Source: a virus. From it: a stretch of 64,000 nt of DNA. How positions within the stretch are numbered: the stretch's first letter is position 1; every line of letters begins with the position of its first letter. The notes beneath the pieces are model-generated. The model ran no database searches and was not told the DNA's origin. It was given only the letters and a program-made list of their open reading frames with translations. Positions 1 to 64,000 of this stretch are shown one piece after another. The DNA is taken from IMG/VR virus record IMGVR_UViG_3300025158_000018, one strand, 5' to 3'. The translations under genes were made by a program, and so were the position numbers.

Positions 1-185
1 TCAAAAATATCCAGAGAATAAACAGGAAAATATTAATGAAAATGAGAGCCAGAAAGATATTGAACCACCAAAACAAGAATGACAACATTATATGGAGACG
101 AATAAAAGCGACAGCAGTAATGCTGTCGTTAGTGTATTGTATCTATCTGTTGACAAGCGGACAACTTATGTGGTAGTATTATCAC

Positions 186-356
186 ATGGAAAACGAAAAC
201 ACACCAAATCTTAACCGGATTCTCAATACCGGAGACAACCTGTTGGGTGTCGGGATGAGCGGCCTCGGCTGTTTCACGGTAATGTTTTTTCTTGTATGGC
301 CGTTTCTGGCTGTTGTTTATCTGATTGGCACTAAATTTTTCGGACTACCGGGGTAA
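186..356 (+). CDS. small hydrophobic (membrane) protein, 56 aa
   Basis: ATG..TAA ORF with TTGACA-17-TAGTAT-like promoter upstream; hydrophobic core; below the six-frame track length cutoff. Confidence 0.3.
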   Translation: MENENTPNLNRILNTGDNLLGVGMSGLGCFTVMFFLVWPFLAVVYLIGTKFFGLPG

Positions 357-362
357 TAAAAA

Positions 363-1559
363 ATGGCAACATTTGAAGTCAGAGTTGTACAAGTCACGAT
401 CCAGCCGCACAATAATGCGGATGCACTTGAAATTGCAAACATCAAAGGGTACCAGTCTATCGTCCGCAAGGGGCAATTTCAGACCGGTGACCTAGCCGTG
501 TATATCCCAGAACAATCTATCGTCCCCGAGTGGCTCCTACGCCGTCTCAACCTATGGGATGATGAGAAGGGTAAGGGTAAGCTTGCAGGATCAAATGGAG
601 ATCGTGTCAAGGCCGTGAAGCTCAGGGGAATTGTAAGCCAAGGTCTCCTATACGGTTTGGATTACCTCTATGACGGTCTGGTAGACCTTCCATATTGGGG
701 AATGACTCTCGAAGATGATTCAATACTCAAGGTAGAATTGAGTTCTGAAGTTAGCTCTGATCTTGGTATCACCAAATGGGAACCACCCATTCCTACTCAA
801 ATGGCTGGGGAAGTTTGCAATCTCCATGGTTATACCTTGAAATACGACATAGAAAACATCAAAAACCATCCGGAAGTCGTTGATTATCTTATAAAAAACG
901 ACGTAAAAGTCCAGATTACAGAAAAGCTGCATGGAACTTGGGCCTGTATTGGATTCTACCCAGAAACCATTCACCCTGAAATATTCGGTAACGGTAATGT
1001 TGTTATTACCTCGAAGGGTCTTTCTGGTAAAGGTTTAGCTTTCAAAAATGTACCAAACAACGGCTCCAATCTGTATGTTCGAGCATATCGAGATATCTTT
1101 GCCGACAACCTTGATGGAGTTGGCCTTGATTGTCTGGTTGGTCATCCGGGCGAACCAGTATTCTTTCTTGGAGAGATTTTCGGTAAGGGGGTTCAAGACC
1201 TGACGTATGGTTTCAATGAGGTTCAATATAGACTGTTCGATATCTTCGTGGGTGGTCCCCGTGGAATCGATGGTGGTAGATACCTTTCACCAATGGAAAT
1301 CGAAAATCTTACAGAACTGTTCGCGAAACTTCCGAAACTGTCTAACGTTCCTGTTCTATATGAAGGACCGTTGACCTGTGAAGTCATTGCAGAGTACACT
1401 GACGGAATGGACACTCTGAATGGTCAAAATATTCGAGAAGGGATTATTATCAAACCGCATGATGATCCGTTTCTTTCTTTTGTAGAAGTGGGTCGTCCTA
1501 TTCTGAAGTCTGTGTCTGAAGCGTATCTTCTTCGAAAGAGTGGCACGGAATATAATTGA
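363..1559 (+). CDS. RNA ligase: N-terminal tRNA-binding OB-fold (Myf/Trbp111/CsaA-like) fused to a covalent nucleotidyltransferase ligase domain (Rnl2/Rnl5-like)
   Basis: N-term VRVVQV..HNNADAL..VKAVKLRGIVSQGLL matches tRNA_bind OB-fold signature; C-term ligase motifs I KLHGT, III FFLGEIFG, IV LFDI, V EGIIIKP. Confidence 0.75.
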   Translation: MATFEVRVVQVTIQPHNNADALEIANIKGYQSIVRKGQFQTGDLAVYIPEQSIVPEWLLRRLNLWDDEKGKGKLAGSNGDRVKAVKLRGIVSQGLLYGLDYLYDGLVDLPYWGMTLEDDSILKVELSSEVSSDLGITKWEPPIPTQMAGEVCNLHGYTLKYDIENIKNHPEVVDYLIKNDVKVQITEKLHGTWACIGFYPETIHPEIFGNGNVVITSKGLSGKGLAFKNVPNNGSNLYVRAYRDIFADNLDGVGLDCLVGHPGEPVFFLGEIFGKGVQDLTYGFNEVQYRLFDIFVGGPRGIDGGRYLSPMEIENLTELFAKLPKLSNVPVLYEGPLTCEVIAEYTDGMDTLNGQNIREGIIIKPHDDPFLSFVEVGRPILKSVSEAYLLRKSGTEYN

Positions 1560-1561
1560 TT

Positions 1562-1852
1562 ATGAAAGCACCTCCTACATTCACATGCATGCATAAACAA
1601 TGGGAAATTCGTTATAAAAAAATACCAGACGAGGGGTGGTACTTTTTTGTGTATTATACCAAAAGGTCTAGCTATGGCGCATCCAAAAAAGTAGAAATTA
1701 TGAAAATTCCTTCGAGATTGGCCGTCGGGAATGTAACTCTGTTTCCCCCGTATTGGATACTCAAGGACATCGAAGATTTTCAATCTGTTGACAGATTGTA
1801 CGAATTTGTAGATAAATGTCGGAAATACGATTGCTGGTTGGACTCGAAATGA
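1562..1852 (+). CDS. hypothetical protein
   Basis: ORF between the two ligase genes; ATG 4 nt after upstream stop. Confidence 0.35.
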   Translation: MKAPPTFTCMHKQWEIRYKKIPDEGWYFFVYYTKRSSYGASKKVEIMKIPSRLAVGNVTLFPPYWILKDIEDFQSVDRLYEFVDKCRKYDCWLDSK

Positions 1853-2118
1853 ACCTCCTACCACGCTCGCCGGTCTGGGTCATTGTCGAAGCGCTCGGTG
1901 ATCATAGAACAGAGCGCTCCTTTATTCGGATTACCCAAAGCAGTGGTTATGTAAACGGTCAAACTTTTCTTGACTGCTCTAAATGGGATAGTTTAGAAAA
2001 AGCTAAGACCGCACTTAACAGCCTCAAGAAAGAAAAACTGGTGCTCTATAGAGTTGATGAAATGGAAAATGGCTCTGATCGTCTATTCTTGAAATTGACA
2101 AGAGACCCTTCTACTTGA
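1816..2118 (+). CDS. hypothetical protein
   Basis: six-frame ORF, same strand as flanking genes. Confidence 0.35.
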   Translation: MSEIRLLVGLEMNLLPRSPVWVIVEALGDHRTERSFIRITQSSGYVNGQTFLDCSKWDSLEKAKTALNSLKKEKLVLYRVDEMENGSDRLFLKLTRDPST

Positions 2119-2149
2119 CTTTAATTTTTCCCGATGGTACAATTCTCCA

Positions 2150-3301
2150 ATGAAAAATCTATATGAACAACTAAATTGTTTGGCCCACGACGAAAATTCC
2201 CCATTCTATCGCGTGACCCACGTTGGTCCGCATGATGGGGCAGAATATCATGTCTTCTCGTATCATATTGGCTCCTATCAAGATTTTTGTCAAGATGGGG
2301 CACTGGAATGTCGTGGAACCATGTTCCGAATCGAAGAAAATGGTCCGGTACTGGTGTCTCTGCCGTTTTCCAAGTTCTTCAATTATAAAGAAAATCCTTT
2401 CACTATGGATTTGAATCTGTCAGCAGAAAATGTTGATTATGTGACAACCAAAGAAGACGGTTCACTGATTTCAACGTATCTGACTGCGGATGGGCGTCTA
2501 GCCCTGAAGTCCAAAACATCATTGACTTCTTCAATGGCGGTAGAAGCAGAAGCATTGCTTAAAACTATCGAACCTGTAGTCGGTTCTGAATTGGCTCTGT
2601 GTGATGCATGTTGCCTACTCGAACTACAAGGGTTCACTGTCATTATGGAGTATGTGTCCCCAGCCAACCGTATTGTCTTGCCGTACGATGCTTCAAACCT
2701 TGTTGTGCTTGGAGTACGGAAGCGGAACACTGGTGAACTTATGTCGTTCGAGGAAATGAATCATTACCTCGGTCCTTACCTTGTCAAGAATCATGTTCCA
2801 GACATCTACGATTTTGACGAGTTCTTTTCTTCAGTTCCACGAATGAAAGGAATCGAAGGATTTGTTGTACGTTTGAAAGATGGAATTATGTTCAAAATGA
2901 AGACCGACGAATACGTGGCTTTGCATCATGCCAAGGATTCTGTTCGTTCACCACGCAGGTTGATGGAAGTGGTTCTCGAAGAAGCTTCTGATGATATCCG
3001 ACAGATGTTCGCAGATGATCCTCAAGCTTTGGCAGAAATCGACAACATGGAACGATATGTAACTCATCTTGTGGCTCATTTGACTAAACCTGTTGATGAG
3101 TTCTGGGAAGCTAATCAGCATTTGGAGCGTAAAGACTTCGCTATCAAAGCACAGCAGGAACTTGATCGTAAACAGTTCTCGATTGCAATGGGTCGATACT
3201 GTGGCAAGGAGATCGACTACAAAGCTCTTGTGAAGAAGAACCATCAAGAGTTCTTGAGAGATTATCAAACAACTCTGGTGGAGTCCACAGAACAAAACTG
3301 A
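2150..3301 (+). CDS. rnlA: RNA ligase 1 (T4 RnlA family)
   Basis: Collinear similarity to T4 Rnl1 as recalled: ALECRG.MF, KFFN..ENPFTM, motif I TKEDGSLIS, NRIVL, EGFVV. Confidence 0.9.
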   Translation: MKNLYEQLNCLAHDENSPFYRVTHVGPHDGAEYHVFSYHIGSYQDFCQDGALECRGTMFRIEENGPVLVSLPFSKFFNYKENPFTMDLNLSAENVDYVTTKEDGSLISTYLTADGRLALKSKTSLTSSMAVEAEALLKTIEPVVGSELALCDACCLLELQGFTVIMEYVSPANRIVLPYDASNLVVLGVRKRNTGELMSFEEMNHYLGPYLVKNHVPDIYDFDEFFSSVPRMKGIEGFVVRLKDGIMFKMKTDEYVALHHAKDSVRSPRRLMEVVLEEASDDIRQMFADDPQALAEIDNMERYVTHLVAHLTKPVDEFWEANQHLERKDFAIKAQQELDRKQFSIAMGRYCGKEIDYKALVKKNHQEFLRDYQTTLVESTEQN

Positions 3302-3317
3302 TTAGCGATGATAAAAA

Positions 3318-3346
3318 TAAACCCCTTCAATTGAAGGGGTTTTTGT
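3318..3346 (+). terminator. rho-independent terminator after rnlA
   Basis: hairpin aaccccttcaa/ttgaaggggtt followed by TTTTTG. Confidence 0.6.
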
Positions 3347-3377
3347 TGGGCCTTTCTTTGTAAGGCTTTTTTGTTGT

Positions 3378-3455
3378 TGGGGTGATCGACGGGACTTGAA
3401 CCCGCAAGTACCTGATTCACAGTCAGGCGTGTCTACCAATTCCACCACGACCACC
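3378..3455 (-). tRNA. tRNA-His (anticodon GTG), with extra 5' G pairing discriminator C
   Basis: hand-folded cloverleaf: 8-bp acceptor incl. G-1:C73, GTG anticodon, TTCAAGT T-loop, encoded CCA. Confidence 0.8.
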
Positions 3456-3619
3456 ATAGGTGAAGATCTATCGCGACATAAATGGCGACATGATGTCGCG
3501 ATCCGCGAAACTCTTCAAAACCCAGTTACAAAGTCTGGGGACTGCATCTCGTTCAGTCTGCTCAACTTCACGTGCTCCGTTGTTTTAAGACGCTTTGCAT
3601 CCCTTCTATATCGTTGATT

Positions 3620-3694
3620 TGGTAGCGAAGAGCGGAATCGAACCGCTGACCGAAGGGTTATGAGCCGATCCATCTACCACTGATTGTACTTCGC
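3620..3694 (-). tRNA. tRNA-Met-like (anticodon CAT), possibly degenerate
   Basis: 76-nt cloverleaf frame with CTCATAA loop, canonical T-arm and CCA, but 1-72 T.T mismatch and two mismatches in anticodon stem. Confidence 0.5.
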
Positions 3695-3740
3695 AATAGT
3701 TCAGTTTATTTATTTATTATAGAGCTTTATTTTTATTATG

Positions 3741-4370
3741 TCAAGCGTTTTTTCTTCCGAACGTTGAAGTCTGTGAATGACAGTTAGGGCACAACAATCT
3801 AAGATTTTCTAACCTGTTGTCGTTTCTAATTCCATTAATATGATCTACCTGAAAAACTATTTTTTCTTGATTCCAAGAAGTTATGCCACACCCAGAACAT
3901 TCATTTTTTACTTTCTTTTTGAACCTAGTGCGTAATGTCGCTTGAGACACGTCTGATTCCTCACAAAAAACATCTTCATCAGTCCTCGTCACGCGACCTC
4001 TTTTTCGTGCGCTCCTAGTAAAATGAGAGACATCTATTTGATAATGGTCTAATAACTTTTTTATTGACTTGTAATTTCCACCTCTGTCAGCCAACCCTAG
4101 GCCTCGTAGTACATCCCTGAGAGAATCAGATTCAAATACTATATCTTCGACCATATCTTTTCCATATTTTTTTATGGTAGAATAGCCGAACTTAAAATGA
4201 GAGACGTTTAACTTTGTATCCTCTATGAAAGAGGTTAAATAATGTTTAGCGTGAGAATTTTTAGAAGAAATTTTCAGTCTCCTTAACACCTCAGACTTTG
4301 AGTTAGATTTTTTTATAATTTCTCTTAAAGCATCTTCATTCAACATTCTCAATTCTTTAATACCGGCCAT
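3741..4370 (-). CDS. HNH homing-type endonuclease with tandem N-terminal helical DNA-binding repeats
   Basis: C-term CSGCG..QVDHINGIRNDNRLENLRLLCPNCH HNH motif; repeated ..VSHF modules N-terminal; TATAAATA 18 nt upstream. Confidence 0.7.
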   Translation of the reverse strand: MAGIKELRMLNEDALREIIKKSNSKSEVLRRLKISSKNSHAKHYLTSFIEDTKLNVSHFKFGYSTIKKYGKDMVEDIVFESDSLRDVLRGLGLADRGGNYKSIKKLLDHYQIDVSHFTRSARKRGRVTRTDEDVFCEESDVSQATLRTRFKKKVKNECSGCGITSWNQEKIVFQVDHINGIRNDNRLENLRLLCPNCHSQTSTFGRKNA

Positions 4371-4441
4371 ACTTTCAAATTTATTTACTACTATTTATAT
4401 GAAATAAATCGGTCTGTAAATAAATCAAATGGTCGGTAGTT

Positions 4442-4480
4442 AATGATAAAAATAGACCCCACGTTTTGCAGGGTCTATTA
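4442..4480 (-). terminator. hairpin terminator downstream of tRNA-Pro
   Basis: tagaccc..gggtcta stem followed by T-run on minus strand. Confidence 0.5.
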
Positions 4481-4485
4481 AATAT

Positions 4486-4561
4486 TGGTCGGGGTTGCAG
4501 GATTTGAACCTACGTCTCCGCCTCCCAAAGGCGGTGCTAAACCAAGCTCAGCTAAACCCCG
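4486..4561 (-). tRNA. tRNA-Pro (TGG)
   Basis: perfect acceptor cggggtt/aaccccg, anticodon stem ccgcc/ggcgg, loop ttTGGga, T-loop TTCAAAT, CCA. Confidence 0.85.
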
Positions 4562-4686
4562 TATATTTAAAAATTAGTGATCTACGGAACTTGTAAGGCG
4601 ATCAACCCTTACCTCTATGCGTTCCATACACGCCGCTGTCAATATTATTGTGAAGGCGTCAGACAGCGAATTAAGCTTTCACAATT

Positions 4687-4772
4687 TGGTGGGTGTAGCT
4701 GGATTCGAACCAACACGCACAAAGGCACCGGGGTTACAGTCCGGGGGGGATACCAGTTTCCCCATTACACCC
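4687..4772 (-). tRNA. tRNA-Tyr (GTA), type II with long variable arm
   Basis: acceptor gggtgta/tacaccc, loop ctGTAac, 14-nt variable arm, T-loop TTCGAAT, CCA; palindromic TATAAATA 17 nt upstream. Confidence 0.7.
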
Positions 4773-4942
4773 AAATCTTCAACTTACGATAATTGTACAG
4801 CTATTTATAGCTAATGTCAAGTCCAGAGCATACATTTGCATCTCTGTAGTAGATTTAATTAATTCTCGGAAATGTCTGGCCCTGCTACAACATCTTGAGT
4901 AATACTCATTACCCAGCCCTCCGATGAATCACGATAAATCTA

Positions 4943-5335
4943 TTACGAGCGTGTCTGGTTACAGCAATTTTGTTTGGCTTGGGTATCTCGTAGTACATTT
5001 TTTCTCCTACCACTATATTCTGGAATGTATTTTCTAAATCTAAGAGATGCCGTCATTGGAACAATGTTGTTCTCACGACAGAAGTGCCTCAAAGAAGTGT
5101 ATTTACCCGAAGTAAATTCAGTATACCACTCTCTGGTCTCTTCATCCAGACCTTCAGTTTTCAATTTTGAAAAAATTGAAGACAAATGCTCAGATTTGCA
5201 TCTCATCCTACAGAACTTGGATTGTGGGCCTAGCCAATCATCCTTCTTGCGAACAATGGGAGACCCGCAACGGATGCAAGATTTGTATCTAGCACCCATT
5301 AAGATTCTTCCACGGATTGTTTTTTCAAAACCCAC
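4943..5335 (-). CDS. hypothetical Cys-rich (zinc-finger-like) protein
   Basis: CIRCGSP..CRMRC motifs; overlaps next gene by 37 nt. Confidence 0.35.
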   Translation of the reverse strand: MGFEKTIRGRILMGARYKSCIRCGSPIVRKKDDWLGPQSKFCRMRCKSEHLSSIFSKLKTEGLDEETREWYTEFTSGKYTSLRHFCRENNIVPMTASLRFRKYIPEYSGRRKNVLRDTQAKQNCCNQTRS

Positions 5336-5883
5336 TGTTCCATGTATTCAGTCAAACAATAATCAGATTCATATCCAATGATGTCGTCTTCAACCCAATT
5401 ACGCTTTCCCCTGAGGCGGTTGATTGCTCGATACGCAATGTTCGGAGTAAGACCGGTGTCATTGGGAGTGTGAACAAAATTTTCTCTCTGCCAATACAAC
5501 ATGTCAGAGTCATCGTCCAAAATCAAATATTCATTGAACCACAGGCCATGATCCTTGTTGGTGTCAATCCATTTCGAGATTTCTTGACCCCGAACACCAG
5601 AATCTAGCACTGGAGTATAATCCAGAATAGGATACCTAAGACCCTTGTTTTGAAGGATAACAGTCAATTCCTCAATGGAAAAACACATCCTCCAAGAAGA
5701 ACTGACAACCACCTGCGCACCAGATACTTCTAGCATCTTGTTCAATATGCTGACAGAAACCGGGTTGATGGCATCCATACGTTCTTCTGATTGGATAGCG
5801 TATTGTGGGGTGTTCAACACCCCATCAATGTCAAGAAAAATGATCTTGCTGTCAATGTTTAACTTGTGTTTAGATGGATTCAT
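5299..5883 (-). CDS. HAD-superfamily phosphatase
   Basis: motif I FLDIDGVLN, motif II SSSW, motif IV LDDDSD. Confidence 0.6.
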   Translation of the reverse strand: MNPSKHKLNIDSKIIFLDIDGVLNTPQYAIQSEERMDAINPVSVSILNKMLEVSGAQVVVSSSWRMCFSIEELTVILQNKGLRYPILDYTPVLDSGVRGQEISKWIDTNKDHGLWFNEYLILDDDSDMLYWQRENFVHTPNDTGLTPNIAYRAINRLRGKRNWVEDDIIGYESDYCLTEYMEQWVLKKQSVEES

Positions 5884-5884
5884 T

Positions 5885-6235
5885 TTACCAATCCATCTTC
5901 TTGAAATTTGGAAAAGTTAATTCAGCTTCAACTGTTTCCACTTCCCCATTTTGGATTCGAGCCTTCCACATGTCCCCATTCTCTTCACCCTCACCATGGA
6001 TTTCGATACGAAGATGGGGAAATGTACGACTGAATTCAATCAACTCAGATTCCCACATATACCACATAATATCGTCCGTTTCAAAAGCCAATAACTTCTT
6101 TCCAGTACGACCAGAAAGAGTAATATCGACGGGATAGCAGCTGACTGCCTTTTTAAGCTTAAATTGAGCAAACTCTGCCTCGTCAGCGTCATTAAATCCA
6201 GTAACTGTTACTTCGTATGAGGTGTAATATCCCAC
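5885..6235 (-). CDS. hypothetical protein
   Basis: ORF abutting upstream gene. Confidence 0.45.
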   Translation of the reverse strand: MGYYTSYEVTVTGFNDADEAEFAQFKLKKAVSCYPVDITLSGRTGKKLLAFETDDIMWYMWESELIEFSRTFPHLRIEIHGEGEENGDMWKARIQNGEVETVEAELTFPNFKKMDW

Positions 6236-6343
6236 AATAACTCTCCTTAATGTTGTTATACGATCAATATACCACAGATAAACAGGTTTGTAAAGATAAA
6301 GAATTGTTGTTTGTTTGTAAATGTAAGAATTGTAAAGAAAAAT

Positions 6344-6565
6344 TTACCTTTTTTCGGCTTTTTCGAGTCTGTCATAGTAATCGGGGAATTCGTTGAGATG
6401 GTCCAGAGCAATCTCTCTAGCGACTTGTTTGTCTGTGGTATGCTCTAGCTCTACTTTAATTCCCTTGACAAGCTGAGATTCGATCTTAGACAGAGCTACG
6501 CCATGTTTTGTTGCGATATCTTTGGGTGAAGGGGTTTTAACGTCTAGGAGTTTTTCTAAAAGCAT
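6344..6565 (-). CDS. hypothetical protein
   Basis: ORF with TATAAATA late-promoter motif ~22 nt upstream (6590-6597, minus). Confidence 0.45.
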   Translation of the reverse strand: MLLEKLLDVKTPSPKDIATKHGVALSKIESQLVKGIKVELEHTTDKQVAREIALDHLNEFPDYYDRLEKAEKR

Positions 6566-6600
6566 GACAGGATAGTGTTTGTTGTATCCTATTTATAGTT

Positions 6601-6685
6601 TGGTACCCGAGGTGGGACTCGAACCCACAACCCTTAAAGGGAGCAGATTTTAAGTCTGCCGCGTATGCCGTTCCGCCACTCGGGC
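6601..6685 (-). tRNA. tRNA-Leu (TAA)
   Basis: anticodon stem gcaga/tctgc, loop ctTAAaa, long variable arm, T-loop TTCGAGT, CCA. Confidence 0.85.
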
Positions 6686-6789
6686 CATAAAACGAAAGAG
6701 TCTCAAACGCATACCTAACTCCTCATGCCGCGACACCCTCGGCGGTTTTCTCGCCGAATGAAACGGCGAAGACTGCGTTTTTTGTCAAA

Positions 6790-6993
6790 TTACTCGTTAT
6801 ACTCTGTTCCGTATTTATCAAGAAGCTTTTTGAGAAGTTCTCGTTCTTCCTGTTCTTTCAATTCTGCTTCCGCTTTTTTCCTCTCCGCTTCTTTGAGTTT
6901 ACGCGCTTCAGCCTTTCTTTTACGTTCTCCAGCCTTTCTTTTACGTTCTTCATCTTTCATCTTTCTAGCTTGAAACTCTTCATCAGTTTCCAA
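6790..6993 (-). CDS. hypothetical K/E-rich coiled-coil protein
   Basis: ORF; underlying DNA has a 24-nt tandem duplication. Confidence 0.35.
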   Translation of the reverse strand: METDEEFQARKMKDEERKRKAGERKRKAEARKLKEAERKKAEAELKEQEERELLKKLLDKYGTEYNE

Positions 6994-7249
6994 GCGTTCA
7001 TATTCTATCGTAAAAGTATAATAATATCCGTCATAATCATCAACAACGACAACAGATAGAAAAGCAGACTCCCCATAATTTTCAATCAGATCATCTATAT
7101 TTTTTCTTAATTCCGAAAGAGTATTATACTCAATCAGACTCGAACAAATGTCCTTTTTTCCTTAACGATGATCTTTTTCATTTATAGGACTCCGGTTTGA
7201 TTTAACGCTAATGTACCAAAAGAACGATATGATGTCAAGTTTTAAATTT

Positions 7250-7335
7250 GGTGCCCCCGGTAGGACTCGAACCTACACACTGTTTCCAGCAAGAGCTTTT
7301 GAGACTCCCGTGTCTACCAATTCCACCACAAGGGC
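7250..7335 (-). tRNA. tRNA-Leu (CAA)
   Basis: acceptor gcccttg/cgggggc (2 GU), loop ctCAAaa, long variable arm, T-loop TTCGAGT, CCA. Confidence 0.75.
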
Positions 7336-7604
7336 AATGTTCGTGAGTTCCGCAGCTAGTATCCCCACTAGGACTAATTTCGCTTTCAACTCTAGCACTG
7401 TCGTTTTTTACCATCAAACGATTAGGTCATGTTAAACAAGGCAACACATGAATTGCACCTTTATTCGACAGCTTTTTCTTTCTTCGAATGTACCCGGCCT
7501 AGTCCTGTACACTCAAGAGTAGCTTACACTCTTTCCAGTCTTCTGGCGACTGGTCTGCCAAATCACCACACCTAAAATATAAGTGCTGAGCTAGGTTTTT
7601 AATT

Positions 7605-7689
7605 TGGTGCCCCCGGTAGGACTCGAACCTACACGCCTCTCGGCAATAGCTTCTAAGGCTATCGTGTCTACCAATTCCACCACAGGGGC
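7605..7689 (-). tRNA. tRNA-Leu (TAG)
   Basis: anticodon stem atagc/gctat, loop ctTAGaa, long variable arm, T-loop TTCGAGT, CCA. Confidence 0.8.
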
Positions 7690-7728
7690 TTTGATTTCAA
7701 ACAATTATATCAGTATATATCACAGTTG

Positions 7729-8109
7729 TCAAGTTTTATTTCGGAATCGAAGCTCATTTAACATAGCCTCTCTCACAATCTCTCCCATGTAGAAACATTC
7801 TTCCAGACATGCTCTAATATGTTCTGAAGACATATCTTTCAACTTCACATAAGTTAAGGGTTGGTCCCCATTCTTACCGTAAGTTCCCCATGTCAATGCC
7901 TCTCTGATTACCTCGTGAGGTTCGTCAGAATAAACATTGAGGTCTATTTCATCACCGTTGGCGCTTCTTCTAGCATAATCCAAACCACCATCAACAATAT
8001 ATGTTTTACCATTGGTTGAGTCCACATACTCGATATAGTCGTGTACATGTCGGCTTTCGAGCACCATGCCATCCGGGGTTTGAATCGCGTTTCGAATAAG
8101 TGTTCTCAT
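7729..8109 (-). CDS. hypothetical protein
   Basis: ORF; 4-nt overlap with next gene. Confidence 0.45.
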   Translation of the reverse strand: MRTLIRNAIQTPDGMVLESRHVHDYIEYVDSTNGKTYIVDGGLDYARRSANGDEIDLNVYSDEPHEVIREALTWGTYGKNGDQPLTYVKLKDMSSEHIRACLEECFYMGEIVREAMLNELRFRNKT

Positions 8110-9131
8110 ATTTCCATCAGCCTTGACATGAATCCTTTCATGGGCCGCTCAGACCCAAAGAAGAAACTACGTCCCTTGTGGGAGCCTTGTCGGAGTCTGG
8201 TATATACGCTGGATAGCTTGTCTATGTTTATTCTGTTGAAAGACATGATTTCATTCCCAGAAGAATCATAAACGCCAGCAGGACCATCCGAAGATTTGAA
8301 CAAAAATCCATCTTGTTCATATTTCCTCGATTCCGACTTCAATAGAGTAAACATCTTGTCGTCATCACCTTCATTTCCCACCACCATGATAGAAGTTTCT
8401 TCTTCATGTGATTCTTTGTCTGTGCCTTGATTTTCAACCCAAGCACCATCAACCCACACAAACCCGAACCCTGCATTACGCAACGACGAAGCCAATTTCT
8501 GATTGGCCGAAATGTTATCTTTCATCGTTCTTTCGCCACGAAACGCAGTAATAATACCAACAGGTTTATTGCTGGTAAAATGATTGTAAACGCGAGACAA
8601 TTTGACCTCGTTGATCATTTCCAAATCTGGTTGTTCTTGAATTGTGGATTCTTTAAGAAATTCTAATGTCATCGCCTCGTCTCCATGACTTTCGTCCAAC
8701 CGATCATTAAGTATATCAGGTGGTTCAACAGTTTGCAAGCGATCTGATTTAATTTCCAGAATTTTCAAATCTACATACGTTCCCATTGTGTTATTGCTGG
8801 TAAAAGTATGGACCCAATTCTTCAAAATTTGTTTGGTTTTTGGTGTTAGAGACCAAAGAGTGACAGACCAGTAGTTCCTATAGTTTCTGACTCGAATCCA
8901 TCCACGCTGTAAGACCAGAGTGATAAGCTCTTCCCGAGCATTGCCCTCTTGATTGTAATTCTCCCCGTGTTTATCATACAAATTCTTAACAAACTCGGAA
9001 GAAACCCCAAATTTGGTTGGGTTTTCAATGACAGTGTGGGAATGCCTTCCGGTTTTGATGATGTCTCCTGTAGGACCTATCCAAAGACCAAGGTTTATAG
9101 GATTCATTTGTTTCAGTTCGGCAAGTTTCAT
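8106..9131 (-). CDS. hypothetical protein (341 aa)
   Basis: long ORF, no motif recognised. Confidence 0.5.
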   Translation of the reverse strand: MKLAELKQMNPINLGLWIGPTGDIIKTGRHSHTVIENPTKFGVSSEFVKNLYDKHGENYNQEGNAREELITLVLQRGWIRVRNYRNYWSVTLWSLTPKTKQILKNWVHTFTSNNTMGTYVDLKILEIKSDRLQTVEPPDILNDRLDESHGDEAMTLEFLKESTIQEQPDLEMINEVKLSRVYNHFTSNKPVGIITAFRGERTMKDNISANQKLASSLRNAGFGFVWVDGAWVENQGTDKESHEEETSIMVVGNEGDDDKMFTLLKSESRKYEQDGFLFKSSDGPAGVYDSSGNEIMSFNRINIDKLSSVYTRLRQGSHKGRSFFFGSERPMKGFMSRLMEI

Positions 9132-9192
9132 GGAAGTGATATACTCGTATTGATCAATTTATTTATACAGTCTTCCTCGGCGTTCCACCTCA

Positions 9193-9639
9193 TTAACAGT
9201 CGAACTTCTCCAAATATTCATTAATCGTTACGAATGCCGTACTGTACTTCTTCATTCTCTCGAAATCCTTTCCACGCAATCCTTTCAGCCGTGTTATGTC
9301 GGAATTATCTCTCAAGTCTTCTCGCTTTACCCTGAGCGCATCTTTATTGTGTTGCATGTCGGAGATATACTCTGAATAAGACTGACCCTCTTTGTGAGTC
9401 AACAGTCTCAGAGCATTGACAACCCTTGAACTGAAGCCTTCTCTTTCCAAGTCCTCAAAGGTCAAATCAGAATCTTCGACTGCATCGTGTAAAATAGCAA
9501 TGCACATTAGCTCTTCGTCATCTGTGCGAAGCCTCATGGCGATTCTCATTGGATGGAGAATGTATGCCTTGCCACCTTTGTCTCTTTGCCCTAGATGTGC
9601 CTGTGAGGCGAGCAGAACAGCCTTATCAAACATCATCAT
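9193..9639 (-). CDS. HD-domain hydrolase resembling RelA/SpoT-type (p)ppGpp hydrolase domain (small alarmone hydrolase-like)
   Basis: LASQAHLGQRDKGGKAYILHP .. AILHDAVED pattern typical of RSH hydrolase HD domain. Confidence 0.55.
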   Translation of the reverse strand: MMMFDKAVLLASQAHLGQRDKGGKAYILHPMRIAMRLRTDDEELMCIAILHDAVEDSDLTFEDLEREGFSSRVVNALRLLTHKEGQSYSEYISDMQHNKDALRVKREDLRDNSDITRLKGLRGKDFERMKKYSTAFVTINEYLEKFDC

Positions 9640-9808
9640 CTCCTACTGAAATGGTATAAACCCGATAGGTAATGTGCGGACCATGTTTAAGACTTTGGGC
9701 ATATTTTTCAGCCTTTATTCCATCGAAAAACGCCCTAGAATGTATATTGAGAACATCGTCGCCTTTGTACTCGTAATTGGGACAAACTATGTAGATTTCT
9801 TGTGTCAT
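9626..9808 (-). CDS. hypothetical small protein
   Basis: ORF. Confidence 0.3.
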   Translation of the reverse strand: MTQEIYIVCPNYEYKGDDVLNIHSRAFFDGIKAEKYAQSLKHGPHITYRVYTISVGDDDV

Positions 9809-9837
9809 GATATTTCTCCTTATTTACAGGTCCCCTT

Positions 9838-10126
9838 GACTTCTCCTCTTCCTTTAGGAAGAGGATTCTTGTTTCACAGTCCACTACATTGTTCTCTACA
9901 AGAACTTTAGATTTATGTCGGACTCCGCAAGCTATCCCCGTATGCCCCACGGTTCTTTTTTCTACCACTTTTAAGGCAGATGTTTTTTTACAATATTATT
10001 CAGCACTTGGTTCTCGATACTGAATATTTTATATTGTACCACTATCTAGTGTTTATGCCAAGTGGTGAAATTTTTAGAATTTGTCCCCTCCCTGAAGGAA
10101 GGGGTCTTCTTTGTTTTCTTGATAAA
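9838..10126. repeat. copy A of ~300-bp inverted repeat (partner at 49681..49986)
   Basis: reverse complement aligns at roughly 90-95% identity by eye to 49681..49986; includes hairpin cctcttcc-ttta-ggaagagg and 3' end of CDS 10074..10715. Confidence 0.75.
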
Positions 10127-10715
10127 CCATTTTGATTTTCTTCTTCAGTTCTGGAATGGTAATGCCCCGTTCGGCTCCTTTAAAGAAGAACCCGCGAAAG
10201 TCAGATTCGACAAACGATCCAATAGGTTTGACCGAATCTTCAACAACTACCCTACCATTAGCTACAGTGAACAACAGGATCGGCTTGGCGTCTTCTTCGC
10301 AGGTCTCCCCGTCAAACAGTTGGCAACGGAGATTTAGGAAAGGAAAAGCTTCAGCGATCAGTCCCCACTCGGCGGCAACAGCTTCTACATCAGGCCATTT
10401 TCCGATGTTCTTGTTGTTACAACCAATTGTACCATCCCAATCACACCAACCATTCGGACCGCCTATCCAACAACTCATGATACGTTCATTTGTCAGATAG
10501 TAGAGGTCGAGAACCTTGTAGGTTTCTCGATTCTTCTCGGATGCTTCGATCCATGAAATGCCATCATCACTTTCTTTTACAAGGGGGGAACAGACTCTGA
10601 ACTTGTTCCGAAAACTCTTGATCGTTACAACTCCATCGAAAGTTAGGAAGATTGGAATCGGTACGCAGAAGGATTTCCGCAGCCTGTTCTTCAGTAACGT
10701 TGTCACCCTGAACAA
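10074..10715 (-). CDS. hypothetical protein
   Basis: ORF; C-terminus lies inside repeat copy A. Confidence 0.5.
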   Translation of the reverse strand: MFRVTTLLKNRLRKSFCVPIPIFLTFDGVVTIKSFRNKFRVCSPLVKESDDGISWIEASEKNRETYKVLDLYYLTNERIMSCWIGGPNGWCDWDGTIGCNNKNIGKWPDVEAVAAEWGLIAEAFPFLNLRCQLFDGETCEEDAKPILLFTVANGRVVVEDSVKPIGSFVESDFRGFFFKGAERGITIPELKKKIKMVYQENKEDPFLQGGDKF

Positions 10716-10769
10716 TCATTCCGGGCCATTTGTTGGTAATCTCACGGGTATTCTTGAATGTCACGTTGT

Positions 10770-11069
10770 TCATATTTGTTCCTCATTATTCTCGAAAAAA
10801 GGCTTCTCCTTATCAATCATATCACCAATCAAAGAAATTTTTTCCTGATCAGAGTATGATTGTTCTGACAAAATTTGTTTTACGTTTTTCAGAACAGAGT
10901 TATATTGAGCCATTGTATCCTTGAGAGCAGCATTAAACAAAATCTCGGAAATCAATGAATTTAAAGTCATTCCCCTTCTGTCTGCTTCTTTCGCCAGCGT
11001 CAGAACGTCTTTGTCCTCAAGTTCAACTTCAATGTTGACATACCCGTCCGATTCATTTTGTATGCCCAT
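10770..11069 (-). CDS. ribbon-helix-helix (CopG/Arc-like) DNA-binding protein, putative
   Basis: N-terminal beta-strand plus helices VELEDKDVLTLAKEADRRGMTLNSLISEIL. Confidence 0.4.
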   Translation of the reverse strand: MGIQNESDGYVNIEVELEDKDVLTLAKEADRRGMTLNSLISEILFNAALKDTMAQYNSVLKNVKQILSEQSYSDQEKISLIGDMIDKEKPFFENNEEQI

Positions 11070-11217
11070 GTGTCTGTTCCTTTCGCATTACCTGATACTA
11101 ATTATACATTAACCCCGGAAGGTTCGTCAAGTCCTTCTACCCTATTTCCAACCACTTGCGGTGGATCATTACGGACCGTGGGCTAATACGGGCATAGTGA
11201 CGCGGGGTAAAATTTTA

Positions 11218-11400
11218 CTATGTGTTAACAAATGCTTCATGCAATACGACTGAATCCATTGAAGCAATAATTGCGCCTTTGTTGAATGCTTCGATCATTG
11301 CGTTATGAATATCGTCAAAATTCATATTGTCTTCTGAAATACCCCACTCCTTGAGTATTTCATCTACTGTCGTCACACACATTTTCATAATCTTCTCCAA
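11218..11400 (-). CDS. hypothetical small protein
   Basis: ORF. Confidence 0.3.
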   Translation of the reverse strand: MEKIMKMCVTTVDEILKEWGISEDNMNFDDIHNAMIEAFNKGAIIASMDSVVLHEAFVNT

Positions 11401-11411
11401 TGTATTTGAAA

Positions 11412-11488
11412 TGGTGGGACCGGGAGGACTCGAACCTCCAACCTGCCGATTATGAGTCGGACGCTCTAACCGATTGAGCTACGGTCCC
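11412..11488 (-). tRNA. tRNA with CAT anticodon; features favour tRNA-Ile2 (lysidine) over Met
   Basis: perfect acceptor gggaccg/cggtccc, D-arm like E. coli Ile2 as recalled, loop ctCATaa with A31-T39; TilS gene encoded at 14734..15378. Confidence 0.8.
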
Positions 11489-11608
11489 AAATCTTATCCA
11501 CCCACCCCAAATCCTGTTTTTGAATTATTCTCAAAGTAAAACATACACTCTTCCGTATGCCGGTCTTGACTTTGAGACAATGTTACTTTAGACCATCAAC
11601 ATGAGATC

Positions 11609-11636
11609 ATTATACCCTATTTATTACCCTTGTCAA
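11609..11636 (-). promoter_or_regulatory. sigma70-like promoter (TTGACA-16-TATAAT), ~115 nt upstream of tRNA 11412..11488
   Basis: minus strand ttgacaagggtaataaatagggtataat. Confidence 0.4.
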
Positions 11637-11654
11637 GAAGGAATCACTCAGCAA

Positions 11655-12062
11655 TTAATACGCTGCTAGACCCACTTTAAGTGAACCACCTGCCATCTTA
11701 GCCGCAACCTGATAAATTTGATCTAGGTTGATAAACTCCATTTGTTTACTGGTAATTGCGCAAGACCAACCAGTAAGATAACGAAAATTTTCATTACCGA
11801 CCTCTATTAAAACACAACAAGTGTCATCTGTCAAGTGCTTCTGAATAATATCTTGAATATCTACATCTACATAATCACCCAAGTCATCGTCGAAGTAATT
11901 GGCAGGAAAGTTCCCGTCTCCTGAAGAAAAAATCTTGACTTCGTTAGTTTCCTCGTCAACAACATGCAATTCAATGTCAAGAGAACCCATATCTTCAAAA
12001 AACTTATCTAGGTCTTTGACTTTGAACACATTACTACGACCCGTACCTTGCCAGTATGCCAT
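11655..12062 (-). CDS. hypothetical protein
   Basis: ORF. Confidence 0.45.
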   Translation of the reverse strand: MAYWQGTGRSNVFKVKDLDKFFEDMGSLDIELHVVDEETNEVKIFSSGDGNFPANYFDDDLGDYVDVDIQDIIQKHLTDDTCCVLIEVGNENFRYLTGWSCAITSKQMEFINLDQIYQVAAKMAGGSLKVGLAAY

Positions 12063-12096
12063 TGTTTTTCTCCTTTAAGTTGAAAATCTTCAAAGC

Positions 12097-12552
12097 TCAA
12101 TCATCCCCAGACTTGCAGAATTCGACAAATTCTGCAAGAGTTCCACTCCACTTGTTGCAAGTGATTTCCTCGACTCCCGCAACGAGAGCATTGTCTGGTT
12201 CCCGAAAATATACAGTATAGTCATAAGCTTGTGAGTCGCCCTCGTCAGTCATATACAAACCTCCGACACGATCCTTATTCTGGGCGATGAACTGGGCAAC
12301 CAAGCAGCCCGGTCCGTTCGCATGGGTTCCGAGGCGAGCATCTGAACCAATACCATGGATAATTTTGATACCAGACAAAAACTCTGCCAAAGTCACACCC
12401 ACACTATCGGGGTAACCATCATACTGCTGATAGACACTGGCAATATGGCGCACTTGGTATTCACTACGTTCTTTGAAATGAATTACACTAGGGGTTCCCA
12501 TTGTTTTCTCCTTTAATTTCGGGTTCATCCTTCTCAGTGTTGATTTCTTCAA
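12097..12552 (-). CDS. hypothetical protein
   Basis: ORF. Confidence 0.45.
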   Translation of the reverse strand: MKKSTLRRMNPKLKEKTMGTPSVIHFKERSEYQVRHIASVYQQYDGYPDSVGVTLAEFLSGIKIIHGIGSDARLGTHANGPGCLVAQFIAQNKDRVGGLYMTDEGDSQAYDYTVYFREPDNALVAGVEEITCNKWSGTLAEFVEFCKSGDD

Positions 12553-12892
12553 TCTGTTGATTCAACCATGATTCCAATAGTTCGAAACTCTTGCTACCAA
12601 CAGACTGTACATGTTCGCTGTTAACCATGTTGAGCGCACCTTCATAACCAAGCGCACCAGCAACAATAATAACGACACCTTCGCGGTCTGGTACGAATGT
12701 TTTTACCATAAGGCCACCAATCAAGAAAAATGAAAGAATGATCAGAGCACCCTTTTCCCACAAAGTTTTCATGAAAGTACGGCCCTTAAGATCACTAAAG
12801 ATAAGACTAAAAAGCAACAACGAAAGCAACGAAAACCCAGACACAGCAATCACGCCCGTTGCGACAGAACGAAAATTATCTACCATCGTCAA
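12488..12892 (-). CDS. hypothetical membrane protein
   Basis: two hydrophobic segments. Confidence 0.4.
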   Translation of the reverse strand: MTMVDNFRSVATGVIAVSGFSLLSLLLFSLIFSDLKGRTFMKTLWEKGALIILSFFLIGGLMVKTFVPDREGVVIIVAGALGYEGALNMVNSEHVQSVGSKSFELLESWLNQQIEEINTEKDEPEIKGENNGNP

Positions 12893-12967
12893 AATATATA
12901 AAGAAGAAATACTACAGAACCTGTGCTCATTTTTTATTACTCCTGTTTGGTTTGAGATTACAGTATA

Positions 12968-13414
12968 TCAGGAATTTTCCAGACTTTCAAGCTGTTTAAT
13001 CTTGAGAGCGAAAAGTTCTCGATACGATTCGGCTAAATGGTCCCATTCGGGCTTGTAATCCTCATGAATAATAGAATCCTGAGTAAAGAATTGACTGTGT
13101 GAATTATGCCATTCCCACTTGTAGTTATCCACATCAAGAACTTTTAACTGTTCCGGAACCTCACCAGTCCCCTTGTAATGTTCCAGATCGGAAAGAGTTG
13201 GCTGATAGTGAATGGCTGAAATCAGTTTGACAGCAGACGTTAGAAGGTCTGCGGTATCACGAAAAACCTTATCAGAGCAACCACAATCACCAAAAGCCCT
13301 ACGCGAATAGATACTTTCTGGCAACCATGTTGCGAGATCCAATCCTAAATTAGAAATGTCATCCATCTCCCGGACGATATCTCTCATTTGGTCGATGATG
13401 CTTAAATTAAACAT
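12968..13414 (-). CDS. hypothetical protein
   Basis: ORF. Confidence 0.45.
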   Translation of the reverse strand: MFNLSIIDQMRDIVREMDDISNLGLDLATWLPESIYSRRAFGDCGCSDKVFRDTADLLTSAVKLISAIHYQPTLSDLEHYKGTGEVPEQLKVLDVDNYKWEWHNSHSQFFTQDSIIHEDYKPEWDHLAESYRELFALKIKQLESLENS

Positions 13415-14049
13415 TACATTGTTCCTTGAATTTGACTTAGTAAAAGTTTTAATCTTCCAGATTCATCTTGAGACAATTCTTTGTTCTTTGCCCAATAGCC
13501 AACCGGAGGTTTAATGATTCCGTGTTTTTTACAATATTTACCTATGGCTGAATCTGATATACCCATAATACTAGCAAGATTTGAGGTGGATGTCAACCAA
13601 ATAAGTTCTTTCAAAACTTCAGGCTTTATACTTATTTTCCTTGAGGATTCTGCGGCACATCTTTTACTACAATATTTTTTTCTTTTTCTGGAATTTCTTT
13701 TAAATTTATTCCCACACATCTGACACACTGAGTGCTTTTCATTATCAGACATAAGTTCATATCCGTTTAGTGTAACGCCACGTTCTTCTATATGCCCTCT
13801 AGCATGCACCGAAATATCTGTTATTTCTAAATTATTGAGGCTGTTATTTTTCCTATTTCCGTCTTTGTGATGAACTACCTCTGTTGGTAGTAGATTTCTT
13901 TGAAGGCTTTCTGCAACAACATAGCGGTGATAATATAATTTTCCAGATTTGTTCGACATCGGGTGATAGGGAGCATACACCACCATGTACCCCAAATGTT
14001 TATCCTCCCAAACCCTAGTACTCTTTTCAAGTGCGATAAATTTCTTCAT
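13414..14049 (-). CDS. HNH endonuclease (HNH_3-type) with C-terminal Zn-ribbon/HTH region
   Basis: VVHHKDGNRKNNSLNNLE HNH motif; CQMCG..C..C; sits between tRNA-Arg and upstream genes. Confidence 0.7.
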   Translation of the reverse strand: MKKFIALEKSTRVWEDKHLGYMVVYAPYHPMSNKSGKLYYHRYVVAESLQRNLLPTEVVHHKDGNRKNNSLNNLEITDISVHARGHIEERGVTLNGYELMSDNEKHSVCQMCGNKFKRNSRKRKKYCSKRCAAESSRKISIKPEVLKELIWLTSTSNLASIMGISDSAIGKYCKKHGIIKPPVGYWAKNKELSQDESGRLKLLLSQIQGTM

Positions 14050-14106
14050 GAAGCCCTCTCGACTAACATACTTTTTATTTATATGTTAGTCGAGAGTTTG
14101 TAATAA

Positions 14107-14182
14107 TGGCACCCTCTACAGGACTCGAACCCATACTAAGGGAGTAGAAATCCCTTGTGCTATCCAGTTACACCAAAAGGGC
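14107..14182 (-). tRNA. tRNA-Arg (TCT)
   Basis: anticodon stem aggga/tccct, loop ttTCTac, T-loop TTCGAGT, CCA; TTGACA-17-TAGTAT promoter at 14193..14221 (minus). Confidence 0.85.
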
Positions 14183-14263
14183 TATTATTTTTATACTACC
14201 ACCAAGATCAAAACCTGTCAACTACTTAACGTTCTTCCATCAAAGAACAAAGTAGTAATCGTT

Positions 14264-14674
14264 TTAATTGTTTCTATCAACCCAATTTACAGTTGGACAA
14301 TACTTATTCTTCCAACCACTAATAGTTTCCCGGATGATTCCCGGTTCCGAATTAGTAGATTTTTCCCAAAGTTGGATACTGTACGCAAACCCCACACATG
14401 CCGCCATTGTTGTAATAATTATCCAGACAATTAACGCCCAAAGAGCGAACGTAAAGAAAATAAACGGGCCACCAAATAAAACCACCACCAACTGAATTGT
14501 TCCTAGGACGAACATTCCCGCCAATGTCCCAAATGCAATTAGACAGAAGGTTAATATGGCTAGGCGAGTCCATAGTTGGCAAAGATTGTTGATATAGTAC
14601 GGGTTGGCCGGTTCCCAGAACTCCCCATACCGATGCAAAAAAGAATAAACTTGGCTGTTCTTTGAAATGTTCAT
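14264..14674 (-). CDS. hypothetical membrane protein
   Basis: multiple hydrophobic helices. Confidence 0.45.
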   Translation of the reverse strand: MNISKNSQVYSFLHRYGEFWEPANPYYINNLCQLWTRLAILTFCLIAFGTLAGMFVLGTIQLVVVLFGGPFIFFTFALWALIVWIIITTMAACVGFAYSIQLWEKSTNSEPGIIRETISGWKNKYCPTVNWVDRNN

Positions 14675-14733
14675 TGTGTGTTCTCCTGTTAGTTTAATCG
14701 TATGGTTGATTGTGTCACGCTTTTATATTCTTG

Positions 14734-15378
14734 TCAACCACTTAACTGTATCAGTGAATTATACTGCTCTTGTACCTTCTTTGCAAGAACTTTATGAATT
14801 CCCGGATTGACTTCGAGAACCTTGGGGACAAGCTCATGACGAATCTTGTTTCGCATGAATCCAGTATTCTCGTTTGAAGGATCATTGATATAAGGAACAG
14901 AATTACGCTCTGCCCATTCCAAAATTTCTTCTTTCTTAGCCATCAACATAGGCCGAAAACAATTTCCCCGCATGTACGGAACGATCTTAGGTGTTCCGTG
15001 AAAACTGGAAAACAGCCAAGTTTCTAAAACATCATCAAGATGATGCGCCAGTAAAATAGGTTCCGGATATCCGTGTTTTTCTGCCCTGTCGAAAAATGAA
15101 TATCGACGTTCACGCCAGAAATCTTCTTTGGACCTCTTTTCGGGAACGGGATCACGAAGTTCATCAGAAATAAACCCCACGCCCAAGGATTCAGAAACAT
15201 TTTTGACGAAAGAAAAAGCGTCGTCGGCGTGTTCCGTCCCATGATGATAGTGCAACACATTGATCTTCCTACGACCGTTGATTAAAAAGTCAAGAAGGAC
15301 CATAGAATCTACCCCACCAGAAACCGCCACATTGACCCGTTCTGGGATTTCTCCCAACATTCTCATCACGGGAACCAC
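14734..15378 (-). CDS. tilS: tRNA(Ile)-lysidine synthetase, catalytic N-terminal PP-loop domain
   Basis: PP-loop VAVSGGVDSMVLL, LHYHHG, RRYSFF, LAHHLDDVLETWLF, FRPML..EIL.WA...VPYINDPSN...RNKIR collinear with E. coli TilS as recalled. Confidence 0.8.
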   Translation of the reverse strand: MVPVMRMLGEIPERVNVAVSGGVDSMVLLDFLINGRRKINVLHYHHGTEHADDAFSFVKNVSESLGVGFISDELRDPVPEKRSKEDFWRERRYSFFDRAEKHGYPEPILLAHHLDDVLETWLFSSFHGTPKIVPYMRGNCFRPMLMAKKEEILEWAERNSVPYINDPSNENTGFMRNKIRHELVPKVLEVNPGIHKVLAKKVQEQYNSLIQLSG

Positions 15379-15608
15379 TCGAACAAGATCATTCCCAGCA
15401 TGTGAAACCCCGAAAGAATGACAAAAACTACCGCGATGGTGCCCAAAATGCCAATGAGAACGCAGTATGCAAAGACGAAAAGAATTCCAATGTAGAACCG
15501 AAAAGTATCCGGGTCATCACCAAAGATAGCAATAACAATATCCACCGGCAACATGAATACAGTGATGAGGATTGAGGTCAAAGTGTAGGACACGCTGCTG
15601 TTTTCCAT
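15366..15608 (-). CDS. hypothetical membrane protein
   Basis: hydrophobic ORF. Confidence 0.4.
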   Translation of the reverse strand: MENSSVSYTLTSILITVFMLPVDIVIAIFGDDPDTFRFYIGILFVFAYCVLIGILGTIAVVFVILSGFHMLGMILFEWFP

Positions 15609-15669
15609 TTTAGTTCCTGTGAGTGAATTCTATAAGAGCATACTACCATGAAAAAATCGATATGTCAAA

Positions 15670-16245
15670 TTATAGAAGTGAACGGTTTTTGAATAGTCGT
15701 TGGAATTGTTGGAAATTTTCTTCTGTAATCATGTGAATTCTGGGGGGCTTGAACCAATAATCGAGACTGGATAGTGCAGCTTCATCATCTGCATAGTATT
15801 CTGACAGCCAGTTGTATACTGTAGAAGCGAACAAAATGCCGTGTCCCTCTTCTCGAATCTTACTCTTGCCCTTTAGGTCATAGTCAATAAAACATTCTAC
15901 CACGACATGAGCCAACTCGTGGAAGACGTATGACGGATACATCATGTTATGTTCCACCCAGATCAATCCATGTCTGGGTCCCAACGTCTTTCCCCAAGAA
16001 TAACTCATGGCAGACCGTGCTTCTGGGTATAACTGTTCGACTCTAACCCCACACTTTTGAGAGATAGAGCGAACAAGCTTAGAGGCTTCAGCTTGATTGA
16101 TCTCATACTCCCTCTTGTAGAAGGAGTCATGAAACCTAGTAAAGATGTCTTCCTGCCAGTCTATCTCTCGTGGAAACTTTGTTTTTTTCTGCGGATGGGA
16201 TTGATTCACGCTTTGTACAAACTTGAGTTGGTCAATCCACTGCAT
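15670..16245 (-). CDS. putative Zn-metallopeptidase-like protein (HExxH)
   Basis: YVFHELAHVV motif. Confidence 0.4.
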   Translation of the reverse strand: MQWIDQLKFVQSVNQSHPQKKTKFPREIDWQEDIFTRFHDSFYKREYEINQAEASKLVRSISQKCGVRVEQLYPEARSAMSYSWGKTLGPRHGLIWVEHNMMYPSYVFHELAHVVVECFIDYDLKGKSKIREEGHGILFASTVYNWLSEYYADDEAALSSLDYWFKPPRIHMITEENFQQFQRLFKNRSLL

Positions 16246-16726
16246 CTTTCGGTCGATATTCCTCTATAGTTTTCTCACAGAAGCCATACACATCCCGCGA
16301 GTACTTGATAATGGTACTGATATGTGTCCAATCATCATGCAAATGATCGATGTTCATATACGCCAACCGTGTCAGTGTCAGACAGGACCTCCACTTAAGA
16401 ACATCCACAGGATTGTCCCCGAAGATGTACTCAAGGTCCATATGAACGCTGGTGCGATACGCAGTGTCCACCGCCTTGATCATCGTGAAGATGTTCCGCC
16501 GAAAATTCTGGTTCTGTAGGAACAACATGTAGGTGTCCAGATCGATAGCGTAGTGCTTCGCCCTTTCACTGCTCCCCAATCCGGGAATGTTAGGAAAAAA
16601 ATACCAACACCAATGGGTTTCCTTTCGACCTTGAACTGAAATCTCGAATAGAGCATTGGTAAGATGTTTTTTCTGCATTCTAGTGTAATCATCTAGAAGT
16701 CTTGCTTTGTCACCATTCTGGATCAT
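16232..16726 (-). CDS. DUF1810-like protein
   Basis: HWCWYFFPNIPGLGSSERAKHYAI resembles DUF1810 signature as recalled. Confidence 0.45.
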   Translation of the reverse strand: MIQNGDKARLLDDYTRMQKKHLTNALFEISVQGRKETHWCWYFFPNIPGLGSSERAKHYAIDLDTYMLFLQNQNFRRNIFTMIKAVDTAYRTSVHMDLEYIFGDNPVDVLKWRSCLTLTRLAYMNIDHLHDDWTHISTIIKYSRDVYGFCEKTIEEYRPKDAVD

Positions 16727-17363
16727 ACGTATAACCTCGGTTGATAATTTTTTCGAAACAATCTTTTAGTGAAGTCGGAGGACAGTCCTGAGACATAGAA
16801 CTGTAACTTAGTTTACCTAGCATCCACTCGTCTTTATCACGATCCAGCATGATCAGGTAATTCACTCCGGAAGCAAATCCGTCGTTCGTATACAATGTGA
16901 TCCCAACACCTTTACGATTTTTACACCCAACCTTGTGGGTAAGTTCGTAGTTGTCGAGAAGCATATTCAACGATTTTTCGAATTCTTCAAAACTGGTATT
17001 CTTTCTTACACGAATTTCCATCCCGTATGTTTTTTGTTGATTCATGTGGTCATAATACGACACAAAGTCGTTAAAGACCGTAGAAGGTAAATTGTACTTG
17101 GCATTTGGCCACGAATTATAAACCTTTTGTGTTACTGCCGCATCGTTGTCTTTTTTCTTACACCACCACAACCAATCCAAAACATCTTTGGTGGTATGTA
17201 CGTCAGGGTCAAACATGACGTTGTGCTTGCGATCCACCAGAGCAACCACGTTACCGGGCATCCCTTCGTCCAAATACTTTTGAAATTTTTCACGCAACGC
17301 ATCCAGATTTTTCCTGTCAGAACTTTGAATCTTTCTGGATCGGGAATATTTCCCGAAATCCAT
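16710..17363 (-). CDS. hypothetical protein
   Basis: ORF. Confidence 0.5.
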   Translation of the reverse strand: MDFGKYSRSRKIQSSDRKNLDALREKFQKYLDEGMPGNVVALVDRKHNVMFDPDVHTTKDVLDWLWWCKKKDNDAAVTQKVYNSWPNAKYNLPSTVFNDFVSYYDHMNQQKTYGMEIRVRKNTSFEEFEKSLNMLLDNYELTHKVGCKNRKGVGITLYTNDGFASGVNYLIMLDRDKDEWMLGKLSYSSMSQDCPPTSLKDCFEKIINRGYTYDPEW

Positions 17364-17548
17364 TCTCGTGCTTCCTTCGCACTAGGGAATTCCGTAGCAG
17401 AATTCAACAAAAAAAACATAATTTGCGCCGTTTTTGGTTAGTCGAATGAACATGCCAAATTTTGTAAGACCATCTACTTGAATGATTGCTTTCATGTGAG
17501 TATTCTATCCTATGGAAAGGGTCTTGTCAACCCCCATGTTAGAAAATT

Positions 17549-17622
17549 TGGTACCTCGTGACAGAATCGAACTGCCGTCATCGCTGTGTAAGAGCGTGGT
17601 TCTTCCATTGAACTAACGAGGC
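17549..17622 (-). tRNA. tRNA-Val (TAC)
   Basis: acceptor gcctcgt/acgaggt, D-stem gttc/gaac, loop ctTACac, T-arm ggcag-TTCGATT-ctgtc, CCA; missed by my first pass, found by T-loop scan. Confidence 0.75.
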
Positions 17623-17629
17623 ATTGTTT

Positions 17630-17714
17630 TGGTGCCGAGGGTAGGATTTGAACCTACGGTGTGGAATACTGGGTTACAAAGCCAGTGCAATCGACCAGAC
17701 TATGCGACCTCGGC
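17630..17714 (-). tRNA. tRNA, probably Thr (TGT); unusual 10-11 nt variable region or 9-nt anticodon loop
   Basis: acceptor gccgagg/cctcggc, T-arm gtagg-TTCAAAT-cctac, CCA; anticodon arm folds as ctggc-tttgtaa-cccag (one mismatch) or actgg-9nt-ccagt; TATAAATA 13 nt upstream. Confidence 0.6.
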
Positions 17715-17904
17715 GTATAACATTTTTATTTATAGGGTGAAGTATAAACGACCTATCGCCCAGAGACTACCTAGCATAAGCAATAAGAACAATCCTGGTA
17801 CCCAATTGTCTGTTACAGATTGAATCATAGCTTTCATGTGACTTCCTTTAGTGTGTAAGCACCTATTTATTATACTCAAAAAATTAGAGCGGTCACACTA
17901 AGTT

Positions 17905-18066
17905 TCAGTCCCAATTAGTATCGTGTCTGGATTCAAATTGTTCTTCCATCTCAAGCTCAATCTGATCGATTTGATCTTCCAGAGCTTCGATTGCTTCTTC
18001 GTCACCGTCCCTACGGGCATTTGCCAATTGACGGGTGAGGGAAGCGAGACGTTGTTCAAGCTTCAT
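17905..18066 (-). CDS. hypothetical small acidic protein (53 aa)
   Basis: ATG..TGA ORF MKLEQRLASLTRQLANARRDGDEEAIEALEDQIDQIELEMEEQFESRHDTNWD; below track cutoff. Confidence 0.3.
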   Translation of the reverse strand: MKLEQRLASLTRQLANARRDGDEEAIEALEDQIDQIELEMEEQFESRHDTNWD

Positions 18067-18177
18067 GATTTTCCTTTCCTTGGTTCATATTAGTATAGTA
18101 TACACTTTTTGCCGTCATGTCAAGAGAAAAAGGGCGGGATGACCCGCCCAAATCTCTGTCTCACGACACACAGGAAC

Positions 18178-19278
18178 TTATCGTCCAGTAACGTGGGTCC
18201 AGATCAAACCATCGCGAATCTTGCGAATGGTCGATTCGTTGACGTTGTAGAGACGACCGATGGAAGCGATAGACATTTCACCATCGAGCAGCAGACGGTC
18301 AATATCGCGAACCTGATGCTTCGTCAGCTTCCCGGTGACTGCGGGGCGACTTGGGGTATTACTAGTGACAATAACGTCCTCAGCTTCTTCCTCAGCTTCT
18401 TCCCCGGTTTCTTCCCCAATGCCGCTCCAATCTTCTTCGAATTCTTCGAATGAATCATCTACGGAGTCATCATCACACCCATCCTCAAAATCTTCATCAA
18501 GTGCGCCGTAACTGTCGATGACGTAGCCAGACATCCGAAGATCGGTCATTACTTCATCGTAAGGAATTTCATCCACGACCTCATAGCGGCAAACACGCAT
18601 TTTGGCGTTATTGTAATCCATCGGAACCGCAACCACGTCACGAGGATGAACCTTAGCAACCATGATTCTGGTATCGGAACTTTTACCGAAGAATCCACCA
18701 TATTGCGGGAGATACCTCTTAGAACAAACGTGCAAACCAGAAGAACAAGTCTGATTAGAATCAGGATTGACCCTGTTGCGGTCCATGGTCGGAATCTGAC
18801 CCACGTGGTTGTCGAACTGACCACTGTAAATGTCCATATAGTCTTGACGAACGATCTTGTAAGCGAGGAAATGACCATCGGGGGTGATGGGAAGATCACA
18901 CGCTTCGATGAAGCGATACAATTCATTCACCGCACGATAGTCCGGGTTTTCCATCAAATTGTCAAGGAATCGAAGAAGGTTCTTGATTGGCAGACGTTCT
19001 TCGAACAACGCACACAAACGATCAATGATCGCATTATGCAGCGGCTCACCCTTGAAAGTCAGGGTCCGAGTCATCGGATCAAATTTGATGCGACCTTCCG
19101 AGACATTCGCTACAGTCTGCTTGAAGTTGATCAGTTGCCGGATAGCCTGTTCATCATCATTGCGGATCGCTTCAAGAACATCCTCAATACGATGGTCTGT
19201 CAGCGGAAACGTGATCGGACGACCGTCGATAAACACGGTAAGGTTCTGTCCGGTCTTGATAAAGTTGATACCACTCAT
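18178..19278 (-). CDS. rIIB: rIIB-like protein with C-terminal acidic tract and HTH
   Basis: SGLHVCSKRYL..VHPRDVVAVPMDYNNAKMRVCRYEVVDEI matches T4 rIIB C-terminal block as recalled; adjacent to rIIA. Confidence 0.8.
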   Translation of the reverse strand: MSGINFIKTGQNLTVFIDGRPITFPLTDHRIEDVLEAIRNDDEQAIRQLINFKQTVANVSEGRIKFDPMTRTLTFKGEPLHNAIIDRLCALFEERLPIKNLLRFLDNLMENPDYRAVNELYRFIEACDLPITPDGHFLAYKIVRQDYMDIYSGQFDNHVGQIPTMDRNRVNPDSNQTCSSGLHVCSKRYLPQYGGFFGKSSDTRIMVAKVHPRDVVAVPMDYNNAKMRVCRYEVVDEIPYDEVMTDLRMSGYVIDSYGALDEDFEDGCDDDSVDDSFEEFEEDWSGIGEETGEEAEEEAEDVIVTSNTPSRPAVTGKLTKHQVRDIDRLLLDGEMSIASIGRLYNVNESTIRKIRDGLIWTHVTGR

Positions 19279-19359
19279 TTCACTTCTCCTATGTAGTTGT
19301 GGAAATTACATTCTATCAGGTATCAGGGACTTGGTCAAGCCCCTTCACCACTTTTCATC

Positions 19360-21660
19360 TTACTTTTCTACCAATTCCAGAATTTTAGGTTTGAAATCAA
19401 TAGAAAAAGTCTCATCTACCATCGGATAACCCTTGCTGATGAAAATTGCCTCGACAATGTAGTTGTTTCTATTAAAATATTCCATCATAATAGTCTGCAA
19501 CGAAACTTCATTTTCGATTTTTTCCAACATTTTGGAAGGAACATAATCAATTCCAGTCATCTTATTCGCGACTTCGAAGAGTTCGTCCATGTTCTGGTAT
19601 TTTGTAGCTGAACCAACAATAGCCTCGACAATTTCCAAATCCCCATGTCTCCGCATAGGATTCATCATCGGTAATGAGTCCTGAGCTTTACGGAACGCTT
19701 CATCATCAAACCCGTAATCCTCGACCGTGCCTTTCAACCACTTTCGATCTACCATACTTCGAACCGATGCGTTGAATGAACAAACGAAGTCGATACAAAC
19801 ATTCAAGGCTTGCGCGCCCTGAATTTCTGTCAGCCGGTCACGCAGAATCCGGTGATGATCGTCGGTCAATTCCTCAATTTCACACAGGTTTTCGTTATCG
19901 TATTTCACACTTTTCGGGATCGCAATGATCTTATAGCCAGCATCCCCAAGCATAGCGGCAAGGGAAAGTTTGTTATAGACATCATCGCAATCATATACTA
20001 ATGAATTGTTATGAGTACGAAGCACTACAGTAGGTTCAGTAATGTCATTCAGATTCGCATCGAATACCGACTGGACATTGTGAGCATACAAAGAACGTTT
20101 GTGGCTAAATTGAGAAACGTAATTGGTGTCCAACCACTTTCCCAAATCAAACCACGCACGAACCTTACCACCTGTAATGCTGGTTCTGGAACGAGAAACG
20201 TTTTTGTCCAAACTGCTAACCCGCACAACCTCGAAAAACTTTTCAAAATATGCTACCAGATCATCAACAGATTGTCCGTCAGCCGGTTCAATGAAGTACA
20301 ACACGAGAGAATCATTATCATGATTATGCATACGAGACTTGTATGCAAACGCCTCATCCTTGATATAAACCCGATCTGCCCTAAACAATTCAATGCCTCC
20401 ATATCTGACAGTCTTGTTATTCTTATAGTCGTACTCGGACCAAACCAGCGGAGTTCTAACAACACTGCCCCGTTCGTCGCCGAAATCAATCTTGCCAAGG
20501 GTACAAGAGGAAACAATATTGGTATCCCACACAACCTTCAAATTACCACTCGGGTCAACGAAGAACGGCTCGTAGTTCTTTTTAAAATCAGTAATATTAG
20601 TCAACGTCCCACGCAAAAACTGTGGCATTTGATTTACAGTATCAAAGAAAGTCTTACACCCCGTAGCATAAGCACTATCTAGACGCTGAACCATTTCATC
20701 GGCAACCTTCTGTTCGGCAGAGCCAATAGCATCAAGAATGTTCTGACAGGTTTCGTCAGTATAGTGCAAACCTTCACGGCTAGGCTGAACTTCAACTGTG
20801 CCAATCGGCATGTCCAACATGGCGCTATGGCGCTCGGGGTGGTAGTACCCTCGTTCAACAGACATTTCTAACAAATGCTTAGTCATTGGAGACAAGGAAA
20901 TACCCTTGTTCTGAGCGTATTCAGTAATCATGCCTTTGTCGATGCGATATCCGACCGGACCGATCTGAACAAAAAAGCCCCGCATGACAGCATTCTGACT
21001 CTTGAAAAACTGGACAGAACCAAAATCCATCGCGACTTCCCAATCAGCCCAATCCCATTGCCTATTCGATACAGGCTTCACTGGGAAAAACCGCAGTTCA
21101 CGAATGACAGCATTGTGGAAAGAGCTGATATCCTTGCCCTGAACCGGGATGGAAACTTCCAGACCTGATTCCTCGTCCGTTTCCATTTCGGCCATCAACT
21201 TGAGATTCGGCATCCCTTCATCCTTGAAGGCAGTGTAGATGCGCTTCACGCCCTTGTGGATCGAAGTGACGGCGAAGGTATCAGTATACGCAAACGGGGT
21301 CTTAGAACCCAACCCAAAAGCCCCCACGGTGTTATTGTCTTGATCCTTGGTCGATTCAAAGAACCGGCAGTACACGCCGCTAATGTCGTCGGGAGAAATA
21401 CCGGGGCCAAAATCACGGATGACCAATTCAGAATCAATACGGTCGGGAAAAGTAAGTACGAAAGGACGCTCAGGCGTACCGACCATCAAATGAGCATCGT
21501 AAGCATTGGAGCAAATTTCACGAATAATAGCCCCAAACTTGTCCTTATAGAGGGTAGACGAAAGAGTATGAAAAGCCTTGGCATTCATTGCCATCGAAAA
21601 TTGCTGCGATCCCGCAACAGCAGAGCCAGTAGCCTTCGAACCGGCGACATTCAATTTCAT
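19360..21660 (-). CDS. rIIA: rIIA-like protein with N-terminal GHKL (HATPase_c) ATPase domain
   Basis: N-box EICSNAYDAH, G1 RDFGPGIS, G2 GAFGLGSKT; size and adjacency to rIIB. Confidence 0.8.
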   Translation of the reverse strand: MKLNVAGSKATGSAVAGSQQFSMAMNAKAFHTLSSTLYKDKFGAIIREICSNAYDAHLMVGTPERPFVLTFPDRIDSELVIRDFGPGISPDDISGVYCRFFESTKDQDNNTVGAFGLGSKTPFAYTDTFAVTSIHKGVKRIYTAFKDEGMPNLKLMAEMETDEESGLEVSIPVQGKDISSFHNAVIRELRFFPVKPVSNRQWDWADWEVAMDFGSVQFFKSQNAVMRGFFVQIGPVGYRIDKGMITEYAQNKGISLSPMTKHLLEMSVERGYYHPERHSAMLDMPIGTVEVQPSREGLHYTDETCQNILDAIGSAEQKVADEMVQRLDSAYATGCKTFFDTVNQMPQFLRGTLTNITDFKKNYEPFFVDPSGNLKVVWDTNIVSSCTLGKIDFGDERGSVVRTPLVWSEYDYKNNKTVRYGGIELFRADRVYIKDEAFAYKSRMHNHDNDSLVLYFIEPADGQSVDDLVAYFEKFFEVVRVSSLDKNVSRSRTSITGGKVRAWFDLGKWLDTNYVSQFSHKRSLYAHNVQSVFDANLNDITEPTVVLRTHNNSLVYDCDDVYNKLSLAAMLGDAGYKIIAIPKSVKYDNENLCEIEELTDDHHRILRDRLTEIQGAQALNVCIDFVCSFNASVRSMVDRKWLKGTVEDYGFDDEAFRKAQDSLPMMNPMRRHGDLEIVEAIVGSATKYQNMDELFEVANKMTGIDYVPSKMLEKIENEVSLQTIMMEYFNRNNYIVEAIFISKGYPMVDETFSIDFKPKILELVEK

Positions 21661-21863
21661 GTATGTATTCTCCTGTGTGTGAGTGATTTGACAAGAGACA
21701 TGTTAGCGCAGAAACACCCGCATGTCAAGCAGAATGTAAAACTAATTCAAACAAAATGCAGGATGGTCAAAGACGAACCACCTCTTGACAAGAGAGGGTG
21801 AGTGTGTTAAATGGGAGAAAAAAGGGGGCTATTGTAAGAACACACCCCAAAAGTTTTACCAAA

Positions 21864-22385
21864 CTACTGTCGCTTGCTCTCCTCATTCATACAAATATCC
21901 ATCACCCTCTCCATCCCTTCAAGGTAGGACATAGAATGGTCTTCTTCGTCCATAACCTGAAGGAATTCAGAAAGGAATTGATAAATGATCCGGGGCCTGT
22001 TCTCGCTCATATCAATGTACTTGGACAAAAGCTTCATGTCCTCGGTTTCTTCTGTTTCCAATCCACGAATGTTATCCGCGTCCTGATGCTTGTCCCACCA
22101 GTTCGCTAGTCTGCGAGCTACAGGATTTCGACCATTGTAAATGACCCGATCCTTCATGGATTCATTCATGTGATTGCACAATGAACACAAGAATGCCGTC
22201 ATCTCGTCGAGGAGTTCCGTCTCACCGTACTGTTTATCAGCAACAGCAGTGTACTTAGAAATCTTTACAGGATCATACCATCCTTCTAACTCTTTGGTAT
22301 CGACCACATACTTGATCAGAGTAGCAACCTCTTTACTGTTTTCCTCAGCTTCAATGGGGTCCATATAACTTGCATCACATGGCAT
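21864..22385 (-). CDS. hypothetical protein
   Basis: ORF. Confidence 0.45.
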   Translation of the reverse strand: MPCDASYMDPIEAEENSKEVATLIKYVVDTKELEGWYDPVKISKYTAVADKQYGETELLDEMTAFLCSLCNHMNESMKDRVIYNGRNPVARRLANWWDKHQDADNIRGLETEETEDMKLLSKYIDMSENRPRIIYQFLSEFLQVMDEEDHSMSYLEGMERVMDICMNEESKRQ

Positions 22386-22386
22386 A

Positions 22387-22755
22387 TCAATTCTCCTTTA
22401 AATTAGAATCATACCATAGACAATGTGTTTTTGTCAAACGCTTCCGGTCCCTGTGTCGTCGAACCGCATCGTTGTGCATGTCCAGAATTCTCTGCGCCCT
22501 AGAACCGTAGGGAAGAAAAGGCTTCTCCCCACGGTTTACCCTAACACGCTGACGAAAGAACTCTGAGGCCAGCAGATTGAACAAAGCCCAATCACCCGAG
22601 TCAACGAACGCGAAGAACTCGATGCCATACCGCTCACCCCTCGATCCTTCAACCCAGATAATTCTAGTGAATCTTAGGGGCGGATGCATCGTCATCTTGT
22701 TCACTCTCGTGTTGTTCATCTTCCCAATCAGCTTGGCATTCCTGAATATATTCAT
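22387..22755 (-). CDS. hypothetical protein
   Basis: ORF. Confidence 0.4.
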   Translation of the reverse strand: MNIFRNAKLIGKMNNTRVNKMTMHPPLRFTRIIWVEGSRGERYGIEFFAFVDSGDWALFNLLASEFFRQRVRVNRGEKPFLPYGSRAQRILDMHNDAVRRHRDRKRLTKTHCLWYDSNLKEN

Positions 22756-23359
22756 TCAAATAGGGAAAAGCGTCGAAGATTTTGGCCGGAATAATACCCT
22801 CATAAAACTTGATTGGACCCAATTCATCGTAAAGATCAAAATCATCCGGTGAACCTTCTTCACATTCACCATTATCATAAAAACCCCAAGATTGAATACC
22901 TTCCTCAAACCAGACTGCTTCTACTTCAAAACCCATCTCGTGGAGTTTTTCAAAAATCGGAATGGGTGCAGACCAAGCTGTGTCAAAGCTAAGAATCAAT
23001 TCACCATCAGAAAGAGTCACTTCTCCCACACTGTAAGCATCCCACTTGGTACCCCACCGGGAACAATTAAATTCATACCACGTAGGATAACCATGTTTCT
23101 CAATATTTGCAAGTTCGCGTTCTTCTTGAACTTTTTGCTTGTCCGGATCTCCATACCATACCCGCTGTATCATAAGATCATCGGGGCATGGAATAAGATA
23201 ATGGAATAGACTGGTTTCTCGCCCTTCGTCTTCCATGATATCAGCCATGGTTTTAAGAACCTCTTGATCACTTCCACGGATGATCAGACGGTTGGTTACA
23301 TGATTTGGCATACATTTCTCCTTTGTTGAAATTGTATCAGTCGTTCGGGACAATGTCAA
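22664..23359 (-). CDS. hypothetical protein (possible DUF1281-like, WGTKWDAY motif)
   Basis: ORF; motif recollection only. Confidence 0.45.
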   Translation of the reverse strand: MTLSRTTDTISTKEKCMPNHVTNRLIIRGSDQEVLKTMADIMEDEGRETSLFHYLIPCPDDLMIQRVWYGDPDKQKVQEERELANIEKHGYPTWYEFNCSRWGTKWDAYSVGEVTLSDGELILSFDTAWSAPIPIFEKLHEMGFEVEAVWFEEGIQSWGFYDNGECEEGSPDDFDLYDELGPIKFYEGIIPAKIFDAFPYLNEYIQECQADWEDEQHESEQDDDASAPKIH

Positions 23360-23573
23360 GGCAACGAGAAGCCCTGTCTGCGAACTCTTCCAGAATTCGA
23401 GCTACAATATCTTCTGAAGGACGAAAGAATTCAGAAGCCTCTAACAGGACCTGAGACCGAATCGCTCTAACTTCATCTTCATCTATTTCGGTTGTTTTCT
23501 CAACCATTGTGTTTCTCCTTGAGTGAAGACCCCCATGAGACAATCTCAGGGGACCATATGTTTATTGCAACGC

Positions 23574-24134
23574 TTACCAGCTTGCGCGGTATACGTAGTA
23601 CCACCCGGAATATTCTTTCTCGTGAGCTTTGGCTTCTGCCTCATCCCACTCGATCAGTCTACTCAACTCTTCATGCATTCGAACTACAGTTCGATAGTAC
23701 CATAGCTCAAATTCAGTACTACCGAAAAAGTACGCATTTGAAGGTGGAAGCTTTTCCCCAATAGCATTAATCAGATTCTCAGAAAGTTCTGGGATATACT
23801 TTTCATCATCCCCGTATCCCTCCGGAAACATCGACGCCACCTCACCACAAAAATCTCGAAGCTTTTTAAGATCATCGATACTTACCTCGATATCTTGGCA
23901 TTCATCTGTACCATATGCACAATTGTCAATAAACCAATTGTGGATTTGAATAGAATTACGCCAATACATTACATTGAATAGTACCTCAACCGATTTGACG
24001 GACGGCATAGACGCATGACACAGATGCCCTTGAACACTTTCTACTAGTGCCCTGTAAAGCGCGTTGTGTTCTTCAGTATTATGGTCTAAACCACTTACAT
24101 ATTTTCGGGCTTCCAAATACATATCAAGACCCAT
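23574..24134 (-). CDS. hypothetical protein
   Basis: ORF. Confidence 0.45.
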   Translation of the reverse strand: MGLDMYLEARKYVSGLDHNTEEHNALYRALVESVQGHLCHASMPSVKSVEVLFNVMYWRNSIQIHNWFIDNCAYGTDECQDIEVSIDDLKKLRDFCGEVASMFPEGYGDDEKYIPELSENLINAIGEKLPPSNAYFFGSTEFELWYYRTVVRMHEELSRLIEWDEAEAKAHEKEYSGWYYVYRASW

Positions 24135-24203
24135 TACTATTCTCCTTCAGTTAAATAATTATGCTTCCAATAAAGACTATGATTACTCATAATCCCACAA
24201 ATA

Positions 24204-24512
24204 TCAAACAGCCTTACAAATGTTTTCCCAGTGTCTAAGAATGTTAGCAAGTTCTTCTACACGATTCGGGCGATTTTCGAATCGTTTCGATTCTTCAATC
24301 AATGCTTCCTGTAAGTTTGTGTAGTCACATGAGAATTTTGCAACAGCTTCCATATTACTGTAATGTGTGGTAAGGACAACAGTAAGAGCCGCAACAGGGC
24401 TTACGCAAACCGCAAATGGAACTATATCAAAGTCGGCAACCAACATGGAACCTATCAAGACCATAACTGCCAAGACCAAAACATAAACAATAACGAAAAT
24501 TCCAACAGTCAT
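24204..24512 (-). CDS. hypothetical membrane protein
   Basis: hydrophobic N-terminal two-thirds. Confidence 0.4.
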   Translation of the reverse strand: MTVGIFVIVYVLVLAVMVLIGSMLVADFDIVPFAVCVSPVAALTVVLTTHYSNMEAVAKFSCDYTNLQEALIEESKRFENRPNRVEELANILRHWENICKAV

Positions 24513-24574
24513 TCAATTTCTCTTATGTATGAATGATTAATGATCCACCATGATAACACAGTGGATCATCTAAG

Positions 24575-25321
24575 TCAAACAACGTCTGGCCAACCTCGCT
24601 CAAAATCATTCCAAAAAATCTCCATAAGCATAACCGCAGCACCCTTACGACCAGAATCCGCCAATTGATAGTCTTCACTCCAAAGTTGTTCAAATTGTGA
24701 AAGAACATCATCACTCATACGTCGCTTGTAAAAATTCAACAATGCACCCAGCGCAGACTCGAAATTTTGCCGGAACTCAGACAAATCGTCAGAATGATAG
24801 ATGTTATTAAAAAGTTCCTTGTGTCGAGTATTTGACCGATAATTGTCCAATACTGAACCAGCCATTTCTTGAAATGACTCACACGACTCCAACTCACCAT
24901 GAGAGGCCAATAGTCTTACTATCGGGTCAGACTCTAAATTCAAGTTAATGCTGATTGCACCACCATTAACAAAAGTCAAAAAATATCGAAACATCGAAGA
25001 ATTTTTACTTTGAAGATCGAATTCGTATGCAATTGCACTAAAATGATTTAACATCACCGATAACCCAATCGTGCTATCAGTAAAAGGTGCGCTTACATCA
25101 ATCACCGAATGGGTCTTACAATATTTAAACAAATTTTTCCACGCTACTGAAACTTCCTTAACGATAGGCAATTCCTCAACCCGCCCAACCATAACATAAA
25201 AATCAATATCCCCCAAAACTATCCCCAACAGCGGCAACATTGTTACCACCATAAAGTTGTCTGAACAAAATTTCTCCATTGCCATCCCTGATTTCCAAAG
25301 TCTTACCACCAGATAGGTCAA
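24575..25321 (-). CDS. hypothetical protein
   Basis: ORF; last gene of the leftward block. Confidence 0.45.
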   Translation of the reverse strand: MTYLVVRLWKSGMAMEKFCSDNFMVVTMLPLLGIVLGDIDFYVMVGRVEELPIVKEVSVAWKNLFKYCKTHSVIDVSAPFTDSTIGLSVMLNHFSAIAYEFDLQSKNSSMFRYFLTFVNGGAISINLNLESDPIVRLLASHGELESCESFQEMAGSVLDNYRSNTRHKELFNNIYHSDDLSEFRQNFESALGALLNFYKRRMSDDVLSQFEQLWSEDYQLADSGRKGAAVMLMEIFWNDFERGWPDVV

Positions 25322-25403
25322 TGTCGTGCTTCATCAACACGTTTCCCTCTCCATCACGAACTTCGAAAATACTATCCTTGTGACGATCCATACGATTTTT
25401 CAT

Positions 25404-26445
25404 TTCTGTTATCCTCGGTTCTTCTCAACTAATTTCGAGCCGCTGTGTGAATGAATGAGCCACCATACTATCACAGGGTCTCAACCATGTCAACTTCCCG
25501 TAGACGATGAGCGAAACCACCACCCACAAGAAAATAGTATTACAGACATATCAAAAATGTAAAGCATACTTTACATTCTCCCTATAAAGAAAACAATGAG
25601 ACACACTTTCACCCATTTAGCATAACTCTAACCCATTGTCAAGAAAAATTGTATCATCCCATTTCACCCATTTACCACATTTTTTAATAGTTGTCAACCC
25701 TTGCAAATCATCAATATTCATGCTATGATAGTGGTATGAAACTGTATCCAAAAAAGGAAATAAGAATGATTCTCGATTCTACTTGACAACCATTCGCATT
25801 CTCATGTAGCATGAGAACACAATTGATAATCATTCCCATTCGCAAAAGTGAATGAGAATCGTTCGCATTTACACAGATGAGAATGAGAATCATTCGTATT
25901 ACCATTCTCATCAGCATTCAAAGCCCACTTTTCAAGGCTAAAAAATGCTTGACAAGGATCATAACATTTGATAAAATCATTAAGCCTATAGGCAAAATTA
26001 TAATACTTTAGGAAACTCTAATGTAACATTCCCATAAAAATCAAAGACTTACATGAGATAGGGGTCTGGAAAATTTTTCGAAATGTATGCAGAGTTCGGT
26101 CCATGCAATTAGTGTTTAAACATTGATCACTTTACACCATTGAAAAAGTTGTTATTTTTCATATGTTTATGTAGTGTTCTTAGAAGTGCTGGAAATACTG
26201 TGTTCTAAGTATTTTCATATGTTCTACGGGCAGAATGTAAAGTATACTTTACAAAGTAGTATAATAGCTGTTCACCAAATGTGGTAGAAAGTGGAATATT
26301 GTGGTATTATGTGGTAAAAAATGGAAAACCCCTAACGCACGCGTTAGCCCTTAATGGTATCGTGTTGTATAAAAGACACTTAACGGTTTAGTTAATAGTT
26401 CACTTAACTGAATATTACGAGGTTCACTTAACAGGAGTTTAGTTT
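25404..26445. promoter_or_regulatory. 1-kb AT-rich non-coding hub between divergent gene blocks: palindromes, iterons, sigma70-like promoters; candidate early-promoter cluster and/or replication origin
   Basis: TGTAAAG-N4-CTTTACA palindromes at ~25559 and ~26237; TGTGGTA x3 at 10-bp spacing 26280-26316 with inverted copy at ~25665; GAGAATCATTCG-type repeats 25765-25900; TCACTTAAC x3 26378-26432; TTGACA-17-TAAAAT at 25948-25976. Confidence 0.5.
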
Positions 26446-26805
26446 TTGACTAATAAGGTTTTACTTCCATTGATTCGAAGGACTTCATCGGATGATGATT
26501 TGAATAATCCATTTATTATATCGATTTCGTTTGATCATTTCATGGATTGTTTGGATGCTATTATATCGCGTGGGACTGAATGTATGTTTTGTATTCAGCA
26601 TTCATTACGAAGTATGGAATACAGTGAGAAGGATGAATGGTTAATTCTTCGAATGGACTTTGAAGATATGGCGTCGGAAGTTGATAAGACGTTTCGTGTG
26701 ATTTGTAGGGAACATGAAGACGGGATGTTGCGTAAGGTTGATCGGTGTTCACTGACGAATTATGTGAGCCGACAAGATTTTGTGAAGATGTATTTCGTAG
26801 TATGA
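26446..26805 (+). CDS. small DCL-motif paralog family protein (member F)
   Basis: FDHFMDCLDAIISRG aligns with VVDCLDAIFS of 30007..30525. Confidence 0.5.
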   Translation: MTNKVLLPLIRRTSSDDDLNNPFIISISFDHFMDCLDAIISRGTECMFCIQHSLRSMEYSEKDEWLILRMDFEDMASEVDKTFRVICREHEDGMLRKVDRCSLTNYVSRQDFVKMYFVV

Positions 26806-27077
26806 TTGATATTGGTAATTTTATGAAAGAGATGGAACAGGTTGTCTGTATACGAGAACGGGAACGGGAACGTATTATTTCTGATTTAGAAGATTGTATA
26901 GATTGTGTACACAGTCACGGGACGTTTGATAGTCTCGGGAACTTTTTACGTAGTACTAGGTTTTCATTTTTGCTAAGCGATTCTGTTGTTGTTTTTGAGA
27001 AATATTCTATATCTCCTCTTACTTACACTTTGAGCGGTCAGCGTATAGGGGGGGATTTACAAATTTATTTTAGATGA
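26745..27077 (+). CDS. hypothetical protein
   Basis: ORF overlapping previous by 61 nt in another frame. Confidence 0.35.
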   Translation: MFTDELCEPTRFCEDVFRSMIDIGNFMKEMEQVVCIRERERERIISDLEDCIDCVHSHGTFDSLGNFLRSTRFSFLLSDSVVVFEKYSISPLTYTLSGQRIGGDLQIYFR

Positions 27078-27232
27078 CACGACTGGGTCATTTTCTTTTT
27101 CTATAATTAGGCCCAATGGTGCCATTCATGGTAATACTGAAATAATTGAGAATTTGTTTTTTTGAATGATATAAAAAATCAACTGAGTTTATTGGTATTG
27201 GAGTTAAAGAAAAGGTATCCGGGGTATTGGTG

Positions 27233-27742
27233 ATGAAACATGAAACCCATTGTAACTGGGAAATTCTTGAACCTTCAAAGGTATGGGGGATGTACTATCA
27301 ATGCTCCGAGTGTGATAAAATTTTACGTCTGTTCGATCCTAGCGTTAATCCGGATGGTTTAACAAAATTGTGTATTGTCCGAGAAATAGAAGTTATAAAA
27401 GAGAAAATACTTGACATTTACGATTGCCTGAAGTATGCTGTTCTAATTGAAAGCAACCCTTATTCGATTAGTCAAATAAATGTTGGTGGGGAAGATATAA
27501 AAACAGACGTTTATTTGGGAAAAAATGTTTTAGAAATATACACAGTACTTAATTCAAGAATCACGATACTGCTGTGGAAGTTTGAGTGGGACGAGAATGG
27601 TTTATTTGTTGTGACCGGGGACGCCAAAGAACCGAGACAACAATTAACACAAAAATACATCACTCGTGTTGGGGATAATTTGGAAAATTGTCTAGACGAT
27701 ATTCAAAGAGAGTTGCGGGATAACGTAAAGGGTTATTGGTAA
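27233..27742 (+). CDS. small DCL-motif paralog family protein (member A), ends GYW
   Basis: ILDIYDCLKYAVL; C-terminal ..KGYW; ATG at 27233 (track start 27227 is TTG). Confidence 0.55.
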   Translation: MKHETHCNWEILEPSKVWGMYYQCSECDKILRLFDPSVNPDGLTKLCIVREIEVIKEKILDIYDCLKYAVLIESNPYSISQINVGGEDIKTDVYLGKNVLEIYTVLNSRITILLWKFEWDENGLFVVTGDAKEPRQQLTQKYITRVGDNLENCLDDIQRELRDNVKGYW

Positions 27743-27763
27743 AAAGGAAAATACGGAAAAATT

Positions 27764-28216
27764 ATGAAAAATATTTCGAGTCACATTATGGGTATATCGG
27801 CATGTGTTCTGCTACTGGCAACATACATGGTGGTAGACAACACATTTATTCATATAATCGTAACAATATCTACGATTTATTTGTTATTCAATTCTGTTTT
27901 TGGTTCTATTGGTTTGTGGATCATGTATAAAAGCATCTCAAAATATAATTTGGAATTGTTAGACGATAACAGTTTCAAAGCTAATTTTGATGGTGGTGCA
28001 TCTATTGAAATAAACACAGATTTGGCTAATGATTTTTGGGGTTCAGTCTCATACGGTTTTCTGGTATTATCGACCTCTTGGTGGCTTTTTTCTGCTGGGT
28101 GGACCGTAGAATCATTGTGTATGATCGCGTTCAATATAATTTTTTGGATTATGTTGAAGACAATGTATGAATACTCTAAAAGCATTTTAAAACATCTCAA
28201 GGAGTCAAAAAGATGA
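27764..28216 (+). CDS. hypothetical multi-pass membrane protein
   Basis: four hydrophobic helices. Confidence 0.5.
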   Translation: MKNISSHIMGISACVLLLATYMVVDNTFIHIIVTISTIYLLFNSVFGSIGLWIMYKSISKYNLELLDDNSFKANFDGGASIEINTDLANDFWGSVSYGFLVLSTSWWLFSAGWTVESLCMIAFNIIFWIMLKTMYEYSKSILKHLKESKR

Positions 28217-28620
28217 AAAACAGCCGTGATATTTCTGGAGTTAGAAAAGATTATCTTCTTCGTCTGATTAGATCACTTCGAAGGAACATTGAAGCAGACC
28301 CGGAAGTGATTCAAACAAAAGAAGAGTGTGGTGAAGATGCCATTATAGTTGGATGGATGTCGGATGCGATTGCCCTGTGTAATGTTGTGGAGAGGGAAGT
28401 TATTCTCAACGATAACGTCCCTAGTATTACACAAGAGGATTTTAGGTCACAATTTGCTGATCCATATGAAAAGGAATTGATTGAACTTTTAGGTCACATA
28501 GATACCTTGTTGCGTATAGCATCAGACAAATCTGGTATTGTCACTCCAGAAGAACAAAAATGCATCGAAGAGGCACAAATTTTATTGTGGAGCTATGATT
28601 ATGATGATTATGAAAAATGA
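28213..28620 (+). CDS. hypothetical protein
   Basis: ORF, 4-nt overlap with neighbours. Confidence 0.45.
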   Translation: MKNSRDISGVRKDYLLRLIRSLRRNIEADPEVIQTKEECGEDAIIVGWMSDAIALCNVVEREVILNDNVPSITQEDFRSQFADPYEKELIELLGHIDTLLRIASDKSGIVTPEEQKCIEEAQILLWSYDYDDYEK

Positions 28621-28644
28621 AATCACTGGTCCCGAACGGAGTAT

Positions 28645-29118
28645 TTGGTTATGGGACTAAGAGCTTATGGAATGATTTCCAACACAAAAGAAATTGGTGG
28701 CCGTGAGATATCGGTGGTAAAATCTTGCAACAGTTTTTTTATTCAGCAAGAAGGATTGAAGGGAACGCTGCTTCTTCCTTCTGCCTTGGATGAACAACTT
28801 GAACTTGTAGCTTATCTGGAAGATGAAATATATAACCATCAAACCAACAACAACATTAACAAGACGGCTACCGGTGCCTCGATTGAGTCGAGTATCATGT
28901 ACCTCACCACCGACCGAAAATTTAAATATTTTTGTGGATATTCGGCCCAGAATGATGTTTACCGTTTAATATTGACAACACATTTTGGTTCAACCTCCAA
29001 GGAAGAAAACAGTGTTAGAATTATAACATTTTCTGCTGGTGAAATTGAAAACTTTTTAGAGTTTCTCAAAGAATCATTTTCTGAATTGTCTAGGTTCAGA
29101 GACGAGGACTTGCTATGA
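28645..29118 (+). CDS. hypothetical protein
   Basis: ORF. Confidence 0.45.
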   Translation: MVMGLRAYGMISNTKEIGGREISVVKSCNSFFIQQEGLKGTLLLPSALDEQLELVAYLEDEIYNHQTNNNINKTATGASIESSIMYLTTDRKFKYFCGYSAQNDVYRLILTTHFGSTSKEENSVRIITFSAGEIENFLEFLKESFSELSRFRDEDLL

Positions 29119-29600
29119 AAAAAGATAAATTCAAAGAACACCAATACGAAATGGACACACACAAACTTCTAACAAGGTTTGAAGATATTATGGATTGTTT
29201 GTCTTCTCATCATATTGAATATTATCAATATAGCGACTTTTCGAGGACCATTTTAGGGGGTGTGTTCGGAGAATTGATTGTTGTTGATGGGCGTATACTT
29301 AAAACAAGAACCAACGACTCGGTATACGACGTAGAAAAATTATGTGAATATAGTATTGTAGAAGATGATATGATCATAATTAAACATCAACACGAAAATT
29401 TGGAAACCAATCGTAAATCCCAAAATCAATATTATGTTTTAAAAGAAGGTGCAATTGAAGGTGAAGCCGTAATCGTGTCTGCGGGTGACTATTATTCATC
29501 TGTTCCGGTCATTTCGTCATCCATGGCTACCTATTTTTGGTCAGAGTTAAATGTGATAGAACGGGCATTGAAGAAAGATTTCCCGGAATATTGGAAATGA
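29115..29600 (+). CDS. small DCL-motif paralog family protein (member B), ends EYWK
   Basis: FEDIMDCLSSHH; C-terminal DFPEYWK. Confidence 0.55.
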   Translation: MKKDKFKEHQYEMDTHKLLTRFEDIMDCLSSHHIEYYQYSDFSRTILGGVFGELIVVDGRILKTRTNDSVYDVEKLCEYSIVEDDMIIIKHQHENLETNRKSQNQYYVLKEGAIEGEAVIVSAGDYYSSVPVISSSMATYFWSELNVIERALKKDFPEYWK

Positions 29601-30007
29601 CAGAAGAAGAAAATAAAAAATTGAATATAGAGTTGTGCGAACTATTCCAAGACATTTGGGATTGTCTTAGAACTTCTAATAAATTTGATGAACTCTATTA
29701 TTTAATTGAGTCTACCAGAAATCCCGTGTACCAACTTAGAGAAGAACATCTTGACATTTCGACCGATTACGTTTATAGGATAACAATAATTGATGAAAAC
29801 ATTATACACTTTGTAATATCTATGGCTAGTGGATACATGAGTTTTACGGTAGACCAAGAACTAGAAACTGCCCAACAGACAGTGAACGATCCGGATAGAA
29901 ACACGGATTTTAAATTTTCTGAAGGATTACGTATGAATGAACATGATATTTGTGTTTTAGAAAACGTTTTAGATTGGTGTGAAAAAATCAACCCGGATTA
30001 TTGGTAA
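29597..30007 (+). CDS. small DCL-motif paralog family protein (member C), ends DYW
   Basis: FQDIWDCLRTSN; C-term NPDYW; ATGA start/stop overlap with member B. Confidence 0.55.
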   Translation: MTEEENKKLNIELCELFQDIWDCLRTSNKFDELYYLIESTRNPVYQLREEHLDISTDYVYRITIIDENIIHFVISMASGYMSFTVDQELETAQQTVNDPDRNTDFKFSEGLRMNEHDICVLENVLDWCEKINPDYW

Positions 30008-30525
30008 TGAATATTATAAACAGAATAAAATCTATGATGAATTTTCGCACCCGAGACGAGCCTAAAAACGAAGAACTTGGGAACGAAATCGAGTTTGTTG
30101 GAATAAGTAATGTTATTGGAAAGGACCAGATTCGGTTTATAATTTTTTATGAATTCGGGCATGTGGTTGATTGTTTAGATGCTATTTTTTCCAACAATAT
30201 GGAACAACAGGTTTGCAAAAATATTTCAAGGTCAGATTTGTGTATTACTGAATTGGGTGTGGGGGATTATGTAGATGAATACGGGGATACATGGGTTAAT
30301 GTGTTATTAATAACACCAACACATTTCTCACATAAAAAACCTCTTTTCCATGAATTTTTGTTCGCGTTTCGAGAGACTGACAATATAGACTTAAAAGATT
30401 CCATAACAGTCAAGCTTATGCATAAAACTAAAACTGATCTCAATGTGACAGAATGGCAAGATCTTGTTGAAAGAACTTTTATTCAAATAATTCAGGTTGG
30501 TAAAAAAATTGAAGGATATTGGTAA
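30007..30525 (+). CDS. small DCL-motif paralog family protein (member D), ends GYW
   Basis: FGHVVDCLDAIFSNN; C-term KIEGYW; TAATG overlap with member C. Confidence 0.55.
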   Translation: MNIINRIKSMMNFRTRDEPKNEELGNEIEFVGISNVIGKDQIRFIIFYEFGHVVDCLDAIFSNNMEQQVCKNISRSDLCITELGVGDYVDEYGDTWVNVLLITPTHFSHKKPLFHEFLFAFRETDNIDLKDSITVKLMHKTKTDLNVTEWQDLVERTFIQIIQVGKKIEGYW

Positions 30526-30926
30526 TCATGCTGCCCCATAATAACGACAATCGTTTTTTTGATGACATAAAAAGACTTTGTTCAGGTGTTAGTAACTGTA
30601 CAGTTCATACAGATTGTCTATCGCTTTACACCAAAGTCCATATTAAATTTACAATGGACGTAGATTTTATTTCTGATTGCGTGTATTGTTTTCTCAATTC
30701 TACACATGGAAGACTTTTTATGGAAGAACACGAATTTGAATTCGATTCTAATGAAGAGTGTTTTAGCAAAAATTGTCATTATGCGATGAATGAAATGGAA
30801 ATAGCTTCGGAAATTTTATGTCTCTTTAGTAGCATAGAAAATGCAATCCAGAAGGACAAATCTTATTTCTCAGAAGAAGAAAGACCTGACGTATTAGAAA
30901 AACTGAAAAAATCACTAAGAGGATAA
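30519..30926 (+). CDS. small Cys-rich protein, probable divergent member of DCL family (member E)
   Basis: VHTDCLSLY, FISDCVYCF. Confidence 0.45.
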   Translation: MVIMLPHNNDNRFFDDIKRLCSGVSNCTVHTDCLSLYTKVHIKFTMDVDFISDCVYCFLNSTHGRLFMEEHEFEFDSNEECFSKNCHYAMNEMEIASEILCLFSSIENAIQKDKSYFSEEERPDVLEKLKKSLRG

Positions 30927-30929
30927 AAA

Positions 30930-31469
30930 ATGACAACATATGCAATGATTGATATAGAAACAACAGATACGAGCGCGAGGACATGCATCCTCAGTATAGG
31001 TATTGTGTTTTTTGACAATGAAGAAATAACCAAACAATTGTATATACTACCGGAACTCCAACCGCAGATTGATGCGGGAAGGCGTTTAAGTGTATCTACA
31101 CTGAATTTCTGGATGACACAAAGCTCAGAGGCCAAGAGAGACGTTTTTAGTCAAGAGTCACGCGTTAGTATAGATTATGCAATAGAACAGCTTAGGAGAC
31201 TCGACAAGGCCGACATCATCCTCTCACACGACTTGGACTTGGACTTGGCAGCAATCATAGACTTTTACAATCAGTTTGCTGAAGATAATACAATCCCACT
31301 ATTTCATTATCGAAAGAAAAGATGTTTTAGAACCATTGGGCGAATCTATGACCCACGGTGCAAGTATCAACCGGAACGAACCGTGTATCACAACGCCTTA
31401 GACGACGCACTTGTACAAGCCAAACATTTCATGAGACTTCGTGAAGAGTTTGACATAAACATAGAATAA
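30930..31469 (+). CDS. DEDDh-family 3'-5' exonuclease (DnaQ-like)
   Basis: Exo I MIDIETTD, Exo III YHNALDDA. Confidence 0.75.
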   Translation: MTTYAMIDIETTDTSARTCILSIGIVFFDNEEITKQLYILPELQPQIDAGRRLSVSTLNFWMTQSSEAKRDVFSQESRVSIDYAIEQLRRLDKADIILSHDLDLDLAAIIDFYNQFAEDNTIPLFHYRKKRCFRTIGRIYDPRCKYQPERTVYHNALDDALVQAKHFMRLREEFDINIE

Positions 31470-31486
31470 CGAAAGAGAATCAAACT

Positions 31487-31807
31487 ATGAATATATTTTA
31501 CGTTGACGATCCGATATCGTCTTTTTTACAACATTGTTCCAACAACAGAAACCCAATACCGGGGGTGCAGGTCAATACAACCCCAAGAATGATAATGTTT
31601 AGCTACGTGGATGGCAACAAAGAAAATAGATCTTTTACCTTCCATACTGAAGAAAAATCATTCTCTGTTCGTTCAAATGGTCACTTCATAGGAAAATTTT
31701 CCTATGAAGGCGACAAGATCTTGGCGGATTGGTCTAATCGATTGACAAAATCTGAAAAACGTGTCATGATGGAAAATATCCAAGAGTTCTTTAGGAAGAT
31801 ACAATGA
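31487..31807 (+). CDS. hypothetical protein
   Basis: ORF. Confidence 0.45.
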   Translation: MNIFYVDDPISSFLQHCSNNRNPIPGVQVNTTPRMIMFSYVDGNKENRSFTFHTEEKSFSVRSNGHFIGKFSYEGDKILADWSNRLTKSEKRVMMENIQEFFRKIQ

Positions 31808-32337
31808 ACCTAGAAGACAACAAATGGTTGTACCGTCATCTTAAATTAGCTGAAGAAATTTCGGGATGGTCAAAAGACCAATCCACGAAGGTGGGGGCCT
31901 TGATAGTGACTCCGGAAGGTAAACCCGTTTCATGGGGATACAATGGAATTCCTATGGGCGTCAATGAATCTGATTCGAATGGCTCTTTGAATAGAAACTA
32001 TGCCCCCACGAAATACCATTATTATGCTCATGCGGAAAGAAATGCTCTTGATTTGAGTAGAAGTTCTGTTCAAGACTGTTGGCTATTCACGACACACCCA
32101 CCATGTTCTGACTGTGCTAGAGGTATCATCCAAACTGGAATATCTACCGTGGTGGTTAATGTAAAAGGGCTACATGATTTTCTATCTAGGAGAAGTTCGG
32201 ATTGGTGTGAATCGGCGTTTCATTCGGTTACAATGTTTGGGGAAGCCGGTGTTGGTGTCGTTTACTTTGACATGATTAAAGGTATTAGAGTAGAACCAGA
32301 AGCAATAACAATAACAAAGGAGCAGGTATGTTTGTAA
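31804..32337 (+). CDS. cd: dCMP (deoxycytidylate) deaminase
   Basis: zinc motifs HAERNAL and PCSDCA. Confidence 0.85.
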   Translation: MNLEDNKWLYRHLKLAEEISGWSKDQSTKVGALIVTPEGKPVSWGYNGIPMGVNESDSNGSLNRNYAPTKYHYYAHAERNALDLSRSSVQDCWLFTTHPPCSDCARGIIQTGISTVVVNVKGLHDFLSRRSSDWCESAFHSVTMFGEAGVGVVYFDMIKGIRVEPEAITITKEQVCL

Positions 32338-32729
32338 AACACATAGAAGAACAAAATTTCATTGATGCTGGGTTTTCAATAAACCCCCTATCTAGAGAAA
32401 CCTTCTCTAAGCAGATAATAGACTCTGACACGATATCGACATATGTCCAAGTATGGATAGATGTCAATACCTATCGGTTCAAAGCCGTTACTGATAAGGA
32501 AGGTACTGTAGAATATGGTAGTATCCGAAACAAAGAAGACCTTGCTGAAGTCAATCGAAGATTTTTCGAAGATCATAAAAAAGAGTTTCTTGTTCGTCAG
32601 CTGATACCATTGGTGGACGAAAAAATCCAAATGGACAGTATTCAAAGAGCAATTCTGTTGAACATCATAGAAATGTTTGACGATGGACAAGTTGACGATC
32701 TGATTAAAACCCATTTTGGAGATGTATGA
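32328..32729 (+). CDS. hypothetical protein
   Basis: ORF. Confidence 0.45.
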   Translation: MFVKHIEEQNFIDAGFSINPLSRETFSKQIIDSDTISTYVQVWIDVNTYRFKAVTDKEGTVEYGSIRNKEDLAEVNRRFFEDHKKEFLVRQLIPLVDEKIQMDSIQRAILLNIIEMFDDGQVDDLIKTHFGDV

Positions 32730-33337
32730 TGAAAAAACCCACTTCTCATATTATTTTAACAAACAACGTCTCCGAAATTATTTCCCTGTCTAGGAACATG
32801 AAACGTGAAAGTGGTGGGATGAAATTTTCTACCGTTAAAGGAAACAAACGCACTCTTTCTCTTGAAGATATTTTTACCAAGAGGGAAATTCATTTGAAAT
32901 GTTTGAAAACCGACACGACGCCACCGCTAAAATATATATGCACGTTTGAAAAAGCGTTTGATCTGGGTCCCCTAGTTCAATATTTTTCTTGGAATGACCA
33001 AACTAAATCTAGTCTATATCTGGGAGATTTTGATTTCCCCCAGCTTATAGACATTCTAAAAGTAATGGACAATCGGGATAAGCTTAATCTTTGTTTAATA
33101 GTTTCCGAGAACATAAACACAAAAAGTATTGGTTTTTTGATTGAATCAGAAAACCAAAACATAGGCATCATTATAGATTATTCCAGAGATTCCAATGGAG
33201 TGACACCATTTAAGATATTCGGAATTAGCAGCACTTCAGACGGTGTATTAGAGCTTTTTTACACGAGTCCACAGGAAGGACAGGAAGGTTTCAAATTGGC
33301 GATATCTCTAATAGAAAAATATTCGGTGAAAGCTTGA
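32726..33337 (+). CDS. hypothetical protein
   Basis: ORF. Confidence 0.45.
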   Translation: MMKKPTSHIILTNNVSEIISLSRNMKRESGGMKFSTVKGNKRTLSLEDIFTKREIHLKCLKTDTTPPLKYICTFEKAFDLGPLVQYFSWNDQTKSSLYLGDFDFPQLIDILKVMDNRDKLNLCLIVSENINTKSIGFLIESENQNIGIIIDYSRDSNGVTPFKIFGISSTSDGVLELFYTSPQEGQEGFKLAISLIEKYSVKA

Positions 33338-33531
33338 TGAGTGATTCAGTCGTAATAGAGTGTATCAAAGAAAAGATCGCAGAAGAGAAAAAAGCCAATC
33401 CAATGCTTCTCGATAAATTTACAGACACAGTGGAATTTGAGATGGGACTCAAGATAGGAATGGAGGCCATCTACGAATACCTGTCAAATCGCTACGAATT
33501 CGTAGAGAAGAAAGCTGTTGAAGATAAATAG
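33334..33531 (+). CDS. hypothetical protein
   Basis: ORF. Confidence 0.35.
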   Translation: MMSDSVVIECIKEKIAEEKKANPMLLDKFTDTVEFEMGLKIGMEAIYEYLSNRYEFVEKKAVEDK

Positions 33532-33553
33532 TAATAGCATTCAAAAAATAACC

Positions 33554-33868
33554 ATGAAAATATTCCTATTTGTTCTTCTGTTTTTAGTGGCCGGGTGTAC
33601 ACCCCCCACAACAAATGATATACTAGATAATCAATGGACTTGTAAACACTTGTACGATAGAGAACGTACATACATTTTCGATGCTAATAACATAAAAAAA
33701 ATTCAACCACAACAATGCTCTGCTATCATCATGAGAGACGGAGCATGCCCTGTTTACATTCGAATCGTCCTAGACTCTGGTGAAACTATCTGGTTTACTG
33801 AAGCCGAATGGGAAAATTATACTTGTAATTTCGAAGGGGAAAACCATGAAACTAGAAAAGATATTTGA
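33554..33868 (+). CDS. putative lipoprotein
   Basis: signal peptide MKIFLFVLLFLVAGC with lipobox Cys. Confidence 0.5.
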   Translation: MKIFLFVLLFLVAGCTPPTTNDILDNQWTCKHLYDRERTYIFDANNIKKIQPQQCSAIIMRDGACPVYIRIVLDSGETIWFTEAEWENYTCNFEGENHETRKDI

Positions 33869-34124
33869 AGAAATACACTCCAATGAAGCAGAAACGGTCC
33901 GCAAAGCATCTGCACCGGGTAAATTGGGTGGTTTTATAACCAGTGCGCAAGCCGCCAAGCTGTTGGGCGTGGAAATGTCCAGAATCCGTCAACTAGTCGG
34001 AGAAGGCAAGTTGAAGTCATACAAACCGGAGGCCGGTCGTAGAGACCATATACTCAAGCGCTCGGAAGTAGAAAAACTCAGAGGTAAGAAAAAAGACAAA
34101 GGCGGAAGACCAGAAGGGTCTTGA
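33846..34124 (+). CDS. HTH DNA-binding protein
   Basis: AAKLLGVEMSRIRQLVGEGKL helix-turn-helix; basic C-terminus. Confidence 0.45.
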   Translation: MKLEKIFEEIHSNEAETVRKASAPGKLGGFITSAQAAKLLGVEMSRIRQLVGEGKLKSYKPEAGRRDHILKRSEVEKLRGKKKDKGGRPEGS

Positions 34125-34173
34125 CCCATAACGCCCAAGCTTTTATAATTAAAATCTTACATGAGGAAAAACT

Positions 34174-34464
34174 ATGAACCAAAACATTGTAGCAGAAATT
34201 TACACTAAACCATCTTGCCCCTACTGTGTCAAAGCAAAAAAAGTTCTGGAGCGACATGGAATTGAGGTTGAAGAACGAATCGTTGGACAAGATGCTACCA
34301 AAGAAGACATTCAAGCAATTGTAGACCGCTTGGGGGTTGATGCTACCGTTAAAACTGTACCACAAATATTCTTCCACACCACCACTAATGCTGGTAGTAT
34401 AGAATATATTGGTGGCTGTGACGATCTTATTAAATACCTTGGGGGCGATGGGCGCTCCCAATAA
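34174..34464 (+). CDS. nrdC: glutaredoxin (NrdC/NrdH-like)
   Basis: CPYC active site, Y.K..CPYC.KAK..L pattern, TVPQIF. Confidence 0.85.
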   Translation: MNQNIVAEIYTKPSCPYCVKAKKVLERHGIEVEERIVGQDATKEDIQAIVDRLGVDATVKTVPQIFFHTTTNAGSIEYIGGCDDLIKYLGGDGRSQ

Positions 34465-34488
34465 TCCAACACAATAAGGAGATTTATA

Positions 34489-34656
34489 ATGGAAGACCAA
34501 ACAGTACAAGTGATGCTTATACTAGCTGGACTCGCCGTTCTAGTTTGGGCTGTTTTGAAATGGCGAAAAAGAGACGACGATGACAACAACGGAGGAGGGG
34601 GAAACCCACCTAGACCACCGGGTGGTGGTGGAACACCTCCACAGCAGATGAAATAA
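34489..34656 (+). CDS. small membrane protein with G/P-rich tail (55 aa)
   Basis: perfect AAGGAG RBS 8 nt upstream of ATG; TM helix; weak hairpin+T-run after stop. Confidence 0.5.
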   Translation: MEDQTVQVMLILAGLAVLVWAVLKWRKRDDDDNNGGGGNPPRPPGGGGTPPQQMK

Positions 34657-34739
34657 ACATCTAAAAATATAAAACCCTCGCCCTGCGGGGGTTTTTCATT
34701 TGACAGTACAAGAAGTTTCTGCTATCATATTCTCTCAGA

Positions 34740-35291
34740 ATGAGGAAATTTAGAATGAAATTTTTCAAATTTTTAACTGCCCAATTTGGACTAGCAGAAG
34801 CAGATTTAGATTATTATCTAATGCAACTTTTTATGGTACCGATGATACACATTTTTGCTATTATCCCGTGGTTGTTTGGTCCCACCATAGGGCAAAGTTT
34901 TCCTACTACACCTATTATCTTAGTCTTTTCGGGCGCAATAGTATCTTTTTCTTTGGCCGCAATTGATAATATAATAGAGCTTATCTCGGATTATCTAACT
35001 AGATCCCGTAGCACAATCAGAAAATTCTTTGCGAAAAATTTTGTTCCAGATCATTTGTTAGAATATTATAGAGAACCGGTTCTACCTCCGGGATATTTTT
35101 TTCCAAGACCCATGCCTTTTGTTGCGTTAATGTCTTTTTGGGCATCAACGATGGGCTTGATAGGGGCAATTCTACACTTTCCATGGATAACATTGGGAAC
35201 AATACTAGTATTGTTACTAGTAACAATCGGATTTATAATTCTCAGAAAAAAATTCGACGAATACTATAACAAGATTGGGGACAAAAAATGA
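34740..35291 (+). CDS. hypothetical multi-pass membrane protein
   Basis: hydrophobic helices. Confidence 0.5.
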   Translation: MRKFRMKFFKFLTAQFGLAEADLDYYLMQLFMVPMIHIFAIIPWLFGPTIGQSFPTTPIILVFSGAIVSFSLAAIDNIIELISDYLTRSRSTIRKFFAKNFVPDHLLEYYREPVLPPGYFFPRPMPFVALMSFWASTMGLIGAILHFPWITLGTILVLLLVTIGFIILRKKFDEYYNKIGDKK

Positions 35292-35713
35292 TCAAAGAAA
35301 TTATCTTAGCCGGAAATGTAATCGCATCTTCCGCAGAAAATTTAGTTGAATTAAATGGTTATTGGGAGAATTCGCAACACGCAGTATCAATCAATATTAC
35401 CAACACCAGCGGTGAAATTATATGGTATACAACCGGATTTACTGTCGGAGAAGATGTTTGGTACAATGGGGAACTTTATTACTCTGAATATATCAGCGCC
35501 TATTGTGCCGATCTAACTCCCGGAAACACCATTCTACCAACTGTACTGTACCCCGTTCCACCTCTAGGAACCATCTGTATGGATGTTATTGATGAAACTT
35601 TGATCATTGGTTACTCTGTTGAAATGAGGGATTTTGGGAATTGCTTGTTCATGACTTGGAATTCGCATATCCCCCGGAAATGCGGCGGTAATATGGACAT
35701 GTTTAGAAAATGA
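35288..35713 (+). CDS. hypothetical protein
   Basis: ORF. Confidence 0.45.
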   Translation: MIKEIILAGNVIASSAENLVELNGYWENSQHAVSINITNTSGEIIWYTTGFTVGEDVWYNGELYYSEYISAYCADLTPGNTILPTVLYPVPPLGTICMDVIDETLIIGYSVEMRDFGNCLFMTWNSHIPRKCGGNMDMFRK

Positions 35714-36183
35714 AATTGATTAAAGGTGATTTATTGAAAAATACCAGTGGACTTCTATTGCATGGAGTCAACTGTCAACAAAAAATGAATTCTGGGATAG
35801 CAAAAGCAATAAGAGCAAAATGGCCTATAGTGTTTCAAGAATACTACAAGTTGGGAAAAGGAAAGCACTTGCTTGGAACTTTTCAACCAGTCGTCATTAG
35901 TAATTATCTGGTTATTGGAAATTGTTTTACTCAGGAATTTTATGGTCACACTGGTGGGCCATACGCTGACCTTGGGGCCATACGTAAGTCCTTGACAACT
36001 GCCGCAGAGTGGGCTAAAATTGAAGACATGGAACTGAAGATGCCGAAAATTGGAGCCGGTCTGGGCGGATTGGATTGGGTTGATGTAGCTATGGTAGTGG
36101 AAGAAGTAGAAGAATCGGTGGGCATAGAAATTAGTGTTTATCAAATTTCCCCCGGTACACAAAAAGCTGTGCTTTTTCGTTAG
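35710..36183 (+). CDS. macrodomain protein, TARG1/OARD1/DarG-like
   Basis: GDLL..LLHGVNCQQKMNSGIAKAIRAKWP and KIGAGLGGLDWVDV match TARG1-type macrodomain pattern as recalled. Confidence 0.65.
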   Translation: MKLIKGDLLKNTSGLLLHGVNCQQKMNSGIAKAIRAKWPIVFQEYYKLGKGKHLLGTFQPVVISNYLVIGNCFTQEFYGHTGGPYADLGAIRKSLTTAAEWAKIEDMELKMPKIGAGLGGLDWVDVAMVVEEVEESVGIEISVYQISPGTQKAVLFR

Positions 36184-36229
36184 TATTTGAATTCTATAAA
36201 TAGTATTCAGAACAGCTATACAAATTATC

Positions 36230-36424
36230 ATGACAAAGAAAACACTAACTGATTCGACAAACGACTTACGCTACAAGGTTATCGGAGAAAACGGCAGAGT
36301 TCTGACCGTTGAATCTTCTAAACTCATGGCAGACGTATTTGTAAGTAATCTTACAGAGGACCAAAAAAGTAAATGTATTATAGTTCCTGTCATGGAAGAC
36401 AACCGAGAAGTTTTATTGGGTTAA
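36230..36424 (+). CDS. hypothetical small protein
   Basis: ORF. Confidence 0.35.
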   Translation: MTKKTLTDSTNDLRYKVIGENGRVLTVESSKLMADVFVSNLTEDQKSKCIIVPVMEDNREVLLG

Positions 36425-36687
36425 ACTGGAGACGAGTCTCCCATCAAATTCAAATCAATTTGAGCCAACGCTTCACTAGCAGTGGCAAACAAATTTTCTG
36501 GTAACACAAAATCGGTTTTTTCTTCATTTTCGTATTTAACTACATATTCCCCAATAGAAGCGGGGATGGAAGATGTTAGATAAGTTTCAAACGTATATTG
36601 AAGGACCAATACCTTTTTCACACAATCATTGTTAATGACTGCATATGCTGTATCTCCGGGAACAAAATCATAGGTGTGAGTAGCCAT
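36421..36687 (-). CDS. hypothetical protein
   Basis: ORF. Confidence 0.4.
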   Translation of the reverse strand: MATHTYDFVPGDTAYAVINNDCVKKVLVLQYTFETYLTSSIPASIGEYVVKYENEEKTDFVLPENLFATASEALAQIDLNLMGDSSPV

Positions 36688-36780
36688 TGTTAGTTACTTT
36701 CTTGTTTATTATATTTAGCTTGCCCGTGTAACGAAAAAGGATGTTCCTCTTGTCCTAAAGATGTTAACAGAGTCTAACAT

Positions 36781-37116
36781 TTAATCATCGGGTGTGTTTT
36801 TTGTCTTCCATGCCCAACAGGACCAATATCCCGGTGTCGTTTTATCTTTTTTTTCACTACACTTGTGTCTTGCCATAAACGATTTTCGTCTTTCAGGATT
36901 GTGTTTCTTTATAGAAAGGTTGGGATCACCGAAGTTTACTTTAACAACATTGCCCCTATCATTCTTGACATAGACCGAAAATTTCTTGGGACCATCACCA
37001 TTTCGAAATGGCTTGTTGAGCGTTACCTTTTTACCTTGGTATTCGGCGCTTTCTTCTATTAAATCAAGGCTATCGTCTTGTCCACGCTCTTGTAGAAAAT
37101 TTAAAAAAGACATCAT
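36781..37116 (-). CDS. hypothetical basic protein
   Basis: ORF. Confidence 0.4.
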   Translation of the reverse strand: MMSFLNFLQERGQDDSLDLIEESAEYQGKKVTLNKPFRNGDGPKKFSVYVKNDRGNVVKVNFGDPNLSIKKHNPERRKSFMARHKCSEKKDKTTPGYWSCWAWKTKNTPDD

Positions 37117-37344
37117 TGTTTTCCAGCATTTCTGTTTTTATTTATCCAGATAGATATATAAACTAGAAAGATCAATTAGGAGCAAAAAATGCTTGAAGAC
37201 TTAGCTAAAAACATATCCGATCTTATAGAGAATCTTGAAACTCTAAACGAAGAGATTATAAACGATTCTTCCAAAGAAGACCTTATATACGAACTTGAGA
37301 GCATCATAAAAAATATTGAGAATTATCTCAATGACGACGACTGA

Positions 37345-38190
37345 TCACATTATAAAGATACTACCCTCGTAATTGTCTAACATCTTTTGAAGTTCTGATT
37401 TGTAATAGTACCCAATGGCATCCAAGGCGCTTTCCGCTTCACTATATTCTACGTCTCCTTGAGCGCAATAATTCCTTCGGCCCGATTTTACACATCTTGG
37501 AAGCTCTTTGAATTTTATGTTTCCAGTGATCATGTATTGAGCACCTAATTCATTGAAAACTTCGAACCAGTCTCTAATCTTTCTGTCTCTGGCCGACTTA
37601 AATGTACCCACCTCTTGAAAAAAATTCTTCATGAATAACTGGAAATTCCTTCCAGTATTATAAGTTGTTTCATATCGAACATCACGGTCACCATGGTCTA
37701 TGACACCATACAACTTTGTGATGTATGAAAAGTAGCGTAGTAATTCATCAGCAGGTTTGGTGTATTCTTTTTGGAAGCCGACGCCCCCTTTTCTAGCAAA
37801 AGCATGCATCATCCTGTGTGCAATAATCCAAGGAGTCATATGAAATCTCTGGTCTGCCGAGTTATTGGTCATAACAACGGTGATGTCGTTTGAGCCATGG
37901 ACCTTTTGGACAGTAGAGGCTACTTCATCCCCCAGATATTTCCTGACTTCCTCTATATCGACTTTTCCGTGTTCTGTGATTCTGCCACCCTGTGGGGTGT
38001 TGACAAACACGAGGTTGATGTTTTGTTTGGTTTTTCCAAATTTTTTCTTGATGTTTTCAATTGACGCTGGATGTGTTATAATATTTCTATCTCGTTCATG
38101 GCGAAACGAAGAATTTTTGGAGAAATTGCCGACATGTTCGATATCCCGTATAGGGGCTTCTTTCAATACATCTAATATTTTCATAACCAA
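37345..38190 (-). CDS. hypothetical protein (281 aa)
   Basis: ORF. Confidence 0.5.
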   Translation of the reverse strand: MVMKILDVLKEAPIRDIEHVGNFSKNSSFRHERDRNIITHPASIENIKKKFGKTKQNINLVFVNTPQGGRITEHGKVDIEEVRKYLGDEVASTVQKVHGSNDITVVMTNNSADQRFHMTPWIIAHRMMHAFARKGGVGFQKEYTKPADELLRYFSYITKLYGVIDHGDRDVRYETTYNTGRNFQLFMKNFFQEVGTFKSARDRKIRDWFEVFNELGAQYMITGNIKFKELPRCVKSGRRNYCAQGDVEYSEAESALDAIGYYYKSELQKMLDNYEGSIFIM

Positions 38191-38297
38191 GTATATTTGT
38201 ATTTCTAATATTTACTGAAATAAATAGAATTATATCAAAATTCGCAATTGGCCCGAAACCAATAATAAACAATTTAGAGAGAATATGGAAAATTGAA

Positions 38298-39485
38298 ATG
38301 AAGATAATTAAGCTATTCGAGGCGAAAGAACCAGACCTTTCATCCATCATCGGCCCGGATGTTAAAAAATTAGGTCGTATATTCAAAAATAATGGATACG
38401 AAATACGAATCGTAGGTGGTGCTGTGCGTGATGCTTTACTCGGAAAAACCCCCAAAGACATCGACCTAGCAACAACCGCTACCCCGGAAGAGATGGAAAA
38501 GATTGGGCGTGTAAACAACCTTAGAGTTGTTGATACCGGATCAGAACATGGAACATTAACTTTTGTTATAAATGATGAACCTTATGAAATAACCACTTTA
38601 AGAATTGACAAAGATACTGACGGTAGACATGCTGAAGTGGAATGGACTCGCGATTTTAAGGAAGACGCCAGAAGAAGGGATTTGACCTATAACGCTATGT
38701 CGGTGGATATGGACGGAAAACTTCATGATTACTTTGGTGGCCATGAAGACTTGAAGAACAAGCAAACCCGCTTTGTCGGCGACCCAGATGAAAGAATTCA
38801 AGAAGATTATCTCCGGATTCTTCGTTATTTCAGATTCTTGGCCAAACAAGAAGGACGAGCGTCAGACGAACAAACTTTACAATCTATTTCAAGAAATGTT
38901 GGAGGATTACGTAAAATATCGGCGGAAAGAATTTGGTCAGAGTTAAGTAAAATGGTAATACAACCAAATATGAAACAAGCATTCAAAGAAATGAAAAAAT
39001 GTGGCGTCCTAGGGGCCATTTCTATGCCAACAAGCAGTTCAGCAATACGGCACGGAGCCGAAGCTGCAAAACTGCCTGAGATTCGCCCAGAGGCGGTCAT
39101 AGCCACAATGTTGGACGCAACACCGTCGGAGACAATGAATTTCGTGTCGAGAATGAAAATGTCTAGACCAGAAGCCAATTTGATAAACTACATAGTGGCG
39201 CGGGAAAACGTAAAAGGTGTTTCTTTTCTTGATGAAATCTTTTTCAATGGAATTAAACCCGAAACTGTTCGTCAATATGGGTTGGCAGTTGGTGACAGTT
39301 CTGCTGTATCAGCGGCAAAAGCAGCAGAAAATGCTCCACCATTCCCCGTTTCTGGTGGAGATTTATTGAAACGGGGTTTTACACCCGGACCAGAATTAGG
39401 TAAAATGATCAATTCACTCAAAAAACAATGGGTGGACAGTGGATTCAAACTGAACAAAGAACAACTTTTAGGAAAATTGAAATGA
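38298..39485 (+). CDS. cca: tRNA nucleotidyltransferase (CCA-adding enzyme), class II head domain
   Basis: GGAVRD, DIDLAT, RRDLTYNAM motifs. Confidence 0.85.
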   Translation: MKIIKLFEAKEPDLSSIIGPDVKKLGRIFKNNGYEIRIVGGAVRDALLGKTPKDIDLATTATPEEMEKIGRVNNLRVVDTGSEHGTLTFVINDEPYEITTLRIDKDTDGRHAEVEWTRDFKEDARRRDLTYNAMSVDMDGKLHDYFGGHEDLKNKQTRFVGDPDERIQEDYLRILRYFRFLAKQEGRASDEQTLQSISRNVGGLRKISAERIWSELSKMVIQPNMKQAFKEMKKCGVLGAISMPTSSSAIRHGAEAAKLPEIRPEAVIATMLDATPSETMNFVSRMKMSRPEANLINYIVARENVKGVSFLDEIFFNGIKPETVRQYGLAVGDSSAVSAAKAAENAPPFPVSGGDLLKRGFTPGPELGKMINSLKKQWVDSGFKLNKEQLLGKLK

Positions 39486-40012
39486 TTTTAAAAGAAATAT
39501 TTTTACAAGAATCAGTAAACGCTACTGATAAGTACACCATAGCAGTAGATATGGACGGGGTTTTGGCCGATTTCTCTGCGGGGGCCAGAGAAATGTTGGG
39601 TTTAGACAAAGATACTACACCTTCTAAAAAATTTTGGTCTACCTTGAGTAGATATGATAAAGAAGTTAAGCCATTTTTTCTCAATTTGCCCGTTATGGAT
39701 GATGCTTTTGAGTTGATGAGATTCGTCCATTCAAACTTTAAAAATTATTATATATTGACCGCTTCCGGGTATACTCCAAAAGACGGGGCGGAACAAAAGA
39801 AAGAGTGGGTTAAAAAAGTGTTTGGTCCGCAAATTAGAGTGGAAGTGGTAAAGAAATCTTCAGACAAGGCCAACTACGCCACAAACAACAGTATTTTAAT
39901 TGATGACAGGATGCATTCCATAGGCCCATGGAGAGATGCTGGCGGAATAGGTATTGTTCACGTTACAGCACAGCAATCTATTACAGAACTAAAATCTTTT
40001 TTGGGCCGTTAA
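39482..40012 (+). CDS. 5'(3')-deoxyribonucleotidase (NT5C-like HAD)
   Basis: AVDMDGVLADF motif; ATGA overlap with cca stop. Confidence 0.7.
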   Translation: MILKEIFLQESVNATDKYTIAVDMDGVLADFSAGAREMLGLDKDTTPSKKFWSTLSRYDKEVKPFFLNLPVMDDAFELMRFVHSNFKNYYILTASGYTPKDGAEQKKEWVKKVFGPQIRVEVVKKSSDKANYATNNSILIDDRMHSIGPWRDAGGIGIVHVTAQQSITELKSFLGR

Positions 40013-40827
40013 TCTAAAAGTTCGACCGGGGCATCAACCATACTAAAGTCGGACGGTATGTGTTTGCCCCAAGCTTTTTTTCCGGCCAAATCTATTATCC
40101 CGACGATTTTGTTAGAACCCCTGAATCCTACATTTGATGGAATAGAAAAAGTTTTAGAAATCTTGTCACTTTCTGTTCCAACATATTTCCTGACTATATT
40201 TTTAAAAATCTTTCTGAGACCGTCTTGTTCGTCTCTTATATCCGTACTGCCCGTAATACGTCCATCAACCAATTTACTAGCAAGAGATTTTATGTGAAGG
40301 GTAGAACGTTTGATAATGTTTTCAACCGTTACCGGATTTAAGTTATAAAACTCTTTCAAGTTTTTAGAAAGAGTTTTTGTGGTTTCTTTAGTTATTGTTT
40401 CAACCATTTGATCAATTTCTTCAAACATTTCGTCAGAGTCGTCATGGTTGTATTTGTCTAGGATATGTAAAACTTCGCCATAAATCTTACTGTCGATTTT
40501 ATCTAATATCTGAAATAAATCATCTTCGTCTAAATAAGAAGATTTCGGCTGAACCTCGGCAATTATTATTGCGGGCTCACTACTATCTATCCAACGAGCA
40601 AAATTTTTTGCTTTTCCAAAATTGGTAGTAAAATACACCCCCTCGTGTGGCTCATAGCCAAACCCGAAATCGGTGTTCATCTCATCATCACCCAAGCCCC
40701 CGCCCCTGTAGTTCATTATCAACCCATTTTTGATAATAGAGCGGAGATTCTTTTTACTGGTAGCATGATACGCTATAACCTTTTCTTTGGAAAATTTGGC
40801 CTTTTCCAAAACTATTCCTATTTTCAA
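40009..40827 (-). CDS. PARP-like (ARTD-clade, H-Y-E type) ADP-ribosyltransferase fold protein, putative
   Basis: AYHATSKKNLRSIIKNGL (PARP LWHGSRTTNFAGILSQGL), GVYFTTNFGKAKNFA (PARP GIYFADMVSKSANY), hydrophobic AIIIAEV strand, candidate catalytic E in YGEVLHI; recollection-based. Confidence 0.4.
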   Translation of the reverse strand: MKIGIVLEKAKFSKEKVIAYHATSKKNLRSIIKNGLIMNYRGGGLGDDEMNTDFGFGYEPHEGVYFTTNFGKAKNFARWIDSSEPAIIIAEVQPKSSYLDEDDLFQILDKIDSKIYGEVLHILDKYNHDDSDEMFEEIDQMVETITKETTKTLSKNLKEFYNLNPVTVENIIKRSTLHIKSLASKLVDGRITGSTDIRDEQDGLRKIFKNIVRKYVGTESDKISKTFSIPSNVGFRGSNKIVGIIDLAGKKAWGKHIPSDFSMVDAPVELLD

Positions 40828-40830
40828 AGA

Positions 40831-41313
40831 TTATTGTCCCATTGCTAATCGAGGTCTAGTTTCCATTCTACGTTGAGTCTGAATGGTGTTAGGATCTCTG
40901 TTATCGCTCGGTTCTTCATCTTCCACTTCTCTAGTTAGCTGCATCATCAACTTGTTCATCACCACTCGTATTTGATTCATCGCAGTAATAACTATTCTTC
41001 GGTGTTTCTTTTTGTCGCTTGGATTTTTTAGTTTATTTGTTAAACCAAACGCCCACTTAGCCGTATTAAATCTACGCTGGGCTTCGTCGAAAATTTCTCC
41101 CACTGACATGTTTGGGCCAAAATCTGTAATGCCCTCACTTATAGCTTCTACCGCATCTTCACTAATCTGGATGTCATGTTCAGATACCAATGCACAAAAC
41201 TCTTCAAACAAGTTATTATATTCTTCTTGGAAACTGCACAATTGTTCTTCGAATCTGTTCTCTTCTAGGATATTTTTTAAAAAGCTCATTACCCATTCTC
41301 CTTGTTGGGACAT
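40831..41313 (-). CDS. hypothetical protein
   Basis: ORF. Confidence 0.45.
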   Translation of the reverse strand: MSQQGEWVMSFLKNILEENRFEEQLCSFQEEYNNLFEEFCALVSEHDIQISEDAVEAISEGITDFGPNMSVGEIFDEAQRRFNTAKWAFGLTNKLKNPSDKKKHRRIVITAMNQIRVVMNKLMMQLTREVEDEEPSDNRDPNTIQTQRRMETRPRLAMGQ

Positions 41314-41344
41314 TACAAGAACTATTTATAGAATATTCAGATAC

Positions 41345-41380
41345 ACAAAAAAAATCAAAGACCCATTGTGGGTCTTTGAT
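41345..41380 (-). terminator. rho-independent terminator (minus strand)
   Basis: 11-bp stem tcaaagaccca/tgggtctttga followed by T8 on minus strand. Confidence 0.65.
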
Positions 41381-41482
41381 TTCGGGTTTGACAGCCTAAC
41401 AGCTTCACTGTGCGTTCACACTTCGGGTCTTTCAAGGTCACTGGGTTGCTGTCTGCTACTATTGACCTTTTTTCGCACCCGA

Positions 41483-42394
41483 TTACTGGGACTGTGGGGG
41501 ATTGTATACTCTCATATTGCCTCCCGGCGTATACAGGGCTTCAACCGGCATGAATGTGAAATTTCCATCCAACCCAGCCTGTTCCGCAAACGCTTGCTGA
41601 ACTTCCAATCTTCGGAATTCGAGTGGGGCGGGGCTTATACCTTCAGCAATAGTTCGATTCTCATCTCGAATTGTCTTTGCACGAGTCATACGAGTCTGAT
41701 ACTCCGCTTCCGCCAACCTACGGTCGTTTTCTTTACGAAGAAGGTCTATTTCGTTCTGGGCTCGCTCTCTCTGGATATCAAGCTCCCGTTCTTTAGCGAC
41801 TTCGATTGCGCGGGTCACGACATCCGGGAACGCAATGTTATTAATGATCACGTTTTCCAAAGAGAGGGGTGTTCCTCTCAACGCTGGACCTATCTCGGCC
41901 CCGAGTTCATCAGAAATAAGAGCGTAATTCTGATAAACCTCTTCGGAACTATAGCGATTAAGAACCACACGTGCCTTGTTCTGCACGATCATCTGTGCGT
42001 AGGTACGATAGGCTGTGTCAAGACCAAGATATGGATTATCGCGCTCAACCTTGATGTCATTGAACATCGCATTTATAATTTGGGGCTCGTTGCGCAGTCT
42101 GGCGCGAAAGCGAACATCGAAATCCAGTTCCAACCGGTCAGACAAAATGACAGTCATACTTTCGGTGAAAGTTTGAGTAGACATATCCAAAAGGACAAGT
42201 GTCTGGAACATATATACCGCCTTGCGTCCCGGTGGCAAAACTTCATCCTGATATCCCTGTGCTGTCAAAATCTTTCCTGATGCGCGGGTGGAATTCTCTC
42301 GTAGCTGCACCCACTCATTAGTAAAGCTCCAAGGGATATTACAACTGCTACTAATAGTTTTCTCATGGTTGATCGTCTCCTTTGTTAGTACCAT
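41483..42394 (-). CDS. SPFH/band-7 (HflC/stomatin-like) domain protein
   Basis: band-7-like core plus coiled-coil ..RERAQNEIDLLRKENDRRLAEAEYQTR. Confidence 0.5.
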   Translation of the reverse strand: MVLTKETINHEKTISSSCNIPWSFTNEWVQLRENSTRASGKILTAQGYQDEVLPPGRKAVYMFQTLVLLDMSTQTFTESMTVILSDRLELDFDVRFRARLRNEPQIINAMFNDIKVERDNPYLGLDTAYRTYAQMIVQNKARVVLNRYSSEEVYQNYALISDELGAEIGPALRGTPLSLENVIINNIAFPDVVTRAIEVAKERELDIQRERAQNEIDLLRKENDRRLAEAEYQTRMTRAKTIRDENRTIAEGISPAPLEFRRLEVQQAFAEQAGLDGNFTFMPVEALYTPGGNMRVYNPPQSQ

Positions 42395-42761
42395 CTTCTT
42401 GAGATTTTTTCAATTCTTCGTATTGATTTTCGACCTGTTCTTGAATAGTCTGGTTTTCTTCCCGAAGTTCTTTCAGTCTAGACTCTATCGCTTCTCTTGT
42501 CAAGTTATTCTCAATTCGAACTCGATGTTCCTCTGTTATTTCATTAAACTCGGTCTTCATAGAATCCCTTGCGGCCCCATCATTCAATTCTTGACGAACC
42601 GGCATAACAACAAACCAGAGGACTACGAGTACTACTGAAATTACAATTCTCTTAATAGATCGCCAGTCAGATATAAATTCATACGGCTCTTCTTCTCTAC
42701 TACTGATAGCCATATTTCTTTTAATAGAACTTCGAACCCACAGACCCAATAAAAACAACAC
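42363..42761 (-). CDS. membrane protein with coiled-coil, possible SPFH partner
   Basis: TM helix VISVVLVVLWFVVM plus coiled-coil. Confidence 0.4.
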   Translation of the reverse strand: MLFLLGLWVRSSIKRNMAISSREEEPYEFISDWRSIKRIVISVVLVVLWFVVMPVRQELNDGAARDSMKTEFNEITEEHRVRIENNLTREAIESRLKELREENQTIQEQVENQYEELKKSQEDGTNKGDDQP

Positions 42762-42821
42762 ACCTAGGAAAAATAATAGTTCCTAAACCCGATGTATCAA
42801 GTACCCACATGTATTTCTCCT

Positions 42822-43253
42822 TTAGTCAGTAAATACTTCGTTTTCTTTCTTGATCCTTTCCAAAATTCGACCAAGATGATTTTCCCCCTTCCCGCTTTCT
42901 ATATCAACCCCCCAAAAAGTATCTCCCCAACTGTTTCCTTCCACGATTGGCTCGTCTATTTGTGACAGTCTTTCGGCAAGTTCTGTATCAGAAAACTTGA
43001 TCTTGTTAAGATCATACATTATTTGTAGACTGATGTCAATCCAATCCGGGCGGACGTATTTACTGTACTTTCGAGATAGGCGTTTGGCCTTTCCCGGAGT
43101 ATTTGAATTAATTATCTTTTGCCGAATAGATGGGTCAGTAAACTTCAAAGCTTGGTAAGCATGCTCTGAGGTAAGATAGGTTACACCCTGAAATGTTATA
43201 GGATGCATATAAAAATTACTTAAAAAATCATATTTTCCCCTAAATTGCATCAT
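42822..43253 (-). CDS. NADAR (YbiA/DUF1768) domain protein
   Basis: FRGKYDFLSNFYMHPITFQGVTYLTSEHAYQALKF signature. Confidence 0.75.
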   Translation of the reverse strand: MMQFRGKYDFLSNFYMHPITFQGVTYLTSEHAYQALKFTDPSIRQKIINSNTPGKAKRLSRKYSKYVRPDWIDISLQIMYDLNKIKFSDTELAERLSQIDEPIVEGNSWGDTFWGVDIESGKGENHLGRILERIKKENEVFTD

Positions 43254-44002
43254 TCCATTAACTCCACAGTGATTTTACCGGTTGATAAAAAACTACCAGT
43301 GTCTATGTAACGAACGTTTCCAATATTGGTAACTTTTTCAACTATAGTGTGTCCGACGTAAATCCGGTCAACATTTAGAATTTTTTTAAGATCGGCTTGT
43401 AAATAGCTTCTGGAAGTAAAACGGCTTCTGCCCCAATACAAATTGTCCGCTAAATCTTTGCTCATCTGGTCTTCTGTCATTTTATACAATAACGACCAAT
43501 CGGTGAATTTGATTGGAAGCTCTGCATGTAGCACCCCAAATTTCTTACCATTTTTATGGTTTACCTCAATAATAGACGGAAGCTTTTCTATTATTTTTTT
43601 AAATCTAAGGTATGCTCCCCCATTGTCAATAATGGACCCACCGTTTTGCATAAAAATATGAAAATATGTTTTCAACTGAACGACATCATCAGTAGCAGGG
43701 TCGTAATCTTCCATCCAATACTTATGAGCAGCAAGCCACATTATTTCGTGATTTCCTAAAACGGGAAAAAACCATTCTTCTTCCATCAGTTTTAGACAAG
43801 AAAGGCTATCTGGTCCACGGTCCACAAGGTCTCCTACAGAAAAAACTCTGTCTACATTAGGATCGAATCTGTTGTCATAAAGAAGATTTTTGAAATCTTC
43901 ATAGCATCCGTGTAGATCGGATACTACGAAGTCTCTTCCTTCGGGGTTTGGTCCGTATGATTTAAAAAATTTCATTGATGTATTATAACTGGAACTATTC
44001 AA
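43250..44002 (-). CDS. calcineurin-like metallophosphoesterase (PP-lambda / ApaH-like)
   Basis: DLHG, GDLVDRG, GNHE motifs. Confidence 0.8.
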   Translation of the reverse strand: MNSSSYNTSMKFFKSYGPNPEGRDFVVSDLHGCYEDFKNLLYDNRFDPNVDRVFSVGDLVDRGPDSLSCLKLMEEEWFFPVLGNHEIMWLAAHKYWMEDYDPATDDVVQLKTYFHIFMQNGGSIIDNGGAYLRFKKIIEKLPSIIEVNHKNGKKFGVLHAELPIKFTDWSLLYKMTEDQMSKDLADNLYWGRSRFTSRSYLQADLKKILNVDRIYVGHTIVEKVTNIGNVRYIDTGSFLSTGKITVELME

Positions 44003-44034
44003 AAAGTCAAAAAATTTTACGGTTTAAAAACTTA

Positions 44035-45804
44035 TCAAACCAAACGTCTTAAAGTTCTTTGATCTGGTGGTTGACCGGTAATATTAAAGAGAATTTGTCC
44101 ATTTTCAACGCTGCCGGTACCGATTGAATTTATTTCAAAGTCAGATTTTATAGCAAACTGTCCACCATCTACCGAATATATTTTCAAATCATCTAATGGG
44201 CCTGACAACATCCGCCATAGTTTGTTTCCTTCGGTATCGTGCAAAAGCCAATACAATATGGCATGGCCTTTTGAGTCTACAGAAATTGTCATTCCTTCGT
44301 TGTTACCAATTCCATAGTATCCGTTCATTGAATGTTCCGAAGCTTGTGATATTCTCTGTAACGGCACGGCTATTGGGCCATATCCTTCTATTTCCCCCCG
44401 CATTATGCCGGTAGTGTCATTGTGCCAATAAACCATGATTTCCCCCAATTCCGATATTTCTCCCTCGGGGTTAGCAGTAACAATCGTACCCTTGGCGACA
44501 GTCCCTTCTACATCACAAACAGCCCAAAACCACTGGTGTTGGCTATGCTCCCGATCTTTCCACGTTAGCCAGTGCAAAACCACGCGATTGTCGTCGGTGA
44601 ACCCAACATGCACCCCTTGCACCGACCATTGTTTGTTGCCCCACTGTCCGGCCAAGTTTTTAGTTATTGGCGATGAATCCCCAATCCACCATATAGGTTC
44701 TGTTATCGTTGGTGTGGGTGCGGTACTGGTTTTATTAAAGACCCGCACTTTTGCGGAATATTTGTTAAGTTTTTCTACTCGCACCACAATGTCATCGAAT
44801 TCGTATTGCGTTTCAGTTTCAATATACCGCAACAGCCTAGTAATTACCCACCGCTTGGTACCCTCGAACCACGGTACATGGACGGCAACAACTCCATTGT
44901 AGAAACTAACACATACTGATTTGTTCGTGCTGTCTCCTGTGTTGCACATAACAGCTTTATTCTCGCCGGTGCGTAAGGACAAAGGATTTCTGGAACCTTG
45001 GACCAACCACGTTTCAACAGACTCTCCGGATTCAAGCCCAATGATGTTGTTGTCTTCTATCAACCCGGCTTCGATTAAGTGTGGGGTATTAAAATCATAT
45101 ACGACCCCCGGTAGTCGGTCGAGCCCCATCCACGTGGAATTTTCTGCATATTCGCGTTGTCCTTGGCCAGAATGACTAACTCCTAATAAGGAATGTCCTA
45201 GGGTTTCGTGTATATGCGTACTTTTTTTGTACACACACCACGACTTAGACCAGCTTTTCGGACCATTTAAATCGGCACGACCACACAAGCTAGAATTAGA
45301 AATACCGGAAGATGTTATACACCCGTAATGCGTGTCGCCGAGTCTTTTATTGGGATACGCCTGATCTGACATATACCGAAGCATAGGCCAATCTACACCA
45401 AAGTAGCCATCACTGGTTATAATCGTTGGAAAGTTTACCGGATATACCTCAATATCCACTCGACCCCCAGCTATTCTGAGGTATTCATTCTTGATATCTT
45501 TTGCAGTGCGTTTGACATAATCGTCGCTTTCAAGATCTGGAAAAACTTCCGGCGACACCCCGTACCCAAATGTCAGTCCGACTCGTCGAACATCATGCTC
45601 TGGTAGTGCGGTCAAATCATATTGCCAATCTTCCAAATTTAAGAGACCAGCAGATTCAGAAAAAAGAGCCTCTATCGTTTTACCCATAGGGGGATTTTTG
45701 GCCATAGAATGTGGTGTTAGTTCTAGTCCCAGTGGATATTCATCAGTTATGATGATAGGAACATGACGGTCGTTTAACGTTATATGTCCGCGCAATACTA
45801 GCAT
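44035..45804 (-). CDS. large paralog 2 (589 aa) with conserved HETLGHSLLGVSHSG metal-binding-like motif
   Basis: global similarity to 45878..47638, incl. shared C-terminus PD.R.LRRL. Confidence 0.5.
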   Translation of the reverse strand: MLVLRGHITLNDRHVPIIITDEYPLGLELTPHSMAKNPPMGKTIEALFSESAGLLNLEDWQYDLTALPEHDVRRVGLTFGYGVSPEVFPDLESDDYVKRTAKDIKNEYLRIAGGRVDIEVYPVNFPTIITSDGYFGVDWPMLRYMSDQAYPNKRLGDTHYGCITSSGISNSSLCGRADLNGPKSWSKSWCVYKKSTHIHETLGHSLLGVSHSGQGQREYAENSTWMGLDRLPGVVYDFNTPHLIEAGLIEDNNIIGLESGESVETWLVQGSRNPLSLRTGENKAVMCNTGDSTNKSVCVSFYNGVVAVHVPWFEGTKRWVITRLLRYIETETQYEFDDIVVRVEKLNKYSAKVRVFNKTSTAPTPTITEPIWWIGDSSPITKNLAGQWGNKQWSVQGVHVGFTDDNRVVLHWLTWKDREHSQHQWFWAVCDVEGTVAKGTIVTANPEGEISELGEIMVYWHNDTTGIMRGEIEGYGPIAVPLQRISQASEHSMNGYYGIGNNEGMTISVDSKGHAILYWLLHDTEGNKLWRMLSGPLDDLKIYSVDGGQFAIKSDFEINSIGTGSVENGQILFNITGQPPDQRTLRRLV

Positions 45805-45877
45805 TTTTCTTTCCTTTTATCATTTAATTTCTAATTGTATCTAATTTTCTTTTCACTTGATGGTTCATACCAAATAA

Positions 45878-47638
45878 TTAGGCTAGTCTTCGTAAACTAC
45901 GTTCATCAGGTTCCTTTCCGTCTAGATTAAAAGTTACCGTGTTGTTTGACACAGTCGCAGTACCGATTTTCTCTACAGTAAAATCGGACTTCACAGAAAA
46001 CTGACCACCTTCAACTTTATAAATGTCTAATTCACCACCATTTCCTTGCAGCATGTGCCATAATTTGTCGTTATTGTTGTGTCCTAACCAATAACATAAC
46101 ATGCGTCCGTTAGAACCGGTCGATATAGTTAGACCCTCGCCATTACCTATTCCATAATATCCTGCGATGTATGATGGATTAGCAGCAAACACACGAGTAA
46201 ACGGCATGGCGAATCTCAGTCCATGATTGAATGTTCCTCTTGCAATTCCTTGTTCTTCAGAATACCAAAAAACTTCTATATCTCCCACTTCTTCCGGTCT
46301 TCCATACTTATCAGCCGTTATTAACGTACCTTGGGCTAATCTTCCGTCGTTGGAAATATCGCATACTGCCCAATACCAAGCATGTGAATCAATTTCGTAT
46401 CTGTCCCATGTTAACCAATGTAAAACCAATTTCCCACTATCATTAAATCCGACATGCACCCCCTGCACAGACCATTTTCTGTTCCCCCACTGTCCCCTTG
46501 CCCAATCCCCTATTTGCGGAGAAGTGGCTGGGTCGGGTCTCCCCCTTTCGGGGATTCTTGCGGTTTCGGGTTCAGTCGTGGTTTGGTTGAACACTTGTAC
46601 TCTTGCACAATCGTTTTTCAATTCTAGTACTCTGACCCTGACCCCAGAAAATGTTCCCTCCAAATTCGCAGCCCTAAAAGTTCGTAAAAGTCCAGATCGT
46701 AGAAAATTAGTGGTCATCCTGTGTCCGGGCTCATGGACACGCACAGTTCCATTAAAAAAAGAAACCATCAAGCGGCGAGTGAGTCCAGTGTTGGCCACAT
46801 GACATAAAATCGCCTTGTTTTCTCCCAATTTTAAGCTGAGAGGGTCGTCGGAGCCCTGCACCAAATAAGTATCTATTGATTCTCCCGGAACCAAGTATCT
46901 TACGTTGTTTTCTTCTATCAAACCCCCATGGTACAAATGTGGAGTATTAAAATCAGCAAATATTCTATCACCGCCGTTTCCCATTATAGTATCACCCTCA
47001 CCGTATGGGTTTCCACCGTTCCCAGTGCCGGAATGTTCTACCGCCATGATAGAATGACCCACGGTCTCATGAAAATGCGTATTTTTTGCTCCAACACAAG
47101 TAGATTTGCTCCACGAAAGCGTTCCCCCCAAATCTGCTCGACCACACACCCCTACGGTGCTGGACGATGTTTGTGAAATGGCACACAGGTGTGTAAAACT
47201 AGGGGCGTCCGGATTGGCCAAACGGCAGGCAGCGCCTAGGTCTGACCACTTAACGGTATAAAAGTCTGAGGCCGCGCCCACGTAAGATGCCGGATACGCA
47301 TGTACCTCCCAGCGATCCCTCCCCACACGGCGGGCTTCATTTTCTAATTGTTTCGCCCAACGCGTTGCAGCCTCTACTGCATTAGAATTATTGTCTTCTT
47401 CAGTTGAAACCCCAAATCCAACTGCAATGTGTATTTGCCTGATCTCGTAATCCGGCAAATCCGTTAGATCATACTGCCAATCCAGAACCACTCCGTCGAT
47501 TATGAGAGCTTCAATGGTTTTTCCCAATTCGGGCAAAGGCTCTACTGGCTCTATAGATATTTGTTGTCCATTGATCGTGTGAAACTGAAAGTTTCCGGAT
47601 TCAGTGTCTACTAAAACTTTTCCTCTGTAGGCATTCAT
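45878..47638 (-). CDS. large paralog 1 (586 aa) with HETVGHSIMAVEHSG motif
   Basis: paralog of 44035..45804; TATAAATA late motif ~25 nt upstream. Confidence 0.5.
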   Translation of the reverse strand: MNAYRGKVLVDTESGNFQFHTINGQQISIEPVEPLPELGKTIEALIIDGVVLDWQYDLTDLPDYEIRQIHIAVGFGVSTEEDNNSNAVEAATRWAKQLENEARRVGRDRWEVHAYPASYVGAASDFYTVKWSDLGAACRLANPDAPSFTHLCAISQTSSSTVGVCGRADLGGTLSWSKSTCVGAKNTHFHETVGHSIMAVEHSGTGNGGNPYGEGDTIMGNGGDRIFADFNTPHLYHGGLIEENNVRYLVPGESIDTYLVQGSDDPLSLKLGENKAILCHVANTGLTRRLMVSFFNGTVRVHEPGHRMTTNFLRSGLLRTFRAANLEGTFSGVRVRVLELKNDCARVQVFNQTTTEPETARIPERGRPDPATSPQIGDWARGQWGNRKWSVQGVHVGFNDSGKLVLHWLTWDRYEIDSHAWYWAVCDISNDGRLAQGTLITADKYGRPEEVGDIEVFWYSEEQGIARGTFNHGLRFAMPFTRVFAANPSYIAGYYGIGNGEGLTISTGSNGRMLCYWLGHNNNDKLWHMLQGNGGELDIYKVEGGQFSVKSDFTVEKIGTATVSNNTVTFNLDGKEPDERSLRRLA

Positions 47639-47990
47639 ACTATTATCTGTATACTCTGTTCGTTATTTATAGGGATTGTAAATTCGTTTGTGTAGACGCC
47701 CATTGATCCTCAGGTAATAAGGAGAGCATCAATGGAAGCAATCATGAAGAACGAGAAAGTCAAGAAGTTGGTGGCCGATCCGCGACTGGAAAGCCGCACT
47801 GAATCAACTTATCATCCAGTTCGATGACCGGATTACCCGTCATCTTTGAGAGGGTGGTTACACAGAAAAATTTACAGGCTCTTTTTATATGATTAAACTT
47901 CATGTTGATATACCAACCATCGTAAAAGTTTAAGAAACGTTTTCTGTACAGATGACATACCTACTACATCAACGCGACCACAAACACTTA

Positions 47991-49652
47991 TTATTCTGTC
48001 AAGACTTCAATAGTACACAACTCTATAGAGTCCCCGACACCTTCTACTAAGAGAGTTGCGGGTTCCAAGCTGGAAACCCCGTCGAATACTCCAGAAGTAT
48101 TGTCTAGCTCGTATAGTACAGGGATGCCATCATTTGGAATATTCACAGTATCTGTAATTGAACCTGCGTTGGTAGTAATAGTAATATCTACTTGTATCGG
48201 ATTGATTGGTCCAGCGTAGGCGAGTGTAAACCTTATTCCGTGAACCGGGGTTAAAGTTGAACCGTATGTTAGGGCAACACCCGATCCGAACAAAGGATCA
48301 TCGATTCTCCAGCAACCGCCACCCAACGATGTTACATTGGCCCCATCAAATTCGGGAGACCAATCCGTGGACGTATCGGTCCACGATAAGGCAGCAGAAG
48401 CTGTTGGGCTCGGTGTTGGGCTCGGGCTGGACAACAAGCTGTCATCCACCCGTATAACTAATTTTTCCTCTAACATAGCATAAACGTGTGTGTCCTTCGG
48501 AAGAATACATTCTGGGTTTCCGTCATAGCCACCATTGAAAAAATAACCGTACATATTTAAAGTGTCTACTCCGGAAACATACGAGAAGGTACTCAAACTC
48601 TCTATGACTTCCCCAAATTCATCCAACACGATGTCACCGAAACTACCGTCAACATAAATTCGAGTGCGGTTAGGTGTTTTATTTAGATCTGTTTCACCCG
48701 GTGGTATGTATTCAGAATACAAAATATTATGGAACTCTGAACCCTCTGATAAGTCGATATCAATTTCTCTTGAATATTTGAAGGCCGTCCTGAATTGAAT
48801 TGAACCTTTCTGATATTCAGGCAAGGCAAGATCAGTAAAATCAAACTCTGAGCCCGCTCTGGTGGTTATAGTAGTGTTAGTTCCATCAAATGTTGAACTT
48901 TCTATTTCGTAAATACCCGTGTTGGGCTCGCTGTTCCGGAAATAAATATCTATACCCTGCAAATCATTTGTTGAAACGCTTTTGAATGAGTGGAACTCTA
49001 CAGTGGTTTGGTCGGCGTCAGCGTCATATGCCGCAGATCGAACTACGTACTTTCCATTGAAGTCACTTTCGGTCCCGGTTATCTGGAACTCGTTTTTGTT
49101 TGAAATAAAATTCTCGTGGTTTCCTTCCAAAATCAAAAATTTTTCTTCGTTAGAAATGACCTCGAACGGCAACATATTGACTACCAACATGATAGCATGG
49201 TTTGAAAGTATGGTAGAAGCATCACCCGAAACTACTACCTCGTTGTTTGAAGGGATGCTTAATATTTTAAATCTTGTGTCATCAGTATGGTTACCCTCTA
49301 CTTCAAACCATTCCTCTTTTGCATTTTGGGCGATGATTAATTCAGAAGCGACAAGGTCTGAGTTATCAAACACCACACCGTATCCACCGTTACAATCGAA
49401 TAAATCACAACAGTCAATAGCATCATAACCACAATTATCGTCGTAATCTAGGCCAAAACCCGTCTGTTTGCAAAGTGGCTCGTTGACAATAACCACACGT
49501 TTATTGACCCGTTCTATGAAATTTGCATCCATAGCCTCGAAGAAGCTATATTTTTCTACAACTTCTAAAAGTTTTGTATGGTAGGGCTTTGCTTCCCTAA
49601 AATATTCTAAAAAAGAATCAATGGCCTTGGAAGAAGAAGAATTTAATACCAT
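47991..49652 (-). CDS. hypothetical large protein (553 aa), Cys-rich N-terminal segment
   Basis: long ORF. Confidence 0.5.
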   Translation of the reverse strand: MVLNSSSSKAIDSFLEYFREAKPYHTKLLEVVEKYSFFEAMDANFIERVNKRVVIVNEPLCKQTGFGLDYDDNCGYDAIDCCDLFDCNGGYGVVFDNSDLVASELIIAQNAKEEWFEVEGNHTDDTRFKILSIPSNNEVVVSGDASTILSNHAIMLVVNMLPFEVISNEEKFLILEGNHENFISNKNEFQITGTESDFNGKYVVRSAAYDADADQTTVEFHSFKSVSTNDLQGIDIYFRNSEPNTGIYEIESSTFDGTNTTITTRAGSEFDFTDLALPEYQKGSIQFRTAFKYSREIDIDLSEGSEFHNILYSEYIPPGETDLNKTPNRTRIYVDGSFGDIVLDEFGEVIESLSTFSYVSGVDTLNMYGYFFNGGYDGNPECILPKDTHVYAMLEEKLVIRVDDSLLSSPSPTPSPTASAALSWTDTSTDWSPEFDGANVTSLGGGCWRIDDPLFGSGVALTYGSTLTPVHGIRFTLAYAGPINPIQVDITITTNAGSITDTVNIPNDGIPVLYELDNTSGVFDGVSSLEPATLLVEGVGDSIELCTIEVLTE

Positions 49653-49680
49653 GAATAACGAATTATTTTATATGGGTTAT

Positions 49681-49986
49681 TTATCAAGAAAGCAAAGAAG
49701 ACCCCCTTCCTTCAGGGAGGGGACAAACTCTAAGAACATTTAGCAAAAAACATTCACCACTTGACATTTTCACTAAATGCGATTACAATATTTCAGTATC
49801 GAGAACCAAGTGCTGAATAATATTGTAAATATCTACCTTAAAAGTGGTAGAAAAAGAACCGTAGGGCATACGGGAATAGCTTGTGGAGTCCGACATAAAT
49901 CTAAAGTTCTTGTAGAGAACAATGTAGTGGACTATGAAACAAGAATCCTCTTCCTAAAGGAAGAGGGGAAGCCAAAAACCCAAAAC
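49681..49986. repeat. copy B of ~300-bp inverted repeat (partner 9838..10126)
   Basis: aligns to reverse complement of copy A; carries frameshifted relic of the C-terminal codons of CDS 10074..10715. Confidence 0.75.
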
Positions 49987-50035
49987 AAAACAACATCGAA
50001 GAAAAGTGAAAGGGTGGCCTCAGCCACCCCATTTT

Positions 50036-50386
50036 TCATCTACAGCGGTACCTGTAATTTCCCGCGTATCGGGGATCATAATATCTATAACAGTCCCGGA
50101 ATCTGGGGGACAAAACGTCTCCATAATAAATACGTTCGTGCTCACACAGTCCACTTTGGCTCATCAACATGTAGCCGGGACGACATTGACCACTTCTTGC
50201 TTCTTCCAACGTTGGGACATACCGAGGGGCTGGTCCATGGCGAACCTCGTAATATACGGGACCGTTCCTTACGGTCACAGTTTCCCTAACGTAAACCCCA
50301 GAACCATAATAACCATCGGTATAGGCAATGCATCCTGTCATTAAAACAGAAAAGAAAAGAACAAAACCTATTTTAAAATGTTTCAT
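50036..50386 (-). CDS. putative lipoprotein
   Basis: MKHFKIGFVLFFSVLMTGC signal/lipobox; Y/R-rich mature part. Confidence 0.5.
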   Translation of the reverse strand: MKHFKIGFVLFFSVLMTGCIAYTDGYYGSGVYVRETVTVRNGPVYYEVRHGPAPRYVPTLEEARSGQCRPGYMLMSQSGLCEHERIYYGDVLSPRFRDCYRYYDPRYAGNYRYRCR

Positions 50387-50822
50387 TTTAACTCCTTTTG
50401 GAAAATTGAATCCAATCTGAAAGGGTATCATACCTCATTTTGGAGTCTTTGTCAAATACAGTTCCATCGTCATTCAAACTAATGTTGTAATTTCTTGAAA
50501 ACGTAAGGGGGTCGTCGGTTGTTCTGTATTCGGCGAAAACGTCAGAAATCCCTCTAGATCGAAGGGTCTGTATTTTTCTGGTTAGACGATAATTAAACTT
50601 TTGCGATTCTTTCATCAAACTTTTTGATGATTTCCAACATTGCAGCTTCGCTGTAATTTCCCTCTCGTCTCATTTGTTCTGCAAGATCGACGAGAGCACG
50701 AATGTCCGTCTCTTTGGATCGCATACTCGCGTTAGTTCCTATTTCATCAAGAGTCTTTTGGTATTTTTGTCTCAATGAGGACTCCACTAATTAAAAACCA
50801 TCTAAAGCATATTTATGTATTC

Positions 50823-51938
50823 TCAAACAAAATTTTTAAAAAACTTTGCCTCGTCTCCAATTTTTTTAGAATTTTGTATGTGATAACAAGTGAACAGCTT
50901 TCCGTATTTAACTATCGCTTCAGTTACATCTTTGCAATTATCAAGGGCTTTGGGTGCGCTAAAGCCCCAGCCTAGCTCCACCCCATGCTCCAACAGAGAG
51001 TTACTGTCCCCATTTCGGTCAGGAACAATTATCTTGGGCTTATCTATGGAATTAAGAACATCACGTTGTGTGGTATGGAGCTTGTTTGTTATCGTTGCAA
51101 CACCATTTAAATGATACGCGTCAAAGAACCCTTCAACCACATAAATTTGTTCGTGCGAAGGAGACAGGCGGTCCAATCCATATAAAGTTGTTGATATCTC
51201 TCCGATATTAATATATTTTCGTTTACTTTTTCCTGTCAAGTCTCTTCCTTGAAGCAATAAAAGTTTTTCTTTATAATAAATGGGAATTACCAGTCGATTG
51301 ACCATAATCTTAGCGTTTATTTTATCTTGTTGATGTTTGGATTCGGTTTTTCCACTGCTGACAAAAAACGGATAATCATCGGGCGACATACCTTTTTCCT
51401 TTAACAGTGACGTACACTTTTTCCCTATTGGGGCTTCGAGGACGCTGACCAAAGGAACCAGATAATCTGGAAATTCCATGGTGGATTGCGTCATAGATTG
51501 CAACGCTTTTTCACGACTCTGTTCCTCTTTAGACTTTATCTTGGGTACAAAATGTTTACCTTTTGAATTTCTAAGTCTGTAAAGAATCTTTCCATATTCT
51601 CTACTTTGTATCCCGAAAGCCTCGAAAATAACCTTCATGTTTTTAGACATAAAGATGTCGTTTTCTGGGGTAAATGCTCCCCCTATGCCACAATTGAAAC
51701 AATTGTAATAGCAGTCTTCTCCGTCGAATTTCCAACCCCCTCTAGGTCCTTGTGTTCGGGAACCGTCTCCGCATACTTGGCAGTATACTTTGTTCCATCC
51801 CACCACATCAATTTCTTCATATGACACCACAGCGTCAACAATATCTCGAATTGAGATATTGCTTAAAACGTTTTCGTCTTCAAGCTTTTTTCGTCTTTCA
51901 GCAATTTGCTGTTTTATTTCCCGTAGAGTCTTGGCCAT
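50823..51938 (-). CDS. DNA primase (gp61-like: Zn-ribbon + TOPRIM)
   Basis: CQVCGDG..CFNCG zinc ribbon; TOPRIM VVEGFFDA and PDRNGD. Confidence 0.6.
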   Translation of the reverse strand: MAKTLREIKQQIAERRKKLEDENVLSNISIRDIVDAVVSYEEIDVVGWNKVYCQVCGDGSRTQGPRGGWKFDGEDCYYNCFNCGIGGAFTPENDIFMSKNMKVIFEAFGIQSREYGKILYRLRNSKGKHFVPKIKSKEEQSREKALQSMTQSTMEFPDYLVPLVSVLEAPIGKKCTSLLKEKGMSPDDYPFFVSSGKTESKHQQDKINAKIMVNRLVIPIYYKEKLLLLQGRDLTGKSKRKYINIGEISTTLYGLDRLSPSHEQIYVVEGFFDAYHLNGVATITNKLHTTQRDVLNSIDKPKIIVPDRNGDSNSLLEHGVELGWGFSAPKALDNCKDVTEAIVKYGKLFTCYHIQNSKKIGDEAKFFKNFV

Positions 51939-52338
51939 TTGATCATTATATTGATATGAGACGGTATTTGCAATACTACTGGCAACAATTAAAATAGAGA
52001 AGGGGACAAGTTAGCTTGTCCCCTTCTGAGCTTTGGTTATACGGATATTGCTCTAACCCGCATTCGATCAAGCTGCTAGGGCGAAGCCGTTAGCGTTGCT
52101 GTCGAAGTCAGCGTCATTTGCTGCATTTATTTTACTATCATTTTTGCGTCTTTGTTGACGATTCTCCTCGATTCCTAATAACGCCCGGTCGATTTCCAGT
52201 TTCGCCCCCTCCAAAAGCGTCCACCATTTCCCGGATTTACCGGGTTTCTGACGCATTACCCAACTCGTCTAAGGCTTTTTTGTTTGCTACGCCGGGAGGA
52301 TGCCCTATCCTTCCTCTGTTGGCACTTGTAGACGCTTT

Positions 52339-52390
52339 TGGAGACGGCGGGAGTCGAACCCGCGTGTCGTTCGCTTTCAGTCTCGTCTCA
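52339..52390 (-). ncRNA. tRNA-like minihelix RNA (acceptor + T-arm only), candidate
   Basis: 6-bp acceptor gagacg/cgtctc contiguous with T-arm gcggg-TTCGACT-cccgc; only 20 nt where D and anticodon arms belong; TATAAATA plus TATAAT 23 nt upstream. Confidence 0.35.
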
Positions 52391-52428
52391 ACGAATGCTT
52401 ATTATTATACCTATTTATATCCAACCCG

Positions 52429-53133
52429 TCAAGTATCTTCGGACAATTTTATTTTAGTCTTTTTCTTAGTAGTTTTTTTTCTTCCACTGGATACCAATTT
52501 ACCATCCAAGGGGGTTTTGGGAGTAATGTCTTCTGTCTCAAGTAAAGAATTCTTCTCTCCAGCTTCTAAACGAGCAATAAGCTGGTCGGAATCCATCCAG
52601 ATATCTCGACCATCAACTACATGGTCGATCTCTTCTTCTGTAAGAATTTTCTCATAAAACTTTCTCATTATTTTTTCCACATAGCCGTTTACATGCTCTA
52701 CTCTCGTTCTAATTTCATGCCCCTTTCCGATTGCAAAACCGCCAGAATAGTTGTGTATCATAAAAGAACAATTCGGATTGATGATATACTCTTCCCCAGA
52801 TAAAAAAATCAAAGTCGCTGCAGAATGGGCATCTCCGTCTAAAGAAGTAATCACTTTGGCTCTAGATGCGACCATAGAGTTCACAATCTGTATTGCCATT
52901 CTAAGAGAACCGCCTTCACTGTTGATGTAAATTACTATAGTATCCTCTTCATTAGCGGTTTTTAACACATTGAGTAGGTCTGAATACTTGTTAATATCAT
53001 CCTCTATCTCTCCAGACAGATAAAAGTGGTGAACATTTAATTGCAAGCTTTGTACGTAATGCTTAATTTTTGGTGGATCAATCCTAAAAGAAGAACCATC
53101 CTCGAATCTTTCGTCAATTGCTTTATTTGACAT
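52429..53133 (-). CDS. ClpP-family (S14) serine protease homolog
   Basis: INSEGGSL and MIHNYSGG blocks; basic C-terminal tail. Confidence 0.65.
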   Translation of the reverse strand: MSNKAIDERFEDGSSFRIDPPKIKHYVQSLQLNVHHFYLSGEIEDDINKYSDLLNVLKTANEEDTIVIYINSEGGSLRMAIQIVNSMVASRAKVITSLDGDAHSAATLIFLSGEEYIINPNCSFMIHNYSGGFAIGKGHEIRTRVEHVNGYVEKIMRKFYEKILTEEEIDHVVDGRDIWMDSDQLIARLEAGEKNSLLETEDITPKTPLDGKLVSSGRKKTTKKKTKIKLSEDT

Positions 53134-53185
53134 GCATTGTTTCCTTTATTAAAAGAATCGTTTGTTCTATTTAGAACACGCGCTA

Positions 53186-55066
53186 TCAGATAACATCAAA
53201 ATCAGCAACATCGACCACAGGAATACCCAATTCTTTAGCTTTCTTCACTTTAGAGCTAGAAGACTTAACGCTTTTGGTAAGAACCATAGTTGTATTCTTA
53301 GAAACAGAAGTCGTGACCTTTCCACCGCGCTCCTCGATTTTTTCTTTCAATTCGTTATCCCTAAATCCTGTCATCACTATAGTTTGACCACCCATACTTT
53401 GCTCGGTCACCGACTTTTTTGTGAAAGTTATGTAGTCCTTGGTTCTATCCAAAAATATATTGAAGCGGCTTAATCCATCATAGATGCTTTCACATGTAGA
53501 ATTAAACCCTTCTAGTTTCTCGATATCTTCGAATGTAGCGTTTTTGAACTCTTCTAGGGTCATTTGTCCCAAAACCTTCTTCGCTTTTCGAACCCCGAAC
53601 CCTCTTCCAAAATAAGGGAGTGATCCCATTACCACTTCAGGTTTTACACTAGAGAGAATAGTATGTAAACTCAGAAACGCCTTTTTCCCATTTTCTCCCA
53701 ACGCTTGTCTCCACTCTTCATCCCATAACTCTATAATTGATACTACCAAATCGTCGAAGATTTTTTCACTCCATCCTTGATGTTCTATTAATTTTTCAAT
53801 AGAAGTTTCTTGTACGTTATCAACACCGAGAGTCTTAAAAAAGTGAACGGTCTCCATCAAAGTACGCTGGGAAGAGATTTCTTCCTTAGAGACAGCTTCA
53901 ACCCCGTTTTCATCCCAACTCCACGTGCCTTTGGGTGGCATGTCGGGGTGAACGGGTCTCGTTACCCCCATCACATACGGGATAACACTACCGGCGCGAG
54001 TGATTTTAATTTTGGCACCACTACCAATCCCATTGTCACGAATAAATCTTGCGTTGTGCCCCGTGGCGTAGGTTATAGTGGCCCCGTCTAACTCAACTTC
54101 TTCAAACTTGATTCTAGGTTTAAAAAAGTTAGACTTAGAAAGTTTCCAGATAACTTCTTTTACCTCTACTTCTTCAAACAGTGTTTGTACCTTAAACTTC
54201 ACAGAGTGTTCCGGGTTCAATGAATCTGAATCAGAGGTTTCCTTGAAATTAGAATAGTCATTGACTGTTACCACTACTCCGTCTAGTTCATACACGCCGG
54301 TTCTCTTGAATTCGGCCAACGTGTTTGCAAGTTTTTCGTCGGTCAGGTCACATCCTTTCATTTTCTCGTGACGAGCCACAGTGAAATCCATCTGCTTCAA
54401 ATGGTTTACGGTTTCTTCTTTCGTAAATACGTTACTAACTCCGGAAACATCGATAATCTCGTAGGCGACAAGATCAACATCTTGCACCATTTCCAGATTA
54501 GTTTCGTTTCTATTAAGAAAACCTGCAACTAAGTTTCTAGGATTCTTGTACTTTCTTTTATATTTGGCGTCAAATACCGAACGGCGCATTATTATTTCCG
54601 CCCGAACCGCCAGATAGTCACAACCGACGGTTTTGGGAATATCGACGATAGCTACAATATGACGAGTAACGTCATGGCCCAGAACACCATCACCCCGCGT
54701 GAACGCTTTGGACAGTTCGGCCTTGCCCCTCCCGTTGCTTTCGTACACCAAAAGAATGCTGGCCCCATCGAGCTTTTCTGTGACTACAACATCATTTTGA
54801 ATACAATCATACTTTTCAGCCCACTTTAACGCTTCACCCTCATAGACCTGATTTAAACTTCCCATAGAGTATGGGAGATGTACTTTCTCCAACGATGTTT
54901 CTTTAACGTGGGGGGCTTTTTTGAAATACTCATGTTCTGGAGAAATTTCCTCGGCTCTCCTACGAAGTGCGTCGTATTGGTCATCGGGGATCAGGGGTGA
55001 ACCCTTATAGTAAGCCTCGTCGAATTTTTGTAAATCTTGAATCGTTTTCTCGATATCGATAGTCAT
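53186..55066 (-). CDS. ligA: NAD+-dependent DNA ligase (LigA)
   Basis: N-terminal Ia YY..SP.I.D..YD, adenylation TEKLDGAS, C-terminal BRCT. Confidence 0.85.
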   Translation of the reverse strand: MTIDIEKTIQDLQKFDEAYYKGSPLIPDDQYDALRRRAEEISPEHEYFKKAPHVKETSLEKVHLPYSMGSLNQVYEGEALKWAEKYDCIQNDVVVTEKLDGASILLVYESNGRGKAELSKAFTRGDGVLGHDVTRHIVAIVDIPKTVGCDYLAVRAEIIMRRSVFDAKYKRKYKNPRNLVAGFLNRNETNLEMVQDVDLVAYEIIDVSGVSNVFTKEETVNHLKQMDFTVARHEKMKGCDLTDEKLANTLAEFKRTGVYELDGVVVTVNDYSNFKETSDSDSLNPEHSVKFKVQTLFEEVEVKEVIWKLSKSNFFKPRIKFEEVELDGATITYATGHNARFIRDNGIGSGAKIKITRAGSVIPYVMGVTRPVHPDMPPKGTWSWDENGVEAVSKEEISSQRTLMETVHFFKTLGVDNVQETSIEKLIEHQGWSEKIFDDLVVSIIELWDEEWRQALGENGKKAFLSLHTILSSVKPEVVMGSLPYFGRGFGVRKAKKVLGQMTLEEFKNATFEDIEKLEGFNSTCESIYDGLSRFNIFLDRTKDYITFTKKSVTEQSMGGQTIVMTGFRDNELKEKIEERGGKVTTSVSKNTTMVLTKSVKSSSSKVKKAKELGIPVVDVADFDVI

Positions 55067-55122
55067 TGTTAACCCTCAAGTAGATACGATATTATACAAC
55101 ATATCTACGTTAGAGTCAACGA

Positions 55123-55660
55123 TTATGAGCGCTTTTCTACCCAATTTGGATCAAGATCTTGCATATATTCTTTCGAAATTTTTAGTACAGTTCCGCCATA
55201 TTTGTTCGTCAACTTATCTAGATTTTCTTCGGACAAGTCGTCACCCACATTATAGGACAAAGTTACATGAGGGATGTACTCTGGAAAATCGTAAGTAGCG
55301 CCATGATCTAATGTGGTCTGGTGTTTATCTCTCAAGTAGTCTGAATCGAGGGCCGCTACCAAGCAGCGACCACCGTCTTTCGTATTAAAAATTTTAAATC
55401 CCTTGATTTTTTGCTTCTTTTGGTTCTTCGAGTTCTTCATCAGGCTGATAACCTTTAATGTCTGTTACACTATGGGCTATCGTAGAATGAAAATCTTCTG
55501 GGTTTGTTGGGTTCGGTATTTTGTCCCCGTCGATTATTTTTTTGATTTGTTCAACGGTTTCTGGGGTGAAATTTACCCCTACGTATTTCCCCACAGATAC
55601 ACCTAATTCTGAATCAGAACTAACTGGTCTCTTCGGATACTTCAATTCTCTCAATATCAT
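55123..55660 (-). pseudogene. 2H-phosphoesterase (LigT/ThpR-like) split by a +1 frameshift at an A6 run
   Basis: upstream ORF carries FHSTIAHS (H-x-T-x #1); downstream ORF in +1 frame carries PHVTLSY (H-x-T-x #2); frames meet at gcaaaaaatcaagg ~55395-55410; removing one A fuses them into ~170 aa. Confidence 0.5.
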
Positions 55661-55994
55661 TTGATTTCCTCGTATCTTTCATATGTTCGAGGTATTTATC
55701 AACCAATTCTCCGAGTATCTTTTTTATGTTAGTTTCTGATTCACTATGATGGATAATAGCTGATCGTTGTTCTCCATCATGATCAAACTTCATATACATC
55801 GAGCTGTGACAAGACACAGACACGTACCACTCTCCCCTACATAATGCAAACGATACAGTTAAATCTTCGTCGCCTAGTTTTTTAGCAAAATCCTCTAGGA
55901 TGTTATAAACGCTTTTAGTTTTCAATTTTATTCTCCCTGATCTCGATTTAAAATATACAATTCCACCATATGGGGGGTGCCATCTAACCCCCAT
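55620..55994 (-). CDS. hypothetical protein
   Basis: ORF; overlaps frd by 66 nt. Confidence 0.35.
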   Translation of the reverse strand: MGVRWHPPYGGIVYFKSRSGRIKLKTKSVYNILEDFAKKLGDEDLTVSFALCRGEWYVSVSCHSSMYMKFDHDGEQRSAIIHHSESETNIKKILGELVDKYLEHMKDTRKSNDIERIEVSEETS

Positions 55995-56494
55995 CCTGTT
56001 ACAACAGAAGCCTTTTCTGTATATGGTGTCATGTTAATGTGAACATCACAATCGTATGATCCCTTTACTCGCGTAACAACAATCTCGTCAAGAATATCGA
56101 AGAAAAGATCATACACACTCTTACCACCAATAACACAAACTTTGTCGAATTGGTGCAGTGGGGTGTAAGTAGAAGTAGAAGTAAGACGTATGATATCTTT
56201 TAATAAAACCCCATCCGACATGAAGTGAACTCCGGTGAAATTGCAATTATTTATGAGTTCATCGGGTCTTCGAGTCAAAACTATGCAAGTCCTTCCGGAC
56301 AAAAACGGTCCATCCTTGCTTTTTTTATGTAAACAGATATCGTTAAATGTGGTACTGCCCATTATGCACAAAGAATTCTTTGTGTATTCTCTAAAGTGTT
56401 TAAAGTCTTCTGGGATGTGCCAAGCCATTCTTCCATCTTTACCTATACCGTTTTCTTCATCTACGGCTACTATAGCCGCTATTCTTGGTTTCAT
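55928..56494 (-). CDS. frd: dihydrofolate reductase
   Basis: IAAIVAVDEENGIGKDGRMAWH, MGSTTF, VIGG. Confidence 0.85.
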   Translation of the reverse strand: MKPRIAAIVAVDEENGIGKDGRMAWHIPEDFKHFREYTKNSLCIMGSTTFNDICLHKKSKDGPFLSGRTCIVLTRRPDELINNCNFTGVHFMSDGVLLKDIIRLTSTSTYTPLHQFDKVCVIGGKSVYDLFFDILDEIVVTRVKGSYDCDVHINMTPYTEKASVVTGWGLDGTPHMVELYILNRDQGE

Positions 56495-56495
56495 A

Positions 56496-56753
56496 TTAGT
56501 TCTCTTCGTCCCTTGGTGTGCTTATCATGTACGTGTCTTGTGGAGAAACCCATCTATTGAACTCATCCCCAATGTTATACACTTCGCATATCTTTGGCTT
56601 GAGTTCAATCATAATAGAGCCTTTAGCATTTCGTGCTTCTCTTCCGGTGATTATAAATTCTTTACCGTCATAAACGCAATAGTCGTGGGGTTTGTTCATG
56701 TTTCCAAAGATACCTGTCGGGGTATGTATAAATATTCTCGAATAGCGATGCAA
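56496..56753 (-). CDS. hypothetical protein
   Basis: ORF directly upstream of frd. Confidence 0.4.
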   Translation of the reverse strand: MHRYSRIFIHTPTGIFGNMNKPHDYCVYDGKEFIITGREARNAKGSIMIELKPKICEVYNIGDEFNRWVSPQDTYMISTPRDEEN

Positions 56754-56865
56754 AAAACCACCGTATGGTAATTGCAGAAAAATCTTTTATTCAACTTTTC
56801 TACGAGGAATTCATCCTCAATCCTTTTTTTGACTCTAACCCATACCATCAGGAGATATCACAACG

Positions 56866-57603
56866 ATGAAAAAGTCTAAGAAAAAGAGCCTACATGTAGT
56901 TCAACACGACAACCTAGCTCGCCAAGAATATAACAACAACTGCAAATCACTCTCGTTCCACGACTTGAAGGCCATTAAACCCCTAACAACACCACAAAAA
57001 CAGATGATGGAATCTTATTTTTCCGGAAACTCTATCTTTGCATCCGGTTCTGCCGGGACGGGAAAAAGCTTGGTGGCGTTATATCTAGCATTGAACGATT
57101 TGTTGGACCGGGACCAACCTATTGAACACGTCAAGATAATTAGAAGTGTTGTACCGACCAGAGAAGTTGGATATTTGCCGGGTTCGATAGATGAAAAAAT
57201 TTCTGTATATGAAACCCCATATAGAGAATTGTTCTCGTTCTTGTTTGACATGCCAACGTCATACGACAAATTCAAGGAGAGTGGTAAAGTAGAATTCATG
57301 CCAACAAGTTTCTTGCGAGGACAAACGTGGGACAACTCTGTTATTGTTGTTGACGAAGTCCAAAACCTCAATTTCCACGAAGTCAATACTGTTATGACAC
57401 GAGTTGGTAGAAATAGTAAAATAATTCTGGTCGGCGACTCCAATCAATCTGATTTGTTCAAATCCAATAGGGATATATCATGTATTGAACGTCTAGACAA
57501 GGTTCTTTCTAATAACAACTTCTTTGACACCATATACTTCCAGAGACAAGACATAGTTCGAAGTGATTTTGTTAGAGCTTGGATTGAATGCATTGAAGAT
57601 TGA
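56866..57603 (+). CDS. phoH: PhoH-like ATPase
   Basis: Walker A GSAGTGKS, Walker B VVDEVQN, GD.NQ.D. Confidence 0.85.
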   Translation: MKKSKKKSLHVVQHDNLARQEYNNNCKSLSFHDLKAIKPLTTPQKQMMESYFSGNSIFASGSAGTGKSLVALYLALNDLLDRDQPIEHVKIIRSVVPTREVGYLPGSIDEKISVYETPYRELFSFLFDMPTSYDKFKESGKVEFMPTSFLRGQTWDNSVIVVDEVQNLNFHEVNTVMTRVGRNSKIILVGDSNQSDLFKSNRDISCIERLDKVLSNNNFFDTIYFQRQDIVRSDFVRAWIECIED

Positions 57604-57660
57604 CAAGTAGTCACAAAGTCTTGATAATGTCTCCTTAGTCTACAACTAAGGAGATTTATT
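57600..57660 (+). promoter_or_regulatory. sigma70-like promoter (TTGACA-17-GATAAT) plus 8-bp hairpin sequestering the mazG RBS
   Basis: ttgacaagtagtcacaaagtcttgataat; hairpin ctccttag-tctacaa-ctaaggag contains AAGGAG RBS 8 nt before ATG 57662. Confidence 0.4.
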
Positions 57661-57661
57661 T

Positions 57662-58246
57662 ATGGATTGGAAAGAATACATTGAGCAAGCAAAAATAACC
57701 GAATCACATATTGAAGAACTAAACATCAGTGCGGATTTTCTCGTAGCTGCGCTGACACTAAATCATATCAGTGCGGAAATACTGGATTGTGTAAAGAAAT
57801 TGGCATTTTACAACAACCCTAAAAAACTAGAAGAAAACATCAAAAATTTGTTGGTTCAATTGGAGTTAGAGCTATACACTCTTAAACATTATGAGTCAAC
57901 TCCTAGGTCCGCCTTATATGGAGAGGATGCAGTTAAGCCCGATGTTAATACTAGAATAGCACACTGTCTAATCGGGATGATCACAGAAGCCGGTGAGTTA
58001 TCAGAGGCTTTCGCAAAAGCAATTCATACCGGAGAGTTTGATGTGGTTAATCTTAAAGAAGAATTTTTTGACTCTGATTGGTATAAAGCTATTGGGTCTG
58101 ACGAAATGGGTATAGATTGGGGGGAGGGGTGGCAGAACAACATTGACAAACTGCGCTCCCGTTACAAGGGTTCTTACAGTGACGACGCCACAGCCAATAG
58201 AGATTTGAATGCCGAAAGACAAATCCTAGAAGGAAACAAACCATGA
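57662..58246 (+). CDS. mazG: MazG-like nucleoside triphosphate pyrophosphohydrolase
   Basis: AHCLIGMITEAGELSEAF, D..WY pattern. Confidence 0.7.
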   Translation: MDWKEYIEQAKITESHIEELNISADFLVAALTLNHISAEILDCVKKLAFYNNPKKLEENIKNLLVQLELELYTLKHYESTPRSALYGEDAVKPDVNTRIAHCLIGMITEAGELSEAFAKAIHTGEFDVVNLKEEFFDSDWYKAIGSDEMGIDWGEGWQNNIDKLRSRYKGSYSDDATANRDLNAERQILEGNKP

Positions 58247-58647
58247 ATGAGGCTCTTTTAATGCAAAAAATCCAAAATCCGGAAAGTAGGGTAAAATATT
58301 TAGAAGAAAAAATCAAACCCAACCGCCCGGTAGATAAATTTGGTAACAGAATGAGTTCTTACAATTTATCTAATACTGCTAAAATTTTAAAGATGACTTC
58401 GTGAGGTGATGAAATGAATAAAAACGAATACGAAACACTTAGCTACGATCCGGGAACCGGCAAATGGGAACCTGCTATCCCAGAGCCTTATTACTACGGT
58501 ATTTTTCCGTGGCTTTGGAAAAGAATCACGGGTTGGCGTGATGACTATGGGAGAAAAGCACAACTTTACTGGGACTGGTGGTGGTAAATAGTAGTTGACA
58601 CAATTCCTACGGTCTGTTAGAATACACACTCAAACAGGAGAATTACT

Positions 58648-58956
58648 ATGCAACACAATAGAATCAGAGACTTTTCTTTTTTGGAAAATCTAGTAGAGAA
58701 TAAGAAACACGCAGTAATCGACATAAGAAGTCCAGAAGACTATCGTTATGGAACTGTTCTAGAGGCCCCCAACGCCCCGCTGAGAGCTTTTCTTCGAGTT
58801 CTGGTAAAGGTACTCAAGAATACCAAGAAAGTAGTTCTTATTGCTTCTGAGAACGACACTGAGACGCTTGATGCATGTATTCGATATGCGACGCAAGCAG
58901 GTGGAATAGACTTGAATCTGAGCTATTTCTTTTACGAAGACGCACCGAAAGATTAA
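58648..58956 (+). CDS. hypothetical protein (weak rhodanese-like resemblance)
   Basis: ORF; AVIDIRSPEDYRYG. Confidence 0.35.
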   Translation: MQHNRIRDFSFLENLVENKKHAVIDIRSPEDYRYGTVLEAPNAPLRAFLRVLVKVLKNTKKVVLIASENDTETLDACIRYATQAGGIDLNLSYFFYEDAPKD

Positions 58957-58987
58957 GAAAAAGCCCCTTTCGGGGCTTTTCTTTTTA
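58957..58987. terminator. bidirectional rho-independent terminator
   Basis: aaaagcccc-tttc-ggggctttt flanked by T/A runs. Confidence 0.7.
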
Positions 58988-59332
58988 ATCTTCTTTATAA
59001 CCGGTTACTATCGTTGCCAACGGTGCGTTTAGCTTTACAGACAGAATTCCAATCAATCTACCCCACCTTGTTTTGTAACCTTCACTTTGGCCGATGACCT
59101 TGTTGTTCTTTGCCCTAAGCGTGAAGCGAAATTCTCCGGATTTGTCTCTAAATTTGACGAATGCTCCCTTTCTATCCGAATTAAACCTAACAGACTCAAT
59201 TCCTTTTTTAACAGATGCAGTAGATTTGTATAATTCCGAGAGCAATATCACTTTCCCGTTTCTAGCTTTCAACACGAAATATTCTTGACCATCTTTACTT
59301 CTTCTTATATCAAATTCTGGTTTTCTCAACAT
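58985..59332 (-). CDS. YegP/DUF1508 tandem-repeat protein
   Basis: two repeats GQEYFVLKARNGKVILLSELYKS and GEFRFTLRAKNNKVIGQSEGYKT; TATAAATA ~30 nt upstream. Confidence 0.6.
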   Translation of the reverse strand: MLRKPEFDIRRSKDGQEYFVLKARNGKVILLSELYKSTASVKKGIESVRFNSDRKGAFVKFRDKSGEFRFTLRAKNNKVIGQSEGYKTRWGRLIGILSVKLNAPLATIVTGYKED

Positions 59333-59387
59333 AACCTAACTAAACCTCGTGTTTACAAATAGTATTTATAGCTGATTTTGAAAAAAT

Positions 59388-59412
59388 GAAAGCCCCGCCT
59401 TGCGGGGCTTTC
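59388..59412 (-). terminator. rho-independent terminator after HNH gene
   Basis: gaaagccccgc-cttg-gcggggctttc with T-run on minus strand. Confidence 0.65.
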
Positions 59413-59530
59413 TAATTAAACCGGGTGATCAATCCCGGTCGCCTACGGCCTCGGAGGTTTCATAGGTCTTGCATCTGGATCACTACAAACGGAAGGTACC
59501 ATGTTCGTAGGAGAGCCAGTAAACTCAGTT

Positions 59531-60157
59531 CTAGTGTAAGAAGTAACCGTTTTCGATCATTTCATGGATACGACTATTCTTCGACACACCCTTGATCAAA
59601 TATTCCATCTGATCCGCTAGGATTCGGCGGTTCTGGAGAATAAGATGCTCGTTGTAATTTGGCACATATGGAACGTATACCAATGGCATTTTTGCTTCTC
59701 CGGGTGTTCTGTCGGCTTTCTTATGGTTACACTTCTTACAAGCAGTAACCAAGTTGGTCCAACTGTCTTCTCCACCCCGAGACTTAGGCACAACATGGTC
59801 ACGAGTTAAATCCGATCTAGGAAACAACTCTGAACAATAGCCACAAACATTACGGTCACGAATGAACAATGTCTTGTTGGTCAAAGGTGGTGTTCCTGAT
59901 CTCCACTTAGAAGGACTCATTTTAGCATCAACTGCTACAATAGTATCCATAACCAGTCTGGAACGCTGTCCCGTAACCGCATTAGTACCACCACGAAGAG
60001 TAACCTCGTGCTGTCCCAAACTCCACAATACTTTGTTCTTAGCGTAAAAGTATGCAGACTTTTCATAGTTGATCCAGCCCACGGGCTCACCACCCGCATT
60101 CAATTGTAGGATCAATGGTAACTGTTCAACGTTCAAAGCTTCAGTGTTCATATTCAA
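59531..60157 (-). CDS. HNH endonuclease
   Basis: CGYC..RDHVVPKSRGGEDSWTNLVTACKKCNHKK. Confidence 0.7.
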   Translation of the reverse strand: MNMNTEALNVEQLPLILQLNAGGEPVGWINYEKSAYFYAKNKVLWSLGQHEVTLRGGTNAVTGQRSRLVMDTIVAVDAKMSPSKWRSGTPPLTNKTLFIRDRNVCGYCSELFPRSDLTRDHVVPKSRGGEDSWTNLVTACKKCNHKKADRTPGEAKMPLVYVPYVPNYNEHLILQNRRILADQMEYLIKGVSKNSRIHEMIENGYFLH

Positions 60158-60663
60158 TTTCCTTTTATTACTTTATCAAAGCCTTCTTCTCTTGTCGGAT
60201 AAATGAAGCTATCCCTCATACTACTAAGTACATGTGGTGGGATGCTCTTCCCGGTTTCCTCTGCTCTTTTTGCCAAGCGTCTTTCAAGCTCCGCATCCTC
60301 TACATCAAAAACCACCGCCACTTTATAATATCTATCTGGAATCCCTTTAAGCTTCTTCTTTCTGCCTGTGGGCGCAACGTTGGTCTGATCCCAGACGATA
60401 TCTTTTCCACTCTCGATAGCCTTATTCAATTCTACATTCAAGTTTCTACTTGCATGCTTTATCTGCGACTGGAAAATTTCGTGATATGTCTTACCCATTT
60501 CGGAGGCTTTATCCTCAATATAATTGTCAGTACTAAGAATGACCGCATCTGGAGTGTTTTGTTTGATCCATGTACTTTTTCCAGCAGCGGGGAGCCCCAC
60601 CAACATAAACAAAATCGGTTGGTCACTGTAGTTCTCGTAAATTTGTCGCAGTTTCATTTCCAA
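60154..60663 (-). CDS. P-loop polynucleotide kinase-like protein (T4 Pnk kinase-domain-like, no phosphatase domain)
   Basis: Walker A LVGLPAAGKST, DQTN, basic lid RRLAKRAEETGKSIP. Confidence 0.6.
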   Translation of the reverse strand: MEMKLRQIYENYSDQPILFMLVGLPAAGKSTWIKQNTPDAVILSTDNYIEDKASEMGKTYHEIFQSQIKHASRNLNVELNKAIESGKDIVWDQTNVAPTGRKKKLKGIPDRYYKVAVVFDVEDAELERRLAKRAEETGKSIPPHVLSSMRDSFIYPTREEGFDKVIKGN

Positions 60664-60667
60664 TTCC

Positions 60668-60700
60668 TCAAATTAAAAGGGGAGCCGTATAGCTCCCCTC
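60668..60700 (-). terminator. rho-independent terminator after sHSP gene
   Basis: aggggagc-cgtat-agctcccct followed by TTTTAATTT on minus strand. Confidence 0.6.
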
Positions 60701-60716
60701 TAAGTTACACGAGAAA

Positions 60717-61223
60717 TTACCTAATGTCAAGTAATTTCGTTCGTTCTTCTTCGGGGATTTCTCGCCTGATACTAATCACTAGAAGGCCATCTCGCATTTC
60801 ACACGATTTTACCACAGAATACTGGGGGATGCTGAACGCCAATTTGAAGCCCCGCTTTCCAATACCCCTCTTCACGTATCTGTTTTTTGTGACTTCTGCG
60901 TCCTCTTTTTCCCCACCCTCGGTCTCACCGAACTTAGACCGAATCGTAAGTTTCTGATCTTTAAGGAATTCTACCTCTAGATCATCCTTACTGAATCCGG
61001 CTAGGGCAACTTCGATTCTGTAATCCCCGGTATTTTCACCATATTCGATATTATATGGAGGATAGCTTTGGCCGGAAAAAGGCTGATGGTCCCATAAATC
61101 ACTGATAAATCTCAGATTATTTGGATAATCTCTTGTGAAGCCATTGATCAGTTCTTGAAACGTCGAATCAATTGCGCTTCTTCTGGTTGCCAATTCATTT
61201 CGTCTGGTTGCTAATTTTGTCAT
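60717..61223 (-). CDS. small heat-shock protein (Hsp20/alpha-crystallin)
   Basis: YRIEVALAGFSKDDLEVEF..KLTIRSK; start taken at internal Met. Confidence 0.7.
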   Translation of the reverse strand: MTKLATRRNELATRRSAIDSTFQELINGFTRDYPNNLRFISDLWDHQPFSGQSYPPYNIEYGENTGDYRIEVALAGFSKDDLEVEFLKDQKLTIRSKFGETEGGEKEDAEVTKNRYVKRGIGKRGFKLAFSIPQYSVVKSCEMRDGLLVISIRREIPEEERTKLLDIR

Positions 61224-61330
61224 AATATTTCTCCTTTTTATAAGCAAGAATGTATAAAAGTGACCGACCTCACCATTGAGCATCGGTCACTCTTATTTAT
61301 AACAACTTAATTATTTTGTGTCAAGTCCTT

Positions 61331-62761
61331 TTACCAATTTGTTCGGGCGTTGGTGCGGACCTCTTCAAACGTCATATCCCGTACCAATTTTCCATTCAGG
61401 AATACCTCTTCCAGTAGTTCTATGTCTGTCGGAAGTTTCTCTTCCTCTCTAATGGTGATGGGTAGTCGGACACCGGATCGCTTAACTAATATAACCCGAC
61501 CCGCCTTAGAAGCCTTAGTGGGGTCAGTCTCAGTAGTTTTACATACTTCTCGAATTTCTCCATCAACTTCCACATACGAGCCCTTCATAGCAAAACGTAA
61601 CGTATCTCTCGTCAAATCTTGAAGCAAATATCCACCACACCCAAATGTAATATTATCTGCACTGAAGCCTGAGACCTTCATGGTCTTCAAAATATTTTCG
61701 ACTTCGGAGAGATTCACACCATCACCTTGAATGATTCTGACCGCTGGATTCAAAACTTTAAAACCCTTGTCATTTATAGTGTAGCCGTAAGAATCGGAAA
61801 GCTTGTTCAACGCAAGCATAACCATTTCTGTGGGATTTCCACTGTCTGGACGAATCACCACAGTACCACCCTTTTCTTCTATCTTTTCCCGAAGCTCTGC
61901 CCAAATATTAAGAGCGTTTTCGAACGAATAAGTGTCGCTAACTACAGAAACCATCTTACCCTCGCCACCGTATACATCAATGGCGCGCTCAAAAAACTTC
62001 TTCTCGTTGCCCGGACCTTCTGCAATAGTAACCGTGTGCTCCGTCGCCGGAATTGAAAACCCTGTTACAACCGGAGAATTATAGTACTCCATACAGGCGA
62101 GAATCCCAACAATATTGTCAGTTGCCATGAAATTGACCAAGTGTGCTGCACCAGCAATCTCACTCGACTGCTTAGAAGATGCCCCACGTGCCCCAAAATC
62201 AACAAACTTGAAGTCGATGAGGTCGGGGTCACCAGTTTCTTCCAAGTAACTGGAAATCAATTCCCGGAAACGATATGAGCGCGTTGCGACCGTAGTTCCG
62301 TACCACACGCCACGAAGCAAAGAGGTTTCCACATAGGAAGTGACCCACGCACAATTCTCATCGGTGTTCTCGACAACAACCATCACATTTCCTTCTGGTA
62401 CGTGCATTCCTTCTGGAACTGCGCGAATACTTAAAGGCAAAAACCCGTCACATTCGTTGACTATGTATTCCCAACCTTTCCGGTTGAATGGAAGACCGTG
62501 TGCTGTGATAACGGCTTCGGCCTGATTAACCATTTCCATCGTAACGGGCTTCATTAATGAGGTTTTGATTAAATGTTGAAGACCGAAGAATACTGAAGTG
62601 TCATACTCTCCACCCTTTCGAGCTTCAATATAAGAATACTGTCGGGTGGTTCCGGGTGCCATGAACCCAAAGTGGCTGGTCTTGTACGAGTCGCAATTCA
62701 ATATAGGATTGTTGCTTAATTTGTTCATGTTAAACTCCTTAATCATGTTTTTATAAAGCAA
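61331..62761 (-). CDS. nadV: nicotinamide phosphoribosyltransferase (NadV/NAMPT)
   Basis: N-terminal NCDSYKTSHF, size 476 aa, DFGARG, GDG family blocks. Confidence 0.8.
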   Translation of the reverse strand: MLYKNMIKEFNMNKLSNNPILNCDSYKTSHFGFMAPGTTRQYSYIEARKGGEYDTSVFFGLQHLIKTSLMKPVTMEMVNQAEAVITAHGLPFNRKGWEYIVNECDGFLPLSIRAVPEGMHVPEGNVMVVVENTDENCAWVTSYVETSLLRGVWYGTTVATRSYRFRELISSYLEETGDPDLIDFKFVDFGARGASSKQSSEIAGAAHLVNFMATDNIVGILACMEYYNSPVVTGFSIPATEHTVTIAEGPGNEKKFFERAIDVYGGEGKMVSVVSDTYSFENALNIWAELREKIEEKGGTVVIRPDSGNPTEMVMLALNKLSDSYGYTINDKGFKVLNPAVRIIQGDGVNLSEVENILKTMKVSGFSADNITFGCGGYLLQDLTRDTLRFAMKGSYVEVDGEIREVCKTTETDPTKASKAGRVILVKRSGVRLPITIREEEKLPTDIELLEEVFLNGKLVRDMTFEEVRTNARTNW

Positions 62762-62787
62762 AAGATTCTATGCCCATCATAAAATCT

Positions 62788-63513
62788 TTATTTCCAATAA
62801 TAATTGGAAAATTTTTTGGATGAAGATAACGCAACCCTGTAGTATAATTTGTGAACATTAATACCGAGTTGTCTGGATGCTTCTCGTAGTGATGGATATT
62901 CTTTACCATCTATAATCACTTTTTTTGACTTTCCATTTTTTTCGTTCATTTGTTTTCCTTTATGAGATTCACTCATTTTTTTTCTAGCTTCTTCTGTCGT
63001 TTTTCTTCCAACGAGGGCATCTCGTATTTTTTTCTTATGTTCTGGTGTTCTATTAAGGGCCATTGTTTTTAACCTTTTTCGTTCATGGGGTGTTTGACAT
63101 TTGGCTATAGCTATCCTAGACATTTTCTTTTTTGTTTCTTTTGTATGTTTTCTACCATGCCAATGATGGTTTTCACCCAACAGTAATCCCCCATCCCCAT
63201 ATAATATATTTTTTACCTTTTCATACATTTTACTGTTGGTTACTCTCTCTTCATGATATTTACTTTTAGCTCTCATAGGCATGAATGCTTGAAGTACTTT
63301 CGTGTAATTTTCTACATTATTTTTATGAATATCTATCAACAAGCGGTGACATATATAGTGTTCTCTTGCTGTTAAATAAACTAAATTTTCATTTACATCC
63401 AAACCTCCCAAACACTTTGGAATTATATGATGTTTTTCATAGTACGTGTTAACATCCAGTTTTCTTTCTAAAGCTTTATCAATAATTGAATCATAAACAT
63501 TTTTATAGTTCAT
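62788..63513 (-). mobile_element. free-standing HNH homing endonuclease with NUMOD3 repeats and C-terminal HTH, between nadV and the Nudix gene
   Basis: HHIIPKCLGG..NLVYLTAREH HNH; three HTKETKKKMS / TPEHKKKIRDA / TEEARKKMSESHKGK repeats; IIDGKEYPSLREASRQLGI. Confidence 0.7.
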
Positions 63514-63589
63514 GCGAAATACCTAATCATTTCTATCAGGTATTTATATTAGATACCTATCCGTGTTTAGATTTATATTAGTACTGGTC

Positions 63590-64000
63590 TCACTCCATTG
63601 AATCAATGAAATAATTTGCAATGTCATAATGGTCTTCAAACATTTGGTTCCTCATTACCTTAAATTCACTAATTGGGAACCACCATGCGGCACCACCCTT
63701 GACTTCACTAGCATCAGAGGCCCCAACGACCTTGGGCAGTTTATGGCCGTCGTTCAATGAAAAGCAATAAGCCATTGTAACTGTTCTACCACGCTTGGTA
63801 TGAACCCTGCCACGCAAAGAACGATCAGGGTGATCGAAGAACTTTGAATCGACCATACTCCCTCTAAGAACCTTTTCTGGAACCTTTAGAGAGGTCTCTT
63901 CCTTAAGCTCTCTGATCGCCGCGTCGAATGTTGTCTCGGTAGAGTTTACGTGGCCACCCGGAAGTGCCCAAAGCCCCTTACCGGGCCTCTCAGCCCGTCT
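63590..64000 (-). CDS. Nudix hydrolase, 5'-truncated by window edge
   Basis: Nudix box GGHVNSTETTFDAAIRELKEETSL in the frame extending past the listed ORF to the window end. Confidence 0.7.
   Translation of the reverse strand, partial: RRAERPGKGLWALPGGHVNSTETTFDAAIRELKEETSLKVPEKVLRGSMVDSKFFDHPDRSLRGRVHTKRGRTVTMAYCFSLNDGHKLPKVVGASDASEVKGGAAWWFPISEFKVMRNQMFEDHYDIANYFIDSME

Follow-up and report, generated by a model that had tools for sequence, protein, structure and literature searches.

ADP-ribosylation of DNA bases by DarT is a recognised anti-phage defence. Phages have recently been shown to counter it by erasing these marks, either with NADARs (AdfN, 2025) or with macrodomains (AdfM, 2026). 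NADARs hydrolyse ADP-ribosyl-guanine (G-ADPr) in DNA and RNA, including the products of DarT1 (PMC11543638, PMC11125620, PMC11833690). All NADAR subtypes tested have this activity, in DNA and in RNA, and none tested so far hydrolyses ADP-ribosyl-thymidine. Orphan phage NADARs, known as AdfN, defeat DarTG1 (PMC11825919). In the work of Johannesman et al. 2025, AdfN of phage Bas32 neutralised DarT1 in uninfected E. coli and allowed RB69, T5, and Bas25 to plate again on DarTG1 cells, and it did not counter DarTG2 (PMC11825919). AdfM, published in 2026, is a DarG2-like macrodomain with which a phage counters DarTG2 (PMC13309987). E. coli YbiA and T4 gp30.3 both hydrolyse G-ADPr in vitro and do not rescue uninfected cells from DarT1 toxicity; activity in vitro is therefore no guarantee of activity in cells. 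The full activity of T4 AdfN depends on a T-even context (PMC11825919), and YbiA also hydrolyses ADP-ribosyl-cytosine (C-ADPr) in vitro (PMC12945103). Two further roles have been described for proteins of this family. In the YarT-YbiA pair, a YbiA-type NADAR is the antitoxin to YarT, a small H-Y-E ADP-ribosyltransferase (ART) (PMC11125620), and a phage NADAR that counters Retron-Eco1 needs no enzymatic activity for this, as cited in PMC11825919. NADAR subtypes differ at the position of PnNADAR E125, which is Glu in the YbiA type, Asp in DarT1-associated proteins, and His in T4-type phage proteins (PMC11543638, PMC11825919).

We analysed a 64,000-nucleotide stretch of viral DNA (IMG/VR record IMGVR_UViG_3300025158_000018; hereafter the window), for which an original prediction, made from the letters alone, had reported a clear NADAR signature at 42822..43253, naming no strand. 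These coordinates hold exactly one ORF, preceded by a GGAG:

42822..43253, minus strand: NADAR gene, an ORF running from ATG to TAA, 143 amino acids plus stop
43262..43265, minus strand: Shine-Dalgarno-like GGAG, read from the sequence, 8 nt 5' of the NADAR ATG

This signature was confirmed and is far beyond chance. The 143-residue protein matched the Pfam NADAR profile PF08719 with 85.6 bits (E=5.7e-24, cut-off 35.1 bits), across profile positions 9-161 of 163. It also passed the NCBIfam model TIGR02464, named 'riboflavin intermediates N-glycosidase', with 87 bits over a cut-off of 73.7, and it falls into PHROG family phrog_1017 (E=4.2e-38), which carries no functional annotation. With 61 homologues as input, AlphaFold2 gave a model with a mean pLDDT of 96.8. 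When the model was compared with the PDB by Foldseek, the sole matches under E=1e-3 were E. coli YbiA (2B3W, TM 0.86) and the Phytophthora nicotianae NADAR with ADP-ribose (8BAU, TM 0.79). The prediction's description of NADARs as established ADP-ribosyl hydrolases, able to reverse the guanine marks made by DarT1, likewise agrees with the published work summarised above, AdfN included. Comparison of the gene with two relatives at 74% identity gave a pN of about 0.18 and a pS of about 0.8; synonymous sites are saturated at this value, so no dN/dS ratio was formed, and a low pN beside saturated pS indicates purifying selection. We also considered whether the protein could be a DS-32 or PDC-M42C defence protein and rejected this assignment: the DS-32 NADAR anti-phage model NF053876 scored 74 bits, below its cut-off of 240, the PADLOC PDC-M42C match was partial (1.7e-11), and the genomic setting is a phage rather than a defence island.

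To place the active site, the window NADAR was aligned with 8BAU and 2B3W using HMMER, and the roles of the corresponding residues were taken from Schuller et al. 2023 (PMC11543638) and from PMC11825919. This yielded the following positions:

E30, equivalent to PnNADAR E43 (E88 in C7 NADAR, E36 in T4 AdfN): catalytic candidate
K37, equivalent to PnNADAR K50 (K95 in C7 NADAR, K43 in T4 AdfN): catalytic candidate
R61, equivalent to PnNADAR R79: candidate ADP-ribose contact
W71, equivalent to PnNADAR W89: candidate ADP-ribose contact
S75, equivalent to PnNADAR R93, a phosphate contact: the single departure from the PnNADAR pattern
E105, equivalent to PnNADAR E125 and to the YbiA Glu: third catalytic candidate, off register by one residue in the ungapped 8BAU alignment
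D111, equivalent to PnNADAR D130: candidate ADP-ribose contact
W114, equivalent to PnNADAR W133: candidate ADP-ribose contact

The mapped residues E30, K37, R61, W71, D111, and W114 were invariant or nearly so across the 61 homologues, and E30, K37, E105, D111, and W114 were strictly invariant. Position 75 was Lys or Arg in 48 of the 61 and Ser in 11, the closest relatives included. As judged from these alignments, the window NADAR is of the Glu type, with the third Glu of YbiA, and it appears to be catalytically intact.

We then asked which of the described NADARs this protein most resembles. Of the characterised relatives that we reached, the closest was AdfN of Bas32 (bas32_0066), which aligned over 142 residues with 37% identity and 60% similarity and scored 97.8 bits against the window NADAR, as compared with 71.6 bits and 36% identity for YbiA. 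The Bas32 protein was traced through a homologue in the Tequintavirus OSYSP, together with a mapping of Bas numbers to phage names: the OSYSP NADAR gene shares 98.9% DNA identity with the copy in IrisVonRoten (MZ501075), and IrisVonRoten is Bas32 (PMC11619597). Common to the window and Bas32 proteins, and absent from YbiA, is an EGNxWGDTxWG motif that includes one inserted residue. In a neighbour-joining tree, which carries no support values and does not include DarG1 of E. coli C7, full-length PnNADAR, Bas60 AdfN, or the Retron-Eco1 inhibitor, Bas32 fell inside the star-like clade formed by the window NADAR and its homologues, YbiA of E. coli K-12 fell outside this clade, and T4 gp30.3 lay far off. 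Two other types were tried and rejected. For the T4 gp30.3 type (PF08010), the Phage_30_3 profile scored 20 bits, below its cut-off of 36, and identity was 24% over 62 residues. For the DarG1 or DarT1-linked type, the window NADAR is not extended at its N-terminus, its third catalytic residue is not Asp, and the precomputed Pfam matches within 10 kb on either side include no DarT; in addition, a PDB sequence search with it at E<=0.01 did not retrieve the Geobacter NADAR. The original reading can thus be refined: by its sequence, this NADAR is of neither the DarG1 nor the T4 gp30.3 type, and it groups with Bas32 AdfN.

The NADAR gene follows a phosphatase gene, and the two sit within a predicted transcription unit delimited by these features:

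43982..44010, minus strand: sigma-70-like promoter match, TTGACT-17-TATAAT, 11 of 12 positions (a consensus match only), just 5' of the phosphatase-NADAR pair
43250..44002, minus strand: PPP-family metallophosphatase gene, similar to lambda NinI and PrpA (Pfam Metallophos, 59.8 bits)
41351..41383, minus strand: terminator-like hairpin, a 15-pair stem and then a T run, located 3' of an SPFH gene

In the public gene call, the phosphatase starts at 43975, giving 241 amino acids. Its product matched phrog_246, the NinI-like phosphatases, at 7.5e-55, and scored 115 and 100 bits with the PrpA and PrpB models, both below cut-off. The phosphatase TGA and the NADAR ATG overlap by 4 bp in an ATGA, and the GGAG that precedes the NADAR start lies within the 3' end of the phosphatase gene. 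The promoter match and the hairpin suggest a unit consisting of the phosphatase, the NADAR, a small membrane protein, and the SPFH protein. Relatives L008-L012 keep the phosphatase-NADAR pair with the identical 4-bp overlap; their NADARs are 74% and their phosphatases 56-59% identical to the window proteins, and downstream of the pair they show three different contexts, of which one contains a resolvase/TnpB insertion. Outside this lineage, no phosphatase adjoined the NADAR in any of 80 other viral NADAR loci, one of which has a relative 9 kb away. In the T5-like phage EP_H11, the upstream gene that overlaps the NADAR gene does not encode a phosphatase, and T4 gp30.2 had no Pfam match. The idea of a general phosphatase-NADAR functional module was rejected, since the pairing is restricted to this phage lineage. 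The arrangement can be read as lineage synteny or translational coupling, and the cassette is probably co-translated.

The same genome carries two more genes that bear on ADP-ribose chemistry:

35710..36183, plus strand: DarG/TARG1-like macrodomain, 157 amino acids (Pfam Macro, 24.6 bits, cut-off 22)
40009..40827, minus strand: candidate PARP-like ADP-ribosyltransferase, 272 amino acids, 2 kb 3' of the NADAR gene and past the predicted terminator

The macrodomain matched PADLOC DarG at 5e-14 and, in the PDB, Poa1p, DarG (5M3I and 5M31), and TARG1. It lies 6.6 kb from the NADAR gene, in line with the original prediction that the NADAR is a second eraser, distinct from the macrodomain, in one genome. 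The ART candidate, on which the original prediction was silent, scored 22.8 bits with Pfam PARP, just under the threshold of 26.7, and its structural model had a pLDDT of 65.8. It shows an H-Y-E/Q pattern in which H21 and Y65 are invariant and position 91 is Glu or Gln, with Gln in four of seven family members. All seven known members of its family matched PARP (best 7.7e-7), and three of them matched Tpt1/KptA. It is plausible that the 40009..40827 product is a divergent ADP-ribosyltransferase with a helical insert. Relatives L009 and L010 show the same gene order of phosphatase, NADAR, small protein, SPFH protein, and ART candidate. In L011, where the available stretch covers about 5 kb upstream and about 10 kb downstream of the NADAR gene, we found the phosphatase-NADAR pair and the macrodomain and, within these 15.4 kb, no ART candidate. 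L006, on the other hand, has the ART candidate (44% identity), and neither a NADAR nor a Macro gene lies within 10 kb of it. No relative of the window ART candidate appeared in the 80 other viral NADAR loci. Because either gene is seen alone in relatives, an obligate ART-NADAR pair was rejected.

Among its other genes, the window genome encodes rIIA, rIIB, two RNA ligases, a primase, NAMPT, an NAD-dependent ligase, ClpP, and a CCA-adding enzyme, together with 11 tRNAs and a permuted tmRNA. Its relatives encode a sheath protein and a T4 gp15-like protein, which identifies the phage as a myovirus. A megablast search with 8 kb around the NADAR gene against 50,697 phage records found no match, and the best protein matches of rIIA were 27-41% identical; judged on these comparisons, this uncultured phage has no close cultured relative. 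Its lineage is common in metagenomes: the exact NADAR protein was present in 84 assembly-collection blocks, and the contigs that carry it reach about 150 kb. Homologues of this NADAR were found in 493 of the 50,697 phage records and in more than 500 IMG/VR loci. Their labels include 'swarming motility protein', 'YbiA', 'GTP cyclohydrolase II', and hypothetical protein. The precomputed Pfam matches for the 10 kb on either side of the window NADAR included no DarT gene and no riboflavin-pathway gene, and the latter were also absent from the other ORFs scanned. No ribA/ribD fusion or neighbourhood and no dinG-ybiB operon occurred within 10 kb.

We consider it probable, with moderate confidence, that the window NADAR is a counter-defence ADP-ribosylglycohydrolase of the AdfN type, acting as a stand-alone protein in a lytic-type myovirus. 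Its family, fold, conserved catalytic residues, purifying selection, phage setting, and homology to a validated AdfN were all shown in this analysis. Its substrate is assigned by analogy with experiments on other NADARs: the enzyme would cut the N-glycosidic bond between C1'' of ADP-ribose and the exocyclic amine of guanine, and possibly also cytosine-linked ADP-ribose, in phage DNA or RNA during infection. We infer the target defence system and the benefit to the phage. ADP-ribose marks placed by host base-modifying toxins such as DarT1 would be removed, and replication and transcription would thereby be unblocked. The DarG-like macrodomain would act on thymine-linked ADP-ribose, so that NADAR and macrodomain together could cover the phage against both known DarT chemistries. 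Since the NADARs tested fail on ADP-ribosyl-thymidine, co-expression of the window NADAR with DarT2 is expected to be negative.

Some observations weigh against an AdfN role. The protein has the YbiA-type third Glu and passes the TIGR02464 cut-off, and YbiA fails to rescue cells from DarT1. It has Ser at position 75, where most homologues (48/61) have Lys or Arg. Its identity to the validated Bas32 AdfN is just 37%, and the nearby ART candidate is an alternative client for it.

This last point leads to a different account, in which the NADAR would serve as the self-immunity or tuning partner of the phage's own PARP-like protein, by analogy with YarT and YbiA. Nucleic acids or proteins of the host would be the targets of the PARP-like protein, and the NADAR and macrodomain would clean phage nucleic acid or reverse the mark. 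The two genes share a strand and lie 2 kb apart, with the H-Y-E/Q candidate on the 3' side, a YbiA-type NADAR is known as the YarT antitoxin (PMC11125620), and the gene order from phosphatase to ART is repeated in L009 and L010. However, the linkage is not obligate, as L011 and L006 show, no relative of the ART candidate accompanied the NADAR in the 80 other viral loci, a strong terminator-like hairpin stands between the genes, and the ART call itself is weak, being under the Pfam cut-off, of modest pLDDT, and with Q91 in the majority of its family (4/7). We consider this account unlikely. An extended version is a little less likely again: the PARP-like protein as writer, the NADAR and the DarG-like macrodomain as erasers, and NAMPT as a supplier of NAD would form one toolkit. 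ADP-ribosylation would then be the phage's weapon against the nucleic acids of its host, with the two erasers protecting the phage genome, and the NADAR would provide self-immunity instead of, or besides, counter-defence. In a variant of this toolkit, the translationally coupled lambda-type phosphatase and NADAR would be a two-enzyme module for one substrate.

Two accounts dispense with nucleic-acid ADP-ribosylation marks as the target, and we regard both as improbable. In one, the NADAR would be an ADP-ribose-binding decoy against NAD- or ADP-ribose-dependent defence, or a hydrolase of immune signals derived from ADP-ribose. Invariant catalytic residues across 61 homologues fit an enzyme better than a pure binder, and we found no report of a NADAR cleaving cyclic ADPR-type signals; what speaks for this account is the catalysis-independent phage NADAR acting against Retron-Eco1, as cited in PMC11825919, and the presence of NAMPT and a macrodomain in the genome, which makes NAD- and ADP-ribose-centred conflict a theme. 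It is very unlikely. To the other we assign the lowest probability: a YbiA-type metabolic N-glycosidase that would act on riboflavin intermediates or small N-glycosides and be unrelated to nucleic-acid ADP-ribosylation. The TIGR02464 score (87 versus 73.7 bits), the rank of E. coli YbiA as the top solved-structure match, and the conserved YbiA-type Glu (E105) are all consistent with such an enzyme. Yet no riboflavin-pathway gene was detected, either in the Pfam matches within 10 kb on both sides or in the other ORFs scanned, and it is not evident why a phage would have to remove riboflavin intermediates. Moreover, K-12 YbiA lies outside the clade of the window NADAR, that clade includes a validated DNA de-ADP-ribosylase, Bas32 AdfN, and both G-ADPr and C-ADPr are substrates of YbiA in vitro. 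Counter-defence of the AdfN type is the reading that we retain.

That phage NADARs act in counter-defence against DarTG1 is already published, and this locus leaves the picture of NADAR function unchanged. What it adds is a divergent, well-conserved NADAR from an abundant lineage of uncultured phages, and its genome suggests that one phage may carry erasers for both guanine and thymine chemistries. Three features stand out: the genome combines a Glu-type NADAR with a DarG-like macrodomain, it has a translationally coupled phosphatase-NADAR cassette conserved within the lineage, and a candidate PARP-like transferase is encoded near the NADAR gene. The NADAR is, moreover, a small and readily expressed protein for tests of the Glu-type clade, the in-cell specificity of which is poorly mapped.

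When compared with the described systems one by one, the window NADAR shares its superfamily with DarG1 of E. coli C7 and Geobacter lovleyi and, on sequence grounds, would be expected to hydrolyse N2-guanine ADP-ribose as they do; however, its catalytic Glu is residue 30 of 143, whereas that of C7 NADAR is E88 of 229, and its third catalytic residue is E105 in place of D171 of C7 DarG1. E. coli YbiA is its best solved-structure match, the two have the YbiA-type Glu in common, and the window NADAR passes the TIGR02464 cut-off. YbiA, in contrast, lacks the EGNxWGD insertion motif and is encoded in a LexA-controlled chromosomal operon with dinG and ybiB. The myxobacterial YarT-YbiA pair (PMC11125620) resembles this locus in placing a YbiA-type NADAR near an H-Y-E ARTD-like transferase, which here is a candidate; the YarT and YbiA genes are adjacent in one operon, whereas here the NADAR and ART candidate are separated by 2 kb that hold three genes and a terminator-like hairpin. 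T4 gp30.3, the AdfN of T4, is likewise a NADAR-fold phage protein with a Glu/Lys pair (E36/K43 in T4), from a phage with rII genes, and it is encoded a few kilobases from an ADP-ribosyltransferase gene, alt, as the window NADAR is near its ART candidate; its type, however, has His at the third catalytic position, where the window NADAR has Glu (105). AdfN of Bas32 differs in its setting, since Bas32 is a T5-like siphovirus and the window phage an uncultured myovirus with rIIA and rIIB. It also differs in its neighbours, which are RNase H and a small ORF rather than a phosphatase overlapping by 4 bp, and at position 75, which is Lys in Bas32 and Ser in the window protein. Like AdfN of Bas32, the window NADAR is a stand-alone protein of about 145 amino acids, encoded by a virulent phage with no neighbouring DarT, and the two share the catalytic Glu and Lys, the YbiA-type Glu, the EGNxWGDTxWG motif, and a place in the same broad neighbour-joining clade.

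The start of the NADAR gene (42822..43253, minus strand) overlaps the end of a lambda NinI/PrpA-like phosphatase gene by 4 bp, with the phosphatase stop codon (TGA) and the NADAR start codon (ATG) sharing the sequence ATGA. We found that this gene pair and its 4-bp overlap are kept in relatives of the same lineage, in which the downstream contexts are of three different kinds, and that the pair does not occur in 80 other viral NADAR loci. Genes on the phosphatase side include the following:

43250..44002, minus strand, lambda NinI/PrpA-like PPP phosphatase
44035..45804, minus strand, large protein of 589 aa
45878..47638, minus strand, large protein of 586 aa, paralogue of the 589-aa protein

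The two large proteins are 43% identical to each other, and neither has a match in PHROG. A search of Pfam gave no match for the 586-aa protein and a weak, sub-threshold one to peptidase M11 for the 589-aa protein (17.1 bits, where the cut-off is 21). A relative (30% identical) is encoded downstream of the NADAR gene in the related phage locus L011. A serine resolvase and an OrfB_IS605/TnpB-like gene have been inserted as a pair directly 3' of the NADAR gene in one relative (L008, 3254..5054), and this insertion shows that the region around the NADAR gene is a variable accessory zone.

Labels on NADAR homologues vary among phage records and include 'swarming motility protein', 'GTP cyclohydrolase II' and 'riboflavin biosynthesis protein'. 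In the Escherichia phage vB_EcoS_AVIO78A locus (2601..3411), the homologue is labelled 'ParB-like protein'; the gene upstream of it, labelled 'swarming motility protein', gave no NADAR-like alignment.

Permuted (two-piece) tmRNAs are typically seen in alphaproteobacteria, in cyanobacteria and in some betaproteobacteria, and the one encoded in the window may therefore hint at the host of this phage. It was detected on the minus strand at 52068..52396 (Rfam RF04321, 60.9 bits, with the gathering score set at 47), and ARAGORN placed a tmRNA with the tag AANDADFDSNANGFALAA over 51977..52429. Many of the best phage matches to the NADAR and rIIA proteins come from phages of alphaproteobacteria.

RNA repair and tRNA genes form a dense theme at 363..17714, with which 11 tRNAs and a more distant CCA-adding enzyme were counted:

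363..1559, RNA ligase
2150..3301, second RNA ligase
5299..5883, HAD domain of the 'Swiss Army Knife' RNA repair type
9193..9639, HD domain
14734..15378, PP-loop ATPase
38298..39485, CCA-adding enzyme

This gene set may serve as a countermeasure against tRNA-cleaving defences. The tRNA-rich region also encodes a DUF1810-family protein (65.4 bits) of unassigned function at 16232..16726 on the minus strand.

Two further genes concern NAD and ADP-ribose:

61331..62761, minus strand, nicotinamide phosphoribosyltransferase (NAMPT; phrog_448, 2.9e-149)
35710..36183, plus strand, DarG/TARG1/Poa1p-like macrodomain of 157 aa (PADLOC DarG, 5e-14)

The presence of NAMPT is consistent with salvage or reconstitution of NAD in the infected cell and is a further element of the NAD/ADP-ribose theme. 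The NAMPT gene of the related locus L006 has an NMNAT-Nudix gene and Acb1 as neighbours. The macrodomain, whose HGVNC motif contains N21, is conserved in L011 (77% identity) and is a candidate anti-DarT2 factor resembling AdfM, the published phage macrodomain that counters DarTG2.

What the first reader, a model, noticed from the sequence alone, without database searches (positions are those of the whole stretch)
55123..55660. 2H phosphoesterase gene broken by a +1 frameshift in an A6 run
Both H-x-T-x motifs of a LigT/ThpR-type RNA 2',3'-cyclic phosphodiesterase are present, but in reading frames offset by one nucleotide. The frames meet at gcaaaaaatcaagg, where one A fewer gives a single ~170-aa protein. 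This could be a sequencing error, a pseudogene, or programmed frameshifting of an RNA-end-healing enzyme.
Basis: seen in the sequence. Interest (0 to 1): 0.5.

Follow-up and report, generated by a model that had tools for sequence, protein, structure and literature searches.

The report
Frameshift-broken anti-CBASS (acb1) phage gene
A phage gene for Acb1, the enzyme that destroys the bacterial CBASS alarm molecules, is cut in two by one extra A that is really in the DNA (dozens of independent assemblies carry it), so it is most likely a recently inactivated counter-defence gene, not a sequencing error or programmed frameshift.

Summary
On the minus strand, ORF 55394..55660 (88 aa, HSTI) and ORF 55123..55440 (105 aa, HVTL) are the two halves of one 2H phosphoesterase, offset by +1. 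They meet at an A6 run (window 55407-55412). Removing one A gives a 178-aa protein.

The interpretation needs two corrections.

1. The family is Acb1, the phage anti-CBASS cyclic-oligonucleotide phosphodiesterase, not LigT/ThpR. Evidence: Pfam PF23474 at 2e-33, and the solved Acb1 structures 7T26/7T27 as best sequence and fold matches.

2. The extra A is not an assembly error. The truncated 88-aa product is on record on 37 contigs in 89 blocks of the collection, from JGI, ENA and Logan. A strain that differs elsewhere also carries A6. The repaired 178-aa product is absent from about 15 billion proteins.

Five syntenic orthologs (64-72% identity) are intact and have no A run at this site. None of 53 environmental acb1 loci switches frame. 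I found no frameshift-stimulating signal, and A/T runs of 6 or more occur 160 times in the window.

The gene shows no other decay. The best reading is a young acb1 pseudogene fixed in this lineage. Cultured phages offer a precedent: loss of acb1 lets them escape Panoptes-type guard systems. Leaky slippage or a two-piece enzyme is not excluded but has no support.

The parts
55123..55660 (-). Whole disrupted acb1 locus (anti-CBASS 2H phosphodiesterase). Repaired length is 178 aa.
   Evidence: PHROG 755. PDB Acb1 7t26 at E 2e-38. Fold match to 7t26/7t27 with target-normalised TM 0.83-0.88.
55394..55660 (-). N-terminal ORF, 88 aa, ending ...KEAKNQGI*. Residues 1-84 are homologous to Acb1 and the last 4 are out-of-frame.
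   Evidence: Acb1 profile positions 2-52, E 2.6e-7. This exact product is on 37 contigs in 89 blocks.
55478..55489 (-). First catalytic motif H58-S-T60-I (CAT TCT ACG ATA).
   Evidence: Read from the sequence. H and T are 100% conserved in 52 other family members. They correspond to H44/T46 of Acb1 (PMC9117128).
55407..55412 (-). A6 run (T6 on the + strand), the site of the single-base insertion. A5 would restore the frame.
   Evidence: The DNA alignment with five orthologs shows one extra base here and no A run in any ortholog. tblastn HSPs switch frame at 55407-55412.
55394..55396 (-). Premature TAA stop in the N-terminal frame, 4 codons after the shift.
55123..55440 (-). C-terminal ORF in the +1 frame (105 aa from the internal ATG at 55438-55440). 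The homologous part starts at I85 (about 55407) and the stop is at 55123-55125.
   Evidence: Acb1 profile positions 52-143, E 4.2e-23. 76-83% identical to the close orthologs. Weak AAAGG 10 nt upstream of the ATG.
55258..55269 (-). Second catalytic motif H131-V-T133-L (CAT GTA ACT TTG), numbered on the repaired protein.
   Evidence: Read from the sequence. Conserved in 52/52 (H) and 51/52 (T) family members. Corresponds to H113/T115 of Acb1.

Best explanation
This is a real single-base insertion (A5 to A6, the kind of change replication slippage makes in a homopolymer) in the acb1 gene of an uncultivated large phage (contigs up to 257 kb). Acb1 is a 2H phosphodiesterase that cleaves CBASS and related cyclic di- and trinucleotide alarm signals, using an HxT/HxT tetrad built from both halves of the protein. 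Here translation from the normal start ends at a TAA four codons after the A run. That gives an 88-aa fragment with only the first HxT motif, and the second motif sits in a +1-frame ORF with no dedicated strong start. The gene is therefore most likely non-functional: a young pseudogene fixed in this near-clonal phage lineage.

Shown: the insertion, its presence in many assemblies, intact orthologs, family membership, and the lack of other decay.

Inferred: loss of function, and the reason for the loss. The reason could be drift in a host without CBASS, or selection to stop triggering a guard system of the Panoptes type, which fires when Acb1 destroys its decoy nucleotides.
For: Family: Pfam Acb1 at 115.5 bits against a cut-off of 27. 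The profile hits solved Acb1 7t26 at 2e-38. The AF2 model (pLDDT 83) is closest to 7t27/7t26, with LigT far behind.

Real DNA, not an artefact: the exact 88-aa truncated product is listed in 89 blocks and on 37 contigs, from JGI, ENA and Logan. The C-terminal products are on 62 contigs. The repaired 178-aa product is absent from about 15 billion proteins. Contigs from ERZ17986945, ERZ22298166 and JGI 3300008003 are 100% identical to the window over 6-8 kb. JGI 3300007985 differs by 2 SNPs and a 2-nt indel in 20.8 kb and still has A6.

Derived state: five orthologs (64-72% identity) in the same DHFR / 101-aa gene / acb1 / NAD-ligase / ClpP synteny are uninterrupted at 178-179 aa and have no A run at the site. 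None of 53 environmental acb1 loci switches frame. acb1 is the only true gene with a frame switch in about 15 kb of synteny.

Young: the catalytic tetrad is intact. Private substitutions number 9, against 1-13 in the intact orthologs. There are 3 departures from family-wide conserved columns, against a mean of 1.8 and a maximum of 9. Identity to relatives is like that of neighbouring genes.

Both histidines are needed: H44A/H113A Acb1 is inactive (PMC9117128).

Precedent and selective rationale: Bas43 carries a natural nonsense mutation in acb1 and escapes Panoptes. Bas35 escapers carry single-nucleotide mutations in acb1 (PMC13577387; PMC12657230). Panoptes escapers in acb2 include frameshifts (PMC12657218).
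Against: The gene carries only this one lesion. The half downstream of the shift is as well conserved as in intact orthologs (76-83%). This fits a very recent event, but it fits continued use of the second half equally well. The +1 frame is open from an internal ATG with a weak AAAGG upstream. Two of the window's unusual substitutions (P69K, G75E) lie next to that ATG. No read-level data, expression data or activity data are available. The population is nearly clonal, so selection after the frameshift cannot be measured.
Confidence: 0.68

Rival explanations
1. Leaky or programmed recoding. A fraction of ribosomes (tRNA-Lys slipping +1 on GCA AAA AAU) or of transcripts (RNA polymerase dropping one A in the A6 run) restores the frame, so some full-length Acb1 is still made. 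The level might be deliberately low.
For: The shift site is a homopolymer on which Lys-tRNA can re-pair in the +1 frame. The downstream half shows no decay. Low Acb1 levels are biologically meaningful: low induction of T4 Acb1 is enough to trigger Panoptes (PMC12657230).
Against: Neither the A run nor the split is present in the five orthologs or in 53 other acb1 loci. There is no SD-like element just upstream, and the 0-frame A-site codon is an ordinary AAU, not a stop or rare codon. The downstream fold is not significant (z = -1.26), and its hairpin starts about 36 nt away. A/T runs of 6 or more occur 160 times in the window, including an in-frame A7 in this same gene, so A6 cannot be an efficient slippage signal here. 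From general knowledge, bacterial transcriptional slippage usually needs runs of about 8-9 or more. No tRNA-Lys and no tRNA with an expanded anticodon loop is present in the window.
Confidence: 0.12
2. Two-piece enzyme. The 88-aa and 105-aa products are both made, the second from the internal ATG at 55440. They reassemble into an active 2H fold, each half contributing one HxT motif.
For: The break falls at the turn of a beta hairpin (model strands 75-92) near the pseudo-symmetry midpoint of the fold. The +1 frame is open from an in-frame ATG with AAAGG 10 nt upstream (dG -3.4, against a gene-start mean of -3.9). The unusual substitutions P69K (which creates the AAAGG) and G75E (which makes the second codon AAG) flank that ATG. 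In four of five orthologs the same +1 frame hits a stop within 4 codons (read).
Against: The SD-like match is no better than many random ATGs: 26% of background ATGs score -4.0 or lower. The ATG is a by-product of conserved Asp-Gly/Glu codons. It lies 47 nt inside the translated upstream ORF. I know of no split 2H enzyme, and none appeared among 58 relatives. The reading of the substitutions is post hoc.
Confidence: 0.08
3. Assembly or sequencing artefact. The true sequence is A5 and the gene is intact.
For: Homopolymers are classic sites of indel error. Coverage of two of the contigs is only about 8-9x (contig names).
Against: The same A6 consensus appears in assemblies from three pipelines and many samples (89 blocks, 37 contigs), including a strain with independent SNPs. 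No A5 product is on record anywhere. The SPAdes-style, JGI and Logan contig names suggest short-read assemblies. From general knowledge, short-read data are not prone to errors at 6-base runs.
Confidence: 0.04

Closest known systems
Acb1 (anti-CBASS protein 1; T4 gene 57B; Erwinia phage FBB1 Acb1, PDB 7T26/7T27)
   Same: Same Pfam family (PF23474) over the full profile. Same HxT/HxT tetrad, the same 2H fold as best structural match, and phage-encoded.
   Different: About 30-40% identity to characterised members. It has an extra conserved 23-residue N-terminal extension. The reading frame is broken between the two motifs, so a single active polypeptide is not encoded.
Naturally inactivated acb1/acb2 alleles in cultured phages (Bas43 gp260 nonsense mutation; Bas35 and T4 Panoptes escapers)
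   Same: A point lesion inactivates an otherwise intact anti-CBASS gene while close relatives keep it intact. The known selective benefit is escape from Panoptes guard systems.
   Different: Here the lesion is a homopolymer frameshift in an uncultivated environmental large phage. Host, host defences and phenotype are unknown.
LigT/ThpR RNA 2',3'-cyclic phosphodiesterase
   Same: Same 2H superfamily, with two HxT/S motifs and a similar size.
   Different: The Pfam 2_5_RNA_ligase2 hit is only 24 bits, below the 27-bit cut-off. LigT structures match at TM about 0.45-0.5, against 0.83-0.88 for Acb1. The substrate class inferred from family membership is cyclic oligonucleotide signals, not RNA ends.
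Programmed +1 frameshifting (prfB type) and transcriptional slippage at A runs (dnaX of Thermus, IS elements)
   Same: Two overlapping frames joined at a slippery homopolymer.
   Different: There is no conservation of the site, no stop or rare codon at the shift, no upstream SD stimulator, and the run is only 6 long.

Membership tests
Acb1 (PF23474, anti-CBASS 2H phosphodiesterase) | Sequence match to the family profile above the curated threshold | tested here: met
The fragments score 30.9 and 82.1 bits. The profile hits PDB Acb1 7t26 at 2e-38.
Acb1 (PF23474, anti-CBASS 2H phosphodiesterase) | HxT/HxT catalytic tetrad | tested here: met
   H58/T60 and H131/T133 are present and align with columns that are invariant or nearly so in 52 other family members. 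They are equivalent to H44/T46/H113/T115.
Acb1 (PF23474, anti-CBASS 2H phosphodiesterase) | Compact 2H fold closest to solved Acb1 | tested here: met
Foldseek top hits are 7t27/7t26, E 1e-13, target-normalised TM 0.83-0.88.
Acb1 (PF23474, anti-CBASS 2H phosphodiesterase) | Both motifs encoded in one uninterrupted polypeptide | tested here: not met
   The two motifs are in frames offset by +1, with a TAA 4 codons after the A6 run.
Acb1 (PF23474, anti-CBASS 2H phosphodiesterase) | Hydrolysis of 3'3'-cGAMP / cA3 and protection from CBASS | not testable with these tools
   Needs biochemistry or phage genetics.
LigT/ThpR (2'-5' RNA ligase / RNA 2',3'-cyclic phosphodiesterase) | Match to the LigT / 2_5_RNA_ligase2 family above threshold, and closest structural neighbours | tested here: not met
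   PF13563 scores 24 bits against a cut-off of 27. LigT chains rank below all Acb1-type structures, with TM about 0.45-0.5.
Programmed ribosomal +1 frameshift | Shift site and two-frame arrangement conserved among orthologs | tested here: not met
   Five of five close orthologs are single ORFs without an A run at the site. None of 53 environmental loci is multi-frame.
Programmed ribosomal +1 frameshift | Stimulatory context (stop or rare codon in the A site, SD-like element about 3 nt upstream, or nearby structure) | tested here: not met
   The A-site codon is AAU and the upstream sequence GAAGAACCAAAAGAAGC has no SD. The downstream fold has z = -1.26, and its hairpin is about 36 nt away.
Transcriptional slippage site | Long A/T run, unusual for the genome | tested here: not met
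   The run is A6. There are 160 A/T runs of 6 or more in 64 kb, including an in-frame A7 in the same gene.
Pseudogene (recent) | Frame disruption relative to intact orthologs, present in the real DNA | tested here: met
Pseudogene (recent) | Relaxed constraint or further lesions | tested here: inconclusive
   There is no further stop or indel. Substitution counts are within the range of intact orthologs. The population is too clonal to measure selection.

The most novel reading that the evidence does not exclude
The A-tract frameshift is not simple decay but a way of tuning or toggling an anti-defence gene that is caught between opposing host systems: CBASS, which Acb1 defeats, and Panoptes-type guards, which Acb1 triggers. 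Three forms are possible: (a) a reversible A5/A6 ON-OFF switch maintained in the phage population, (b) very low-level full-length Acb1 made by slippage, or (c) a naturally split two-piece 2H enzyme whose halves each carry one HxT motif.
Probability: 0.12. Interest if true: 0.6.

Novelty: new member of a known kind. Interest (0 to 1): 0.3.

Why it matters
The gene is re-identified as a counter-defence gene (acb1), not an RNA repair enzyme. It is an environmental example of a phage lineage that carries a freshly broken anti-CBASS gene while all its known relatives keep it intact. Laboratory work has recently shown that phages lose acb1 or acb2 to escape guard systems that sense signal destruction. 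A frameshifted acb1 fixed in a wild population would be field evidence for that trade-off. Apart from that, it is an ordinary pseudogene and not a recoding signal.

Tried and rejected
- **BLAST against cultured phages.** Megablast and blastn of the locus against 50,697 phage records found no relatives beyond short PhoH matches. tblastn found only Acb1 homologues below 60% identity, all in one piece.
- **Allele pattern scans.** Scans for the junction with A5 to A7 found nothing in viral contigs, metagenome contigs or genome contigs. These collections apparently do not hold this phage, so A5 versus A6 could not be counted there. The count came instead from exact protein look-ups.
- **Closer relatives.** The search for related loci found no relative between 72% and 100% identity. 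The frameshift therefore cannot be dated, and dN/dS within the frameshifted clade cannot be computed. dN/dS between orthologs was not run, because synonymous sites would be saturated at 64-72% amino-acid identity.
- **SD strength before the internal ATG.** Not decisive.
- **RNA structure downstream of the shift.** Not significant.
- **Frameshift-suppressor tRNA.** The window has 11 ordinary tRNAs, none for Lys and none with an expanded anticodon loop.
- **Sample identity.** A literature search for the sample identifiers found nothing, so environment and host remain unknown.
- **Rejected outright.** The LigT/ThpR assignment, and the idea that the split is conserved in the family.

Full report
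**What is in the sequence.** The feature lies on the minus strand. ORF 55394..55660 encodes 88 aa (MILRELKYPKRP...HSTIAH...EEPKEAKNQGI*). ORF 55123..55440 encodes 105 aa (MKNSKNQKKQKIKGFKIF...HVTLSY...WVEKRS*) in the frame one nucleotide downstream. The frames meet at GAA GCA AAA AAT CAA GGG ATT TAA. The A6 run is at window 55407-55412 and the premature TAA is at 55394-55396. Removing one A gives GCA AAA ATC AAG GGA TTT... and a single 178-aa ORF.

**What the gene is.** The repaired protein matches Pfam PF23474 (anti-CBASS protein Acb1) at 2.2e-33, in one stretch over positions 2-143 of the 144-position profile. The two fragments match positions 2-52 and 52-143. The 2_5_RNA_ligase2 family scores 24 bits, below its cut-off of 27. 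PHROG 755 gives 8e-39. A profile of the protein and its relatives finds solved Acb1 of phage FBB1 (7T26/7T27) at 2e-38. An AlphaFold model (pLDDT 83, pTM 0.76) has 7T27/7T26 as best fold matches, with target-normalised TM 0.83-0.88. The Burkholderia phage BCSR5 phosphodiesterase, deposited as an anti-CBASS Acb1, comes next. LigT, plant CPDase and similar structures match only at TM about 0.45-0.59.

[quoted passage not shown] In the window the equivalents are H58/T60 in the first ORF and H131/T133 in the second. These residues are invariant or nearly so in 52 other family members.

**Is the extra A real?** The exact 88-aa truncated product is indexed in 89 blocks of the public assembly collection. 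It is recorded on 37 contigs from JGI, ENA and Logan, the longest 256,834 bp. The C-terminal products, with different start calls, are on 62 contigs. The repaired 178-aa sequence is not present among about 15 billion proteins.

Contigs from ENA ERZ17986945 (152 kb), ENA ERZ22298166 (228 kb) and JGI 3300008003 are 100% identical to the window over 6-8 kb, including the A6 run. A contig from JGI 3300007985 differs from the window by two SNPs and a 2-nt indel in 20.8 kb, so it is an independent strain or sample. It has the same split. A one-off assembly error is therefore excluded in practice. Only read pile-ups could reveal a minority A5 allele.

**Comparison with relatives.** Five proteins of 178-179 aa are 64-72% identical over the full length. 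Where the contig extends beyond acb1, the neighbourhood is conserved: an NAD-dependent DNA ligase follows acb1 in every such contig, then ClpP where the contig reaches it. In the P0001- and P0004-type contigs, DHFR and a short (92-101 aa) gene precede acb1 as in the window. In the P0005-type contigs, about 3.4 kb of other genes lie between DHFR and acb1. In a DNA alignment the window has exactly one extra base relative to all five, located at the A run. The orthologs read TCGCAT, AACTAT, TAGTAT, TAGAAT and ATCTAT there, so none has an A run. The invariant A83 (first frame) and I85 (second frame) confine the insertion to GC[A6]TC.

Across about 15 kb of synteny, acb1 is the only genuine gene whose match switches frame. 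Among 53 further environmental acb1 loci, none is multi-frame. The split is thus a derived, lineage-specific state and not a family feature.

**State of the gene apart from the frameshift.** There is no other stop or indel. The window has 9 substitutions at sites where the five orthologs agree, against 1-13 for the orthologs themselves. The N half is 60-69% identical to them and the C half 76-83%, both within the ortholog-to-ortholog range. Against family-wide conserved columns it has 3 departures (P69K, G75E, R112K), where the mean is 1.8 and the maximum 9. Neighbouring genes are 61-88% identical to the same relatives. So either the frameshift is recent compared with the lineage's divergence, or the second half is still used.

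**Tests of recoding.**
- The 0-frame codon after the slippery AAA is an ordinary AAU.
- No Shine-Dalgarno-like element precedes the site.
- The 87 nt downstream fold no better than shuffles (z = -1.26), and the only clear hairpin starts about 36 nt away.
- A/T runs of 6 or more occur 160 times in the 64-kb window (GC 40.5%), and the same gene has an in-frame A7.
- The window's 11 tRNAs include no tRNA-Lys and none with an unusual anticodon loop.

Together with the lack of conservation, this gives no support for programmed frameshifting. Low-level spontaneous slippage cannot be excluded.

**Tests of a split enzyme.** In the model the junction (K84|I85) lies at the turn of a beta hairpin (strands 75-92), roughly at the midpoint between the two motif-bearing halves. 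The +1 frame is open from an internal ATG (55438-55440) that has AAAGG 10 nt upstream. Its anti-SD pairing energy is -3.4 kcal/mol, against a mean of -3.9 for called gene starts and -2.5 for all ATGs. Since 26% of background ATGs reach -4.0, this is not distinctive.

It is curious that two of the window's unusual substitutions flank this ATG: P69K creates the AAAGG, and G75E makes the second codon AAG. In four of five orthologs the same +1 frame hits a stop within four codons (read). This is a post hoc observation, and I give it little weight.

**Known biology that fits a loss.** Guard systems of the Panoptes type keep an effector silent with decoy cyclic nucleotides and fire when a phage protein removes them.
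- T4 escapers of Panoptes carry loss-of-function mutations, including frameshifts, in acb2 (PMC12657218).
- Bas35 escapers of type II Panoptes carry single-nucleotide mutations in acb1 (PMC13577387).

A frameshifted acb1 in a wild phage is therefore a new instance of a known pattern. Whether selection or drift fixed it here cannot be decided without knowing the host.

**Verdict.**

| Explanation | Confidence |
|---|---|
| Real frameshift mutation fixed in the lineage, in an acb1 anti-CBASS gene: a young pseudogene | about 0.68 |
| Leaky slippage | 0.12 |
| Two-piece enzyme | 0.08 |
| Artefact | 0.04 |

The finding is sound as an observation and ordinary in kind. Its interest is moderate to low, except as possible field evidence for the CBASS/Panoptes trade-off.

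Noticed in passing
window 51977-52429 (-), next to the ClpP gene 52429-53133 (-); also L001:13225-13658 and L070:12638-13090: The phage encodes a permuted (two-piece) tmRNA (Rfam RF04321, 60.9 bits; ARAGORN tag AANDADFDSNANGFALAA*). It directly abuts a ClpP-family protease gene. A related phage (L001) has one at the same place with a similar tag. A tmRNA paired with ClpP in a phage is unusual, and the permuted type may hint at the host group.
   Followed up: partly
window 3378-17714 (-): Cluster of 11 tRNA genes (His, Met x2, Pro, Tyr, Leu x3, Arg, Val, Thr). The tRNA-Thr(tgt) at 17630-17714 is 85 nt, which is long for a Thr tRNA.
   Followed up: no
window 61331-62761 (-) and 62788-63513 (-); L070:553-3736: A NAMPT gene (PF18127 + PF04095) is separated from a NUDIX gene (seen in L070) by a NUMOD3 homing-endonuclease-like gene. 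NAMPT plus Nudix resembles the NARP2 NAD+-reconstitution counter-defence mentioned in PMC12028318. The phage would then keep at least one other anti-defence module while acb1 is broken.
   Followed up: partly
window 63493-63494: Strain polymorphism: the JGI 3300007985 contig (L070) lacks the dinucleotide AT here, at the start of the NUMOD3 gene, which shifts its first ATG out of frame. Two further SNPs lie at window 63277 and 53500. These are the only differences in 20.8 kb.
   Followed up: partly
window 55620-55660 (-): The first 41 nt of acb1 overlap the end of the upstream 101-aa gene of unknown function (55620-55925, no Pfam hit). An overlap of 20-41 nt with the corresponding short gene is also seen in the orthologous contigs that carry it (L001, L002, L003, L008, L009, L010). 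The 23-residue N-terminal extension of this Acb1 clade is conserved but modelled with low confidence.
   Followed up: partly
L001:7016-8794: In a related phage the PhoH-like gene is 592 aa, with LAGLIDADG / Hom_end hits that suggest an intein or homing-endonuclease insertion. The window's PhoH (56866-57603, +) is the plain 245-aa form. L001 also has an alternative oxidase (AOX) gene after the tmRNA that the window lacks.
   Followed up: no

What the first reader, a model, noticed from the sequence alone, without database searches (positions are those of the whole stretch)
61331..64000. NAD+ salvage pair (NadV + Nudix) split by a homing endonuclease, in the same genome as a NAD-dependent DNA ligase
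NadV and a Nudix hydrolase that runs off the window edge form a KVP40-type NAD+ regeneration route (Nampt + Nmnat). The phage also encodes a NAD+-dependent LigA (53186..55066) instead of the ATP-dependent T4 ligase, and several NAD/ADP-ribose enzymes. An HNH-NUMOD endonuclease sits exactly between the two salvage genes, suggesting a recent homing insertion.
Basis: partly seen in the sequence, partly recalled or inferred. Interest (0 to 1): 0.5.

Follow-up and report, generated by a model that had tools for sequence, protein, structure and literature searches.

The report
Phage NAD+ rebuilding genes, endonuclease inserted
A large uncultured phage carries the known two-gene pathway that rebuilds NAD+ (a counter-measure to bacterial NAD+-destroying defences), and a selfish homing-endonuclease gene has settled between the two genes; this is a new example of known things, with a small new observation that this endonuclease lineage always sits next to that gene.

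Summary
On the minus strand lie nadV (61331..62728; Nampt), a 241-aa HNH/NUMOD3 endonuclease gene (62788..63513) and the Nudix end of a gene cut by the window edge (63590..64000). Metagenome contigs 99.99% identical to the window supply the missing part. The pair matches the KVP40-type pathway now called NARP2.

Four syntenic relatives (NadV 71-87% identical) have natV followed directly by nadV, with a 62-67 nt spacer and no endonuclease. The gene is therefore a lineage-specific insertion.

New here:
- All four nearest homologues of the endonuclease (43-49% identical) also sit immediately upstream of nadV, in very different phages.
- All five copies share a leader with a T4-type late-promoter box and a hairpin over the ribosome-binding site or start codon, the I-TevI/MobE design.

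"Recent" is not shown. The insert is present in every population contig read, no close donor is sampled, and its low GC content is a trait of the whole endonuclease lineage. LigA, NADAR and a Macro domain are confirmed in the window. Verdict: a new member of known kinds, of modest interest.

The parts
63590..64000 (-). 3' part of natV: the Nudix (ADP-ribose pyrophosphatase) domain of a bifunctional NadM-type NMN adenylyltransferase/Nudix protein. The gene continues about 690 nt beyond the window edge. The full protein is 366 aa (L004:4171-5271).
   Evidence: The frame is open to the window edge and hits NUDIX at E 6e-15. Contig L004 is 99.991% identical to the window over 11,213 nt and gives a 366-aa ORF with CTP_transf_like and NUDIX domains. 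That ORF aligns over its full length to PDB 2QJO and 2QJT at E 1e-69 and 2e-62, with GRFQPPHRGH, STDIR and the Nudix box REL-KEE conserved.
63514..63589 (-). Leader of the endonuclease cassette. It holds a T4-type late-promoter box TATAAATA (63541..63548) and an 11-bp hairpin (63517..63545). The 5' arm of the hairpin starts inside the box and the 3' arm covers the AGG ribosome-binding site.
   Evidence: TATAAATA occurs 14 times in the window against 3.85 expected, with 0 of 100 shuffles reaching 14, and mostly lies just upstream of ORF starts. The hairpin folds at -9.7 kcal/mol, z -3.6. The same box-plus-hairpin design precedes the four homologous endonuclease genes in L009, L025, L026 and L027.
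62788..63513 (-). Free-standing Mob-type homing endonuclease gene (241 aa). It has an N-terminal HNH nuclease, central NUMOD3 repeats and a C-terminal I-TevI-type DNA-binding domain.
   Evidence: It hits Pfam NUMOD3 and PHROG 655 at E 1e-37. The family profile hits the I-TevI DNA-binding domain 1I3J at E 3.6e-5 and the McrA HNH region at E 1.2e-3. It is 31-36% identical to T-even Mob enzymes, and its DNA hit falls on the gene between nrdA and nrdB, the mobE position. It has the lowest GC content of 71 ORFs in the window, 31.0% against 40.2 +/- 3.9. It is absent from four syntenic relatives.
62729..62787 (-). Spacer between the endonuclease stop codon and the nadV start codon. It contains the nadV Shine-Dalgarno sequence AAGGAG (62735..62740). 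Its last ~35 nt can be aligned with the 3' part of the ancestral natV-nadV spacer.
   Evidence: Sequence and alignment A1 with the endonuclease-free relatives.
61331..62728 (-). nadV, encoding nicotinamide phosphoribosyltransferase (Nampt), 465 aa. It carries no intein.
   Evidence: It has NAMPT_N and NAPRTase domains and scores 548 bits on NF006629 against a 405-bit cut-off. It matches PDB 7YQO at E 5e-113 and human NAMPT at E 1e-101. It is about 42% identical to the NadV of KVP40-group vibriophages. The motifs DSYK, DFGARG, AAHLVNF, RPDSG, QGDG, GCGG and TRD are invariant in alignment A3.
53186..55066 (-). NAD+-dependent DNA ligase (LigA-like, 626 aa). This is context: a phage-encoded NAD+ consumer.
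   Evidence: It has DNA_ligase_aden, OB_DNA_ligase and BRCT domains and hits TIGR00575 at E 1e-68, 232 bits, below the 444-bit cut-off. It is 38-40% identical to LigA of the jumbo phages XacN1 and Xoo-sp13, which also carry the closest NatV among deposited phages, and NadV.
42822..43253 (-). NADAR-domain protein. This is context: ADP-ribose processing.
   Evidence: Pfam NADAR at E 6e-24, 85.6 bits against a cut-off of 35.1.
35710..36183 (+). Macro-domain protein. This is context and the hit is weak.
   Evidence: Pfam Macro at E 2.5e-5, 24.6 bits against a cut-off of 22.

Best explanation
The region is a NARP2-type NAD+ reconstitution module of a large uncultured myovirus-like phage that carries rIIA/rIIB. 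A selfish gene has been inserted between its two genes.

How the pathway works (inferred from homology to characterised enzymes):
- NadV makes NMN from nicotinamide and PRPP.
- The N-terminal domain of NatV adenylylates NMN to NAD+.
- The C-terminal Nudix domain of NatV hydrolyses ADP-ribose or NAD(H)-type substrates. This recycles the other product of NADase defence systems and tunes NAD+ levels.
- The rebuilt NAD+ supplies the phage's own NAD+-dependent ligase and counteracts NAD+-depleting defences.

The insert (shown by comparison): a Mob-type free-standing HNH homing-endonuclease cassette lies in the natV-nadV spacer. It replaced a conserved stem-loop that endonuclease-free relatives have at that spot.

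How the insert probably works (inferred from the T4 paradigm):
- The cassette brings its own late promoter.
- A hairpin masks its ribosome-binding site on read-through transcripts coming from natV. The enzyme would therefore be made only late in infection.
- In co-infections it would cut the nadV/natV region of endonuclease-free relatives, and repair would copy the cassette in.

The endonuclease lineage is specifically associated with the 5' side of nadV.
For: The pathway:
- Gene identities are supported.
- The sequence beyond the window edge comes from contigs 99.88-99.99% identical to the window. natV is an intact 366-aa ORF in all seven variants checked.
- KVP40 Nampt + Nmnat were shown to make NAD+, to abolish type I Thoeris and DSR2 defence, and were named NARP2. 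In that study 94% of phages with this Nampt also encode Nmnat (bioRxiv 10.1101/2024.02.11.579819).
- NadM always co-occurs with NadV in phages (PMC9503650).

The insertion:
- L017 (NadV 87% identical), L019/L020 (78%), L113 (72%) and L021 (71%) are syntenic. In each, natV is followed by nadV after a 62-67 nt spacer with no endonuclease gene.
- Their spacer holds an 11-bp hairpin in which 7 pairs covary. The window lacks this hairpin.

Link between the endonuclease lineage and nadV:
- The four nearest homologues (43-49% identical) all lie 9-40 nt upstream of a nadV gene, in phages whose NadV is only 40-50% identical.
- None of 80 loci holding more distant relatives of the endonuclease has nadV or natV within 3 kb.

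Regulation: TATAAATA plus a hairpin that sequesters the RBS or AUG is found in all five cassettes, with different stem sequences and z-scores of -2.0 to -3.6. This matches the design of I-TevI, segB and Aeh1 mobE (PMC2988022).

Mob family behaviour: T4 MobE sits between nrdA and nrdB, nicks nrdB of T2 and is inherited at high frequency (PMC2790892).
Against: - No activity has been measured for any of the three proteins.
- NatV scores below the NCBIfam equivalog cut-offs (315 bits against 354-449), so it is a divergent member of its family.
- Pfam's HNH models do not hit the endonuclease directly. The HNH assignment rests on motif conservation and weak profile matches.
- No cleavage site is known.
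- No co-conversion tract is detectable. The NadV N-terminus is still closest to endonuclease-free L017.
- The endonuclease genes are about as divergent from one another (39-50%) as the adjacent NadV proteins are (40-50%). This also fits long vertical co-descent with losses.
- Late-promoter use by this phage is inferred only from motif enrichment and position.
Confidence: 0.85

Rival explanations
1. The endonuclease gene is an old, vertically inherited resident of the natV-nadV junction, possibly domesticated. It was lost several times from relatives and was not acquired by homing in this lineage.
For: - Divergence among the five endonucleases (39-50%) equals that of the adjacent NadV proteins (40-50%).
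- The gene is present in all 24 population contigs read.
- There is no near-identical donor copy in 5.8 billion protein clusters. The next best hit is 49% identical.
- No co-conversion signal is seen.
- HEG-free L113 carries the rare Cys codon seen in four of five endonuclease-bearing nadV genes. This could be a footprint of a past occupant.
Against: - Within the 71-87% NadV clade, only the window carries the gene. Vertical descent would need up to four independent losses, each restoring a 62-67 nt spacer.
- All four endonuclease-free spacers are homologous and share a covarying hairpin. This argues that the empty site is ancestral for that clade.
Confidence: 0.2
2. The natV-nadV pair serves mainly to boost NAD+ for phage metabolism, for example the NAD+-dependent ligase and nucleotide synthesis. 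Its main role is not counter-defence.
For: - The genome encodes LigA.
- The closest LigA homologues are in XacN1 and Xoo-sp13, jumbo phages that also carry NatV and NadV.
- NARP2 raised NAD+ even in cells without a defence system.
Against: - NARP2 genes abolished Thoeris and DSR2 defence experimentally.
- The window is rich in other counter-defence and repair genes: Acb1, NADAR, Macro, SAM lyase, two RNA ligases and a CCA-adding enzyme.
- The two roles do not exclude each other.
Confidence: 0.3
3. The endonuclease ORF is an inactive remnant that no longer moves.
For: - Pfam HNH models give no direct hit.
- The gene appears fixed in the population, so no empty sites are left to invade.
Against: - The ORF is a full-length 241 aa with all HNH motif residues invariant across the family.
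- NUMOD3 and the I-TevI-type DNA-binding domain are retained.
- The promoter-hairpin leader is conserved with compensatory stem changes in five loci.
- The protein sequence is identical in at least 24 contigs.
Confidence: 0.15
4. NadV is a NARP1-type Namat that joins nicotinamide to ADPR-PP. It is not a Nampt that uses PRPP.
For: Namat and Nampt are homologous. KVP40 Nampt shows some activity on ADPR-PP.
Against: - NadV co-occurs with, and lies next to, a NadM-type Nmnat. That is the NARP2 signature, and no phage was found with both pathways.
- No PRPS-like Adps gene was seen among the window's annotated ORFs.
- NadV is about 42% identical to KVP40-group Nampt over its full length, and matches bacterial and human NAMPT structures at E 1e-113 and 1e-101.
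Confidence: 0.04

Closest known systems
NARP2 of Vibrio phage KVP40 (NadV/Nampt + NatV/Nmnat-Nudix)
   Same: It has the same two enzymes with the same domain architectures. NadV has NAMPT_N and NAPRTase domains. NatV has a HIGH-type NMNAT domain fused to a Nudix domain. The window's NadV is about 42% identical to KVP40-group NadV, and its Nudix domain is about 49% identical to that of KVP40 NatV.
   Different: - In KVP40-group genomes the two genes lie about 42 kb apart (VH7D: 29.6 kb and 72.1 kb). Here they are neighbours, separated only by the endonuclease cassette.
- The proteins are closer to those of the jumbo phages Xoo-sp13, XacN1 and RsoM2USA (NatV Nudix domain 52-58% identical, NadV 43-54%).
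- No activity has been tested here.
NadM-Nudix of Synechocystis slr0787 and Francisella tularensis (PDB 2QJO, 2QJT)
   Same: Full-length alignment at E 1e-69 and 2e-62. The HxGH motif (HRGH), the SSTxIR-like motif (STDIR) and the Nudix box are conserved.
   Different: - There are two short insertions in the Nudix domain (RVHTKRG and SEVKGG).
- Pro replaces Phe in GRFQP(F/P)H.
- The score is below the NCBIfam equivalog cut-offs.
T4 and Aeh1 MobE, and the Mob family of free-standing HNH homing endonucleases
   Same: - An HNH N-terminal domain with NUMOD3 repeats, about 230-245 aa long.
- It is inserted in the spacer between two conserved genes of one metabolic pathway (nrdA/nrdB there, natV/nadV here).
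- Its distribution among relatives is patchy.
- A late promoter plus an RBS-sequestering hairpin, as described for Aeh1 mobE and I-TevI.
   Different: - Only 31-36% identical.
- It occupies a different insertion locus.
- T4 mobE itself has no promoter and carries an internal terminator. This cassette has its own late-promoter box, and no terminator-like site was found on its strand within the gene.
- Target site and activity are unknown.
XacN1 / Xoo-sp13 / RsoM2USA group of jumbo phages
   Same: These are the deposited phages with the best matches: XacN1 and Xoo-sp13 for NatV and LigA, and RsoM2USA for NadV. natV lies upstream of nadV on the same strand.
   Different: Protein identity is only 38-58% and there is no DNA-level match. 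In those phages 3.6-4.6 kb of hypothetical genes separates natV from nadV.

Membership tests
NARP2 (phage Nampt + Nmnat NAD+ reconstitution pathway) | A Nampt-clade nicotinamide phosphoribosyltransferase with NAMPT_N and NAPRTase domains | tested here: met
   Pfam hits at E 2e-23 and 5e-42. NF006629 scores 548 bits against a cut-off of 405. PDB NAMPT structures match at E 1e-113 and 1e-101. Catalytic motifs are invariant in A3; the mapping to human residue numbers is from memory.
NARP2 (phage Nampt + Nmnat NAD+ reconstitution pathway) | An NMN adenylyltransferase encoded in the same genome | tested here: met
   The domain lies beyond the window edge. It was read from contigs 99.88-99.99% identical to the window. 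CTP_transf_like hits at E 4.5e-12, and the HRGH and STDIR motifs align to 2QJO and 2QJT.
NARP2 (phage Nampt + Nmnat NAD+ reconstitution pathway) | No NARP1 Adps (PRPS-like) partner gene | tested here: inconclusive
   No PRPS-like domain was found among the window ORFs that were annotated. The window is only 64 kb of a genome of at least 257 kb.
NARP2 (phage Nampt + Nmnat NAD+ reconstitution pathway) | NAD+ synthesis from nicotinamide, PRPP and ATP, and rescue from NAD+-depleting defence systems | not testable with these tools
   This needs biochemistry and infection assays. It has been shown for the KVP40 genes only.
NadM-Nudix bifunctional NMNAT / ADP-ribose pyrophosphatase | An N-terminal HIGH-type nucleotidyltransferase fused to a C-terminal Nudix domain with a Nudix box | tested here: met
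   Domain order is given. The full-length alignment to 2QJO includes GGHVNSTETTFDAAIRELKEETSL.
NadM-Nudix bifunctional NMNAT / ADP-ribose pyrophosphatase | A score above the NCBIfam PRK05379 equivalog cut-offs | tested here: not met
   The best model, NF003791, scores 315.5 bits against a cut-off of 409. NF003788 scores 296.7 against 354. The protein is a divergent member; its architecture and motifs are intact.
Mob-type free-standing HNH homing endonucleases | An HNH (beta-beta-alpha-metal) catalytic motif | tested here: met
   The residues in EKHHIIPK...N...EHxxxH (H28, H29, N43, H52, H56) are invariant in 8 family members. The family profile matches the McrA HNH region at E 1.2e-3. PHROG HNH families hit at E 2.5e-6. 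There is no direct hit to Pfam PF01844.
Mob-type free-standing HNH homing endonucleases | A modular DNA-binding region (NUMOD3 repeats and/or an I-TevI-type helix-turn-helix) | tested here: met
   NUMOD3 hits at E 7e-10 in two stretches. The family profile hits the I-TevI DNA-binding domain 1I3J at E 3.6e-5.
Mob-type free-standing HNH homing endonucleases | Location in an intergenic spacer between conserved genes, with presence/absence polymorphism among relatives | tested here: met
   The gene is present here and absent from four syntenic relatives that keep a 62-67 nt spacer. Homologues occupy the same site in four distant phages.
Mob-type free-standing HNH homing endonucleases | Site-specific cleavage of the endonuclease-free allele and super-Mendelian inheritance | not testable with these tools
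   This needs in vitro cleavage mapping or mixed-infection crosses. The only sequence lead is a TGY (Cys) codon before DSYK in four of five endonuclease-bearing nadV genes, against 6 of 120 in the background. Endonuclease-free L113 also has it.
NAD+-dependent DNA ligase (LigA) | An adenylation domain with the NAD+-specific N-terminal region, an OB fold and a BRCT domain | tested here: met
   DNA_ligase_aden, OB_DNA_ligase and BRCT domains are present. TIGR00575 aligns over residues 10-621 at E 1e-68, but the 232-bit score is below the 444-bit cut-off.

The most novel reading that the evidence does not exclude
The endonuclease belongs to a previously undescribed lineage of Mob-like homing endonucleases that specialises on the NARP2 locus.

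- The mobile unit would be a conserved cassette: a late promoter, a hairpin that masks the RBS or AUG, and the ORF.
- Its target would lie in the 5' end of nadV or the 3' end of natV.
- In co-infections it would cut endonuclease-free competitors within a counter-defence gene.
- That cut would drive gene conversion of the whole natV-nadV region. The effects would be marker exclusion, spread of particular NARP2 alleles, and possibly trans-mobilisation of the inteins found in nadV of related phages.
Probability: 0.35. Interest if true: 0.45.

Novelty: new member of a known kind. Interest (0 to 1): 0.3.

Why it matters
NAD+ depletion is one of the commonest outcomes of bacterial anti-phage defence, and NARP2 is one of the few known phage pathways that reverse it. 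This locus adds a divergent NARP2 module from an uncultured phage whose longest contig is 257 kb. The same genome carries an NAD+-dependent ligase, NADAR, Macro and Acb1.

It also shows that the natV-nadV junction is a recurrent landing site. Across 65 viral-contig loci with natV upstream of nadV, 28 have the two genes directly adjacent. Another 35 carry inserted genes, including NADAR, a deoxyribosyltransferase-like gene and Mob-like endonucleases.

If the endonuclease really targets nadV, selfish elements would be shaping how counter-defence alleles spread between competing phages. That is testable, but it extends known T4 biology and is not a new principle.

Tried and rejected
- **DNA search of deposited phages.** Megablast found nothing. 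Sensitive blastn found only an 82-nt HNH-motif match to the T-even gene at the mobE position and a natV match to Xoo-sp13. No close cultured relative exists.
- **First exact-protein look-up of NadV.** It used a start two codons too short and found nothing. It was corrected to ATG 62728.
- **The 308-aa natV call in L005.** I suspected a truncated allele. It is only a different start call; the ORF is intact.
- **GC content as evidence for a recent arrival.** Rejected. The gene has the lowest GC content in the window, but all five nadV-linked endonuclease genes are 11-16 GC points below their nadV. The composition is a lineage trait.
- **Co-conversion test.** Sliding nucleotide and protein identity of natV and nadV against endonuclease-free and endonuclease-bearing relatives shows no donor-like tract next to the insert. 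At about 75% nucleotide identity the test has little power.
- **Cys codon before DSYK as a marker of the target site.** It is enriched in endonuclease-bearing loci (4 of 5 against 6 of 120), but it also occurs in endonuclease-free L113 and is absent from L027, L154, L123 and L193. I keep it only as a lead.
- **Metagenome scan with NadV.** It returned only five loci and nothing new.
- **Sigma-70 promoter and terminator scan.** Counts were not above chance.
- **The commonest ORF inserted between natV and nadV in viral contigs (about 155 aa, 22 loci).** I guessed it was a Macro domain, but Pfam gave no hit.
- **Structure prediction.** Not run, because sequence matches to solved structures were already decisive for NadV and NatV.
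Full report
**1. The observation**

- The Nampt gene is listed as 61331..62761. It most probably starts at ATG 62728 (465 aa), behind an AAGGAG Shine-Dalgarno sequence. This is also the commonest gene call in metagenome copies.
- It has NAMPT_N and NAPRTase domains. It exceeds the curated NCBIfam cut-off for PRK09198 (548 against 405 bits).
- It aligns end to end with Xanthomonas and human NAMPT structures (E 5e-113 and about 1e-101).
- The 241-aa ORF at 62788..63513 has NUMOD3 repeats and matches PHROG 655 'homing endonuclease' at E 1e-37.
- The frame 63590..64000 is open to the window edge and is a Nudix domain. Its best PHROG match is to the C-terminal third of the NatV-like family phrog_395. 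All its tblastn hits in deposited phages fall in genes annotated as bifunctional NMNAT/Nudix, including KVP40 natV.

**2. Beyond the window edge**

An exact-protein look-up of the endonuclease found the same phage in dozens of metagenome assemblies (58 index blocks; the cluster's longest contig is 256,834 nt).
- Six of these contigs are 99.88-99.99% identical to window 52788..64000. L004 differs at 1 of 11,213 positions.
- In all of them the truncated ORF is a 366-aa gene with a cytidylyltransferase-like (HIGH nucleotidyltransferase) domain followed by the Nudix domain.
- It aligns over its full length to the solved NadM-Nudix enzymes of Synechocystis (2QJO, E 1e-69) and Francisella (2QJT, E 2e-62). 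GRFQPPHRGH, STDIR and the Nudix box are conserved.
- It scores below NCBIfam's equivalog cut-offs (315 against 409 bits), so it is a divergent member.
- The shorter 308-aa call in L005 is only a different start choice.

**3. What the pair is**

Nampt plus NadM-type Nmnat is the pathway first characterised in vibriophage KVP40.
- It has since been named NARP2. The two KVP40 genes abolish type I Thoeris and DSR2 defence and raise NAD+ during infection. In that study 94% of phages with this Nampt also encode Nmnat, and NARP2 occurs in about 1.1% of sequenced phages (bioRxiv 10.1101/2024.02.11.579819).
- A survey of viral NAD+/ADP-ribose systems reports that every NadM-bearing phage also has NadV. 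It also reports that NADAR genes occur near them, and that NAD+-dependent ligases are found in about 32% of jumbo phages (PMC9503650).
- The window's NadV is about 42% identical to KVP40-group NadV. Its NatV Nudix domain is 52-58% identical to those of the jumbo phages Xoo-sp13 and XacN1.
- Those same phages hold the closest LigA homologues, at 38-40%. The combination of LigA, NatV and NadV therefore already exists in cultured phages.

The mechanism is inferred from homology, not tested here:
- nicotinamide + PRPP gives NMN (NadV);
- NMN + ATP gives NAD+ (NatV N-domain);
- ADP-ribose or NAD(H) is hydrolysed by the Nudix domain.

**4. Context in the window**

- LigA at 53186..55066 is confirmed.
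- A NADAR protein (42822..43253) and a weak Macro domain (35710..36183) are present.
- Also present are Acb1, a SAM-lyase-like protein, two RNA ligases, a CCA-adding enzyme, rIIA/rIIB, PhoH, DHFR and ClpP.

'Several NAD/ADP-ribose enzymes' is thus fair. 'Instead of the ATP-dependent ligase' cannot be judged from 64 kb.

**5. The endonuclease is an insertion**

Four syntenic relatives were recovered through NadV homologues: L017 (87% identical NadV), L019/L020 (78%), L113 (72%) and L021 (71%).
- All have natV followed directly by nadV, with a 62-67 nt spacer and no endonuclease gene.
- Their spacers are homologous. They contain an 11-bp stem-loop just after the natV stop codon, with compensatory changes in 7 pairs.
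- In the window this stem-loop is gone. Only the last ~35 nt before the nadV start can still be aligned.

Within this 71-87% clade only the window carries the gene.

**6. What kind of endonuclease**

- The HNH residues (HH...N...H...H) are invariant in an alignment of eight family members.
- The family profile hits the I-TevI DNA-binding domain (1I3J, E 3.6e-5) and the McrA HNH region (E 1.2e-3).
- The protein is 31-36% identical to Mob-type enzymes of T4-like phages.
- Its only DNA-level similarity to cultured phages falls on the homing endonuclease gene between nrdA and nrdB of T-even phages, which is the mobE position.
- T4 MobE is a free-standing HNH homing endonuclease. It nicks nrdB of T2 and is inherited at high frequency (PMC2790892). 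Free-standing endonucleases typically sit in spacers between conserved genes and cut at a distance in a flanking gene (PMC2988022).

**7. A nadV-associated lineage (new here)**

- Outside its own cluster, the nearest homologues among 5.8 billion protein clusters are only 43-49% identical.
- All four whose context could be read lie 9-40 nt upstream of a nadV gene. In L009 and L027 natV sits directly upstream of the endonuclease. In L025 four small ORFs lie between natV and the endonuclease.
- The NadV proteins of those loci are only 40-50% identical to the window's and to each other.
- As a control, none of 80 viral-contig loci holding more distant relatives of the endonuclease has nadV or natV within 3 kb.
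- Among 80 further nadV loci from viral contigs, three more carry a Mob-like gene directly upstream of nadV: L154, L123 and L193.

In the 65 loci where natV lies upstream of nadV on the same strand:
- 28 have the two genes directly adjacent (47-115 nt apart);
- 35 have at least 650 nt of inserted genes. These include an unknown ~155-aa ORF (22 loci), NADAR, a deoxyribosyltransferase-like gene, radical-SAM and ATP-grasp genes, and endonucleases.

The junction is a recurrent insertion site.

**8. Regulation (inferred)**

- TATAAATA, the T4 late-promoter consensus, occurs 14 times in the window against 3.85 expected (0 of 100 shuffles reach 14). It mostly lies just upstream of ORF starts, including the endonuclease gene (63541..63548, 28 nt before the ATG).
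- An 11-bp hairpin (63517..63545; -9.7 kcal/mol, z -3.6) starts inside the box and pairs with the AGG ribosome-binding site.
- The four homologous cassettes have the same layout with different stem sequences: the box, then a 9-11 bp hairpin that encloses the Shine-Dalgarno sequence and/or the AUG (z -2.0 to -3.2).
- This is the arrangement described for I-TevI, segB and Aeh1 mobE. There, read-through early transcripts fold and block translation, while late transcripts start inside the stem and are translated (PMC2988022).
- No terminator-like site above chance lies between natV, the endonuclease gene and nadV. nadV keeps its own Shine-Dalgarno sequence.

**9. Is the insertion recent?**

For:
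- it is absent from the four nearest relatives;
- it has the lowest GC content of 71 ORFs (31.0% against 40.2 +/- 3.9; its neighbours are at 45%).

Against:
- all 24 contigs read that carry this NadV also carry the gene, so it appears fixed in the sampled population;
- no close donor is sampled;
- all five nadV-linked endonuclease genes are 11-16 GC points below their nadV, so composition does not date the event;
- no co-conversion tract is visible, although the test has little power at about 75% nucleotide identity;
- divergence among the endonucleases equals that among the NadV proteins.

The insertion post-dates the split from the L017 lineage. Nothing shows that it is recent in any stricter sense.

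**10. Verdict**

The pathway (NARP2) and the type of selfish element (Mob-like free-standing homing endonuclease) are both well known, so this is a new member of known kinds. The modest additions are:
- the specific association of one endonuclease lineage with nadV;
- its conserved promoter-hairpin leader;
- the picture of the natV-nadV junction as an insertion hot spot.

Interest 0.3.

Noticed in passing
window 55123..55660 (minus strand): The anti-CBASS gene acb1 is split into two overlapping ORFs. ORF 55394..55660 covers Pfam Acb1 profile positions 2-52 and ORF 55123..55440 covers positions 52-143. A +1 frame change is needed near the A-run in GCAAAAAATCAAGGG. The split is identical in six independent assemblies, whereas relative L021 has an intact 180-aa Acb1. 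Whether this is a pseudogene or a recoding event is unresolved.
   Followed up: partly
NadV homologues P0013 (789 aa), P0039 (780 aa) and P0010 (621 aa), found: Related phage NadV proteins (roughly 60-75% identical over shared parts, by eye from the alignment) carry an intein between FSIPA and (S/T)EH. The intein starts with CYD and ends with ..GN|S. Two are full-size and one is a mini-intein. P0013 has a weak LAGLIDADG_3 hit. The window's NadV has no intein. nadV is thus targeted by two kinds of selfish element.
   Followed up: partly
L017:5937-6000, L019:5934-6000, L021:5939-6000, L113:3635-3700: Endonuclease-free relatives have a conserved 11-bp stem-loop right after the natV stop codon. 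Its loop contains AATTC, and 7 pairs show compensatory changes in 4 sequences. It may be a terminator, a processing site or a regulatory element. It is missing in the window.
   Followed up: partly
window, 14 sites, e.g. 4392..4399, 14076..14083, 59363..59370, 61294..61301, 63541..63548: TATAAATA, the T4 late-promoter consensus, is enriched 3.6-fold and sits just upstream of many ORF starts. These include two other HNH genes (3741..4370 and 13414..14049, both about 35% GC), Hsp20 and DUF1508. This suggests T4-like late transcription in this phage.
   Followed up: partly
window 59531..60157 (minus strand): A second HNH protein (HNH_5, 208 aa, 43.5% GC) next to an AAA_33 kinase is conserved at the same position in L019/L020, L021, L113 and distant L009. 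It is a stable resident gene, not a recent homing element.
   Followed up: partly
L117-L145 and other IMG/VR nadV loci, between natV and nadV: In 22 viral contigs a conserved ~155-aa ORF (MLKHTKGNLLDLAEAGEFDVVVQGCNCFNTMGGGIA...) lies between natV and nadV. It has no Pfam hit. Its position suggests an unrecognised accessory gene of the NAD+/ADP-ribose module.
   Followed up: partly
window 363..9639 and 38298..39485: The window holds a dense RNA-repair and counter-defence set: an Rnl2-like and a T4 Rnl1-like RNA ligase, a HAD_SAK_2 phosphatase, a SAM-lyase-like protein, an HD_4 protein and a CCA-adding/poly(A) polymerase-family enzyme.
   Followed up: no
L017:7444-12647: The closest relative (NadV 87% identical) has five extra genes (203, 132, 239, 468 and 642 aa, no Pfam hits) between nadV and hsp20. 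The window has none there. This is another indel hot spot next to the module.
   Followed up: no
window 27700..31000: A run of small same-strand ORFs has unusually low GC content (32-35%) compared with the window mean of 40%. None has a Pfam hit in the precomputed gene tables.
   Followed up: no
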